A stretch of DNA of 64,000 nt, from assembly GCA_010909165.1 (NCBI GenBank), contig MU008182.1, forward strand, positions 372,001 to 436,000, given 5' to 3'. The DNA comes from Anthoceros angustus (lineage: Eukaryota > Plantae > Anthocerotophyta). Position 1 is the stretch's first letter; each line of letters begins with the position of its first letter. The translations under genes were made by a program, and so were the position numbers. This document shows, piece by piece, positions 1 to 64,000 of this stretch. Under the pieces are notes generated by a model that was given only the letters and a program-made list of their open reading frames with translations, searched no databases and was not told the origin of the DNA.

Positions 1-3000
1 GAGCGCTTTTTACTTGATTTGGGATTCGTCCTTAGGCTCGCCTGTGGCCTTCCACTAACACCTACACCTCTAATCCTCTACTCATCTTCTCATCTCCTCA
101 TCCTCTTCCTCCTAGTCTAACCTCGATTCGGGCTTCTTGGTTTCGACCGCCTTAAGACAACCGCCTGGGTCCGCCTCCACCAAGAAGTTCTTCCTTGGGC
201 TTGCTATGAGTTTGACACTGTGACAATGAGAACCTCCAGGAGTCTTTCCACCTGTAGTCTACCCTCAAGCCGAGAGTTCTCGGGCATTTGCCACACACCC
301 AAAGCAAAGCAATTTCACGGCAACCATTCACAAGGGGAGCAACTCGTTTAGGCACTTGCAGCAAGTCCTCCACCAAGCACTCGACCACCGCGACTTCCTC
401 TCTACCAGACGTGTTGGCTCACAAATGCACGAAATTCCTCTGTAATGGCAAAGGACTCATGAGCGTGGAAGCGCAAGACATGATACTTTACTTTGTGAAA
501 TCCTCCTCCTCTTATAGGAGGCCTTCCACATACAACCTCCCTTGGGTGACCCTACTGCAGGTCACCTTTTCCAATATTCTATTATTTCCTACCGCCACAT
601 TTAATGTCCGCACCTAAGTCTATTGTCTGCTTGGTAAATCCTATTCTAGCAACTTCACCTAAGTCTATCCTCGAAGGATGTCGATTACATCACCGTCCTT
701 CCTATTCTTCTACCTAGCATTTATGGCCCTTGACCATATCTAGTCTTCACCTTTTGGGGTAGGGACGTGTCCGGTGGATTGGCTCCCTCGCCTCCTTTTG
801 CTCTTGCCCTTCCCGGCCTTTGTCCGCTTCCTAATGTGTGGGGCAAGTACAATCTTGCCCTTCCTCCATCTCCGCGGGCGGCGCCTGATTCCTCTTCCTC
901 CCAATCGCGCTTCCCGCGCACCTAGGCGCCTTCCTCCATCTCCGTCGCTGGTCGCGTTTTGTCGCACCCTACGGTAGTCTGGCGGACTACGGTGTGACCA
1001 TCGTGGTAGTCCGCCCCTAGCTCCTTACTTCCTTCTTTCCCGCCTCCGGTGAGGTTTCTTGGTAAATTCTATTCTAGCAACTTCACCTAAGACCATCCTT
1101 GAAGGATGTCGGTCTACATCACTATCCTTCCTATTCTTCTACCTAGCATTTATGGTCATTGACCATTCTAGTCTTCACCTTTTGGGGTAGGGGTGTCATT
1201 GGCTCCCTCGCCCTCCTTTTGCTCTTGCCCTTCCCGGCCTTTGTCGCTTCCTAATGTGTGGGGCAAGTACAATCTTGCCCTTCCTCCATCTCCGCGGGCG
1301 TCGATTCCTCGGCCTCCCAATCGCGCTTCCCGCGCACCTGGCGCCTTCCTCCATCTCCGTCGCTGGTCGCGTTTTGTCGCACCTACCGGTAGTCAGCGGA
1401 CTACGGGGTAGTGACCCATGTGTAGCTAACTCCTTCTTCCTTCTTTCCTCCATCGGTGAGGTTTCTTGGGTCGGGATCTTCATTGCTCTTTGCCTTGTTT
1501 GGTTGTCCATACCTATCATAGAGCACCCTTCATCCCCATCCGCCCACCATGCGATTTGCCTAATCTCTCCGGGCCCTTTTGCGTTGGACTCCTCCTCGGG
1601 TCCGGTTCCTCCCTTACTCGTGGGATAAGGGATTCCTCACCCCTTCTCCTCACGGGTCGGACCCGTCCTTAGTTTCCTCGGTGGGGTTGTCTCTCCCACC
1701 ACCCAGTGCTCCTCGGGGTATACTCTGCACCCCGGCTTTCCATCTTGATTGGGCCGTCCCAACTCCCCAACAAGCTGTGCCGCACCCTACCCGAGTCCGC
1801 ATCACCGCGAGGTGGTGCCCCCACGGTAGTCCGCAGATCATGGTAGGGTGGTCACCCACCGAGGTAGGGTGACCGCGAGGCGGGCTGTCCCCTCCTTGCT
1901 CTCGCCGTCTCCCGATCCGGTGTCGCGGTGGCTCCTTCACCTCGACTCCTCAGTTCCTCGAGTCCATTTCACCGATGGCCTCATCAAAATCGGAGGCCTC
2001 CGGCCGCACTTGCCCCTTCTCATCATCATCATGAGGACCCAATGTCCTCCTCTTGGCCAACCGTAAGACTTCGTTGTTGGCCTTCAAGATCTGTTGTGGA
2101 GGTGAGCCCCAAGTTGTGATCGCATTTGGAGATCATCAATCCGTGGGCCACTCTCCATCTTCACACCTACCTTGTAGGCATCTCTTGAGGTGGTTAATTC
2201 TCCCACCTTCACATGGAGGTTACATTCTCCTCCCTCACTTCCTTTAGCCGGTGGCCAATTTTGCTCAAGGGCATAGTCCGCCCAAAATCGCCGCTTCCTC
2301 ACTACCGATTGTGCACCACCTTCTTGTGGCGCCTCCTCCCGAGACCTCCTTTGTTCCAGTCCTAATTCTTTGGGCAAGCCCCTCTTTCTCGCTTGCCAAG
2401 CATCTTTTCTCCGGCTCTCTTGTGCTTCTCGTTCATCGCTCCTCTTCCAAATTGTAGGGTCCTTCTCAACTCCTCTCCCATATCCGGATTTTGATGGCTT
2501 AGTAGCCATCACTGCTCATGTGCGGCCACTTTGAGTTGCTGCTTCTCCTTTCCTAGTGCCTCGGCCTTCCTCTCTTGCTCTAATTGGGCAAAATGCTCTT
2601 CCGCCTCCATGAATCCTTTTGGGTTGTTGCCGAATGGCTCTTTCTTGACTTTGACAACTTCCCTCAGACCTTTCTCATGCGCGCTGTTCATGAGGTCGTG
2701 GAGCTTCTCCTGACCTTTCCAACTTGGCTGCCTTTTCATCGGACTCCATGGCCTCCAATTGCCATTTGGTCCACTGCCTTCTTCCGGCCATGTCTTGAGA
2801 TTTCACTTCTCTTGGCATGCCCACAAGGAGGCTATGTCTCTAGCCTTCAAATCCACCGGTGAGTGCTTCACAAGCACCCGCAATTCTCCTAGGGGTCCTA
2901 ATTCCACCCCTTCTTTCTTCTTGCTGGAAATTTCCAGCTCTCCTGCACTCTCGGGCCAGCCAGCCTTGGCAGCAGGCCCCTTCACCGCTCCATCCGCTCT

Positions 3001-5147
3001 CCCCAGTAGCGGAGATGGTGGCCTCGGCCGCGCACCTGTTTCTCCTTCCCTTCCCCGCCTTGGTAGTGTTTGCTGGCGTGGGGTGCACCGCCTACATGGT
3101 GAGGCTGCTCCCCGTGGTGCGCCTACCTACCATGGTTGTGCCTACCAGTGGCTGCCCACCCCTTGGGTGGCGCCTCCCTACAGGGGTAGTCAGCCGGGGT
3201 GCCTCTCGTAGGCACAAAGGAGATGGTGGGGACTCCCCACTCTCGGCATCACCCCTCCTGTGGTCCTTCTCTCATAGACCACCATCGGCCTTCTTGACGC
3301 TTCTTGCTCTTCTTCCCTTGCTTGCTCACTGTGGAAAGGATTCCCACTCGGCAACTTTGTTGCCTCGAACCTTCTCCTCTTGCTTCTAGCATTTTGTGGA
3401 GTCGACCTCCCACCGTCTTCGCAATGCAAAGGCAAAGGCCTTTCCAACCTCGGTGGAGATGGATGACCTCAAAGGGATGCCATGCATCTTCAAGCTCCTT
3501 GCTTGTGAGAAGTCCCTCGGTTTCCCATAAATGCACCAAATAGGTGCTAAGGTAGCGAGGGCCTTGGCCTTCCTCATCCACAATTTGGCTTGAGGAGCTT
3601 CTCTCGATGGTGTATAGGCCTTCGCATGATAGTCCCCAATCCGGCTTGGCTCCCATGGAAATCTTCCACAAAAATTGGAGGAAGTTGGTCTTTGAAATAA
3701 GAGTGCGTTGGTAATTTACCAACCCCAGCACAATCTTTGCGAAGAGCCTCCACTTGACTCCTTGATGCTCTCGGTCTTCCGACCATTCTTGGCGTGGGCT
3801 TTCCTCCATCCATCATGTCGAGGAACTCCTGCGGGATGTCGAGAGGTGTCCTCTTCCTCCATTCGACCTTTCGAGGAGAGCAATTCGAGCTCTCCTCCTC
3901 GGTCTTCCATACACTGTCGAATACTTGGTCCAGCGTGGATCGTTCTAGCATTCCTTGGTCGGCAGGCTTCCGATTGATGGAGGTTGATGTAACACTCCTC
4001 AATCAATTCCAAATTGGTGTAGGCCCATTGGCGGCCATACACCCATCCCAATTGGATGTTCTCCTCCTCGCCTTGCGAAAATCAACCAAATCTGGGGTTG
4101 AGCTGCCCGGCAAAGCAAGTGAATTGAGGCATCTCGACCTCACCTCACAGTGGCGCAGCTCACCTTCTTTCCTTTCCTCCTCGCGAGGAAGAGCCCTTGG
4201 TGGCTCCTTCCCTTGCCTTTCCAGCTCGAGGCATGGTGGCGTTCCCTCGCTCAGGAAGGATTACTCTCCAATTTGAGAGCTTCAAAATTTCACTTGACAC
4301 TCTTCCTTCCTTGTTGTGGTAACACACACTCAGCGGCCTCGTTCTGAATTTTTCAGTGCTGTAACCTTCTCCGTGGCCTTCCTCCGCGTGATTCTCCTCT
4401 TCCTCTCCAATTTTTCACTTGCTCTCCAAGTGCTCCGCCTTCTTGGCTCGCTTCACACTTCCTCTTCCTGGTTGGTGCGTGGTGAGCTCCTTCCTTGCGG
4501 TACTCGGCTTTCTTCCTTCCTTCCTTCCTTCCTTCTTTGGGTGGGTTCTTTCTCGATGGGCGCCGCAGCTCGCCTCGCTCCCGGCTTGCTCGCGGCGATG
4601 GCGGCTTTCTTCCTTCCTTCCTTCCTTGCTTACGCTCCAACTCAGTCTCGTTCTAGCTCTTGCGAAGTGGAGGCGGCGCACTTTGCCCTTTGGATGTACG
4701 CCACGGCGGCGCACAACCCTAGATTGGATTCATCATTCCAAAATCCTAATTCTACCTATTTTCCTATCACGCTATTCCTAATTAATCGCTTCTAAATTAA
4801 TATTTATTCCCTATTGGTGAGCATATATAGTGGATATCCCCTCTATTCTAAATTTCCTTTTAGCGATTGACCTACCACGGTGCCGCGCTTACCGACCCTA
4901 CGGCGTGTGTGGCGACCTACGGTGATGCCGACCTACCGCCCTTTGGACGCCTACTCGCTCGGGGTCGTTTCGACCCGTTCTTCTTCTGGGATATCCTCTT
5001 GCCTTCCTAACAATATCCTACAACTCCGACTTCAAGATTCTCGAGAAAATTTCTTGGCATGCTCCTCTTCAATCGTTCTTAGCCAAAAAAATCAAACTTG
5101 TTGTCTTGGGCTCTTTTGGGCTGGTTGCCCAAACTTTTCGTTCCACA
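1..5147 (-). repeat. Gypsy 3' LTR (partial, begins before the window)
   Basis: Ends ...ttccaca at 5147 (TG start on the minus strand) directly beside the PPT. Collinear with 19530-24167 and 46205-50807. Confidence 0.88.
150..4740 (-). pseudogene. LTR-internal coding-like region (charged/coiled-coil segments plus a domain resembling Athila-type accessory plant transposon proteins), frameshifted as assembled
   Basis: Peptides conserved across LTR copies: NIQLGWVYGRQWAYTNLELIEECYINL, DIPQEFLDMMDGG, KWRLFAKIVLG, YLSTYLVHLWETEGLLTSKELEDAW. A diverged homolog sits at 56000-57690. Confidence 0.6.
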
Positions 5148-5160
5148 TACTCCCCACCTC
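5148..5160 (-). promoter_or_regulatory. Polypurine tract of Gypsy copy 1
   Basis: Minus strand GAGGTGGGGAGTA immediately before the LTR start TGTGG. Same at 31809-31821. Confidence 0.85.
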
Positions 5161-5179
5161 ACTGTTTGCGTCCTCGCAA

Positions 5180-8100
5180 ACAATACTCAGTGAGGTACTT
5201 CTTGACCTTCCACCCATTGACTACGGTCGGCAATTTCGCCGTGCGGTTGCAGATCCATTCTCGTATCTGCGACCACCTCGTAAGGTCCCATCCATCTTAG
5301 CCTAAGCTTCCTGGAAAGTCTAGGTACCGACTATCATATAGAAGAACCAAATCCCGTCCACGATAGCCTCTTGCTTCCTCAACCTCCCATCATGCCGATC
5401 TTTTACGAGTTCACGAATCCATTTGTTTCTTCTAAAGCATCCTCCCTCGTTCTTCACCTCTATGAATGATTCTAAATCCTATCCATCCTCCATGATCATC
5501 GTTCATCCTCCATGATTACAGGTGGGTACTTCAAATTCCAGGCATCACGGGTGACATGCCATCGTTAGATAATAAGGGGTCTTCTTTGGTGGTTACCTTT
5601 CTGATCCTGTAAGCCCGATGCGAATGCAACTTAGCATCCCAATCATACATGTGTCCACGATACCTTGGTGAGGATTGTGCGAGCAACCCATTCGTCTTCT
5701 CCGTTAATCCATTCGCTTTGGGGTTGTAGGGGTCGTCTTCGATGCGAATGTTGAAGTAGGTGGTTTTGACGGCGAGTTGAGGAAATGTGTCCCCGTCGTG
5801 ACCAACTCTAAAGGACATCCATACGGTTATGATGTTCTCGAATAGAAACTTGGCTCTGCGGTCGTCGTCCTTCCTTGTTGCTTGACTTCCACCATCTTGT
5901 ACAATAATCCGTAGCCACCAAAATGTCTTGCTTCCTCGTCCATTGCGTTGGTGGTTTGATCGGTCTCTGATCGATTCCCCACTTCTCGAGCGGTGCTAGC
6001 GGCGGGATGTAGGTAAGAGGCCATTGTGTCGACAACGTGGGCCGTCCAACCCTCGACACGCATCACACCTCGGGTGAACTCCCACACATCCTTTTGCATC
6101 GCCGTACAAAACCCGGCATTCAAAATCTTCTTAACGGTCACTGCGAATAGTGTCCACCTGCCTCTTGCATGTAATGCCTCGTGACGGAAGCCTCCTTAGC
6201 CGAGACAGGCGGATCTTTTCGTCCGGACCCAAGTTTATGGGACACACCTTCCCGTATGCGATGAGTGCGGCTTTATGGAGAAAGACCGCCCGTCCTTCCC
6301 TTGACAACCCATCGGCATGGTTCCATGCTCCGAGAATTCGTACTTCACTCAACAAATACCTCGGGCATGAACGCCCCTCGCGTTCTAATCTTCTCCTTCC
6401 AGGTGTACCACGTCTCCTCCTCCTAGGATGTTCGTTAGTGGCTCCAAATGGCGTGTATCCATCCTCGGCCCACTCCGCCCATCTTGCCGTTCCTCAACTT
6501 GGTTCGCATGTTCTTCCTTCATTAACGAGTTGATTTTGCCTTCTAACCCGGCTGGGTCCATCTCGTGCTCCATGGCGACCTCCTCGACTTGTTGCACCTC
6601 CATGGTGATTTTGAGGATTGCGTCCTTAACTCTCCCTCGCAATTTTTTCAAGCTTGTCATGGGATGAGCTCCTTCCTCGCCCTCGCACCCACCTCCCTAG
6701 GCTTCTCCTCCTCGCGCCTCATGGCGCCCTGACCTCGCCAAGTGGGGGCCTTCCGTCGCTCAGCGGTGCTCTCATGTCGTTTTGCTTCTTTGCGTGGCCT
6801 CCACTTGCAGCCCTCACTGCTCACCCTTGAGGAGAATTCAGCCTCCTCCTTGCGCCCATGCTGGCGCCCTCCTATCTCTCGGTTCCAGTTGTCCTGCTGC
6901 GCTTTTCACTGCTGCGCCTTCTTGCTTTGGCCCCTCTGGCAACAAGACTTGGTCAATTCTTAGGCCGTCGACAACATGCTCACCTCCTTCCCTTGACTTG
7001 GGTCATGGTAACCAACTCCTCGTCGAAATCGATCATCGTGGCTTCAAGTCGCTCTCCGGTCTTCGGAGAAATGAAATCGGCATTACGATGTTGCTTCACT
7101 GGCCGGTTTCGTCATAGTCAAACTCTTGCAGCGATAATACCCACTGGCGATCCTTCGACAAATCGGCTTGTTGACAAGATACTTCAAGCAAAATGGTCGA
7201 CATGAGCGTTGCAAGCGGATAGTGTCTAAACTTCTTACAGAGTAAATGATACCAAGACCCTCTCCGTGGTTGAGTAGTTCTTTTCAGCATCCGTGGTATC
7301 TGCATAGAAAATCGGATGATCCGTTTCTTCTCATCTTCGACTTAAAGGCGGTCCCAATAGCATAGCGGACACATCCGTATACATGAAGCGGTTTTCCCAA
7401 TCTGGTTGTAAAGTTGGTGCGCTCACCAAGCATCCTTCAAGCTGCGAAAAGCCTCGCGTCATCCATTCGAAGGTGTATCCTTTTGGTTAATTGTGTCAAC
7501 AAGGCGCCTTCTTGGCGAAATCCTTGATGAACCTCTGTAATACCCACTAGCCCTACAAAAGCTACTTTTCACCGTGCAGCGTCCATCTCGACTATCCTAC
7601 CTTCTCTTTATCTACCAATCCTCGAAACTCGATGTGCTAATAGAATGCCCTCCGTCATGCCAAAATAACACTTCCACGGATGAAGTTTCATGTTCGACTC
7701 TGCATTTTGAAACATTGCCTCAAATGGTCTAAATGCAGGTTCCTTCTCCCAAATACCACGAAATCATCCGGAATACCTCCATGAACTTCCTCAGAAAATC
7801 TCGGAATATCGCGTTCACTACCTGGAAAGTGGCGGGGCATTACACAAGCGAAGGAGCTTGAATAGCGTAAGTTCCCCAATCCGTCGTGAGCGTTGTCTTG
7901 TCTGATCCTCCTCAGCGAAATTTGATTGTACCAGAATATCCATCGAGCTGTACATCTCATGCCATCAGTGTCAACACCTGTCCATGAAAGGTAAAGGGTG
8001 ATGATCCTTCTTCGTTGCCTCGTTGAGTTTTACGAAATCTTGACACACCGCACCTTTCCTGCTGCTTCTTTGGTACAATCACGATGGGGCGACCCACTCC

Positions 8101-9086
8101 TTTGGTGAGCAGGATAAATCACCCACCTCCAAGTATTGGTCGGTGATCCTTAACAACCATGGAATACTTGGGATTCATGTATTGCTTGATCCGCCTTTGA
8201 GTCTTGCCCTCCTTCAAATCTATTCGATGTATTCCAGTTCTTCGGTATCATGTCATTAATCTTGAAGGCAAACACATCAACATATTCTCTAAGGACCCTC
8301 TGAAACTCATCTTTTCTATGCCTAGGTACTTAGAAATCTTGACTACCTTGCTAGGTTCTAACTCTAGGTCTTCTACCGCGGGATCTACATATGTTCCTCT
8401 GGTGCTGCCTATCTTGGTTCGGATCCCTCTTAGGAAAGTCTCGCTCATAAGCTTTGCCCTTCAAAGGCTACTCCTTCTCTATGGGCCTCATCCTCGGACT
8501 CCTCTGACTTCCTCTATATAGCAGGCATACACCAAATCACTCTTTATTTGACCTCGTGAGGACCCCGATATGCTCGATCCTTTGCAGGAGCTTACCCCGT
8601 GCTACAGGTGTGTACCGTCGGTGGGTTGCGAGACTCCCCTCATAAGGAGCCTTACTCCATGACACAAAAGCAATCGCCGCAGTCGTATCTTGGACTTGAA
8701 GGTGATGCCACTCGACCAAAATCAAAAACACCGCAGCGATTACCATACAACCAAGGCCTACCTATCAAAACCTTATAGCCTAGATCGAGCGGTGCATCAC
8801 AATGTAGGTAAGATGGAAGGTGAGTCCCCAATTCTGATGGGCACGTCCTTGACACCCCTAGTGGCTTTCTCCTTGCAGTGGCCATCCGTAAAAATACTCG
8901 GGCGGGTGAAACTCGGTGAATCGAGTTGATGAGCCGTCTCCTCGTCATCAAGTTGACTCCATCCGAATCTAATGGCACGTCGGGCACAAACACCCGCAAT
9001 CTCAACCTCAATCTGGGTGCCCCTAAATCAATGAGTTCGACCACATTTACCTCCATGGGCTTTCTCCCTCCCCCTCTTGGATTCAC
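5180..9086 (-). pseudogene. Gypsy pol (protease, RT, RNase H, integrase), frameshifted as assembled
   Basis: LDSDGVNLM and LIGRPWL (protease); YNQISLR, FGRRNLHLDHLRQCF (RT); LEKWGID, ILVATDY, PYNPKANGLTEKTNG (integrase). Confidence 0.9.
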
Positions 9087-9347
9087 GATGAAAATAGGTC
9101 TAGATTAGGGCACTATTCATTAGGGCCTCATAACTTAAACATTATTATTTACCTAGGGTTATTTAGGTAGTTAGTAGTTATATTAGTTATATTGGTTACA
9201 ACAACTTACGGTTGCAACTACTTATGGTTGCAACCACTTATGGTTGTAACCACCCAACTACCCAGCCTATTTAAAGGCTTGTACTTTACTCATTAAACAC
9301 TTACATTGTTTCTTCTTCTTCTAATCTAAGAGCTCTGATTCTCATCA
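9087..9347 (+). repeat. Copia A 5' LTR
   Basis: Matches 16067-16318. Contains 16-bp GGTTGCAACCACTTAT-type repeats and TATTTAAA. First T missing. Confidence 0.93.
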
Positions 9348-9358
9348 TGGTATCGAGC
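9348..9358 (+). promoter_or_regulatory. Primer binding site, tRNA-iMet
   Basis: TGGTATCGAGC, the canonical TGGTATCAGAGC with one base lost, directly after the LTR CA. Confidence 0.85.
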
Positions 9359-9533
9359 ATCGTTGCTCTCTTGCTATGCTTATGTTTCTTATATATGAGG
9401 AGATTATTTACAAGGCACTCTTAAATCTAGCATTCGTCTAGATGGAGTGCTATTGTTCTACATTCTCTATTTCACCAATTCTTCATCTCTTCCTTTAACA
9501 TGCTTATATGTTTCAATCTTCTATAATTTCTCC

Positions 9534-10001
9534 ATGGACTTCAATTCTATTAGAAGGAGAAAACAGAAGGTTAAAAGGAAAGAGAATCTCATTAGGCAAC
9601 AAGCTATTGAGAGTGAAATAGAACAAATCTCTTCATCCATAGCAAATTTCATTGCATCAATTTTATTTCCAAAACCGGATCAAGGGAAGCTTATCAAGTT
9701 ATCAAGACTTCATTTACTTGAATACTTCAGCCCTCTTCATATTAAAGCTTTGGAATTGGCCCTTAACCATATTCCAAATTTAATAATTGGATTAAGTTCT
9801 TCCCGTACTCCTGTTTTGACAAATAAAAATAGAATTCAAACTCCATCTCTTCATGATTTTTATAATCAATTTTCATCTCTTAAAATTCAGGTCTCTAATC
9901 TTCAAACTGAATTATTTGATTTGAAATCAAAATTTTCTTTGTTTTCTGAGTTTAATACTAATCAAGGATTAGAGAGTATGTCATCATCTCCGAAAACATG
10001 A
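9534..10001 (+). CDS. Copia A upstream ORF or Gag N-terminal extension (basic N-terminus, coiled-coil heptads), unknown function
   Basis: 155-aa ORF from ATG 9534 (MDFNSIRRRKQKVKRKE...FSSLKIQVSNLQTELFDLKSKF). Conserved in copy 2 (~36225-36680). Lies upstream of the canonical Copia Gag start motif. Confidence 0.55.
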   Translation: MDFNSIRRRKQKVKRKENLIRQQAIESEIEQISSSIANFIASILFPKPDQGKLIKLSRLHLLEYFSPLHIKALELALNHIPNLIIGLSSSRTPVLTNKNRIQTPSLHDFYNQFSSLKIQVSNLQTELFDLKSKFSLFSEFNTNQGLESMSSSPKT

Positions 10002-10179
10002 TGGATGAATTCTATATGTGCAATAAAATTGAGCATAAGCCACATAGCACTTTGTCCTTTAAGGACGATTAGCTATGGCGAGTGATTGAAGAAGAATTTG
10101 AAGCTACCCAAAACTCGCCTATGGGTAATGATAATGTCCATCCTCCCACACATTATCATTTTGGTGATGGTTTCAAGAG

Positions 10180-13100
10180 AAAGATAGATTCAACGGAAAG
10201 ATTATGATATTTGGGCATTACGTATGCGAGGAGCATTGAGACAAAGAGCATTATGGGGTATTGTTGATGGATCCATAACGAGACCGAGGTCCGATGATGA
10301 GCGAGAACTTGATTTCACGGGCCGAGGATGAGAAGGCACAAGATTTATTAATAAGTGGACTCTCTCAACAAATGGTCGGGCATGTTGCAGCAAAACATCT
10401 CATGAAATGTGGTCTCACCTTACTCAATTATATTCATCACAAGATGTAATGAGCATTGTGGCGACTTCGTAACTTCGTAATTTATTTATGAAAGAATCCG
10501 ATACTATCGAACATCATATTAATGCTTTTAGACAAGCACGTTCCCAAGTTGAATCACTGGTGTACCTATATCCGAGATGGAAGCTTATGTCACCCTTCTA
10601 TCTTCATTGCCTCCCTCCTATCGTCCATTCATCACTACTCAAAAGCGCTTATTCGCAATTCACGAGAACTGCAGATGATGGCACAAAGGGTTTGACATAA
10701 GTGTTTACACGGTCGGAGCACTTCTCCGAGGAGGAGGCAAGTAGGCGCCATTCTCACTCCAGCCTAATAAACAACAAGTAATGTACTTGCAGAGGGTAGA
10801 GGAAGAGGGCGAGGCGGGGTTACTCTTCCCAACGCCTCCATATTCTTCGCCAAGTACGAACATTGGAGAAAGCTCTTCATCGACACCTTCAAAGGGTAAG
10901 AAGAAGAGCGGCATTATATGCAATTGGTGTAGGATCCCTAACCATATGGAAAAGGATTGTCACAAAGAAGAATGGTGAACCTCGAGGAGGCTTCACATGG
11001 AGTTAATGTAGCATCTAAAAGCAAACTTCATCAACTCCAATTGCTCACGTATGTTTGGCATCATCCAAGCCCTAATACCTCACGGTATTTAGACAGGTGG
11101 AGCAACATCACATATATGTTACAACAAAAGTTATTTTCAATCATACTCACCAACCATGTGGCACCAAGTCATCCTCTTGGGAGATGATCACAACTTATCA
11201 AGGTCGGTTCATTGTCTTGACATGTGATTACGGACAAGTCCTTCACCTCCACCAAGTACTCCATGTTCCATTAATGTGCAAGAATTTATTATCGGTTGCA
11301 AGTATTTGTCAAACCCATTCCATGCGGTGACCCTTTTTCAGATAGTTGCTTTCTCTCTCATGTAGGTGATAGCAATCATATTATTTGTAGTGGTACTTTA
11401 GAAGATGGCCTTTATAGATTATCTCCTAGTAGGAGGTCAACAATCTTGTCACCAGTTCTTCTCAAAGTCCCCTCCATCAATGTTATGGCATTGTCGCCTT
11501 GGTCACCCAAATAGTCAAAACTCACCCGGATGTCTAAGGAAACTTTTACGAAACCCATGTCTTGCAAATGTTGGGCATTTATCCAGTGCGAAACTTGTGT
11601 CCTCACAAAGCGTCACCAAGAGCCTTTTAAAAACAAATCTCCACAAAGGGCAAAGAAACCTTTAGAGATAGTGCATACAGACATCTGTGGACCTCTATCT
11701 ACATCTTCCTTTAGTGGAAGTAGGTATTTTTTGACTTTTATAGATGATTTTTCCCGTTTTGTCTCCTCCTATGTCTTGCAACACAAGTCCGATGCTTTTC
11801 AATTTTTCAAAGATTATATGAAATGGGCAGAGACTTACAGTTATGCGAAAACATTACGTTCGACAATGGAGGTGAATTTACATCTAATCGATTTGAGGAG
11901 TTTTGTCGGCGAAGGTATTGCTCAACAACTCACTGTCTATACTCCTCAACAAAATGGGAATAGAAAAATAAAAATCTGCGTTTAAGAGATAACAGTTGCT
12001 TATTAACACAAGTTGCCTAAGGTTTATTGAGGCCCTTCTTCGCAACCTATCTTATCAATCGCTTACATCGGGACACGGCATGACGCCTTATGAAGCGCGT
12101 TTATTGGCAAGAAACCGTCCATTGATCATCTTCGTATTTTTGGATCACCGCATATGTTTTCATTCCTAAAGCATTACGTAAGTTGGATCCCAAGGCAGCC
12201 AAGTATCTTTTCATAGGATATCAAGGCATTAAAGGGTATAAGTTATATAACCCTTCAACAAGACAACTTCTTTATGCTCGAGTGTTACATTCCATGAGTC
12301 TTACCTCTTTTCTCCAAGGTGGGAGTTGAAGTCGTTGACTCTGCGATGATGCTAATGATTTTCTACATTTGATGATCCTAATCCCTTCCTTTCCTTGTCC
12401 CTACTCCTCGTGTTCCTTCTTGACCCCATGTGCGGAGGAGGAGGAGCCTCTTCCACCTTCATCCGATCCCCTTGAGGCCATTTCAAGATGCTATACCTCC
12501 TGTTCAAGATGATAATGATCGGTTGGAGGCGGTAATCAAGAAATGGATCCCTTAGAACAAGAAGATGAACCGGTTCTCTGGAAGACACACACGCAAGGTA
12601 CAACCTTAGATCACGTCCACTCATCTCGGCCTGCTGGTTGGAAAGAACCCCTTTGGGATACCTTGCTATTTTTCCCGATTCTAATTCTCCGAGTCCCTTT
12701 ATAATCAAGGCATGTACCAGAGAACTTAGAAGAGCCTCTTACCCTAAAACAAGCCTTCTCTTCTCCTCCAAACATCTATGGAAGGAAGTCAGATTCGGAG
12801 TATAATTCCCTCATTAGTAATTCTACATGGGAATTAGTTGAACCTCCTAAGGGTAGAAAAATAGTAACCAGCAAATGGGTATTTAAGATAAAGAGAAAAG
12901 GAGATGGATCCGTGGAAAGGTATAAAGCACGTCTAGTTGCTAGAGGTTTTACCCAAATCCACGGACTAGACTATATACCTTGGGCCACTTATGCTCACAG
13001 CCAAGTTTGCCACTCTTCGCATGATCTTATATATGTGCGACGATCTTGAACTTCATATGATGGATGTGAAGACAGCATATTTGTATGGCGCTTGAAAGAA

Positions 13101-14236
13101 GAAATATACATGAAGCAACGAGGGTTATGAAGTAAAAGGCAAGGAGCATTTAGTATGTAAATTGATCAAGGGTCTATATGGACTCAAACAATCCGCAAAA
13201 TTGGAACTTGACCATCCATATACAACTCTCGAATAAGGGATTTAAGCAAAGTAAAGGCGATGCTTGCTTATATATTTACCTTAAGGAAAATGATATATTT
13301 TACCTTCTATTATCGTCGATGACGTCTTATGGCAACAAACTCTCTTATTCTCCTATGAGATAAAGCATGGCTTGGACATTATATGAAATGACCGACAGGA
13401 GAAATGAATTATGCACTTGGTGTAAATATTATCCGCGATAGGAGTAATAAAAAGTGAGCATAGTTCAAACCAAGTATATAAAGGAGAGTTTAGCAAAATT
13501 GGAATGGAAGATGCAAAGCACACCCACTTTTGCTAGTGGCATCAGCTTACTTGATATGAGTCCTAAGAGTGCTCAAGAGAAAATGGAGATGGCATCCGTC
13601 CCATATCGACATCTTGTCGGCACTCTCATATATTTAAGCAATTTTACTAGACACGATATTTCTTTTGAAGTCGGTTCACCTCCGCTTTTGGAGAACCCGG
13701 ACATCAACACGGATGTCGATTAAGCGTATTTTTCGATACCTTAAAGGGACTATGCAAACGGTGACATTTAAGCATACCAGCAATCAAAACATTAACACTT
13801 ACGGCATGCCGATGCGATTATCTGGTGATCACGATGAAAATCCGTATCGTTATGTTTTACTTCTTGGAGGAGCTCCAATATCATGGTCGAGTAAGAAACA
13901 GCTACCATTGCCTTGTCTAATCGAATCAATATAGAGTACTAACATCTATTTCCAAGGATATAGTATGGTCTAGGCTAATTTTGAGTGAACTTAATCACCC
14001 TCAAGAAACCCAACATCTCTTTTAGTGATAGTCGAGCCATAGCACTTGCTAGAAACCCTTTTCCATTCCAACCAAACACATAGCTGTTGAGTATCACTAT
14101 ATCGGAGAGAAGTTGGAAGATAACACTATAGATATCACTTATATACCAACACAAAACAATCCAAATTTGTTAACTAAGTCATTAGGGAGATTTGCATTTA
14201 AGACACATGAAAATGTTAGGTATTCAAGAGGTTTAA
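10180..14236 (+). pseudogene. Copia A gag-pol, frameshifted as assembled
   Basis: FNGKDYDIWALRMRGAL..LWGIVDGS; CNWCRIPNHMEKDC knuckle; HTDICGP..YFLTFIDDFSR; KWVFKIK..YKARLVARGF; GGAPISWSSKKQ; TKHIAVEYHYI; ends GIQEV*. Confidence 0.93.
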
Positions 14237-14265
14237 GTCATAGCTAGTATGTGTCAATGTATTTT

Positions 14266-15818
14266 CTATAGTCCACACATCTTGTCTAGCATAGAAATTT
14301 CCTCTCCTAACTCTATGTAGTCCTCACATCGCTTATCCTCTCTTTCTAATACCCGGAAGGATCCTACAATACACACCATGGGTTATAAAGTGAAAATGAT
14401 GAAAAGATAGTACTTAAGTCGTTAGGTTACTTCGTACAAGTGTTTGGTGTGTCCTTCATATTTTTCACATGGGAAGCACAACCACACCATCTTAATCCCT
14501 CTTTTCACATACATACTCCATGGGAACTTCATGGTCATCCTTTCCTCCGGAAGAACCAAGTAGGTTGCCTTGCATAAGTTTCAGTGGCGGTAGGAACTAG
14601 GAATTTTCCTTTTGCACTTGCTCTCTCTTGAGTAGGTCGTAGAGGTAGGGCAAATCTCACATGGCTTGTGCCCACACTCTTATCTACACCGCAAAATAGC
14701 GAGATATTATTAGGAAAATGTTAGTTTAGTTTACCGGTTTTTGGTATCATCTTTCCTACTCACTCCTTGGCTCTTCTGCCGCTATTACATCCTCTGCGCC
14801 ATTTACACAAGGATGTGATCTCCACAGCTACCTCACAAATAACTCGAGGGTCTCTTCGGTTTTATAGAGTCCTCGACTCTTCCGAATCTTCATTCATTTT
14901 GAAGTCATCATATTCGGCCTCGATTGGTGATGCGGCTTTATCGGATTATCTACATCCATATTTATTAGCATTTTATGCACTCAAAATTTTTATGCAATTT
15001 ATTTTGCAATTTATTGACTTACCGATAACTTTGACTTCTCTCACAACGACCTTGGATTTTTCCACGTCACCACGTGATATCATCCTCTTCATCGGGTATG
15101 TCATCACTCTTTGCAATAGGTTGACACTGCAAGAAATTGATCAAGTTTGGATCATCAGGTTCCTCCCAAGATCCGATAATGTCGGTACAACTTCATCCGG
15201 TACCACAAGTGGTGTGCACGGGCTGCGTTTTCCTTCTTTCTTTCTTCGCAAGTATCCTCCTTCGCCACCAAGTGCTTGTTTGATTTTATCAAGACCCATG
15301 TTTCACCTCACGGTGGGGCACGGACCCTCCAATCGTCAAGCTGCAGATATATTTATCAAGCAACTCCAGCAATTTATCAATTTATTTAGCAATTTCAGCA
15401 ATTTATTTCAGCTATTTATATAAATCCAGCAAATATTTCAAAATTTGATTCGAGGCGAGCACCTTCTTATGCGCACGGCCTGGATTCCGCCAAATTCGCT
15501 ATTTTTCACCGATCTTGGCAACTTGATTAGCGCGCGGTGGCACTTGATCGCGGTGGATCGCGATGATCGCGCTAAATCAAGCGAAATTTTTCTGAGTGAT
15601 GGATCTCTGGCGGATCGGATCGGTGGTGGATGGCGCGATGGTGGAGTGGATTTGGATGGCTACGGAGGCGGATGGCGGCGGCGGATGGCGGCCCGGCCGA
15701 TCAGGGATCACGAGGATTGAGGTCGGAGCCGCGGGGAGAAGGCGGTTTTGTCTCCCGTTTCGTAAACCGCCGGCGCGGCCGCCTACCGCGTTCACCAGGC
15801 GCGAGAGGGCCGTTGCTT
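14266..15818 (-). other. Putative antisense five-exon gene carried by Copia A (copy 1)
   Basis: Four AT-rich minus-strand segments bounded by GT..AG: 15341-15462 (AAG|GTGCTC..TCTGCAG), 14950-15022 (G|GTAAGT..GCTAAT..GTAG), 14684-14763 (GTGAGT..CTAAC..GTAG), 14364-14430 (GTAACC..GTAG). TATA upstream. Confidence 0.65.
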
Positions 15819-15880
15819 TATTTATAGGCCCGAAATGGGCCTATCCTGTTTTTTTTATTTATAGGCCATTTTGTGGCCCG
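15819..15880 (-). promoter_or_regulatory. Antisense Pol II promoter: two TATAAATA boxes with site-II-like GGCCCA/TGGGCC motifs
   Basis: Minus-strand CCTATAAATA at 15819-15826 and 15856-15863, with GGCCCGAAATGGGCC between them. Conserved at 42549-42593. Confidence 0.6.
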
Positions 15881-16066
15881 TCTATTGTTTTTCATTTTCT
15901 TTATGCCTATATTAAGTCCTTATTTATGACTTGATTATATGTTAGATGCTTAAGTTTTTAAGACCTTTTCTTAAGCGGATAACTTTAGGTTTAGTGGGAG
16001 CCTATTTAACATTTAGGCCTCATTTTAAAGGCTAGACTTCACCCCTATATTCATAGTGAGTGGGAG

Positions 16067-16318
16067 TGATGAAATAGGTCTAGATTAGGGCACTATTCAT
16101 TAGGGCCTCATAACTTAAACATTATTATTTACCTAGGGTTATTTAGGTAGTTAGTAGTTATATTAGTTATATTGGTTACAACAACTTACGGTTGCAACTA
16201 CTTATGGTTGCAACCATGGTTGTAACCACCCAACTTCAGCCTATTTAAAGGCTTGCTTTACTCATTAAACACTTACATTGTTTCTTCTTCTTCTAATCTA
16301 AGAGCTAAATTCTCATCA
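16067..16318 (+). repeat. Copia A 3' LTR
   Basis: TGATGA...TCATCA after the PPT (16055-16066). Confidence 0.93.
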
Positions 16319-16323
16319 TTCAC

Positions 16324-18915
16324 GATCGCCTCCTTCACAATTTTGCGGGATCTTGGACTTCTGAGCAAGCATCTCGGGCCGACCACAAATTCGCGGTCAA
16401 GTAATCGTCGTGGCCAGAGATTTTATCCGACAAAGTTTCCTCCCGCTTGCAGCTGATCGACTCCGACCTTATTGGTAAAGTTCGATTCCATGACCCCCTA
16501 TCGGGTGGGTTCCCATAGTGGATCACGATTCACAGCTCTGCGACCCTGCTTCCGTGTCGGGTGAGCTGTTTAATTCATCTTCCGGCATTGCGCTACTTCT
16601 CGACTAATGTCGGGAAGCGATTCGTTCCTCCCCTCCTTTGGTCCCTTCTGCGTCCCGCCTAGGGTAGTCTGTTTGGTCTATCCGTGCGGACTACGGGGTA
16701 GTACCTTCTCTGAGCGGTCTTGTTCTGCTCCTCTTGATGCTTTGAACACATGGCGTCTCCGGAGCCATGGTGAGTCATCCCTCACCTTCCTCCGTTTCCT
16801 TTCCTCATCTTGCGCCGTTTTCCATGATCGTCCTTTCTCGCGGCCCGATGTGGTTACCACAGCCACCATCAACCTTTCATCCGCTTATTTCTCCCTCGTA
16901 TCCTTCCTCACGATACGGCGTCTGAATCCTCGATCGTACTCCGCTTCCACCTTCAACAGGTGTTGTGGTCACGGTAGTGCGGTTTTAGGTGTTGGGTCGT
17001 GCCTCTCTTCGCTGCTGTAAAACGACTCTGGTGTGGTGTCACTCGCGTCACCCCATGCATCGGGTCCCCATTTTATGTCCCAATTCCTTACATACAGCAA
17101 GGGTACATAACCTACTTGCTTCCGTGGTTACGGGCATTCGTTGAGTAGTGTCACGGGGCTCCGCAATTATGACACCCACATGGAATTGCCATCGTTGCGG
17201 ATCGGTCTCCATTGTCCGGCGATGTCGGACGTGAGCCATACCTTGAGGGGCTGATGCGGCGGTGGTAAGTCGCTCTCATTGATTGAGGTGGTCGGCTTCG
17301 GTGGCGCTTGCACATGCGCGCCTCGTCACGTACCAATAATCTCTCACAGCATAACGGTTTCCACATGATTTCTGACGTGCGTGGTGCGAATACATTCTCG
17401 GTTGGTGTGTCCCGTTTGATGAGCAGCAATACACCTGTCTACCGTGAAGGAGATCTTCGTGGAGCTTGATTCTTCCGCCTTGACCTCCAACTCGGTCAAC
17501 GCTTGGTCAAAGCCTCCACTTGTCCGACAATCCCTCCTCCGCTGACGTTTCTCCCTTCTCCATCCGACGGACCGTCTTCCCTTTCCTCTCCTTCTCCAAT
17601 GCGTTCCGCCTCCTCTTGTCGTTTTGACCTTCTCGGTCCTTCCTCATTCGTCGTTCGTAGGCCTTCTCGATTCCTCATCCGATGTGGAGCCTTCACGAGT
17701 TCATTGTCCTCACTTTCGATGTGGAAGAGGCGGCGCTAGAGGTAGAGGAGAGGCGAGCTAGATCTCCTCGATCCTTTTCTCTTCTTATGACTCGCCTCTT
17801 CTTCCTCCTTCTCCCAGCGGACTCCCATTCCTCATTCAGCGGAGGCCCCTTAGCGTCTTCGTTCCGCTGCGGTGTACCTCCATTTTCGTGACAAGCCACT
17901 CACAAACCAATCCAACGCTTGTTCTTGAGTACCCGAGGTGGGTGGATCTCCGGCCTCTCGGGTGCACATTTGAACCGATCGGATATCCATAAAACCTCTC
18001 CACATAATCGAACAACGACTCTCGTTTCTTCCTTGGAGGGTTCTCAACTTGGCCAAGTGTGTGGTGTGCGTGGCGAGCCCTCGGAACCGATTCAAGAAGG
18101 CTTAAGAGCTTCCCAATCGTCGGCGCCGATTATATGTGCGACCATACCCTTGGGCATGCCCTCTCGGCGATCCGGAAGATCGCGATCGCTCGGCGACTCC
18201 ATCCTCTAAATTTGCGTGGGAGGCGTGCTCGAAAGTTCTTACAAGCGCCTCGCATCATCTCCCTTCTTCTTCTCGCCCGAATTTGGCGTATTCTTTGGCG
18301 ACTATGAAGTTAGGCGGTCCTCCTCCTCCACCAACTCCACTCATGTTGCTCGTTCGGGTGTCCGGACCAACACTCCTCTCGCCGGGGTAACGAAACAAAT
18401 CGGGATCCTTGAGCACGAAAATCTTCTACCAGGAGTAGCGACCTCCCCTAGTCGTCCCAAAGATCAATCGATCGGTGATTCGATCGAGTCGTTCCAAATC
18501 CTCCGACCAAGCACGAAACTCCCGCTCTTGGCGACCTCGTCGTCCTTTGATTCATTTGGAAGATGAGGTGGTGCTTTGAAGCAAAGCGTCGCGGGCGTTC
18601 CGCAGCGGTTGTGAAAGGCAACTTCGTGCTCGGAGGCGCGGCCTTCCTAAATCACACCGACTTCTCTTTCGACCTCCTTCCTCTCGCCGGTGATCTCGCC
18701 TCTTCTTCCTCCTTCTCCCTGCAGCCGTTCGCACCTCTCGCCTTGGCGTCACGGCGACTTCCTCGCGTCCTTTTCTACTTCCTCCCTGTCCACGAGTGGC
18801 GGCGGCGGTCTCTTCCCTTAGCGGTTTCTTCGTAAAGCTCGTCTCTCGCGGTGGCGGTGGTGACCTTCAGCGTGTATCTCCCGAGATCGACCCCTACGAC
18901 ATCGCAACCATCCTC
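16324..18915 (-). pseudogene. Gypsy gag (retrotransposon capsid domain plus three CCHC-like knuckles)
   Basis: DWEALK..LNRFRG capsid-like motif; CHNCGAP, CKELGHKMG. Copy 2 shows CSICHQTGHTNREC. Confidence 0.8.
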
Positions 18916-19080
18916 ATGTCCTCCAACCCACGGTGTTAAGAGGAAAGCAAATCACACCCGTTTAGTGTCTCAACGGTCACCCTATGACACTTAGGCGTGA
19001 AATTCTTCTCACCCTATGGTGACTCGGTCCCTTTGAAAAACGTGCTAGATGGAAACCACAAAACTTCAACCTTTCAACAA

Positions 19081-19098
19081 CAAGTCCCGACAGCGCCA
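19081..19098 (-). promoter_or_regulatory. Gypsy primer binding site (non-Met tRNA, isotype not assigned)
   Basis: Minus TGGCGCTGTCGGGACTTG just after LTR end ...TACCACA. The plus strand reads like a tRNA 3' end (CAAGTCCC...GCCA). Copy 2 reads TGGCGCGCTG at 45781-45790. Confidence 0.75.
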
Positions 19099-19102
19099 AA
19101 AA

Positions 19103-22100
19103 TGTGGTAGGGAGAATCCGGGGCACTCCCGGGTCCTCCCACTATAAGGCCACACTTATCACTTTACCCGTCGTTGGGTTTCGTCCCATGAGACTTGTGT
19201 GAAAGTTCGAGGCCTTGATGCCAATCGCTACACGCACACTCTCGACCTTCTAACAAGCAAGGCGCCCTACTCTCCCTCTCACGGTGCACCACTTGCCTTT
19301 GCTTGAAAAATCGCCAACCTCGACCTAGCGACACAAAACAATTGGTCACGCCTCGACGAGCCTACCACGGGCGCCGAGGACCCCCTGGTTCACACGATTT
19401 GTCCCTACTTCTAAGACCAAACTTGACCTACAGCACACTTGCGGTCACCTCGGACAGCCTACCAGGCCCGGGGACCCCCAGTTCACACCGATTCGTCCCT
19501 ACTTCTAAGACCAAACTTCTCCACTCGGGGCGCTCTTTTACTTGCAGTTGGGATTCGTCCCTTAGGCTCTGCTGTGGCCTTCCACCTACACCTCTAATCC
19601 TCTACTCATCTTCTCATCTCCTCATCCTCTTCCTCCTAGTCTAACCTCGATTCGGGCTTCTTGGTTTCGACTCGCCCTTACAGCTGCTGCACAGGTCCGC
19701 CTCCACCCAAGTTCTTCCTTGGGCGGTTGCTATGAGTTTGACACGACGGTGAGAACCTCGAGTCTTTCCTGTAGTCTACCCTCAAGCCGAGTTCTGGGCA
19801 TTTGCCACACACCCAAAGCAAAGCAATTTCACGGCAACCATTCACAAAGCAACTCGTTTAGGCACTTGCGTGAGCAAGTCCTCCACCAAGCACTCACCAC
19901 ATGACTTCCTCTCTGCAGACCGTGTTGGCTCCGGCCACGAAATTCCTCTGTAATGGCAAAGGACTCGATGGCGTGGGCGCAAGACATGATACTTTACTTT
20001 GTGAAATCCTCCTCCTCTTATAGGAGGCCTTCCACATACAACCTCCCTTAGGTGACCCTCTGCAGGTCACCTTTTCCAATTTTCTATTATTTCCTACACT
20101 TGACATTTAATGTCGGCACCTAAATCTATTATGCGATCCTTGGTAAATTCTATTCTAGTAACTTCACCTAAGACCATCCTTGAAGGATGTCGTCTACACC
20201 ACCTATCCTTCCGTTCCCCAAAGCTCATTTATGGTCATTGACCATTCTTAGTCTTATCTCATTTGGGGTGGTGACATGGCCCTTGAGGATTGGCTCCCTC
20301 GCCCTCCTTTTGCTCTGTCCCTTCCCGGATCTTGTCGCCTTGTGGGGCAAGTACCATCTGCCCTTCCTCCATCTCCAGGGCGCCTAAATCTGTTATCTTC
20401 CATCGGTGCCTCCGCCTTTTTCTCCGCCCGCGCTGGTCGCGTTCATCGACACCCTACGCGGTAGTCGGCGGACTAAGGTGGTGACTACCTACCATGGTAG
20501 TCTCTCCTTCTTCTCCTTCCTCTCCATCGGTGATGTCTCCACGGGGTGAGTTCCTCTTGCTCCTTCCTTCTTTGTTTGGTTTGTCCATACCTATCGGAGC
20601 ATGTCTTCAAAGAATCTTCCCCATTCGTAATGTTGCTACTAACTCCTTGGGCCTTCTTGCGTTGGTCTCCTCTCGGGCCTGGCTCCTCCCTTATCAGGTG
20701 AGGAACTTCTCACCCCTCCCCTTCCTCGAGGTGGGACCCGTCCTTAGTCTCCTCCGGTGGGGTTGTCTCTCCCACCACCCCTGCTCCTCCGGGGTATACT
20801 CGGACCCCGGCTCCTTCATCCTCGGCCTCCAGACTCCCAACTCCACGGGCTGCCCTACCGGTGAGTCTGGCGGACTACCCGTGTGTCGATCTGCAGTGGT
20901 CAGCGGACTACGTGGTGGTGGTCACCACCGTGGTAGGTTGACCCCGGTGGGCTTTCCCCTCCTTGCTCTGCGCCACCTTCTACCTTTGGCGCTCTGGCGC
21001 TCTTCGTCTCCACTCCTCAGTTCCTCGGAGTCCATTTCGTGATGGCCTCATCAAAATCGGAGGCCTCTGCTTTCTGCTCCTTTCATCATCATCATGAGGA
21101 CCCAATGTCCTCCTCTTGGCCAAAAAAGATCTCATTGTTGGCCTTCAAAATTCTATTGTGGAGGTGGGCCCCAAGCTATGATATTGCATTTGGAGATCAA
21201 TCTCTGGGCCACTCTCCATCTTCACACCTACCTTTGTAGGCGTCCCTTGAGGTGGTCAATTCCCCACCTTGACATGGAGGTCACATTCTCCTCCTTGCTT
21301 CCTTTTTGGTGGCCAATTTTACTGAAGGGCATAATCTGCCAAAACCTTCGCTTCCTTACTACGCATTCTATGTACCACTTTCTTGTGGTACTCCTCTCTG
21401 GACCTTTTTCCTTCCAAGTCCTCTATTCGTTGAGCAAGCCCTTCCCTCCACCAAGCATCTTTCTCGCGCTCCAGCTGTTTCTTTGGTTTTGAATTTCCAG
21501 CTCGGGCCTTCTCTTCCAAACTAAAGGCTCTTCTCAACTCTTCCTTCATGTCCGGATCTGGATGGCTTGCGTAGCCATCACTTCTTCTTGCGTCCATTTC
21601 TTTGGACCGCTACCTTCTCCAGCCTCTGTTTTGCCCTTTCGCTCTTGCTCTAATTGGGCAAAATGCTCCTCCATATACATCTCCATGAGTCTCGTTGGGT
21701 GGTTGCTCGGATGGCTCTTTCTTGGTTTGAGCCAACCTCCCTCAAGACCTTCTCCGCGCTGATCCATAAGGTCGGAGCTTCTCCTGACCTTTTCGGCTTG
21801 GCTGCCTTTTCGTCGGACTCCATGGCCTCCAATTGCCATTTGGTCCCTGCCTTCCTCCGGCCATGTCTTGAGATTTCACTTCTTCTTGACATGCCCACAA
21901 GGAGGCGTTTCTCTAGCCTTCAAATCCACACGGTGAGTGCTTCAAGCGGCAATTCTCCTAGGGGTCCTAATTCCACCCCTTCTTTCTTCTTGGAAATCTC
22001 CAGCTCTCACCTCTCGGGCCATCGGCTTGCTTCGTCGCTCCATCCGCCCTCCCACAGCGCGGAAGATGGTGGTTTGCGCCGCCCTCATGGCCTTCTCCTT

Positions 22101-24167
22101 CCCTTCCTTCCACCGTGAGGCTGTTTGCACGTGGGGTGCCCCTGTGAGGTGCTCCCCAGTGGTACCTACCATGGTGGTGGCCCTACAGTGATGCCCACCC
22201 CTTGGGTGGCGCCTCCCTAGGAGTGTCAGCCGGTGCCTCTCGTAGGCACAAAGGAGATGGTGGGGACTCCCCACTCTCGTCACCCCTCCTTCTCTCATAG
22301 ACCACCATCCGGCCTTCGGCTTGCTCTTCTTCCCTTGCTTGCTCCTGTGGGGAAAGGATTCCCACTCGGCAACTTTGTTGCCTCAGACCTTCTCCTCTTG
22401 CCTCTAGCATTTTGTGGAGTCGACCTCCCACCGTCTTCGCAATGCAAAGGCAAAGGCCTTTCCAACCTTTGGAGATGGATGACCTCAAAGGGATGCCATG
22501 CATCTTCAAGCTCCTTGCTTGTGAGAGTCCCTCGGTTTCCCATAAATGCACCAAATAGGTGCTAAGATAGCGAGGCCTTGGTCCTTCCTCATCCACGAAT
22601 TTGGCTTGAGGAGCTTCTCTCGATGGTGTATACGCTTCATGATAGTCCCCAATCGCTTGGCTCCCATGGAAATCTTCCACAAAAATTGGAGGAAGTTGGT
22701 CTTTGAAATAAGAGGTCGTTGGTAATTTACCAACCCCAGCACAATCTTTGCGAAGAGCCTCCACTTGACTCCTTGATGCTCTCGGTCTTCCGACCATTCT
22801 TGGCGTGGGCCTTCCTCCTCCATCCATCATGTCGAGAACTCTGCGGGATGTCGGTGTCCTCTTCCCCCATTCAACCTTTCGAGAGAGCAATTCAGCTTTC
22901 TTCCTCCGGTCTTCCATACACACAATACTTCTCACGGTCCAGCGGGGATCCGTTCTAGCATTCCTTCCGGTGTGCGCCATTGATGGAGGTTGATGTAACA
23001 CTCCTCAATCAATTCCAAATTAGTGTAGGCCATTGGCGGCCATACACCCATCTAGTTGGATGTTCTCCTCCTCCCTTGCTAGAAAATCAACCAAATCTGA
23101 GGTTAAGCTGCCCGGCAAAGCAAGTGAATTGGGCATCACAAGTTCACCTCCCCACAGCGCGCTTCTGCTTTCTTTCCTTTTTCTTCTCGCGAGGAGGCCC
23201 TTGCAGGCGGCTCCTTTTCCACCTCGAGGCATGGCACCTTCCTTACTCCCTCGCTCCTAGCAAAAGTTACTTCCCAATTTTCAGCGTTGTGTGCTGCTTC
23301 ACTTCCAAACACTCCTTTTCTCGTGATGACTCCCGACTGAGCACCACGTTAGCCTGTCTTGAGCCTCACCTGATTTCTTCCTTGATTTCTTCTCCAGTAG
23401 GCGGTGTGATTTTCCTCCTTCTACTCTCACTCTCCTTCACCTTCGCTTCCGGCTCCAACTCCTCTGCGGTGGCGGCTCCTTCAATGTGTCTCTTTTCCCG
23501 GTATTGAAGAGCTTCTCGGTGCAGGCTCGGTGCTTGCCTCCTCTTTCTCCTTTCAGCTAGTCTTCTCAGCCGCGCCTTCCTCTCGTTCGTGGAGTCGCGG
23601 CAGCGGCAATGGCGGCTTCTCCTTGGGCTTCTTTTGCGCTCGGCCGGTCGATCTCTTGGGAAGTGAGTTCGCCTTAGCTCGAAAAGGAAGTTGGCTGGCC
23701 CCCTGCACACTTTGGATGGGCGCCACACGGCCACACAACCTAGATTTTGTGCATCATTCACAAAATCCTAATCGATCTATAATACCTATTTTCCTACTAC
23801 TAATTAATCTCTTGCTAATTACTCTTATATTTATCCTCTATTGATGAGCATATATAGTGGATATCCCCCTTTATTCTAAGTTTCCTTTTTGCAGATTTGT
23901 CGTACGGTAGTGCGCTTACCCATGATGGTCTGCTCCCTTACTACGGGGCGTGTCAGCGACCTACGGTGGTACTGACCTACCAACCTTTGTGCCCTTACAC
24001 AAATGCGGGGTCGCTTGACCCGTTTTCCTCTGGGATATCCTTTTGCCTTCCTAACAATATTCCACCGCTCCGTTAAGATCTTGAAGTTTTCCTCATAACC
24101 TCTTAGTCGGTCTTAGCAAACCGTCTTACGGCGGTTTGGGTAGTTGCCCAAACTTTTCGTTCACACA
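19103..24167 (-). repeat. Gypsy 5' LTR, ~5.07 kb
   Basis: TG...CA termini, PBS adjacent, right end homologous to 5110-5147. Confidence 0.85.
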
Positions 24168-27100
24168 ATGTGAAAGATAAGACCACGAGTTCTGATGGCG
24201 AGGCATGTGACATGTATGAAGCAAAGTCGGCTTTCTTGGTTAAGCTTGGTGGTGGACTTGAAGATGAAGGAAGGGCGAGGATGTCGATCATCGAATGATT
24301 TCAATACCATTTTCAGCTCTCATCTCAAGGTATCACGTTCCCAGTTAGTGAGAGCTATGTTTATTGGTCACATTACGAGAGGTTGGGACACCTTTAAATA
24401 CGGCTAAGTAGTGCGCTAGTGGTCTTACCATTGTAAATGTAGAAGGTAGCACATTGGCGAGGAGGTGAGCAGGAAAAACATGGAACCTTCAAAGGTTCCG
24501 GTGCCCTCATAGTGAGAGGGAGGTCCGCTGCGAAGGGAAGCCGGACGAAGCTTCTCGTAGCAAATCGTAGTCGTAACAAGAATGTGGAGTGTCACTATTG
24601 TCACAAAGGGTCACTTCAAAAGAGTGCGAGAAGTTCAAGGACCAAGGAAAAGAAGAAGCGGGGCCAAGAAGGCGACTTAAATGTCGAGTTGGAAGAGTTA
24701 AACTACATTGAGGGAGATGTCCTTATCTCTTCTTACTTGAATCTTGCATTAACCGTGGATAGTCATTTATTACGCAATTGGATAATTGACTCGGTGCATC
24801 TTTCCATGTTACTCCTCATAGAGTGGTTTGTATGATGCTACAAGGAAAGGATGCTTGGAAATAACTATGCATGCGGATCGCGGGTGGGTGATGTGCAACT
24901 CAAGTTTGACAACGGATCTTCATTCATCTTTGAAGGGCGTTAGGCATGTTCGAAGTTGACAAAGAGCATGATTAGCGCGGGGCGGTTGGATGATCTTTGG
25001 TTACCACTCTTTGGTTTGGGGATCACTCTTGGAAGATCTCAAAGGTTCTCTTGTGTTAGCTCGTGGATCGAGTGTGGCACTTTGTACTCACGGTAAACAT
25101 CAAAGATCATGTGATCGTGTGAGCGACCAAATGTTTCCTTGTGGCATTGCTTAGGACATATGTCTCGAGAAGGGAATGAAGGTTTTATCTCGTTACGGTT
25201 ATATCCTGTTCTTAACTTCATCTCTCGATGTGTGAGCCTTTGTTTATATGGAAGCAGACAAAATCATCACATCGAACCGAGGTAAAAGTAAGTAAACCTC
25301 TTGAGTTGGTTCCGTGATGTATGTGGACCTATGCCTCTTGCATCATTAGGTGCCTCTTTTGTTTTCATAGATGATTTCTCTCATGAGGTGTGGGTTTATC
25401 CTTTGAGGAAAAAGGATGAAGTTACGGGTGTTTGAAATTTGTCACCCTTGTAGAAAATCGATCGCCGATTGAAGTGTCTAAGGCGGATAATGGTGGCGAG
25501 TATGTTTCAGCTTTCGGATGATTCAGGGAATCAGAATTATTGCCTTATCTCCTCCACAAAATGGTGTGGGTGGCGGATGAGCAGAACCATTCGGAGAGGA
25601 TCGTGGTTTGTTGTCAAACTACGGATTGCCTAATGGGTTTTGGCGCGAGCGATGTCTCTGCGTTCATCTTATTATGATCTCCTAATAAAATTGTTGATGG
25701 CGGGTTCGAGGAGCTATAGTGCGGAAAGAAACCATCCTACAAGCATCTGCGAGTGTTTGGGTATGAGGCATCTTGCCATGTTCAAAGAGTTTGGGACAAG
25801 TTGGCACCTAAGTCCAAGAAATGTATTTTTCTTGGCTATGGTGATTCGGTGAGATGGGATACCGTTTGTGGGATCCGGCTAGAAAGGTTGTTACTAACGA
25901 CGTGTTCTTCAATGAGAACAAGATGCACAAGCCTACTCCAAGCGTGGAGGTGCGAAGGGTGATCTTCCAAGAAGATGGACATGATCATCATGGGCGGGTT
26001 GATAACGTGGTAATGTGGAGCACATTCCTCCCGATAGATGAACCAAGAGTCGAACAAGCTATAGAGGTGCACGTGCGTAGGTCGAGGCGGATTACACGAC
26101 CTCAGCGGGTATGATCCATCTGGATTATGTTATCTTGTGATTGTGGGGAACCCTCTTCTTACAAAGAGGCTCATGTCAACGAGTAACAAAGACAAGTGGG
26201 AGAAGGCCATGCGATAAATGAATTTGCATAAGAACCAAACTTGGGAGTTGGTTGCCTAGGATAAGAAGGCACTCTGCAAATGGGTGTACAAGATGAAGGT
26301 CATACTTGATGGCAAACCAAAGTACAAGGCACGATTGGTTGCTAAGGGTTTCAAGCAACAACGGGCATTGACTTTGATGAGATTTTCTCACCGAGTCAAA
26401 ATGACAACTTTGCGATGTGTTCTTGCTTTGGTTGCGGGATGATATGGAACTTATGCGGATGGATGTCAAGGGCATTCTTGCATGGTGACCTTCAAGAGGC
26501 GTCTACATGCGACGGAAGGTTTTGTTGAGAAGGGCAAAAGCATCGGTGTGCGAGGTTGAGGAAGAGCCTTTATGGTTTGAAGCAGGCACCCGAGTGGTAT
26601 CACAAGTTCCACTCATTTATGCTTTCTCAAGGCTACAAAGCGTGGCGATGAGGATCATTGCCTCTATCAAGCAAGCTAAGGATCAAAGCTTGCTCATTTT
26701 GATCCTCTATGTGGATGATATGCTAATTCTTTGGGAGCAATCTTGATGAGATTTCGTTGAAGTCAAAGTTGAATGCTCACTTTGAAATAGCAGACTTGGG
26801 AGAGCCATATACTTGGCATGCGTATTCGTCGGAGCAGGACATAAGCGTCGCTTTATTTGTCTCGACGGAATACATTAAGAGTGCTTCAACGTTTCAACAT
26901 GGAGAAGGGAAGCCATTGGGTACTCCATTGCCTCCATATGTGAAACTTTCCGCGGATTGCCCAAGCTCCGAGGAGGACAAAGCTGAAATGGAGAAGGTCC
27001 CATACTCATCAGGAGTTTGATGTATGCAATGATTGCTACACGCCCGACATTGCCTTTGCGGTGGAGTGGTTAGCGTTTATGTCAAACCCGGCAAGAAGCA

Positions 27101-27880
27101 TTGGGAGGCGTAAAGGAGTTATGAGGTATCCGAATGGTACAAAAGCTTTGCATATGTTTTGGTAGTGAAGATGCATGTGTGGTTGGGTACAGATGCGATT
27201 ATGTGGATATGGACAAGAAGGTCCACATCGTTACGTCACGCATCGGAGGGGCTCATGGCGATCTCGCTTGCGGCATTGCATTCGCTATCTACCACGAGGC
27301 CGGTAGCAATCGAGGCTTGCAAGGAAGCCATATGGCTTGCGTTAGTGGGAGACTTGGGGATCAAGGTTGAGTCGCTGGTTGTTGCATTGTGATAGCAGTG
27401 CTATCCAATTGGCAAGAAAGATGTTTCATGCGAAGACTAAACATGTGGATGTGAAGTATCACTTCATTCGAGAGGTGTTGGACGACAAGAGGGTACAACT
27501 TGTCAAGGTTCACACCACCTTAACCCTGAGATATTCTTACCAAGGGACTCTCTACTGAGCAATTTGCACAAGCTTCCGGACAATCGATGGGCATGAGATA
27601 GTCCATTCTCCCACGAAGGTAAATTGGCCTTTAAGTGGGAGGTTGTAAGGATTAAAGTGTATACTTAGACTAATACACTTAGTCTAAGTTAGGTGTCGAT
27701 ATCATTAGCTTAGCTTAAGCTAATCACTAGGAAGCTTCTTGTGCTCCTTCCTAGGAGCTTCTTGTGGAGCTTCCTAGGGAGCTATTGAGGGTACCACTCC
27801 AAGCCTCATCTCAATGAGAGAGCTACACTTGCCTCCTCCTCTCCTCTCCTCTTTCCACCAAGACCCCACGATCCTTCAAG
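24168..27880 (+). mobile_element. Ty1/Copia family B, cut within gag by the Gypsy LTR, with partial 3' LTR (27644-~27880)
   Basis: Gag LKMKEG..NDFNTIF; CHYCHK knuckle; WIIDS; KLAPKSKKCIFLGYG; YKARLVAKGF; LYVDDML; HAKTKHVDVKYHFIR; PPT AAGTGGGAGGT then TGTAAGG. Confidence 0.9.
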
Positions 27881-27998
27881 ATGCGTGCGCCAAGGATGCA
27901 GCGTCCACACATGTTTTGGCGCCTTTTCACATTGAGTTTGGCTGCTTCATGCCATTCCATAAGATTCTCTGGACAAGATTGCCTTTTGGAGAAGCCTA

Positions 27999-28620
27999 TG
28001 TGAATGCAAAGTTTGGGCAACCAACCCAAAAGGGCCAAAAGAGACAAGTTTGATTTTTACAGGAACGATTGAAGAAGCATGCATGAAAATTTCGAGAATC
28101 TTGAAGCTAGAGCAGAGAATATTGTTAGGAAGGCAAGAGGATATCCTAGGAAGAAGAACGGTCGAAACGACCCCTGCAGGGCGTGGAGGGCAAAAGGTTC
28201 AAAGGTTGGTGGTGACTACCATGAGGCTGCCACACCACGCCGGTAGGTGAAGGGAGACCACCGCGTAGTCGCGTGACCATCATGATAAGCGAGACTACCG
28301 TGAGGTGACAAACCAAAAGGGAATTTAGAATAGAGGGGGGATATCCACTATATATGCTCACCAATAGGGGAATAAATATAATTAGAAAGCGGTTAATTAG
28401 GGACAAGGATAGGAAAATAGGTAGTTTAGATAGAATTAGGATTTTGGAATGATGAACCCAATCTAGGGTTGTACCGCCGTGTGCGGACATCTAAGGAGGC
28501 AAAGTGCGCGGCAGCGCTTCCACTTCGCCAAGAAGAACAAGAGCCGAGTCGCGCGAATGAACGCAAAAGGGAGGAAGGCGCCATCCGCGAAGAGAGCCAT
28601 CGCCACAGCAAGCCGGGAGT
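27999..28620 (+). repeat. Inverted ~0.6-kb fragment of the Gypsy LTR 5' end
   Basis: TGTGAATGCAAAGTTTGGGCAACC... is the reverse complement of the LTR terminus (cf. 31190-31808, 4550-5147). Confidence 0.85.
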
Positions 28621-31600
28621 AAGGCAAGGCCGTGTGGTGTCACGGTAGTCCCAGACATGGGTGGTCACCACTGGTAGGGTGACCGGAGGTGGGCTGTCCC
28701 CTCCTTGCTCCGCGCCTCCCGATCCCTGTCGCGGTGGCTCCTCCTCCGACTCCTGATTCCTCGAGTCCATTTCGATGGCCTCATCAAAATCGGAGGCCTC
28801 CGGCCACTTGTTGCAGCTCCTTTCATCATCATGAGGACCCAATGTCCTCCTTGGCCAAGTAAGACTCTCATTGTTGGCCTTCAAGATCTGTGGAGGTGAG
28901 CCCCAAGTTGTGATATTGCATTTGGAGATCATCAATCTCCGTGGGCCACTCTCCATCTCACACCTACCTTGTAGGTCCCTTGAGGTGGTTAATTCCCCAC
29001 CTTGACATGGAGGGTTACATTCTCCTCCCTCACCTTTAGGCTGGCCAATTTTGCACGGGCATGCCCAAAATCGCCGCTTCCTCACTACCGATTCTGCACC
29101 ACCTTCTTGTGGCTCCTCCTCGAGACCTCCTTTGTCCAGTCCAATTGCAAGCAAGCCCTCTTCTCCGCTTGCCAAGCACTTTCGCTCCATTGGTCTTGCT
29201 TCTTGCTCCGGCGCTTCTCTTCCAAATTGTACGGGTCCTTCTCAACTCCTCTCCCATATCCGGATTTTGATGGCTTGAGTAGCCATCACCACTCATGTGC
29301 GGCCACTTTGAGTTGCCGCTTCTCCTTTCCCAGCCTTGCCTTTCTTGCTTTGGGCAAAATGCTCTTCCGCCTTTTGCCTCCAAGAATCCTTTTGGGTTGT
29401 TGCGAATGGCTCTTTCTTGACTTGACAACTTCCTCCTCAGGCGCCTTGTTTCCATGAGGTCGCTTGGAGCTTCTCTGACCTTTTCCAACTTGGCTGCCTT
29501 TTCATCGGACTCCATCTCCAATTGCCATTAGGTCCTGCCTTCCTCCGGCCATGTCTTGAGATTTCACTTCCTCTTGGCATGCCCACAAGGAGGCTGCTCT
29601 CCTAGCCTTCAAATCCACTGAGTGCTTCACAAGCTCCAGAATTCTCCTAGGGGTCCTAATTCCACCCTCTTCTTCTTGCTGAAATTTCCAGCTCTCACTC
29701 TCGGGCCATCGCGGCCGGGCCCCTTCACCGTCGCTCCATCCGCCTCCCACCCAGCGGAGATGGTGGGGGCGCGCACCTCGCGTGCTTCTCTTCCCCTTCC
29801 CCGCCATGAGGCGCTTTGCTGGCGGGTGCTGCCTACCGTGGTAGGTGCTCCCCACCGGTAGATGCCTACCTACCATGGTGGTGACGCCTACCACGAGGCT
29901 GCCCACCCCTTGGGTGGCGCCTCCCACCGGGTAGTCTGCCGGGTGCCTCTCTAGGGCACAAAGGAGATGGTGGGGACTCCCCACTCGGGCCCCCCCTGTG
30001 GTCCTTCTCTCATAGACCACCATTCGGCCTTCCTCGGCCGCTTCTTGCTCTTCTCCCTTGCTTGCTGGAAAGGATTCCCACTCCGGCAACTTTGTTGCCT
30101 CAACCTTCTCCTCTTGCTTCTATTTTGTGGAGGTCGACCTCCCACCCTCTTCGCAATGCAAAAGGCAAAGGCCTTTCCAACCTCGGAGATGGATGACCTC
30201 AAAGGGATGCCATGCATCTTCAAGCTCCTTGCTTGTGAGGAGTCCCTCGGTTTCCCATAAATGCACCAAATAGGTGCTAAGGTAGGCCTTGGCCCTTCCT
30301 CATCCACGAATTTGGCTTGAGGAGCTTCTCGATGGTGTATGTACGCTTCATACATGATAGTCCCCAATCCTTGGCTCCCATGGAAATCTTCCACAAAAAT
30401 TGGAGGAAGTTGGTCTTTGAAATAAGAGTGCGTTGGTAATTTACCAACCCCAGCACAATCTTTGCGAAGAGCCTCCACTTGACTCCTTGATGCTCTCGGT
30501 CTTCCACCATTCTTGGCGTGGGCCACCTCCATCCATCATGTCAAGGAACTCCTGCGGGATGTCGGAGAGGCGTCCTCTTCCCTCCATTCGACCTTTCGAG
30601 GAGAGCAATTCGAGCTCTCCTCCGGTCTTCCATACACTGTCGAATACTTCTACCGGTCCAGCGTGGATCCGAGCATTCCTCTCGAGTGCGGCAGGCTGCC
30701 CGATTGATGGAGGTTGATGTAACACTCCTCAATCAATTCCAAATTGGTGTAGGCCCATTGGCCATACACCCACCCCAATTGGATGTTGTCTCTCCTCGCC
30801 TGCCGAAATCCACTAAATCTCGGGGTTGAGCGCCAAAGCAAGTGAATTGAGGCATCTCACCTCACCCTCCCTGGCGCAGCCACCTTCTTTCCTTTCCTCC
30901 TCGCGAGGAAGAGCCCTTGCTGGCTCCTTCCCTTGCCTTTCCAGCTCGAGGCATGGTGGCGCTCCCCAACGCTCAAGGAAGGAATTACTCCAATTTGAGA
31001 GCTTCAAAATTTCACCTTCCAACCTCTTCCTTGTTGGGTAACACACTTCTTAGACACGTTAGCCCCGGCTTGAATTCCAGGCCGCCAATTCTCTCGTCCT
31101 TCCTCCGGCGTGCCGCCACCAATTCACAACGCCTTTCGCCTCCCACCTCCGCCACGCCTCCAAGTGCGCCTCTTGGCTCGCCACACTTCCTCTTCCGGGG
31201 CTGGCGAGAGCTCCTCGCTCGCTCGCTTCTTCCACCGCCTCCTTTCCGGCTTCTCCTTCTCGATGGGCGCGCTCCTCCGCCTCACCGCTGGCGCTGGGCG
31301 ATGGGCCTTCCTTCCTTGCGCTTACGCTCCAACTCCGCTCTTTTTAAGTGGAGGAAGCGGCCCAAGCACTTTGCCCTCTTTGGATGCCACACGCGGCCGC
31401 ACAACCCTAGATTGATTCATCATTCCAAAATCCTAATTCTACCTATTTTCCTATCGCTATCCTAATTAATCGCTAATCTTTAATATATTTATTCCCTATT
31501 GATGAGCATATATAGTGGATATCCCCCCTCTATTCTAATTTCCTTTCGAGAGACCTACGGTAGTGCCTTCTTACCCCTACCGTGGTGTGGCACCTCGGTA

Positions 31601-31839
31601 GTGCGACCTACCAACCTTCGCCGCCTCACGCCTGGGGTCATTTGACCGTTCTTCCTCGGATATCCTTTTCGCCTTCCTAACAATATCCTACACTCTTCAA
31701 GATTCTCGAAAATTTCTTGGCATGCTCCTCTTCAATCGTTCCTAGCCAAAAAAATCAAACTTGTTGTCTTGGCTCTTTTGGGCTGGTTGCCCAAACTTTT
31801 GCTCCACATACTCCCCACCTCACTGTTTGCGTCCTCGCA

Positions 31840-34800
31840 AACAACAGTACTGGTGGAGGTACTTCTTGACCTTCCACCCATTGACTCGGGTCGGCACACC
31901 GCCCCGTAGGAGTTGCAGGATCCATTCTATCTGCGACTACCTCGTAAGGTCCCATCCATCTCCTAAGCTTCCTGGAAAGTCTAGGTACGACTATATAGAA
32001 GAACCAAATCCCGTCCACGATCCTCTTGCTTCCTCAACCTCCCATCATGCGCCTTTTACGAGTTCACGAATCATGTTTCTTCTAAAGCATCCTCCCTACG
32101 TTCTTCTGCTCTATGAATGATTCTAGTCTAACTACGCTATCCTCTACGGTCATGCGTTCATCCTCCATGATTAGTAGGTGGGTACTTCAAATTCCACGGC
32201 ATCACGGTGACATGCCATACGTTAGATAATAAGGGGTCTTTTGGTGGTTACCTTTTCCATGTCTGTAAGCCCACTGAATGCAACAGCATCCCAATCATAC
32301 ATGTGTCACAGTCACCTTGGTAAGGATTGTGCGAGCAACCCATTCGTCTTCTCCGTTAATCCATTCGCTTTGGGGTTGTAGGGGGTCGTTCGATGCCGAA
32401 TGTTGAAGTAGGTGGTTAGTTCAACGACGAGTTGAGGAAATGTGTCCCCTCCGACCAACTCTAAAGGACATCCATACGGGTTATGATGTTCTCGAATAGA
32501 AACTACTAGCGTCGTCCTTCCTTGTTGCTTCCTTCCACCATCTTCGTATAATAATCCGTAGCCACCAAAATGTTGCTTCCTCGTCCATTGCGTTGGTTTG
32601 ATCGGCCCTCTGATCGATTCCCCACTTCTCGAGCGGTGCTAGCGGCGGGATGTAGGTAAGAGGCCATTGTGTCGACAACGAGGCCGCCCAACCCTCGACA
32701 CGCATCACACCTCGGGTGAACTCCCACATCCTTTTGCATCGTAGCCACCAAAACCCGGCATTCAAAATCTTCTTACCACGAATAGTGTCCACCGCCTCCG
32801 CATGCAACGCCTCGAGTGCAGCCTCCTTAGCGAGACAGTCCTTTCGTCGCCCAAGTTTATACGGACACCTTCCGATAGGGTGCGGCTTTATGGAGAAAGA
32901 CCGCCCGCCCTTCCCTTGACAACCCATCCGGCATGATGCCATGCTCCAGGAATTTCGTACTTCACCGCTCAACAAATACCTCGGGCATGAACGCCCCTCG
33001 CGGTCTAATCTTCTCCTTCCAGGTGTACCACGTCTCCTCCTCCTAGGACGTTCGTTAGTGGCTCCAGATGGCGTGTATCCATCCTCGGGCCCACGGCTTC
33101 CCTGCTTCGCCCATGCTGCACGTTCCTCAACCTGTAGTTCGTCCGCATGTTCTTCCTTCATTAACAGGTTGATTTCGTCTGCCCCTGTCGGCCCAACTTC
33201 GCGTCTGGGTCCATCTCGTGCTCCCATGGCGACCTCCTCGACTTGTTGCACCTCCATGGTCGGATTTTGAGGGATTGCCCACAGATCTGCCAACTCCCCC
33301 TTCTGCAATTTTTCTTCAAGCTTGTCATGGGATGAAGCTCCTTCCTCGCCCTCTGGCGCACCCACCTCCCTAGGGTCTCTCTCCTCGCGGCCTCATGGCG
33401 CCCGACCTCGCCTTTTTCCGCTCAAAAGCGGTGCTCTCATGCTTTTGCTTTCTTGCCAACGTGTGGCCTCCACTTGCAGCCCTCGACTGCTCACCCTTGA
33501 GGAGAATTCCAGCCTCCTCCTTGCGCCCATGCTCCTCCTATCCTCTCGGTTCCTCTGCTTCTCGCAACGCCTCCTTCTTGCTATTTGGCCTCTGCGGCAA
33601 GCGTTTGCTGATCAATTCTTAGGCCTCGACAACATGCTCACCTCCTTCCCCTTGACTTGGGTCATGGTAACCAACTCCTCTCGGAAATCGATCATCCGTG
33701 GCTTCAAGTCGCTCTCCGGTCTTGAGAAATGAAATCGCATTCGATGTTGCTTCCGCCTGGTTTCTCGTCATAGTCAACTCTTGCAGCGTAATACCCATCT
33801 GGCGATCCTTCGACAACCGGCTTGTTGACAAGATACTTCAACGCAAAATGATCGACATGAGCGTAACCTTGCAAGCAGCGGATAGTGTCTAAACTTCTTA
33901 CGAGTAAATGATACCAAGACCCTCCCGCTCCGTGGTTGAGTAGTTCTTTTCGATCCGTGAGTACCCGCATAGAAAATCGGATGATCCGTTTCTTCTCATC
34001 TTCGACTTAAGGCGGTCCCAATAGCATAGGCGGACACATCCACGTATACGTGAAACGGCTTCCCAATCCGGCGGTTGTAAAGTTGGTGCCACCTCCTTCA
34101 AGCTGAAAGGCCTCTGCCGTGCGTCCATTCGAAGGGTGTATCCTTTTGGTTAATTGTGTCAACAAGGCCTTCTTGGCGAAATCCTTGATGAACCTCTGTA
34201 ATACCCCACTAGCCCTACAAAAGCTCGCACCGCCTCACTGTGGTGCGTCCATCTCGACTATCACCGCTACCTTCTCTTTATCTACCATAATCCTCGCTGA
34301 AACTCGATGTGCTAATAGAATGCCCTCCGTCATGCCAAAATAACACTTTCCTGGATGAAGTTTCATGTTCGACTCCCTGCATTTCTGAAAGCATTGCCTC
34401 AAATGGTCTAAATGCAAGTTCCTTCTCCCAAATACACAGAAATCATCCAGGAATACCTCCATGAACTTCCTCAGAAAATCTCGGAAGATCGCGTTCACTA
34501 CCCGCTGGAAAGTGGCCGGGGCATTGCACAAGCCGAAAGGGAGCTTCGAATAGGCATAAGTTCCCCAATCCGTCGTGAACGTTGTTTTGTCCTGATCCTC
34601 CCTTCGCAGCGAAATTTGATTGTACCCAGAATATCCATCCAAGAAACTGTACATCTCGTGCCCAGCTACTGTGTCCAACACACTGTCCATGAAAGGTAAA
34701 GGGTGATGATCCTTCTTCGTTGCCTCGTTGAGTTTTCTGAAATCTTGACACACCCGCACCTTTCCCTGCTGCTTCTTTGGTACAATCACGATGGGGGCGA

Positions 34801-35780
34801 CCCACTCACTGGTGAGCACCGGGTAAATCACCCCAGCCTCCAAGTATTGGTCGAGCTGATCCTTAACAACCATGGAATACTTGGGATTTTGCTTGATCCG
34901 CCAGTCTTGCCCTCCTTCAGTCTATTCGATGTATTCCCAGTTCTTCCGGTATCCCTGTCATGTCAGTAATCTTGAAGGCAAACACATCAACATATTCTCT
35001 AAGGACCCTACGAAACTCATCTTTTTCTATCTCGCCTAGGTACTTAGAAATCTTGACTACCTTGCTAGGTTCTAACTCTAGGTCTTCTACCGCGGGATCT
35101 ACATATGTTCCTCCGACTGCTACCGGTTCGGATCCCTCTTCCGGAAAAAGTCTCGATCATAAGCCCCGCCCTTCCAAAAGGCTACTCCTTCTCTATGGGC
35201 CTCATCCTCGGACTTCTATGGCTTCCTCTATATGTAGCACACCAAATCACTCTTTATTTGACCTCGAGGGACCCCGATATGCTCGCCCGAGGAGCTTACC
35301 CCGTGCTACGAGGTGTACCGCCGTGGGGACTCCCCTCATAAGGAGCCTTACTCCATGACACAAAAGCAATCGCCGCAGGTCCGTATCTACCGGACTTGAA
35401 GGTGATGCCACTACGACCAAAATCAAAAACACACGGTACCATACAACCAAGGCCTACCTATCAAAACCTTATAGCCTAAATCAAACCGGCGCATCACAAT
35501 GTAGGTAAGATGGAAGGTGAGTCCCCAACAGCACGTCCTCGACCCCCAGTGGCTTTCTCCTTGTCGGCCATCCGTAAAAATACTCGGGCCGGGTGAAACT
35601 CGGTGAATCCGAGTTGATGAGCCGTCTCCTCCGTCATCAAGTTGACTCCTGATCCGAATCTAATGGCACGTCGGGCACCAAACACCCCGCAATCTCAACC
35701 TCAATCTCGGGTGCCCCTAAATCAATGAGTTCGACCACATTTACCTCCGCCGACCGCTTTCTCCCTCCCTCGCCTGTGGA
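31840..35780 (-). pseudogene. Gypsy pol copy 2, including a locally intact RT core ORF (34235-34873)
   Basis: SEWVAPIVIVPKK..VRVCQDFRKLN..FLDGYSGYNQI..LPFGLCNAPATFQR..VFLDDF; WMGPYEVV (GPY motif). Confidence 0.92.
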
Positions 35781-35785
35781 TTCCC

Positions 35786-38700
35786 CGATGAAATAGGTCT
35801 ATTAGGCACTATTCATTAGGGCCTCATAACTTAAACATTATTATTTACCTAGGGTTATTTAGGTAGTTAGTAGTTATATTAGTTATATTGGTTACAACAA
35901 CTTACGGTTGTAACTACTTATGGTTGCAACCACTTATGGTTGTAACCACCCAACCACCAGCCTATTTAAAGGCTTGTACTTTACTCATTAAACACTTACA
36001 TTGTTTCTTCTTCTTCTAATCTAAGAGCTCTGATTCTCATCATGGTAGAGCATCGTTGCTCTCTGCATGCTTATGTTTCTTATATATGAGGAGATTATTT
36101 ACAAGGCACTCTTAAATCTAGCATCTGTCTAGATGGAGTGCTATTGTTCTACATTCTCTATTTCACCAATTCTTCATCTCTTCCTTTAACATGCTTATAT
36201 GTTTCAATCTTCTATAATTTCTCCATGGACTTCAATTCTATTAGAAGGAGAAAAGAAGGTTAAAAGGAAAGAGAATCTCATTAGGCAACAAGCTATTGAG
36301 AGTGAAATAGAACAAATCTCTTCATCTATAGCAAATTTCATTGCATCAATTTTATTTCCAAAACCGGATCAAGGGAAGCTTATCAAGTTATCAAGATGTC
36401 ATTTACTTGAATACTTCAGCCCTATTCATATTAAAGCTTTGGAATTGGCCCTTAACCATATTCCAAATTTAATAATTGGATTAAGTTCTTCCGTACTCTG
36501 TTTTGACAAATAAAAATAGAATTCAAACTCCATCTCTTCATGATTTTTATAATCAATTTTCATCTCTTAAAATTCGGTCTCTAATCTTCAAACTGAATTA
36601 TTTGATTTGAAATCAAAATTTTCTTTGTTTTCCGAGTTTAATACTAATCAAGGATTAGAGAGTATGTCATCATCTCGAAAACAGCGATGGATGAATTCTA
36701 TATGTGCAATAAAATTGAGCATAAGCCTTACACAATGACTTTGTCCTTTAAGGACGATTAGCTATGGCGGAGTGATTGAAGAAGAATTTGAAGCTACCCA
36801 AAACTCCTATGGGTAATGATAATGTCCATCCTCCCACACATTATCATTTTGGTGATGGTTTCAAAGAGAAAGATAGATTCAACGGAAAGATTATGATATT
36901 TGGGCATTACGATGCGAGGAGCATTGAGACAAAGAGCATTATGGGGTATTGTTGATGGATCCATAACGAGACCGGTCCGATGATGAACGAGAACTTGATT
37001 TCTGGGACGAGGATGAGAAGGCACAAGATTTATTAATAAGTGGACTCTCTCAACAAATGGTCGCATGTTGCACACGCAAAAACATCTCATGAAATGTGGT
37101 CTCACCTTACTCAATTATATTCATCACAAGATGTAATGAGCATTGTTCTCGTAACTTCGTAATTTATTTATGAAAGAATCCGATACTATCGAACATCATA
37201 TTAATGCTTTTAGACAAGCACGTTCCCAAGTTGAATCAATGTGTACCTATATCCGAGATGGAAGCTTATGTCACCCTTCTATCTTCATTGCCTCCCTCCT
37301 ATCGTCCATTCATCACTACTCAAAACGCAGCTTCGCAATTCACGGAGAACCGCAGATGATGGCACAAAGGGTTTGACATAAGTGTTTCGAACCGATCGGA
37401 GCACTTCGGAGGAGGCAAGTAGGCGCCATTCTCACTCAGCCTAATAAACAACAAGTAATGTACTTGCAGAGGGGTAGAGGAAGAGGACGAGGCGAGGCCG
37501 AGGTTACTCTTCCCAACGCCTCCATATTCTTCGCCAAGTACGAACAGAAAGCTCTTCATCGACACCTTCAAAGGGTAAGAAGAAGAGCGGCATTATATGC
37601 AATTGGTGTAGGATCCCTAACCATATGGAAAAGGATTGTCACAAAGAAGAATGGTGAACCTCGCAAGGAGGCTTCACATGGAGTTAATGTAGCATCTAAA
37701 AAGCAAACTTCATCAACTCCAATAGTGCTCAGTATGTTTGGCATCATCCAAGCTCGCTAATACCTCATGGTATTTAGACGGAGCAACATCACATATATGT
37801 TACAACAAAGTTATTTTCAATCATACTCACCAACCACGTGGCACCAAGTCGTCCTCTTGGGAGATGATCACAACCGCCTATCGGTACCGGGTTCTATCGA
37901 CATGTGATTTCGGACAAGTCCTTCACCTCCACCAAGTACTCCATGTTCCATTAATGTGCAAGAATTTATTATCATTGCAAGTATTTGTCAAACCCATTCC
38001 ATGCGGTGACCCTTTTACGATAGTTGCTTTCTCTCTCATGTAGGTGATAGCAATCATATTATTTGTAGTGGTACTTTAGAAGATGGCCTTTATAGATTGT
38101 CCGTCCTAGTAGGAGGTCAATGCTTATGTCACCGTTCTTCTCCACAAAGTCCCTCCATCAATGTTATGGCATTGTCGCTTGGTCACCCAAATAGTCAAAA
38201 ACTCACCCGGATGTCTAAGGAAACTTTTACGAAACCCATGTCTTGCAAATGTTGGGCATTTATCACAGTGCGAAACTTGTGTCCTCACAAAGCGTCACCA
38301 AGAGCCTTTTAAAACAAATCTCCACAAAGGGCAAAGAAACCTTTAGAGATAGTGCATATCCGTGGACCTCTATCTACATCTTCTTTAGTGGAAGTAGGTA
38401 TTTTTGACTTTTATAGATGATTTTTCCCGTTTGTCTCCTCCTATGTCTTGCAACACAAGTCCGATGCTTTTCAATTTTTCAAAGATTATATGAAATGGGG
38501 AGAGACTTCTGATTGCAAACCGAAAACATTACGCTCGACAATGGAGGTGAATTTACATCTAATCGATTTGAGGAGTTTTGTCGAGCGAAGGTATTGCTCA
38601 ACAACTCACCGTTGTCTATACTCCTCAACAAAATGGGATAGCCGAAAATAAAAATCATACATAAGAGATAACAGTTGCTTATTAACACGTGCCAAGTTGT

Positions 38701-41700
38701 TTAAGGTTTATTGTGAGGCCCTTCTTACAGAACCTATCTTATCAATCGCTTACCTACATCACAAGACACGGCATGACGCCTTATGAAGCGTTTATTGGCA
38801 AGAAACCGTCCATTGATCATCTTCGTATTTTTGGATCAGGCATATGTTTTCATTCCTAAAGCATTACGTAAGTTGGATCCCAAGGCAGCCAAGTATCTTT
38901 TCATAGGATATCAAGGCATTAAAGGGTATAAGTTATATAACCCTTCAACAAGACAACTTCTTTATGCTCGAGTGTTACATTCCATGAGTCTTACCTCTTT
39001 TCTCCAACAAAGGGAGTTGAAGTCGTTGACTCGCGATGATGCTAATGATTTTTCTACATTTGATGATCCTAATCCCTTCCTTTCCTTGTCCCTACTCCTC
39101 GTGTTCCTTCTGACCCCATGCAGGAGGAGGAGCCTCTTCCACCTTCATCCGATCCCCTTGAGGCCATTTCAAGATGCTATACCTCGCTCAAGATGATAAT
39201 GATCTTGGAAGCGATGATCTTGAAGAAATGGATCCCTTAGAACAAGAAGATGAACCAGCCTTCTGTGGAAGACACACACCAAGGTACAACCTTAGATCAC
39301 GTCCACTCATCTCGGCCCCGCTGGTTGGAAAGAACCCCTTTGGGATACCTTGCTATTTTTCCCGATTCTAATTCTCCGAGTCCCTTTATAATCAAGTGTG
39401 TACCACCATGAGACTTAGAAGAGCCTCTTACCCTAAAACAAGCCTTCTCTTCTCCTCCAAACATCTATGGAAGGAAGAGATTAGTATAATTCCCTCATTA
39501 GTAATTCTACATGGGAATTAGTTGAACCTCCTAAGGGTAGAAAAATAGTAACCAGCAAATGGGTATTTAAGATAAAGAGAAAAGGAGATGGATCCGTGGA
39601 AAGGTATAAAGCACGCCTAGTTGCTAGAGGTTTTACCCAAATCTCGGACTAGACTATATACCTTGGGCCACTTATGCTCCTGTAGCCAAGTTTGCCACTC
39701 TTCGCATGATCTTCGCTATATGTGCCCAAGACGATCTTGAACTTCATATGATGGATGTGAAGACAGATATTTGTATGGGCGCTTGAAAGAAGAAATATAC
39801 ATGAAGCAACGAGGGTTATGAAGTAAAAGGCAAGGAGCATTTAGTATGTAAATTGATCAAGGGTCTATATGGACTCAAGCAATCCGCAAAATTGGAACTT
39901 GACCATCCATATACAACTCTCGAATAAGGGATTTAAGCAAAGTAAAGGCGATGCTTGCTTATATATTTACCTTAAGGGAAATGATATATTTTACCTTCTA
40001 TTATCGTCGATGACGTCTTATGGCAACAAACTCTCTTATTCTCCTAATGAGATAAAGCATGGCTTGGACATTATATGAAATGACCGACTGGAGAAATGAA
40101 TTATGCACTTGGTGTAAATATTATCCGCGATAGGAGTAATAAAAGTGAGCATAGTTCAAACCAAGTATATAAAGGAGAGTTTAGCAAAATTTGGAATGGA
40201 AGATGCAAAGAAGCACCCACACCTTTTGCTAGTGGCATCGCTTACTCGATATGAGTCCTAAGAGTGCTCAAGAGAAAATGGAGATGGCATCCGTCCCATA
40301 TCGACATCTTTCGGCACTCTCATATATTTAAGCAATTTTACTAGACTGATATTTCTTTTGAAGTCGGCCTCACGCTTTTTGGAGAACCACGGACATCAAC
40401 ACTTTGGATGTCGGTTAAGCGTATTTTTCGATACCTTAAAGGGACTATGCAAACAGCGACATTTAAGCATACACCAGCAATCAAAACATTAACACTTACG
40501 ATATGCCGCGTCGATTATCGGTGATCCCGACTCAAAATCCATCGTTATGTTTTACTTCTTGGAGGAGCTCCAATATCATGGTCGAGTAAGAAATTCCTAC
40601 CATTGCCTTGTCTAGTCGAATCAATATAGAGTACTAACATCTATTTCCAAGGATATAGTATGGTCTAGGCTAATTTTGAGTGAACTTAATCACCCTCAGC
40701 AAAACCCAACATCTCTTTTTGGTGATAGTCAGGGCGCCATAGCACTTGCTAGAAACCCTGTTTTCCATTCCAGAACCAAACACATAGCTGTTGAGTATCA
40801 CTATATCAGAGAGAAGTTGGAAGATAACACTATAGATATCACTTATATACCAACACAAAACAATCCAGCTGATTTGTTAACTAAGTCATTAGGGAGAGAT
40901 TTGCATTTAAGACACATGAAAACGTTAGGTATTCAAGAGGTTTAAGTCAGCTAGCTAGTATGTGTCAATGTATTTTCTATAGTCCACACATCTTGTCTAG
41001 CATAGAAATTTCCTCTCCTAACTCTATGTAGTCCTCACTGCATCGCTTATCCTCTCTTTCTAATACCCGAAGGATCCTACAATACACACCATGGGTTATA
41101 AAGTGAAAATGATGAAAAGATAGTACTTAAGTCGTTAGGTTACTCGTACAAGTGTTTGGTGTGTCCTTCATATTTTCACATGGGGAAGCACTTAACCACA
41201 TCATCTTAATCTCTTTTCACATACATACTCCATGGGAACTTCATGGTCATCCTTTCCTAAGAACCAAGTAGGTTGCCTTGCATAAGTTTCACGTGTAGGA
41301 ACTAGGAATTTTCCTTTTGCACTTGCTCTCTTGAGTAGGTCGAGAGGTAGGGCAAATCTCACATGGCTTGTGCCCACACTCTTATCTACACCGCAAAATA
41401 GCGAGATATTATTAGGAAAATGTTAGTTTAGTTTACCGGTTTTTGGTATCATCTTTCCTACTCACTCCTTGGCTCTTATGCTGTCGCTATTACATCCTCT
41501 ATGCGGCCATTTACACAAGGATGTGATCTCCAGCTACCTCACAAATAGCTCGAGGGTCTCTTCCGGTTTTATAGAGTCCTCGACTCTTCCGAATCTTCAT
41601 TCATTTTGAAGTCATCATATTCGGCCTCGATTGGATGCGGCTTTATCGGATTATCTACATCCATATTTATTAGCATTTTATGCACTCAAAATTTTTATGC

Positions 41701-43046
41701 AATTTATTTTGCAATTTATTGACTTACCAAGAACTTTGACTTCTCTCACAACGACCTTGGATTTTTCCACAGCGCACCACTGTGATATCATCCTCTTCAT
41801 CGGGTATGTCATCACTCTTTGCAATAGGTTGACGCACCGGCAAGAAATTGATCAAGTTTGGGTCATCCGGTTCCTCCCAAGATCCGATAATGTCGGTACA
41901 ACTTCATCCCGACCACAAGTGGTGTGCACTGCACGTTTTCCTTCTTTCTTTCTTCGCAAGTATCCTCCTTCGCCACCAAGTGCTTGTTTGATTTTATCAA
42001 GACCCATGTTTCGCCTCACGAGTCAGTACGGACCTCCAATCTCAATCGCAGATATTTATCAAGCAACTCCAGCAATTTATCAATTTATTTAGCAATTTCC
42101 AGCAATTTATTTCAGCAATTTATTTCAGCTATTTCCATATAAATCCAGCAAATATTTCAAAATTTGATTCGTATGAGCACCTTTATGACGGCACGGCCGG
42201 ATTCTCGCCAAATTATCGCTATTTTCTCACCGATCTTGGCACAGCGCGGGCGACTTGATCGATCGCGACAGGATCGGCAAAGCGTAAATTTTGTTGGAGT
42301 GATGGATCTCCGGCGATCGGATGCGCGGGTCACGGGCTGGATCGAGGTCGGATGGCGTGGCCGGATGGGCGCGAGGGCCGGATGGATGGACGGCGCGCAG
42401 ATCGGGGAGCACCGATCGAGCGGATCGAGATTGATGCACCCGAGGTGCGCGGAGTCTGCGGGGGAGAAGACGGTTTTGTCTCCCCGTTCAGAAACCGGGC
42501 GAACGGCAACCCCCTACCCGCTCACAGGCGAGAGGGGCCGTTCGCTTTTATTTATAGGCCGAAATGGGCCTATCTGCTTTTAGCTTATTTATAGGCCATT
42601 TTGTGGCCTCTATTTTGTTTTTCATTTTCTTTATGCCTATATTAAGTCCTTATTTATGACTTGATTATATGTTAGATGCTTAAGTTTTTAAGACCTTTTT
42701 CTTAAGATAACTTTAGGTTTAGTGGGAGCCTATTTAACATTTAGGCCTCATTTTAAAGGCTAGACTTCACCCCTATATTCATAGTGAGTGGGAGTGATGA
42801 AATAGGTCTAGATTAGGGCACTATTCATTAGGGCCTCATAACTTAAACATTATTATTTACCTAGGGTTATTTAGGTAGTTAGTAGTTATATTAGTTATAT
42901 TGGTTACACAACTTACGGTTGCAACTACTTATGGTTGCAACCACTTATGGTTGTAACCACCCAGCCTATTTAAAGGCTTGTACTTTACTCATTAAACACT
43001 TACATTGTTTCTTCTTCTTCTAATCTAAGAGCTCTGATTCTCATCA
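35786..43046 (+). mobile_element. Ty1/Copia family A, copy 2 (LTRs 35786-36042 and 42795-43046)
   Basis: Collinear with 9087-16318. TSD TTCCC (35781-35785; 43047-43051), PBS TGGTAGAGC, intact RNase H end 40676-40945 (GDSQGAIALARNPVFHSRTKHI..NPADLLTK). Confidence 0.95.
40975..42548 (-). other. Putative antisense multi-exon gene in Copia A copy 2
   Basis: Introns 41077-41143, 41386-41465, 41655-41727 and ~42047-42180. The first three have the same lengths and splice signals as copy 1; the fourth keeps its donor but its acceptor AG is corrupted. Confidence 0.62.
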
Positions 43047-43051
43047 TTCCC

Positions 43052-45625
43052 CGACGCTTCCTTCACAATTTTGCGGGATCTTGACTTACATGTTAATCGC
43101 AGACGACCACAAATTGCGGTCAAGTAATGCGAACCGAGATTTTATCCGACAAAGTTTCCTCCCCGCCCGACTGGTCGACTCCGACCTTATTGGTAAAGTT
43201 TCGATTCCATGACCCTCCCATCGGGTGGGTTCCCATACCCGGTGGATCCACGATCTGCTCTGCGACCCCGCTTTCGTATCGGGTGAGCCTGTTTAATTCA
43301 TCTTCCGATTGCCGCTTACTGACTAATGTCGGAGGAAACGCGTTCCTCCCCTCCTTTGGTTCCGTCCCGCCCCTACCGAGGTAGTCTCTGGTCTACCCTC
43401 AGAGTGCACTACGGGTAGTCTACCGCCTGCCGGTCTTGACCTCGCTCCTCGTTCAACACGCTGCCTCCGGAGGCCATGGTGAGTCATCCTCACCTTCCTC
43501 CGCTTCCTTTCCTCATGCGCCTGCTCCGCCTTTCTCGCGACGGCCCGACCGTGGTTACCCGCCACCATCAACCTTTCATCCGCTTATTTCTCCTCGTATC
43601 CTTCCTCCACGATACACATCTTCGAGAATGACTACTTCCACCTTCAACACGGTGTTGTGGTCACGGTAGGTTTCGGTGTTGGGTCGTGCCTCTTCACCTG
43701 CAGCTCGAACGACTCGGTCACCTGGTGTCACTCGCGTCACCCGTGCATCCGGGGTCCCCATTTTATGTCCCAATTCCTTACATACCGGCAAAGGGTACAT
43801 AACCTACTTGCTTCCGTGGTTACGGGCATTCGAGTAGTGTCACGGGCTCCTGTAACAGACCCCTGTGGAATTGCCATCGGTCCGTACGGATCTCTCCATT
43901 GTCCGGCGATGTCGGACGTGAGCCATACCTTGAGGGGCTGTGCGGTGGTAAGTCGCTCTCATTGATTGAGGTGGTCGGCTTTGACTTGTACGCTCCACCA
44001 CCAATAATCTCCTGGCATAACGGTTTCCACATGATTTACGGCGTGTCGCGGTGCACGAATACATTCTCGGTTGGTGTGTCCCGTTTGATGACAGATCGAG
44101 CAATACACCAACTGTCTCGCGGGCGAAGGAGATCTTCGTGGAGCTTGATTCTTCACTGCCTTGACCTCCAACTCGGTCAACCGCTTGGTCAAAGCCTCCA
44201 CTTGTCCAGCAATCCCTCCTCCCGCTGCAGACGTTTCTCCCTTCTCCATCCGACGGACCGTCTTCCCTTTCCTCTCCTTCTCCAATGCGCGTTCCGCCTC
44301 CTCTTGTCGTTTTTTGACCTTCTCCAGGTCCTTCCTCATTCGTCGTTCGTAGGCCTTCTCCGATTCCTCATCCGATGTGGAGCCTTCCTGAGTTCCGCTG
44401 TCCTCACTTTCTGATGTGGAAGAGGGCGACGAGCTAGAGGAGGTAGAGGAAGACGAGGAGCTAGATCTCCTCGATCCTTTTCTCTTCTTATGACTCCGCC
44501 TCTTCTTCCTCCTTCTCCCCAGCTCAGCAGACTCCCATTCCTCAGCTAAGCGGAGGGCCCCTGCCAACGTCTTCGTTCCGCGCCTGCAGTGTACCTCCAT
44601 TTTTCGTGACAAGCCACTCACAAACCAATCCAACGCTTGTTCTTGTGAGTACCCAGAGGTGGGTGGATCTCCCGGCCTCTCGGGTGCACATTTCGGAACC
44701 CGATCCAGATATCCATAAAACCTCTCCACATAATCGAACAACGACTCTCGTTTCTTCCTTCGGAGGGTTCTCAACTTGCCAAGGTGTGGTGTGCGTAACT
44801 GAGCCCTCGGAACCGATTCAAGAAGGCTGCCTTAAGAGCTTCCCAATCCGTTGGCGCTACCGAATTATATGTGCGACCATACCCTTTGGGCATGCCCTCT
44901 CTCCGGAAGATGCGTCGCTCGGCGACTCCATCCTCTAAATTTGCGTGGGAGGCGTGCTCGAAAGTCACGAACGCCTCGCATCATCTCCCTTTTCTTCTCG
45001 CCGAATTTGGCGTATTTGGCGACTATGAAGTTAGGCTCCTCCTCCACCAACTCCACTCATGTTGCTCGTTCGAGTGTCCACTGGACCAACACTCCTCGGG
45101 GTAACGAAACAAATCGGGATCCTTGAGCACGAAAATCTTCTACCAAGGGAGTAGCGACCTCCCTCTAGTCCGTCCCAAAGATCAATCGATCAGCGATTCG
45201 ATCGAGTCGTTCCGCCAAATCCTCCGACCAGCACTCCCGCTCGACGACCCTGCCACCGCCGGATGGAGGTGGTGCCACCGCTTTGAGAAAAGCGTCGCGG
45301 GCGTTCGCGGCGGTTGTGGAAGGCAACTTCGTGCTCGGAGGCGCGGCCCTTCCTCACTTTGGACACCGCTTTCTCGACCTCCTTCCTCACCGCTTGATCT
45401 CGCCTCTTCTTCCTCCTTCTCCGTCTGCCGTTCGCACCTCCGCCCTTGGTCGGCGACTTCCTCCGCTCGTGTCTCTACTTCCTCCCGCTGCCCACGAGTG
45501 GCGGCGCGGTCTCTTCCCTTAGCATTTCTTCGGCTCGAATCTCTCGCGGTGGCGGGGTGACCTTCCGTGTATCTCCCGAGATCGACCCCTATCGACATAG
45601 CAACCATCCTCATGTCCTCCAACCC
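43052..45625 (-). pseudogene. Gypsy gag copy 2
   Basis: ORF 43959-44774 (RESLFDYVERF...DWFVSGL...CSICHQTGHTNREC); AKYAKF..HASHAN..PTDWEALKAAFLNRF. Confidence 0.85.
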
Positions 45626-45794
45626 ACGGTGTTAAGAGGAAAGCAAATCACACCCGTTTAGTGTCTCAACCATTCACCCCTATGACACTTAGGCGTGAAA
45701 TTCTTCTCACCCTATGGTGACTCTCGGTCCCTTTGAAACATACTATGGGAAACCACAAACTTCAACCTTTCAACAACAAACAGCGCGCCAAAAA

Positions 45795-48700
45795 TGTGGT
45801 AGGGAGAAGGGCACTAGGTCCTCCCATATAGCGGCCACACTTATCCCATGTCGCCGACGTTGGGTTTCGTCCCATGAGACTTGTGTGAAAGTTCGAGGTC
45901 CCATGCCACCCGCGATGACACTTCTCGACCTTCTAACAAGCAAGGCGCCCCTCTACTCTCCCTCTCACGTGCACACACTTGCGCCAACCCCCGACACACA
46001 AACAATTGCGGGTCCCGCCTCGGAAGGAGCCTACCACGCCGGGGACCCCAGTTCACACCGATTCGTCCCTACTTCTAAGACCAAACTTGACCTACAACGA
46101 CACACAACACAATTGCGGTCCGCCTCGGAAGAGCCTACCACGGGCGCCAGGACCCCCTCACACCGCGATTCGTCCCTACTTCTAAGACCAAACTTCTCCA
46201 CTCGGGGAGCTCTTTTACTTTTGGGATTCGTCCCTTAGGCTCGCCTGTGGCCTTCCACTAACACCTACACCTCTAATCCTCTACTCATCTTCTCATCTCC
46301 TCATCCTCTTCCTCCTAGTTCTAACCTCGTTCGGGCTTCGGGTTTCGACTCGCCCTTACGGCACAGCCTGGGTCCGCCTCCACCAGCAAGTTCTTCCTTG
46401 GGCGGTTGCTATGAGTTTGACACGACCGAGAACCTGGAGTCTTTCCTAGTCTACCCTCAAGCCGAGAGTTCTCCGGGCATTTGCCACACACCCAAAGCAA
46501 AGCAATTTCACAGCAACCATTCACAAGGGAGCAACTCGTTTAGGCACTTGCACGAGCAAGTCCTCCACCAAGCACTCGACCACCGCGACTTCCTCTCTAC
46601 CGAGACTGTGTTGGCTCACTGACGAAATTCCTCTGTAATGGCAAAGGACTCGATGAGCGTGCGCAAGACATGATACTTTACTTTGTGAAATCCTCCTCCT
46701 CTTATAGGAGGCCTTCCACATACAACCTCCCTAGGTGACCCTCTGCAGGTCACCTTTTCCAATTTTCTATTTCCTACACATTTAATGTCCGCACCTAAGT
46801 CTATTGTCCTTTTGGTAAATTCTATTCTAGTAACTTCACCTAAGACCATCCTTGAAGGATGTCGATTACATCACCTCCCTTCCTATTCTTCTACCAAAGC
46901 TCATTTATGGTCATTGACCATTCTTAGTCTTCATTTGTGGTGGACGTGTCCTGGTGGATTGGCTCCCTCGCCCTCCTTTTGCTCTTGCCCCTTCCCCCCT
47001 TTGTCGCTTCCTAATGTGTGGGGCAAGTACCATCCTTGCCCTTCCTCCATCTCGGGCGGCCTGATTCCTGTTTCCATCGGCGCTCGCACCTAGGCGCCTT
47101 TTCTCCGCCGCCCGGGTCGCGCCGTTTATTCGACCCTACGCGGTGATCTGCAGATAATCGTGGTAGTCGCCCCTACTCCTTCTCCTTCTCCTCCTTCTCC
47201 GCCGGTGAGGGTTTCTTGGTCGATCTTCATTGCTCTTCCTTGTTTGGTTTGTCCATACCTATCATAGAGCATCTTCATCTTCCCATTCGCCCACCATGTT
47301 GCCTAATCTCTCGGGCCTTCTGCGTTGGACTCCTCCTCCCTCCTCCCTTACTGGTAAGGGAACTTCTCACCCTCCCTCCCCTCCGGGTCGGACCCGTCTC
47401 TCCGGTTGTCTCTCCCACCACCCCAGCCTCCTCCGGGGTATACGGACCCCGGCTCCTTCATCCTCGGCGGGCGTCCAACTCCCCCAACCTCCGCGCCCGC
47501 GGCACTGCCCTACCCGGTAGTCGCGGACTACCGGCGTGTGGTGTCTACCACGGTAGTCGGCAGACTACCATGGTAGGTGGTCACCACCGAGGTAGGGTTG
47601 ACCGGAGGGGGCTCCTCCCCCTCCGCGCCTCCCACCCTGTCGGGTGGCTCTCACCGACTCCTGATTCCTCGAGTCCATTTCGATGGCCTCATCAAAATCG
47701 GAGGCCTCCGGCTGCACTTGTGCGCTCCTTCATCATCATGAGGACCCAATGTCCTCCTCTTGGCCAAACGTAAGATCTCATTGTTGGCCTTCAAAATTCT
47801 ATTGTGGAGGTGAGCCCCAAGTTGTGATATTGCATTTGGAGATCATCAATCTCCGTGGGCCACTCTCCATCTTCGCACCTACCTTGTAGGCGTCTTGAGG
47901 TGGTCAATCCCACCTTGACATGGAGGTTACATTCTCCTCCCTCACTTCCTATGGTGGCTGCAAGGGCATAATCGCCAAAATCGCCGCTTCCTCACTACGA
48001 TTCTGCACCACCTTCTTGTGGCTCCTCCTCGGAGACCTCCTTTGTTCCTCTAATTGCAAGCCCTTCCTCTCCGCTTGCCAAGCATCTTTTCGGCTCCAGC
48101 CCCGATCTTGTGCTTTCCGCGCTTCTCTTCCAAACTAACGGGCTCTTCTCAACTCTTCCTTCATGTCCCGGATTTTGATGGCTTGAGTAGCCATCACTGC
48201 TCAGGGCCACTTCCGAGTTGCTCGCTTCTCCTTCCTAGAGCCTCCCTTGCCTTTCCTCTTGCTCTAATTGGGCAAAATGCTCCCCTTTGCCTCCATGATT
48301 TTGGGTTTGCTCGAATGGCTCTTTCTTGTTGTGACAACCTCCCTGGACCTTCTCCAGGCATGCTCATGAGGTCGTTGGAGCTTCTCACCTTTTTCCAATT
48401 TTGGCTGCCTTTTCATCGGACTCCATGGCCTCCAATTGCCATTTGGTCCTGCCTTCCTCCGGCCATGTCTTGAGATTTCACTTCCTCTTGGCATGCCCAC
48501 AAGGAGGCTGCTCTAGCCCCTTCAAATCCACGGTGAGTGCTTCAAGCACCCAAGAATTCTCCTAGGGGTCCTAATTCCACCCCTTCTTTCTTCTTGGAAA
48601 TTTCCAGCTCGCACCTCTCATCGGCAGGGCTGGCCCCTTCACTGTCGCTCCATCCGCCTCCCACCCAGCGGAGATGGTGGCCTCGGCGCCGCTCGCGGCA

Positions 48701-50807
48701 CCTCCTTCCCTTCCACGTAGGCTTTTGCTGGCGGGGTGCCCGCCACCGGTGGCGCCTGCGGTAGTCTACCTACCATGGGTGTGCGCCTACCACGGTGGCT
48801 GCCCACCCCTTGGGTAGACCGCCTCACCGGTAGTGGCCGGGTGCCTCTCGTAGGCACAAAGGAGATGGTGGGGACTCCCCACTCTGGCACCACCCCGTGG
48901 TCCTTCTCTCATAGACCACCATCCGGCCTTCTCGGCCGCTTCTTGCTCTCTTCCCTTGCTTGCTCTGGGGGAAAGGATTCCCACTCGGCAACTTTGTTGC
49001 CTCAACCTTCTCCTCTTGCTTCTAGCATTTTGTGGAGGTCGACCTCCCACCGTCTTCGCAATGCAAAGGCAAAGGCCTTTCCAACCTCGTGGAGATGGAT
49101 GACCTCAAAGGGATGCCATGCATCTTCAAGCTCCTTGCTTGTGAGGAGTCCCTCGGTTTCCCATAAATGCACCAAATAGGTGCTAAGGTAGGGCCTTGGC
49201 CCTTCCTCATCCACGAATTTGGCTTGAGGAGCTTCTCTCGATGGTGATGTACGCTTCATACATGATAGTCCCCAATCGGCTTGGCTCCCATGGAAATCTT
49301 CCAAAAATTGGAGGAAGTTGGTGCTGAAATAAGAGTGCGTTGGTAATTTACCAACCCCAGCACAATCTTTGCGAAGAGCCTCCACTTGACTCCTTGATGC
49401 TCTCGGTCTTCCAGCCATTCTTGGCGTGGGCTTTCACCTCCATCCATCATGTCAAGGAACTCCTGCGGGATGTCGAGAGGCTGTCCTCTTCCTCCATTCG
49501 ACCTTTCGAGGAGAGCAATTCGAGCTCTCCTCCTCCGGTCTTCCATACACGAATACTTGACCGTCCGAACGTGGATCCGTCGAGCATTCCTCTCCAGAGC
49601 GGCAGGCCTTCCGATTGATGGAGGTTGATGTAACACTCCTCAATCAATTCCAAATTGGTGTAGGCCCATTGGCGGCCATACACCCACCCCAATTGGATGT
49701 TGTCTTCCTCCGCCTTGCCGAAATCCACTAAATCTGGGGTTGAGCGTCCGAAAGCAAGTGAATTGAGGCATCTCGACCTCACCCCCTCCTGGTGGCGCAG
49801 GCTCCACCTTCTTTTCCTTTCCTCCTCGCGAGGAAGAGCCCTGGCGTGGCTCCTTCCCTTGCCTTTCCCCTCGAGGCATGGTGGCGTCGCTTCCCAAGCT
49901 AAGGAAGGAAATTACTCTCCAATTTGAGAGCTTCAAAATTTCACACTCCAACACCTCTTCCTTGTTGTGGTAACACCACTTCGCAGACACGTTAGCCCCG
50001 GCTTGAATTTTCCAGCCGCCAACCTTCTCTCCGGTCCTTCCAGGCGGTGCCGCCAATTCACAACGCCTTCCCGCCTCACCTACCGCCTGCCTCCAAGTGC
50101 TCCTTCTTGGCTCGCTCTCACACTTCCTCTCCAGGGCGCTGGTGAGCTCTTCCTTTTGCGGACGCGCTTCCTTCCACCGGCCTCCGTGGGCTGGGTCTTC
50201 TTTCTCGATGGAGCGCACGCGCTCGCCCGCCTCCCGCTTTTCGATGGCGCCTTGATGATGGTAGCCTTCCTTCCTTCTGCCTTACGCTCCAACTCCTCCT
50301 CGTTCGGGCTAAGTGGAGAAGCGCTCCAAAGCGCACTTTGCCCCTTTGGATGTCCACACCGCGGCCGCACAACCCTAGATTGGATTCATCATTCCAAAAT
50401 CCTAATTCTACCTATTTTCCTATTCTCGCTGCTATTCCTAATTAATCGCTTGCTAATCATTTAATATATTTATTCCCTATCGATGAGCATATAGTGGATA
50501 TCCTCCCCATTCTAGATTCCCCGTTAGCCGAGACGCGCCTTACCCGTAGTCTCCTTCTTCACCCTCACTGACGAGGTGGCAGCCTACGGTGAGTCTCACC
50601 CACCTACCGCCTTCCCGCCTTCTTATCTCGCTCAAGGTCATTCCGGACCGTTTCCTGACATCCTTTCGCCTCCTAACAATGTGTCCTACAACTCCGCCTT
50701 CCAAGGATTCTAAAATTCCTTCAGCATGCCCTCTTCACTGCTCCTAGTCAAAAAATCAAACCTGGTCTTGGGCTCTTTTGGGTCGGTTGCCCAAACTTTA
50801 TGCTCCA
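45795..50807 (-). repeat. Gypsy copy 2 5' LTR, ~5.0 kb
   Basis: Starts TGTGGTAGGGAG next to the PBS; collinear with the other LTR copies. Confidence 0.85.
45980..46200. repeat. Tandem repeats (~100-bp unit) near the PBS-proximal end of the Gypsy LTR
   Basis: GATTCGTCCCTACTTCTAAGACCAAACTT and AATTGCGGTCCGCCTCGGAAG repeated; also at 19335-19520. Confidence 0.75.
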
Positions 50808-53076
50808 TGCTTTCGCGCATGGTCGAGAGAAGTTAAAATAGGATATACTTGAGCGAGGGTCACCCATTACGAGACATATGTCACTGGCGTAGCCGTAAAC
50901 AGACTACCGTTGGGTACTCTTATTCTGTGAACCTACCATGATCTTTAGCGGTGTTCACGGTGAACCTGTAGTGCTGGCGCCCGATCCGGGCAGGCTATGA
51001 GAACCTTTGGGTCTTCCAGAGTGATCCCCATTAACCGGGGAATGGTAAGGAAGCGGCATCAGTATGTTGTCTGCGCTAAGCGGCGGTCGTACTCTTTATG
51101 ACTTTGGAGCATTTTAGCGATCGCCCGGTGAATGAAGATGGGAGGCGGAACTTGGAAGCGTCTGGCAGTCGTTGTTCAAGCCTACACGCATCCTTTATTT
51201 AGCATCATACATTGCTAGAACCACTCTATGGAGATCTTCCGTAAGAAGAAAGAAGGGGTCCCAGTCGATTATCGATTCACCGGAATAAATGGTATCGGCG
51301 GTTGTTAATTGTCGCGACATTCAAGTTCAAGAAGAGATAGGACATCTCCATCCTCAACGATTTAACTCCGCGCTGACATCGAGTAGCCTTCTTGTATGCC
51401 CTTAACTTCTCTTTTCATGGTCCACTTCCTTTGAACTTCGCCTCGAGAAGAAGTGAAGATCCCCTCAAGACATGGCGGGAGGAAAGCGAGACAAATAATA
51501 AATTGGAACCTCCATTCTTATGGAGTCCGTGGCACTACGAAAAGTTATTTGGGCTCAGTAGCGACCAAACACAGGTCGGTTGCTTCCCATACGGTTGAAG
51601 ACCTCCTCTCACTATGAGCCATCAGAGCAACCGCTCGCTTGAAGACTCGTAGGTTGTATTTTCAGGCGGAGCATTTAATAGGCTGCATACATTAGAGCAA
51701 ATGGTAAGACCACTAGTAGGAAGCGAATTACTCGTGCTGTGAAGGTGTCCCAACTCGGTAATGTGGACAGCGAAACACTACCTCAGGAATTTGGGAATGT
51801 GATACACCTTCCCCAGATGAGCTGGCTGAAAATGTATTGAAATCATTCGGACAGATCGGACATCCCGTCCCTTCCTTCATCTTCAGTACCACCAATTGTT
51901 TGTAGTCGTGACCTCATAACTTGTGGTCTATCTTTCACATGAAGCATAATTGGCTTTGACAACGTTAGCAATGATAATAGTACATCTAGCAAGCTCATCC
52001 GTGTCCTACCACTCATCGTGTCATACTATACGTTTGGCACTCAATGACTTTATGGGGCTTGATGCTTTTTCGCATTAGAGCATTATACACTTGTTCTTTC
52101 GAGGAAGTTAGTACCATCAACTTCCGATATTGAACATGGCGTTTTCCACGATGATGAAATCATCATTCAAAAATCGTCAGATAAAACACTGGACTCGCTT
52201 GGAAAAGTCAAAAGAAAAAGTCCCGTATGCCCGTGTATTATCGTTGACCGGCTCCACCAGTATACCGAGATATTTGGTGAATATTCCGCCTGGCCACCGA
52301 CGTCATAATCAAGGATTATTTGATGCGGGTTCTGTGGCCCAAGGCCTGGCCTCCACCGCGGCCCGGCTAGTCTACCACATTGACCATTGCTACCACGCGG
52401 CTCACCGCTTCTACACCAGCTTCAGCCGTATCGCACATAACGCGATATGGCCATAGTCACACCATTGGGTGCGCCACCCGGGTCGGGCGGAAGGCCCCGT
52501 ACATACCACTGGCGGCCATGGCCCGGCGTACTTAATCTCACGCTCACATGAGGATCACACCGTCGGTCACACCGCTACGCATACCCAGCGGTTACCCGCG
52601 CCCCTTCTACGGCCGCGGCGTGCGTTGCAGGCGCAGCGAGTTCATGCTGTGGGCAAGGTGTTTAATCTGGCCTTGACCTGGCCACGTCCTTCATCTCGCC
52701 CACACATTGTTCCCACTGGCGGCCGGGCTGTGATTCTCACGCGATATGGATCAATTGCACGACTTGCCCGATACCAGCTAGAAAAATTCTAGCATCACAA
52801 CACAACCAAACCAAAGCTCGCGGCTAGTTGAAGGATCGTGTGAGCCCATGATGGTGGAAAGAGGAGAGGAGAGGAGAGGCAGATGTAACTCTCTTACATT
52901 GAGATGAGGCTGGAGTGGGTATTTATGCCTCAGAGAGAACTCCTAAGGAAGCTCCACAAGAAGCCCTAGGAAGGGAGCACAAGAAGCTTCCTAGGATTAG
53001 TGCTTAAACTAATGATATAGCGACACCTAACTTAGACTAAGTATATGGTCAAGTACATTGTCTTTAATACCCTTAC
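50808..53076 (-). mobile_element. Copia family B 5' portion (5' LTR ~52777-53076, PBS-like TGGTATCGGGC, gag-PR), cut by the Gypsy LTR; very noisy sequence
   Basis: 52830-53076 is the reverse complement of LTR 27644-27880. 50810-51940 is the reverse complement of 24168-25240. Confidence 0.82.
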
Positions 53077-54900
53077 ATGATGCTACGCAAGATATGTTCT
53101 TTGTTAATTAATCAAAACAAGAGGTACACAAGGTGTGTTTTGGTGTAGGTGTCGTTCATGAGAGAGCACCCAGTAGTGACCTAACCCTCTAGACGTAACT
53201 AGAATTACGGGCTTACAGGCAGATTAATCTTACACCCTCTTGGAGCGTAACGGCGATGGAGACTATCTTCCATGGAATGTGACACTCAGGGCTCCTCTGA
53301 AGTCTTCTTCTACCTCAAGCCACAAGCGAGTTGGAAGTGAGAAGCCCATGCTTCCAGCTTGAGCATGTGCCGGTAGTGGCGTAGCTTGCAGACCCTTGGT
53401 CAATATGTCTCAGCATTGTCCTCCGCTTGAGACGAGGGCCTTGACTACGCCCGCTCAACTACATCCCGATGTAGTGATGTTGAATCTCGATGTGCTTTGT
53501 CTGGCGTGGAACTTGGGATTTGCAACCAAAGCCGGGCGATATGTTATCACAATGTGGGTGTAGGATTGTCCCGCCTCGGTCGATGTCGGCCAGAAGGCTC
53601 TCCCACTCGCCTCCTTGCAAGACGGTAAGTGATTTATACCGCCTGTGGAGGAGAGGGCGATGGAGGTTTGCTTCTTGCAACTCCGTTCACCGCGGAGGAC
53701 AAGAGAAAAAGCAGTGCTAAGGCTCTTCCGTGAGTCGGGCCTGGAGGCCCAACTGTGACGGTATCCCATGCCGGCTGCCCCGCGGCTCTTCGCTTTGTAT
53801 GCCGGGCGAGGGTTCCTTAAGGTAGCGGAAGACCCTCTGACCGCTCAGGTGCCTTTCCGTGTGATTCTAAGAATTGTGATACGTGGAAACGGAGTAATCG
53901 GATGTCGTCCGGGTCCATCCGACGAAGATAAGACCCAAGGCTAGGGAACCGAGTCCATCTCCTTAGCTTCCTCCAGTCTGGCGATCATCAGAAGCTTCGT
54001 GCCAATAGCATAGGGCCGACGGGCCTAGCTTGGTCCAAATTTTGAATCTGATAATATTTCCTTGATGTACTTGTGCTGGTGGATGATCAGACTACCTTGA
54101 GCTCTGTCCCTGAGAATTTGGATTCCAAGGCAGAACTGGAGTTCGCCTATGTCTTTCATCTCAAAACGGGTGCTCAGTAGCTGCTTCACCTCATCCAACA
54201 TGGCTTGGCTATTGGTGGCGAGGATGAGGTCATCCACGTAAAGGGCGAGCAGCATGAAGTGGGGCCCCCGAGATAGCCTGTAAACGTTCCCATCTGCCGA
54301 GCTTTGGACAAAAGAGACACTAAGGTAAGAGTGCATGGTGGTGTACCAGACACGGCCACTCTGTTTGAGGCCATAAATGCACTTCTTAAGTCTCAACACT
54401 TTGTGTGGGAACTGTTTGCTGACGTAGCCCTCGGGCTGATCCATGTATAGCTCCTCGTCGAGTGCTCCATATAGGAACGCTGTGCACACATCCATCTGGT
54501 GCAACTCCAGGTCAAGTTCTGCAGCCAGGGAAGGGAGGATGCGGATAGATTGGGCTCGCACAACAGGGGAGAAAGTTTCCTGGTAGTCGAGCCCTTCAAC
54601 TTGAGAGAAGCCTTGGGCTACCAAGCGGGCCTTGAAGCGGGCAACCTGGCCTTGGGCATTAAGCTTGAGCTTGAACGTCCATTTGCAGCTAATCGGCTTC
54701 CTTCCAAGGGGCGGACCGATTCGGTACACCGCCTTCTCGTCACAAGAGGGCCGGGGAGATCCCTGGATGGTCGAGAGCTGAGTGACCAAGCTCCACGTCT
54801 GGGGTGACTAGTGGTGAAGGGTGCTCAATGCATGCTAGGAGAGGAAAATTCCCGCAGGGGACCGGGGTGAGATCGCGGGTATGCGAATACGCTGTGGAAC
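53077..54900 (-). mobile_element. Ty1/Copia family C 3' portion (RT, RNase H, probable PPT and LTR 53077-53234)
   Basis: ORF 54025-54789: CKWTFKLK..FKARLVAQGF..QMDVCTAFLYG..YGLKQSGR..LYVDDL; RQTKHIEIQHHYI; minus AAGAGGG-TGTAAG at ~53234. Confidence 0.88.
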
Positions 54901-55129
54901 CGACCAGCTGTTTTTCCCTTTCCCCAACCCGCTGTCTAACCAGATTGTGTCTAATTCGAAGGAGGGGTCTGTGGCAGGAGGGGTGTGGCCCAAGGGGGGG
55001 TCCGTGGTGGCCCGAGGAGGGGTCTCGGCCCAAGGGGGTCTCAGGTGGCCCGAGGAGGGATGCAATAATGGCCCAAGAGGTCTATGTGGCACGAGAGAGG
55101 GAGGATCGTGGGAACATCTTGCGCTGGTG

Positions 55130-55708
55130 GTGTATGAGGTCCTAGAGGGGTGAGGAGTGGGAGGTTCCCGGGACCCCGGAACCCCTCCGTGGCGCCACAC
55201 TTATCCCATTGCCTCCGGTTCGTTAAAGAGGGTTTCATTCCCACGAAGGAGTGGGGAGCCCTTCCCCATGCCGGATGGAGGTGCGCCCTGACCGACCTCA
55301 CTCTCTGACCTCCTCCACTTACACGCCGGTGATTAACCTTGCCTCCTACTACCACGGCCTGGCAGGTGACCCACCCTAGGTGTGTCACACCACCACGCCT
55401 CGCGATGACTCAGTCGCAGCGGACCTCTGTCCGCGTGAGAGGCACTGCCCAATCTGCGGTTCAGCGACTGGGGACCCCCAAATCACCGCAGATTAATGGG
55501 CAATCCTCCCACCAGCGAAATCCTACACTCCCTAAGACCCTTCGTGACAAATTTGGGGCGCCCCTCAAGCTCTTATCCTGACCCTTGAAATTTCACCTTC
55601 CCCTCTTTTCTAGGTTTCTTCCTCCTCTCTTCTCTTTTTTGTCTTTCTTTTCTCTCTTTGCTCCTTCCTTCTCTCTCTTGCTCCCTATCCTCTAGCTCCT
55701 CTCTCGTC

Positions 55709-55749
<41 letters not shown>

Positions 55750-57690
55750 TTTCTCTTTCTCTCTTTTCTCCTCTCTTCTCCTTTCTTCTCTAATCCACTC
55801 TCCACTCTTCCTAGCTAACTATCAGCCCCTGGCGCCTCCTGGCCCTCCCACGAACGCCTGCACTGCAGAGGCGTCCTCACAGGACCCTAGGCCACATTAT
55901 CAGCGGCGTCCAGCGTCTTTGGATTTTGCTAGGTGTTCCCTTCACCCGTCCCAGCACCGTCAACCACAATGCCGCCTCCCTCACCGCCGAACGCCACCAC
56001 CGCTACCCGAGAAGAAAGGTTTGGGCCCGCCTTACCCCATGAACCTCAAGCAGGCGGGTGCACGCCTGTCTCGCCAGACACACCAACCCTACCGGCTAGT
56101 TGGAAATCTCTTCCTCTTCCATTGGCTCCTCCCACATTGAGCCTCGCATCCATTTCACTCTCCAAGTCCCCGAATCTCCGGGTTGAGGGTCGCACCTTCC
56201 AAAATCTCCTCGTCCATCGTGGGGACCCAACAACTTCCTTGTCAACAAGGAACGATCTCCTTGGCAAACTTGTTGACCCTAGCATGTAAGTGGACCCGCA
56301 TCTCCGGCCCTTCAAACAAATCTCATCAAATTCCTCAGCCACTCTCCGAGGCTATCTTACGCAAGCATCCCTCCTGCCACCTCACTCAAACGGTCAGAGT
56401 GACATTCGCTGCATCTCTTTCCATGCCTCCAAGATCCCTTGTCGCCATGCATAATCACCGGAAGCGCTGCTTCCTGACGACCAAAGATGCGATGCATCAT
56501 TCTCCTGAGCTACCTCTTCCTTCCACCGCTGGTCACCTCCTGCTTGCTTCATGAGCTCCTCACGCCTTGCTCCATGTGGTCCTTCCTCCAGCTCCTTGAG
56601 CTTGGCCTCCACCTTCATTCTTGGCTTCCCGCCTCGATAGTCTTCAACTGTCCTATTCTCTTCTTCTCAGGCGAGTTCTTCCACCTTCCCACATCGGATG
56701 CCTCAATCTTCCGGTTGAGGGTAGCCACTTCCTTCATTCGCCCCTACTTTCTGTCTCACCTTGTCTTCAATCTTGCCGAGCCCCAACCTTCTCTCAGTCA
56801 ACTAGGCGCCTTGCCAACGCCATCTCCTTGATAGCCTTGCTATCCTTCTCCCACCCGACCGTAGGGCACCGCTGGCCGGCCCCGACACGCCTCACCTCCA
56901 ACTCCTCTACTTCGTAAGGCCCGCTTCACTAATGGAGTATCAATTACCGATGATGGTCAGCAGATCCTTCAAAGCCTTTGTCTTCTCATTCCTCCGGGTC
57001 GACTGATCGCCTTTCTCTTGGTGAGTGCCTCCACTCGACCGATATGGAACTTGGTGACTCGGCCATCTCCGGGTGGGTTAGTTCCACCACCGCCTCCATG
57101 GGGTTGCCTCCTCAGACATGGTGGCACCGCCACCTCTTCCTCTTGTGCCACCGTCCTCCCCGGACGATGTGCACCTCTTCTTCCTTGGCGCCGACGGGTG
57201 GTCTCATCATCCAGATCACCCGAGGTGAAGGCCTCCTTGCTCCACCTTCTTTGGGAGAGGGACTCGCATCATCCCTCGAGGGACCACTTCAAACGGCCGG
57301 TAAGACTCCTCCAGCTCTTCTTCCACAAGAACCCATGTGCCCCCACAACCGCACAAGGTACATCAAATGGTCGTGCCTCGCCTCATTGTCCACAATGTTT
57401 GGCCTCGTTGTCTTGATGCTCATAGGTCACAAGATGGTTGTCCCCCAGCCGAAGCTCCTTGCTTCCCACATGAAATGAAAGAATGCACTGAAGTAGGTGG
57501 TTCACCGACAGTGTCGCCCCCAAAACTATCCTTGTAAAAAGCTTCCACTTGAGGTCAGCAATCTTATCTGTCCTCCAGCCATTCCGCGTCTTCGCGTCTA
57601 CCCCTCCGACGAGCATGCTGAGAGCTTCCTCAGGAAGGTCAGCCACCACTGCTTTTTTCCATCTTCATTTCCATAGAGAAGGGCTTGGAC
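55130..57690 (-). mobile_element. Diverged relative of the Gypsy LTR and its internal ORF
   Basis: DLPEEALSMLVGG..KTRNG..KWKLFTRIVLG versus DIPQEFLDMMDGG..KNG..KWRLFAKIVLG. Shares GCCACACTTATCCC and a CT-rich tract ending CCTAG(T)CTAA. Confidence 0.65.
55595..55812. repeat. CT-rich tract with (CT)n microsatellite core (~55717-55743)
   Basis: Direct reading of the sequence. Confidence 0.9.
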
Positions 57691-57699
57691 TTGCAAGTT

Positions 57700-58161
57700 G
57701 TAGTAGCTATGTGACGCTAGACAAATCGCTCATTTGGTGAGGCTTTCGATGTTTGTTCCATCATCTACGAAGATAGCTAAAACTGAAGACTTGCTTTTCC
57801 TCTGGTCATGACTGGTGCTCTAGGAGGTGCGACTAGAATATGTGACAGCTGAGCCGAAGATGGTAGCCTTGAGTGGCAGTTTCTTTTAGTAGTGATCTCT
57901 TTTTCTTAGTTTGAGCTCGTAAGGCAACTTATGTCGGAAAGGGAGTTTAGAAATAATATGCACTAATCGCGTTGGTTACGTATTGGTGGTTAGTCAGCTA
58001 GACCTATAGAGTTAGTATAGTTAGTTAGCTAGGCTAGCGAAAGGACACACCCCTTGTGAGACCACCTATAAAAGCCCACTTATGAACACACTTGATTCAT
58101 TGTTAATAAAGCATCTTTGCTTAAGACGCTTTCGCATGCAATTCTAACTTGGTATCAGAGC
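57700..58161 (+). mobile_element. Orphan LTR with perfect tRNA-iMet PBS; internal region absent; left boundary approximate
   Basis: CTATAAAA (~58066), AATAAA (~58105), TGGTATCAGAGC at 58150-58161. Confidence 0.65.
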
Positions 58162-59211
58162 CCAAGTCTTCAGTCATGTTCTCTAGTTTCAATGGCTAAA
58201 CCTCGCACATATTATTACCTAGGTGAGCAATGAGCATTTGAAGAGCTAGTTGCTCGCTTATGGGTAGAAGCTAGAGATATGTTGTTTTGGATAGCAGATT
58301 GGTTCTACCTGACCACAAATGGCTATGACGATTTGGTCCCTGTCGTCGCCTCCCATGCGATTTCATAGAAGAGCTTACCCAGGGGCACTGAGCTAAGTCC
58401 ACGATGACTATCATTGGCAGCACACCAGCCACCTACGTGGAATGCTTCATCTTCTACATCGAAGCCTCCACCCAGGCCAAGTCTAGCTTCCGGACCTTGC
58501 TGAAATGACAAAGTTCTTCCGTGGTCTCACTCTTGATGGATGTGACTTGACTTCCGACTCTCTCGCATTGCTTCCCTAACAACATCTCGCTCAACCTTAG
58601 CTCTGGACATCGCCAATCTAGCATCATTCGTAGCTACCGCGCTATCCTTGGCCTTCTCCATAAACTTCGGAAGCTCTTCTGCCCCCTCGTGGACACCATG
58701 CGGCTTCGAATGCTTCGCCGCAGACTTGCTGGCATTCCCGCTAGACCATCTCCCGCGCGGAGGAAGAGCACTCTCGGCATCATCGTCTTCGTCTAGGTCT
58801 TCATTGTCGGGGCTTAGATCTGTTCCCTCGTCCTCGTCTCCAGCGGACAGGATGCCATCGCTAAATCCCTCATTGTCCTGGTCTCCAACCCCATCCTCAT
58901 CTTTGTCTTTGTCAGCTAGGGAAGTTAGGGTCACATCCTCTTCACGGCTAGGGTTTAGGAATAAACCTCGGCTTGAAGTAGGGGCGGACTTGTTTCCCGG
59001 ACTCAAAGCATCGGACATCTTGTGCCCGACAACTGCTCTTTTTGGCAGACCCTCGATTGGTAAAGTAAATGCCGAAACATCCCCACCGAAATTATGTTTT
59101 GTGCCAACACCCTTGATTCAGCTTTGCTTTGAGTTTGCACTTTAGGCATGATGTTGGCAAGCAGCTGGAGTTGCTTGCACCCATCCCGGGCAGTAGGAGT
59201 TACCAGGCATA

Positions 59212-60905
59212 CCTTACTAGAAATGGCAGCCCATGTTACATTTTATGTTAAGATTTGGACCCCTGGATGTAACACTTATGTTGCAATTTTGGGGTCATGT
59301 AACACTTTTTGCGCCTCTTGTTACACTTTGGCTTGGAAACCAAACCGGATCGTTTGTTGCAACCATGTTGCAATGGTGTTGCAATTATGTTGAGATGAAG
59401 TGAGAGGCGTTTTTGTCCTCTCTCAAGATTGCAACAAGATTGCAACACATAAAGTGTTACAAGAAAAGTCTTGTAACACTTTTGGAGGCTTGGTACCGAA
59501 CCTCCTCCCCATCTACCTTCCTCCTTTTACTACTATTACCCTATGGAATATCTAGTTTTACTTAGTAGTTCCCACTGATACTCGTATGAATATACATATA
59601 CATAAATACATGTACGAATATATTCTTCATAAAATACACGTATTGTTCATGATGATATATACTATACGGTAATTTCCTGTGATATACGGTCATATTCTAT
59701 TTTGTATAAAATAAGCATATACGTCACATGGATAACGTACATACTTTGTACACGTCCACGACACGCTTACCGCTTTGTCCTTGAGCACAAGTGCCTTTGT
59801 GCCTACGAGTTTGTGCTACGCGACCCATGTTTGCTATGCGGGTTATTTGGCTCCAAGTCCTCCCTCCTTCTCTCTCCCCTAGACAACCGCCTCATGTCCA
59901 CATGCCTTTTTGCCCCTCGCCGACCATGGTCATTGGTTGCTCCACCCTATCCTCCCTCCGCCACCGCCTTCCACTTTGCTTGTTTTCACCGTCCCACACT
60001 CAACACATGTCTCATATTTGCCGGTGACAAGACACTCGCTCTTCTTTGTGCTCACCCCCGCCCCTCCTACTAGCATCGCCTTTCTAATCTCACACATCAC
60101 GCCTACATGCATCAAATAAAATTTTGAGGTAGGAAATCACATGGAATGGGTCTTGGCCTCACCTTGCGCCTATACATGTACATGAGACCCCGCCATTCTT
60201 CCATCGCCTCCCTAACTTCACATCATACCGTTACGCATCAGCTGAAAATTTGAGATAGGAAATAACAGCATGAAATGGGTCTTGGCCTCACCTTGCAACT
60301 ACTTGCAGTTGTACATGTACACGAGACACCCCGCCATGCTACTATCGCCTTCTCTAACATCAAATCACACTAGCTAGTTACGCAACAGCTGAAAATTTGA
60401 GAGGAAATCATGATTGGAACAGTGTCTTGGCCTCGACCTTGCAATGCTCGCAAGTACAAGATCCGCTATCCGTGACACGTGATCCTCCGCCACCATCCCT
60501 TCACCAACATCATGTCACACTGGTTACGCATCAGCTGAGAAATTGAGACTGGAAATCACAACATGAAACGGGTCTCTACTTGAAATCACAACATGGAACA
60601 CCAAGCCAACTAACTTAATGAGTGTTCCAAATGGAAAGTGTTACATGAAATTATAACAAAGGACTGTAACATAAGAAGGTTTGCATAGTATATGTTTGAA
60701 ATCATAAACAATGCTGGTGAGAGAGAGGGTGTACTTAGGAGGGTGAGGTGATGAGGGAGAGAGTTAGGTTCGTGTTAAGATGGTGACAAAATGAGAAGGA
60801 AATAGTGTCAAACTTAATACCAAGCCTACATAGCTTGTTGCAATTTGGAAGTGTAACATAAAATTGCAACAACGACTGTAACATGGGCTGCCATTTCTAG
60901 TAGGG
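59212..60905. mobile_element. Non-autonomous CMC/CACTA-like DNA transposon
   Basis: 29-bp TIR CC(T/C)TACTAGAAATGGCAGCCCATGTTACA (59212-59240; 60877-60905), 3-bp TSD ATA, many subterminal TGTTACA/TGTAACA and GTTGCAA motifs. Confidence 0.88.
60050..60580. repeat. Four degenerate ~125-150 bp tandem repeats inside the DNA transposon
   Basis: Recurrent GCATCAGCTGAAAATTTGAG..GGAAAT..GGGTCTTGGCCTCACCTTGC. Confidence 0.8.
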
Positions 60906-61907
60906 ATAGATGCCATGCTGGGGACCTTCTATGAAACACTAGTCCCTTTCGATGTAAGCAATGCATCAGTCCGCACTCCTTCTAAACATTGCTAGTGCAA
61001 AACCTTGTGGAAGACACGATGCCCATCACTATGTCGCAATGCCTCCAAAAGTTCTTGCCTTTTTCGCTCCGGCTAGCAGGCCACAATGTCAAAGTTCTTC
61101 ATTACAACGCTGTAAACTCTAATACACTGCGGGTCAAGATGGAGGGGCTCCTTGTGCTTCAGCCAGATCAGCAATATCGCGTACACCTGCTCATCCCTCA
61201 TGACTAACTGTGTGAAAACAATTGCAACTGCACCTTTCTTCTGGCCAATGTGGTTGGTGTCATCCTCCATCGACACATAAAAGAAGACCAAGTCTTGATT
61301 GGGTCGCTGTTACATTGTCTAACTCCTCATGGTAATGTCAAATGGTGAGGTCATCTTGTACATCTGTTGGATCATGTCAATATCGGACCGCTTTTAAGGA
61401 CTTTGGAAAGGTGCCTTGGTCGGAGGAGACAATTTGGTGGGAGGAGATGCTTCAGGCTGAACTACATGCTGTGTCCTTGGAGTCTTGGCCGGCTCCAGCC
61501 TGGTCGCCTCATTCAAGGCCTGTGAATCTGTACACTTGCGTCTAGCTTTTTTCTTCTCCACCGAAACGTCTTGTGATTTATTGGTATCATTCATCCACTT
61601 CGGCCTCTTTTGGAGGAGCCATTCTTTTTGAGACAATCACATAACCGAAACCTATTTGGAGGAGCCATTCTTTACGAGACAAGTCACATAAGTGGGTCAT
61701 ACAAACATGTTGTGAATGTTAAAAGCCGAGATCTGCATGTCATTCAGCAAGACAAATCACGGGACAACCTGTGTGTAAGCCTATACGTATGTACGGAGAG
61801 ACCTAGCACCATGTACGCAGCAGTCATGCGCGGCGCAGACGGGCCTGGCAGTGCTCGCACCCAGCAGCACGCTTTTTTGGAGTCGGGGTTCGCAGCTGCA
61901 ACTGGCT

Positions 61908-63220
61908 ATGGAGCCTCTTGCCACCGCCACTGTACTGCTCCCTCCTGGCAGTGACTTGGACGCAATTTTCTTGGGAGACGAGGCTGAGGAGCCTCCGTTA
62001 CCGCGCAAGAAGGTTCCAGTCGGAGATGTGTACGAGGCAGCACGTGCCGGCGATGTCGACCGACTGCGCTTCTGGCTCGAGGACCAGGGCGTGGATGTGA
62101 ACGCTCGGGACTGCTGGGATTCTGTGGCACTCTACTACGCCTGTCTTGCCGGCCACCTGGATGCTGCTCTCTTGCTGTTGGATAATGGGGCAATCTGCAG
62201 CGAACACACCTACGATGGGGACCGATGCTACTATGCCGCACTCAATCTGCAAGTGCGTAAGCTGCTCAAAGCGTTCGAGTCCCGCCCTCCGCCGCTGCAG
62301 GCTCTTCCTGCTGCTCTTCGCCAAGCTCTGTTAAGCGCAGGCGTCAACTGGGCCTACTGCGATGCGCGGGACGTTCTCGACCTCGCTGCCGCGCCATGCT
62401 TGGCCTCGGACATGGTCTTTCACGTTTCTGACAAGCCAATTTCTGTGCATCGGGCACTCCTGGCTGCTCGTTCGCCTTTCTTCTGCCACAAGTTTGCCAA
62501 CGAGTGGAGGGACAGGAACGAGATACGCTTCGCACGACGTAAACTTTCCTTCTCCGCACTTTTCAGCCTCCTCCACTTTTTCTATGCCGACAGGTTGGAT
62601 GTGGCAGTGGAGGACATGGAAGACCTCATCAGGATCTGCAGGGTTTGCGGATGCCGCGCCCTTCAGGCGCATCTGGAGAAGGAGCTCGTGCATCAGAAAT
62701 ATGCCGAGTACAAGTCTCTCCACGGGGTTGATCAGTCGCAGAGGAGATATATATTACAGGGGTCCGCTCTTCCTCAGCAGCACCGGCTGCCAGCAGCCAT
62801 GCGCAATCTCTTTCTCCTCACCCTAGCCAATTCCGACACACAGCAACCTAGGGCTCATCAACGTAGAGGTCAGGACTCTCAGCAAATATCAGTATCTACT
62901 GCTATGGCCGCGCATGTCACGGGTAATGGTTGCAATCCTTGTTTACAGCTACAGGAGAGGCAACAAGACACCACCTCATCATTTAATACTCCTCTGTCTC
63001 ATGCTCAACTGGAGGAGGACCATGCGGACGTATGCTTCCTTGTTGAGGGCCGGATGTTTAGAGGTCATAAGTTCATACTAGCAGCACGGTCCGAGTATTT
63101 CAGAGCAAGGTTTTGTCGAGCAACTGAAGTCGAGAATGGATCAGGGACGACCAAGGAGCTGCCCGTGCTTGAAGAACATGATATAAGCTCGAGTGCTTTC
63201 CAGAGTCTGCTGGAATTTGT
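61908..63220 (+). CDS. Ankyrin repeat + BTB/POZ domain protein (At2g04740/ABTB1-like), exon 1
   Basis: GDVYEAARAGDVDRLR..VDVNARDCWDSVALYYACLAGH (ankyrin); VHRALLAARSPFF (BTB1); ADVCFLVEGRMFRGHKFILAARSEYF (BTB2); donor GTAAGC at 63221. Confidence 0.95.
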
Positions 63221-63314
63221 GTAAGCATCCATGCCCTTTTCTTACTTCACTTGAACCCACGCCTGTTGGTTGCTCCAGGAGCAACTGAGCACATCACGTC
63301 GGTTGCTTGTCCAG

Positions 63315-63351
63315 GTATACAGGCACTTTGGAGAATGTCGACCCTAGTCAG
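63315..63351 (+). CDS. Ankyrin-BTB gene exon 2 (YTGTLENVDPSQ)
   Basis: CCAG acceptor, GTAGGT donor, frame preserved (LLEFV-YTG). Confidence 0.88.
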
Positions 63352-63462
63352 GTAGGTTATTTTGTGTTTTTTTTTTCTCTTTTCTCGAAGGAGTGTCGTG
63401 CTCTTCTGGATCGGATCCTTTCGAGCTCCCTCTAATCTTGTTCTCTGGTGGTGTGCGTGTAG

Positions 63463-63596
63463 GCAGAGGAGATATTCGACGCAGCTTCACGGTACCTGGT
63501 GTTTAGCTTGAAGCGTGCTGTGGCTGGCGCTCTCCTGCCACAGCTGGATGTCACATCTCCTGCAGAACTGTGCAGTTGGCTGCTTATGGCTGATAT
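63463..63596 (+). CDS. Ankyrin-BTB gene exon 3 ([20 protein letters not shown]...LMADM)
   Basis: GTAG acceptor, GTATGT donor, in frame. Confidence 0.9.
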
Positions 63597-63696
63597 GTAT
63601 GTGTGCTACTTCGTCCACCGCCCATCCGTCATGCATTTATCCCGTCCTCCACTTGGCCTCACCCCGATTTTCTTCTGTTTCTCTGGCTGTCTGCAG

Positions 63697-64000
63697 GTAT
63701 GGTGTGTGGAAATTAAGAGACCATTGTCTGGATGTCATGGCTCTGAACTTAAAGCTGTTTGTGTCAACCCCAGAATTCCGGGCAATGGTTGCGAGCCTTC
63801 CACCCCCGTCGGGCGAATCGTGTCTCCGGACCAGTGTCCCTGCGGCACTAGGAGAAGCAGGAAAGGGAGTGCGAGCAAACATTTTGGATGACCTTCGCGA
63901 GAAATGGCTGGCATTGGAAGGGGAGGAGCTTGACAAACGAGACCACAGTGCTGTGAAATTCGATAGGATGTTGGAAGAGCTCGTCCTTGACTTTGGAAAT
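63697..64000 (+). CDS. Ankyrin-BTB gene exon 4 (continues past the window)
   Basis: TGCAG acceptor; [41 protein letters not shown]. Confidence 0.9.

Follow-up and report, generated by a model that had tools for sequence, protein, structure and literature searches.

A gene-like, intron-bearing unit antisense to gag-pol in the pol-to-3' LTR spacer of a Copia retrotransposon family of Anthoceros angustus

The window analysed here, a stretch of 64,000 nucleotides of Anthoceros angustus DNA (contig MU008182.1, positions 372,001 to 436,000), contains a Copia LTR retrotransposon in which pol and the 3' LTR are separated by a spacer of 1.8 kb. Its parts are listed below in the numbering of the window.

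~9087-16318, plus strand: Copia LTR retrotransposon, host of the antisense unit, recognized by its LTRs, target site duplication, primer binding site, purine tract and domain order
9087-9347, plus strand: 5' LTR, preceded by the target duplication TTCAC at 9082-9086 and followed by the primer binding site
9348-9362: primer binding site of the tRNA-iMet type (TGGTATC..GAGC-type), directly 3' of the 5' LTR
9447-14236, plus strand: gag-pol, broken by indels into many short ORFs, with the pol stop codon at 14234-14236
16054-16066, plus strand: polypurine tract adjoining the 3' LTR
16067-16318, plus strand: 3' LTR, followed by the target duplication TTCAC at 16319-16323

The two LTRs (~255 bp each) are 95% alike and carry the ends TGATGA...TCATCA, and the target site duplication (TTCAC) measures 5 bp. 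Pfam recovers in pol the succession Pol_BBD (11097), rve (11530-11985), SH3_retrovirus (at the equivalent position of a second copy of the element) and RVT_2 (12912), which is the order expected for Copia; scores are low because the frames are broken. The host element is thus a Ty1/Copia retrotransposon, as determined both by its LTRs, target site duplication, primer binding site and purine tract and by an integrase that precedes a reverse transcriptase of the RVT_2 type. A search of the 64-kb window against Rfam gave no match.

Between pol and the polypurine tract, ~1.6 kb of the spacer are taken up by a unit with the layout of a split gene, the parts of which follow one another on the minus strand in this order:

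15816-15880, minus strand: promoter-like module with two TATAAATA (TATA) boxes, at 15863-15856 and 15826-15819
15463-15815, minus strand: exon 1, a C-rich leader without ATG, 60% GC, scrambled between the two copies
15341-15462, minus strand: intron 1, located in the 5' leader, 122 nt, GTGCTC...TGCAG, GC 0.30
15023-15340, minus strand: exon 2, with the first ATG of the unit at 15299-15297 (A at -3, G at +4)
14950-15022, minus strand: intron 2, 73 nt, GTAAGT...TGTAG, GC 0.23, with CTAAT 17 nt upstream of the acceptor
14764-14949, minus strand: exon 3, which of all exons resembles an ORF least, none of its three frames being free of stops
14684-14763, minus strand: intron 3, 80 nt, GTGAGT...TGTAG, GC 0.35
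14431-14683, minus strand: exon 4, including a stretch with Cys and His; neither copy can be read through without at least one change of frame
14364-14430, minus strand: intron 4, 67 nt, GTAACC...TGTAG, GC 0.33
14266-14363, minus strand: exon 5, the open stretch of which ends at the stop codon 14268-14266

All the minus-strand features named in a preliminary description of this DNA, namely the boxes, the GC-rich first exon, and the introns with their donors and acceptors, are present in the sequence. Both TATAAATA boxes lie directly 3' of a GGCC...GGCC palindrome that includes GGCCCA, and a putative transcription start can be placed near 15795. The exons have a GC content of 0.42-0.47 (60% in exon 1), and the dips in GC coincide exactly with the proposed intron borders. 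Intron 1 holds short repeats of the AAATTGC type, and its acceptor is missing from copy 2. Among the splice features, A exceeds U in two of the four introns and the pyrimidine tract of one is weak, which we count against the reading as a coding gene. At the far end of the unit the antisense stop (14268-14266) and the pol stop (14234-14236) lie 29 nt apart, in agreement with the tail-to-tail arrangement with pol that had been proposed.

The frequency of such intron-like islands was determined on both strands of the whole window with a filter that demanded a GT start, a length of 60-130 nt, a GC content of at most 0.36, GC-richer flanks and a TGYAG end. The filter returned 12 sites (four in the unit, three in copy 2 and five, of which three are unique, elsewhere) and no site on the plus strand. 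Four AT-rich GT..TGYAG islands on the minus strand within 1.1 kb compare with ~3 unique ones in the rest of the 128 kb of strand, and shuffles that keep the composition of 60-nt blocks contain 0.31 sites on average, with 0 of 300 reaching four. A pattern of this kind clearly exceeds what chance would give and is confined to one strand, which upholds the earlier view that the spacer harbours a complete gene-like antisense unit with plant-type introns. From these signals we infer that the unit is, or once was, transcribed and spliced.

Reading frames have to be judged against the quality of the assembly. When the two copies are aligned over 19 kb, gap columns (8.7%, with 1085 gap openings) exceed substitutions (4.4%); AT-rich stretches are identical over hundreds of bases, in contrast to the scrambled GC-rich leader. 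The window likewise differs mostly by gaps from short-read contigs of its own species, for example by 14 gaps versus eight substitutions over 557 nt, and in exon 4 contigs display 2-nt insertions relative to it at 14498 and at 14584/14588. A host gene of the same window that encodes ankyrin and BTB domains (61851-63224) has an intact frame of 457 codons. The transposon sequence of this long-read assembly therefore appears to carry indel errors of a few per cent (2-4%), as a result of which gag-pol is shattered in both copies and broken frames in the antisense unit are uninformative. Judgements on transposons of this assembly that are based on ORFs are unreliable.

The window contains the unit a second time:

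40975-42593, minus strand: antisense unit, copy 2, inside the element at 35787-43047

Introns 2, 3 and 4 recur here letter for letter (73 nt at 41727-41655, 80 nt at 41465-41386 and 67 nt at 41143-41077), so that the exact match noted in the preliminary description stands; its use as evidence of conservation does not, since a single insertion was duplicated as DNA. Both Copia copies have the same flanks and the same target duplication, and they lie inside a 19-kb match (4616-23137 versus 31306-49772) that belongs to a repeated unit of 26.7 kb, a large Gypsy-like element that lies on the minus strand, has RVT_1 at 34238-34873 and carries LTR-like repeats 3-5 kb long. Repeats at matching positions of the two 26.7-kb units differ by ~4.3-4.4% substitutions, compared with 5.7-10.6% for repeats within one unit. 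As the repeats at matching positions are the closest and the insertion site is shared, the block must have been duplicated as DNA, with both Copia copies descending from one insertion, and the identity of their introns therefore is no evidence about retrotransposition. Concerning this identity, it may also be observed that AT-rich stretches are the parts of the assembly least affected by indel errors.

Independent evidence on the distribution of the unit comes from short-read contigs of the same species and of one related species, which were compared with the window without treating dips in coverage as findings. In the same species, contig depth amounts to 46-76 over pol, 76 for the contig bridging the end of pol and exon 5 (14107-14355), 54 over exon 4, intron 3, exon 3 and intron 2 (14488-15044) and 55 over the promoter module (15815-15969); there is almost no contig cover over the 5' half of the unit (15045-15815). 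In the related species, 14142-14678 and pieces of exon 3 are matched at ~90-93%, and its DNA includes intron 4 and part of intron 3. Minor variants join 14232 to 14332 or 14500, so that 99 or 267 nt following the pol stop are missing, and a variant in the related species lacks 96 nt of exon 3 (14778 to 14875). No contig joint falls at an intron border, and hence no intron-less copies were seen. A single run that we presume to be RNA returned nothing from the antisense stretch, a result with no bearing on expression either way. Since the unit occurs at pol-like depth and in two species, it is family-wide and not a private insertion, a conclusion that applies to its 3' half and to the promoter module. 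The earlier suggestion that a Copia family has kept the unit is borne out to this extent.

Two tests of coding capacity, both devised post hoc after the data had been seen and both modest, point towards translation: the leader, which measures ~330-390 nt without intron 1, contains no ATG over 15815-15300, where a first-order Markov model predicts 5.7 (P(0)=0.0026), and a stop-free path through the four coding exons takes 4.9 (copy 1) or 6.2 (copy 2) frame changes per kb, similar to the 6.0-6.4 of gag-pol and below the ~10 found both for shuffles and for the reverse strand of gag-pol. The sole ATG in the equivalent leader stretch of copy 2 lies in the intron. No continuous ORF runs through the unit in either copy, and the exon phases cannot be fixed. 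Being split by four introns and by indels, the unit has minus-strand ORFs of at most 45-58 aa, far short of the at least 600 nt adopted in the Retand survey. Also to be counted against a coding gene is the plus strand over exons 2-3, which is equally stop-free and contains an ORF of 218 aa (14767-15423). The Fickett statistic (0.76-1.02 for the exons, 0.61 for the introns and 0.67 for the indel-damaged gag-pol) was set aside, as it misses the damaged gag-pol and scores the leader high. The peptide fragments quoted in the preliminary description do exist, but they occupy different frames and do not form one readable protein; the W..FPW and CFPC pieces depend on the frame chosen, with the motif split across frames.

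Protein relatives were searched for exon by exon, without joining exons or repairing frames. Pfam gave no match to the exon pieces of either copy, even at E values of up to 10, and under the same threshold no Transposase_28/TRP28 domain (PF04195) appeared in any exon piece. No candidate emerged when the second half of exon 4 was run against a word index of 5.8 billion proteins, and the PDB sequence search and ESM Atlas features yielded nothing usable for the unit. With the longest stop-free piece of exon 4 (58 aa, copy 2), phmmer retrieved two matches from 1.84 billion representatives (E 3e-5 and 7e-4); both, an ankyrin and an H-NS-like repeat, were rejected, because they are tandem repeats in which summed weak matches inflate the score. 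A TTF-type zinc finger, to which the Cys-containing pattern had been likened, obtains no backing from Pfam, from phmmer against the 1.84 billion representatives or from the PDB, libraries that hold no TTF profile. Neither a paralogue of the unit elsewhere in the 64-kb window nor a recognisable host-gene homologue indicative of a Bs1-like capture in the protein libraries or the window was found, and the depth of the unit is family-wide. A search for cleaner relatives by way of the pol C-terminus gave none among viral contigs, one short locus at 65% identity in metagenome contigs, and matches of at most 65% identity in the protein library. Four fetched loci were discarded as family relatives, as they turned out to be distant Copia elements with no likeness to the spacer. 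By exact-sequence look-up, two ORFs of the window are not on record.

Together, these data make it highly probable that a real or formerly real gene unit with introns travels with this Copia family. Within this frame, we consider the best explanation to be a complete antisense Pol II unit of the family that is expressed and probably represents a coding accessory gene, and we assign it a probability of about one half. According to this model, the minus strand would present a doubled TATA module, followed by a C-rich, ATG-free leader interrupted by the 122-nt intron, and by the AUG at 15299; downstream of the AUG there would be three further short AT-rich GT-AG introns and, 29 nt from the pol stop, the stop codon. 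It is an established principle that introns antisense to the genomic RNA are no splice substrates in the RNA that is reverse-transcribed. The unit is antisense to the genomic RNA, and each new insertion therefore receives a copy of its introns. Translation of the spliced RNA would yield a protein of ~270 residues that is specific to the family and has no known relatives; predicted for it are basic residues clustered near the N-terminus, an acidic central region and a C-terminal part containing Cys and His. Such a protein may assist the element in the nucleus as an accessory factor, a role that has been put forward for gene23 of maize Grande. Whether or not it is translated, the transcript would be complementary over its full length to the 3' end of the genomic RNA and could have a modulating effect on that RNA. 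What the data show are the signals, their excess over chance and, for the 3' half and the promoter module, the presence throughout the family; transcription, splicing, translation and function are inferred. We are more tentative about the further-reaching possibility that a multi-intron coding antisense gene with its own promoter is stably carried and put to use by one Copia family, or perhaps by several in this genome.

Alternatively, transcription and splicing of the unit might yield an antisense RNA without coding capacity, which would pair with the genomic 3' end and feed or tune small-RNA silencing, or would interfere with sense transcription and polyadenylation. Such an RNA would fit the lack of a continuous ORF and of any homologue found, and it would be complementary to the genomic RNA along the whole transcript; with the two stops only 29 nt apart, the 3' end of the antisense transcript must run into pol. 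Antisense promoters and non-coding antisense RNAs have moreover been documented for Copia-type and other retroelements (PMC7264820). Nevertheless, an ATG-free leader succeeded by an ATG in strong context is the signature of a translated mRNA, stop codons are depleted in the exons to the same extent as in gag-pol, and a simple antisense regulator needs no four introns; we regard a purely non-coding role as rather unlikely.

Just as unlikely, in our estimate, is a relic: a host gene or lineage-specific orphan gene that the founder element captured in reverse and that now hitch-hikes without function, in which case the introns, the promoter and the clean leader would be leftovers of the original gene. 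The gene-like anatomy, with a promoter and an intron in the 5' leader, agrees with such an origin, as do the family variants that lack 99 or 267 nt behind the pol stop or 96 nt of exon 3, and capture of host genes by LTR elements is known (PMC7264820). However, the lack of a related protein in 1.84 billion representatives implies that the source was not a conserved host gene, and no paralogue occurs elsewhere in the window. Captured genes are furthermore usually sense-oriented and limited to one or a few copies (PMC7264820), whereas the present unit reaches pol-like depth and extends to a second species.

That there is no antisense gene at all, the spacer being either non-coding Copia 3' sequence with AT-rich islands or a third ORF on the sense strand, is improbable. 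With its hydrophobic stretches, the 218-aa ORF could be env-like in the manner of the SIRE lineage; no ORF of the element is longer, and it spans intron 2 and part of intron 1, where AT-rich islands yield T-rich codons on the plus strand. It does not, however, begin near an ATG, is interrupted in copy 2, lacks Pfam matches and sequence relatives, is of ordinary length (20 ORFs of at least 170 aa occur in the window) and, as an intact frame of 657 nt, would be odd for a real gene amid 2-4% indel errors. Chance, moreover, falls far short of explaining the cluster of splice signals, which is confined to the minus strand.

An expressed antisense accessory gene, the reading we prefer, would be of interest in several respects. 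Antisense extra genes of plant LTR elements are known mainly from Gypsy, and their function is unsettled after 25 years; by its occurrence in a Copia family, a compact antisense gene split by introns would extend the phenomenon to the other superfamily. The introns would serve as a built-in marker, kept in copies made from the sense RNA and lost in any copy made from the antisense mRNA. The unit is also small enough to test whether such genes help the element, by nuclear import or anti-silencing, or restrain it through antisense RNA. If stable carriage and use of the gene by the family hold true, this would be a class of accessory gene new to retrotransposons, and intron-marked indicator cassettes would have a counterpart in nature.

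The closest known systems are the antisense extra ORFs (aORF-3R) that are frequent between pol and the 3' LTR in plant Gypsy lineages such as Grande (gene23), RIRE2 and Retand; gene23 of maize Grande has its own promoter and a nuclear product, the antisense protein of Silene Retand carries a TRP28 domain, and the function of aORF-3R is reported as unknown (PMC7264820, PMC11963269). The unit described here shares with aORF-3R of Ty3/Gypsy the position between pol and the 3' LTR as well as the antisense orientation. As in gene23, a promoter would lie upstream of the ORF, which was shown for gene23 and is indicated here by sequence motifs, the two TATA boxes. Whereas aORF-3R are present in most copies of a family, the evidence here is pol-like depth for the 3' half and the promoter module. 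Clear relatives outside transposons are lacking in both cases, and a nuclear or regulatory role is the leading proposal for both. In contrast, the hosts of aORF-3R are Gypsy elements (Tat/Retand) with spacers of 3-6.5 kb and continuous ORFs, while the present host is a Copia element with a spacer of 1.8 kb and four introns; unlike the Retand protein, the antisense unit has no TRP28. Introns in the aORF-3R of Gypsy are not mentioned in PMC7264820 or PMC11963269, and we found no report in the literature of intron-containing antisense genes in Copia, which are absent from these two papers and from a survey of plant LTR retrotransposons (PMC6317226).

Among Copia-type elements, antisense promoters are reported for Arabidopsis AtRE1 and apple Mdoryco1-1, as summarized in PMC7264820. 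As in the present element, where the start is putative, transcription there begins opposite to the gag-pol strand; what that summary describes, however, is promoter activity or bidirectional transcription and not a multi-exon unit with leader, start and stop. A spliced antisense gene is known from a retrovirus, HBZ of HTLV-1 (cited in PMC11963269). HBZ resembles the unit in being antisense, in bearing an intron and in residing in the 3' part of a reverse-transcribing element, and its product is a nuclear regulator. HBZ differs in that it is initiated within the 3' LTR and possesses a single main intron, compared with four introns in the present unit, the promoter of which would be internal and upstream of the polypurine tract. 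The two have no sequence relation, and the likeness is one of analogy only. Engineered antisense-intron indicator cassettes for retrotransposition contain an intron oriented for splicing from the transcript of the element, within a reporter gene that is antisense. They obey the same logic, in that an intron antisense to an RNA cannot be spliced from that RNA, so that the state of the intron reports the passage through RNA or, in the present unit, survives it. In the cassettes, however, intron and reporter are of opposite orientation; in the unit described here, introns and gene have the same orientation and both are antisense to the genomic RNA, so that the introns persist.

Comparison of the window with itself revealed a 26.7-kb unit that occurs twice within positions 1-50807. 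This unit is a large Gypsy-like element on the minus strand, with RVT_1 located at 34238-34873, and the following repeats belong to it:

1-5137, LTR-like repeat of the Gypsy-like element, 3-5 kb
19530-23234, LTR-like repeat of the Gypsy-like element, 3-5 kb
28660-31806, LTR-like repeat of the Gypsy-like element, 3-5 kb
46207-50807, LTR-like repeat of the Gypsy-like element, 3-5 kb

The same nested Copia element resides in both copies of the unit. Because LTR-like repeats at matching positions across the units are more alike than those inside one unit, the sequence points to a tandem duplication of the 26.7-kb unit at the DNA level.

Gaps far outnumber substitutions in transposon sequence, both between the duplicates (4616-23137 versus 31306-49772) and between the window and short-read contigs, and the errors are heaviest in GC-rich stretches. 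Since this excess is seen in transposons while the 457-codon frame of the host ankyrin-BTB gene (61851-63224) is intact, the comparison suggests that indel errors of the long-read assembly are concentrated in transposons, perhaps where the DNA is methylated.

Within the gene-like antisense unit downstream of the Copia pol, introns 1 (15341-15462) and 2 (14950-15022), both on the minus strand, have short AAATTGC / ATAAATTGC-type repeats in common, and intron 1 of Copia copy 2 harbours one additional repeat unit. On the plus strand, an ORF of 218 aa (14767-15423) extends across exon 3, intron 2, exon 2 and a portion of intron 1 of the antisense unit. This ORF encodes hydrophobic stretches from the AT-rich islands, lacks an early ATG, is broken in copy 2 and yielded no relatives in Pfam and sequence searches. 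Each Copia LTR also contains an AT-rich GT..YAG intron-like segment on the minus strand (16189-16080 and 9209-9100). These segments, detected by a stricter intron filter, measure 100-110 nt, start with the donor GTAAGT or GTAACC and may have arisen by chance.

A third Copia remnant (53455-54789, minus strand), unrelated to the first two copies, retains an intact RVT_2 ORF of 254 aa (E 1.6e-64); no LTR pair was detectable in the 50-62 kb interval of the window.

Between its LTR-like repeats, the Gypsy-like element additionally holds, in its internal region, a 271-aa ORF (43962-44774, minus strand). This ORF is probably an Arg/Ser/Lys-rich region, and it displays weak, sub-threshold matches to the SR-25 and Cwf15-type low-complexity, splicing-associated families.
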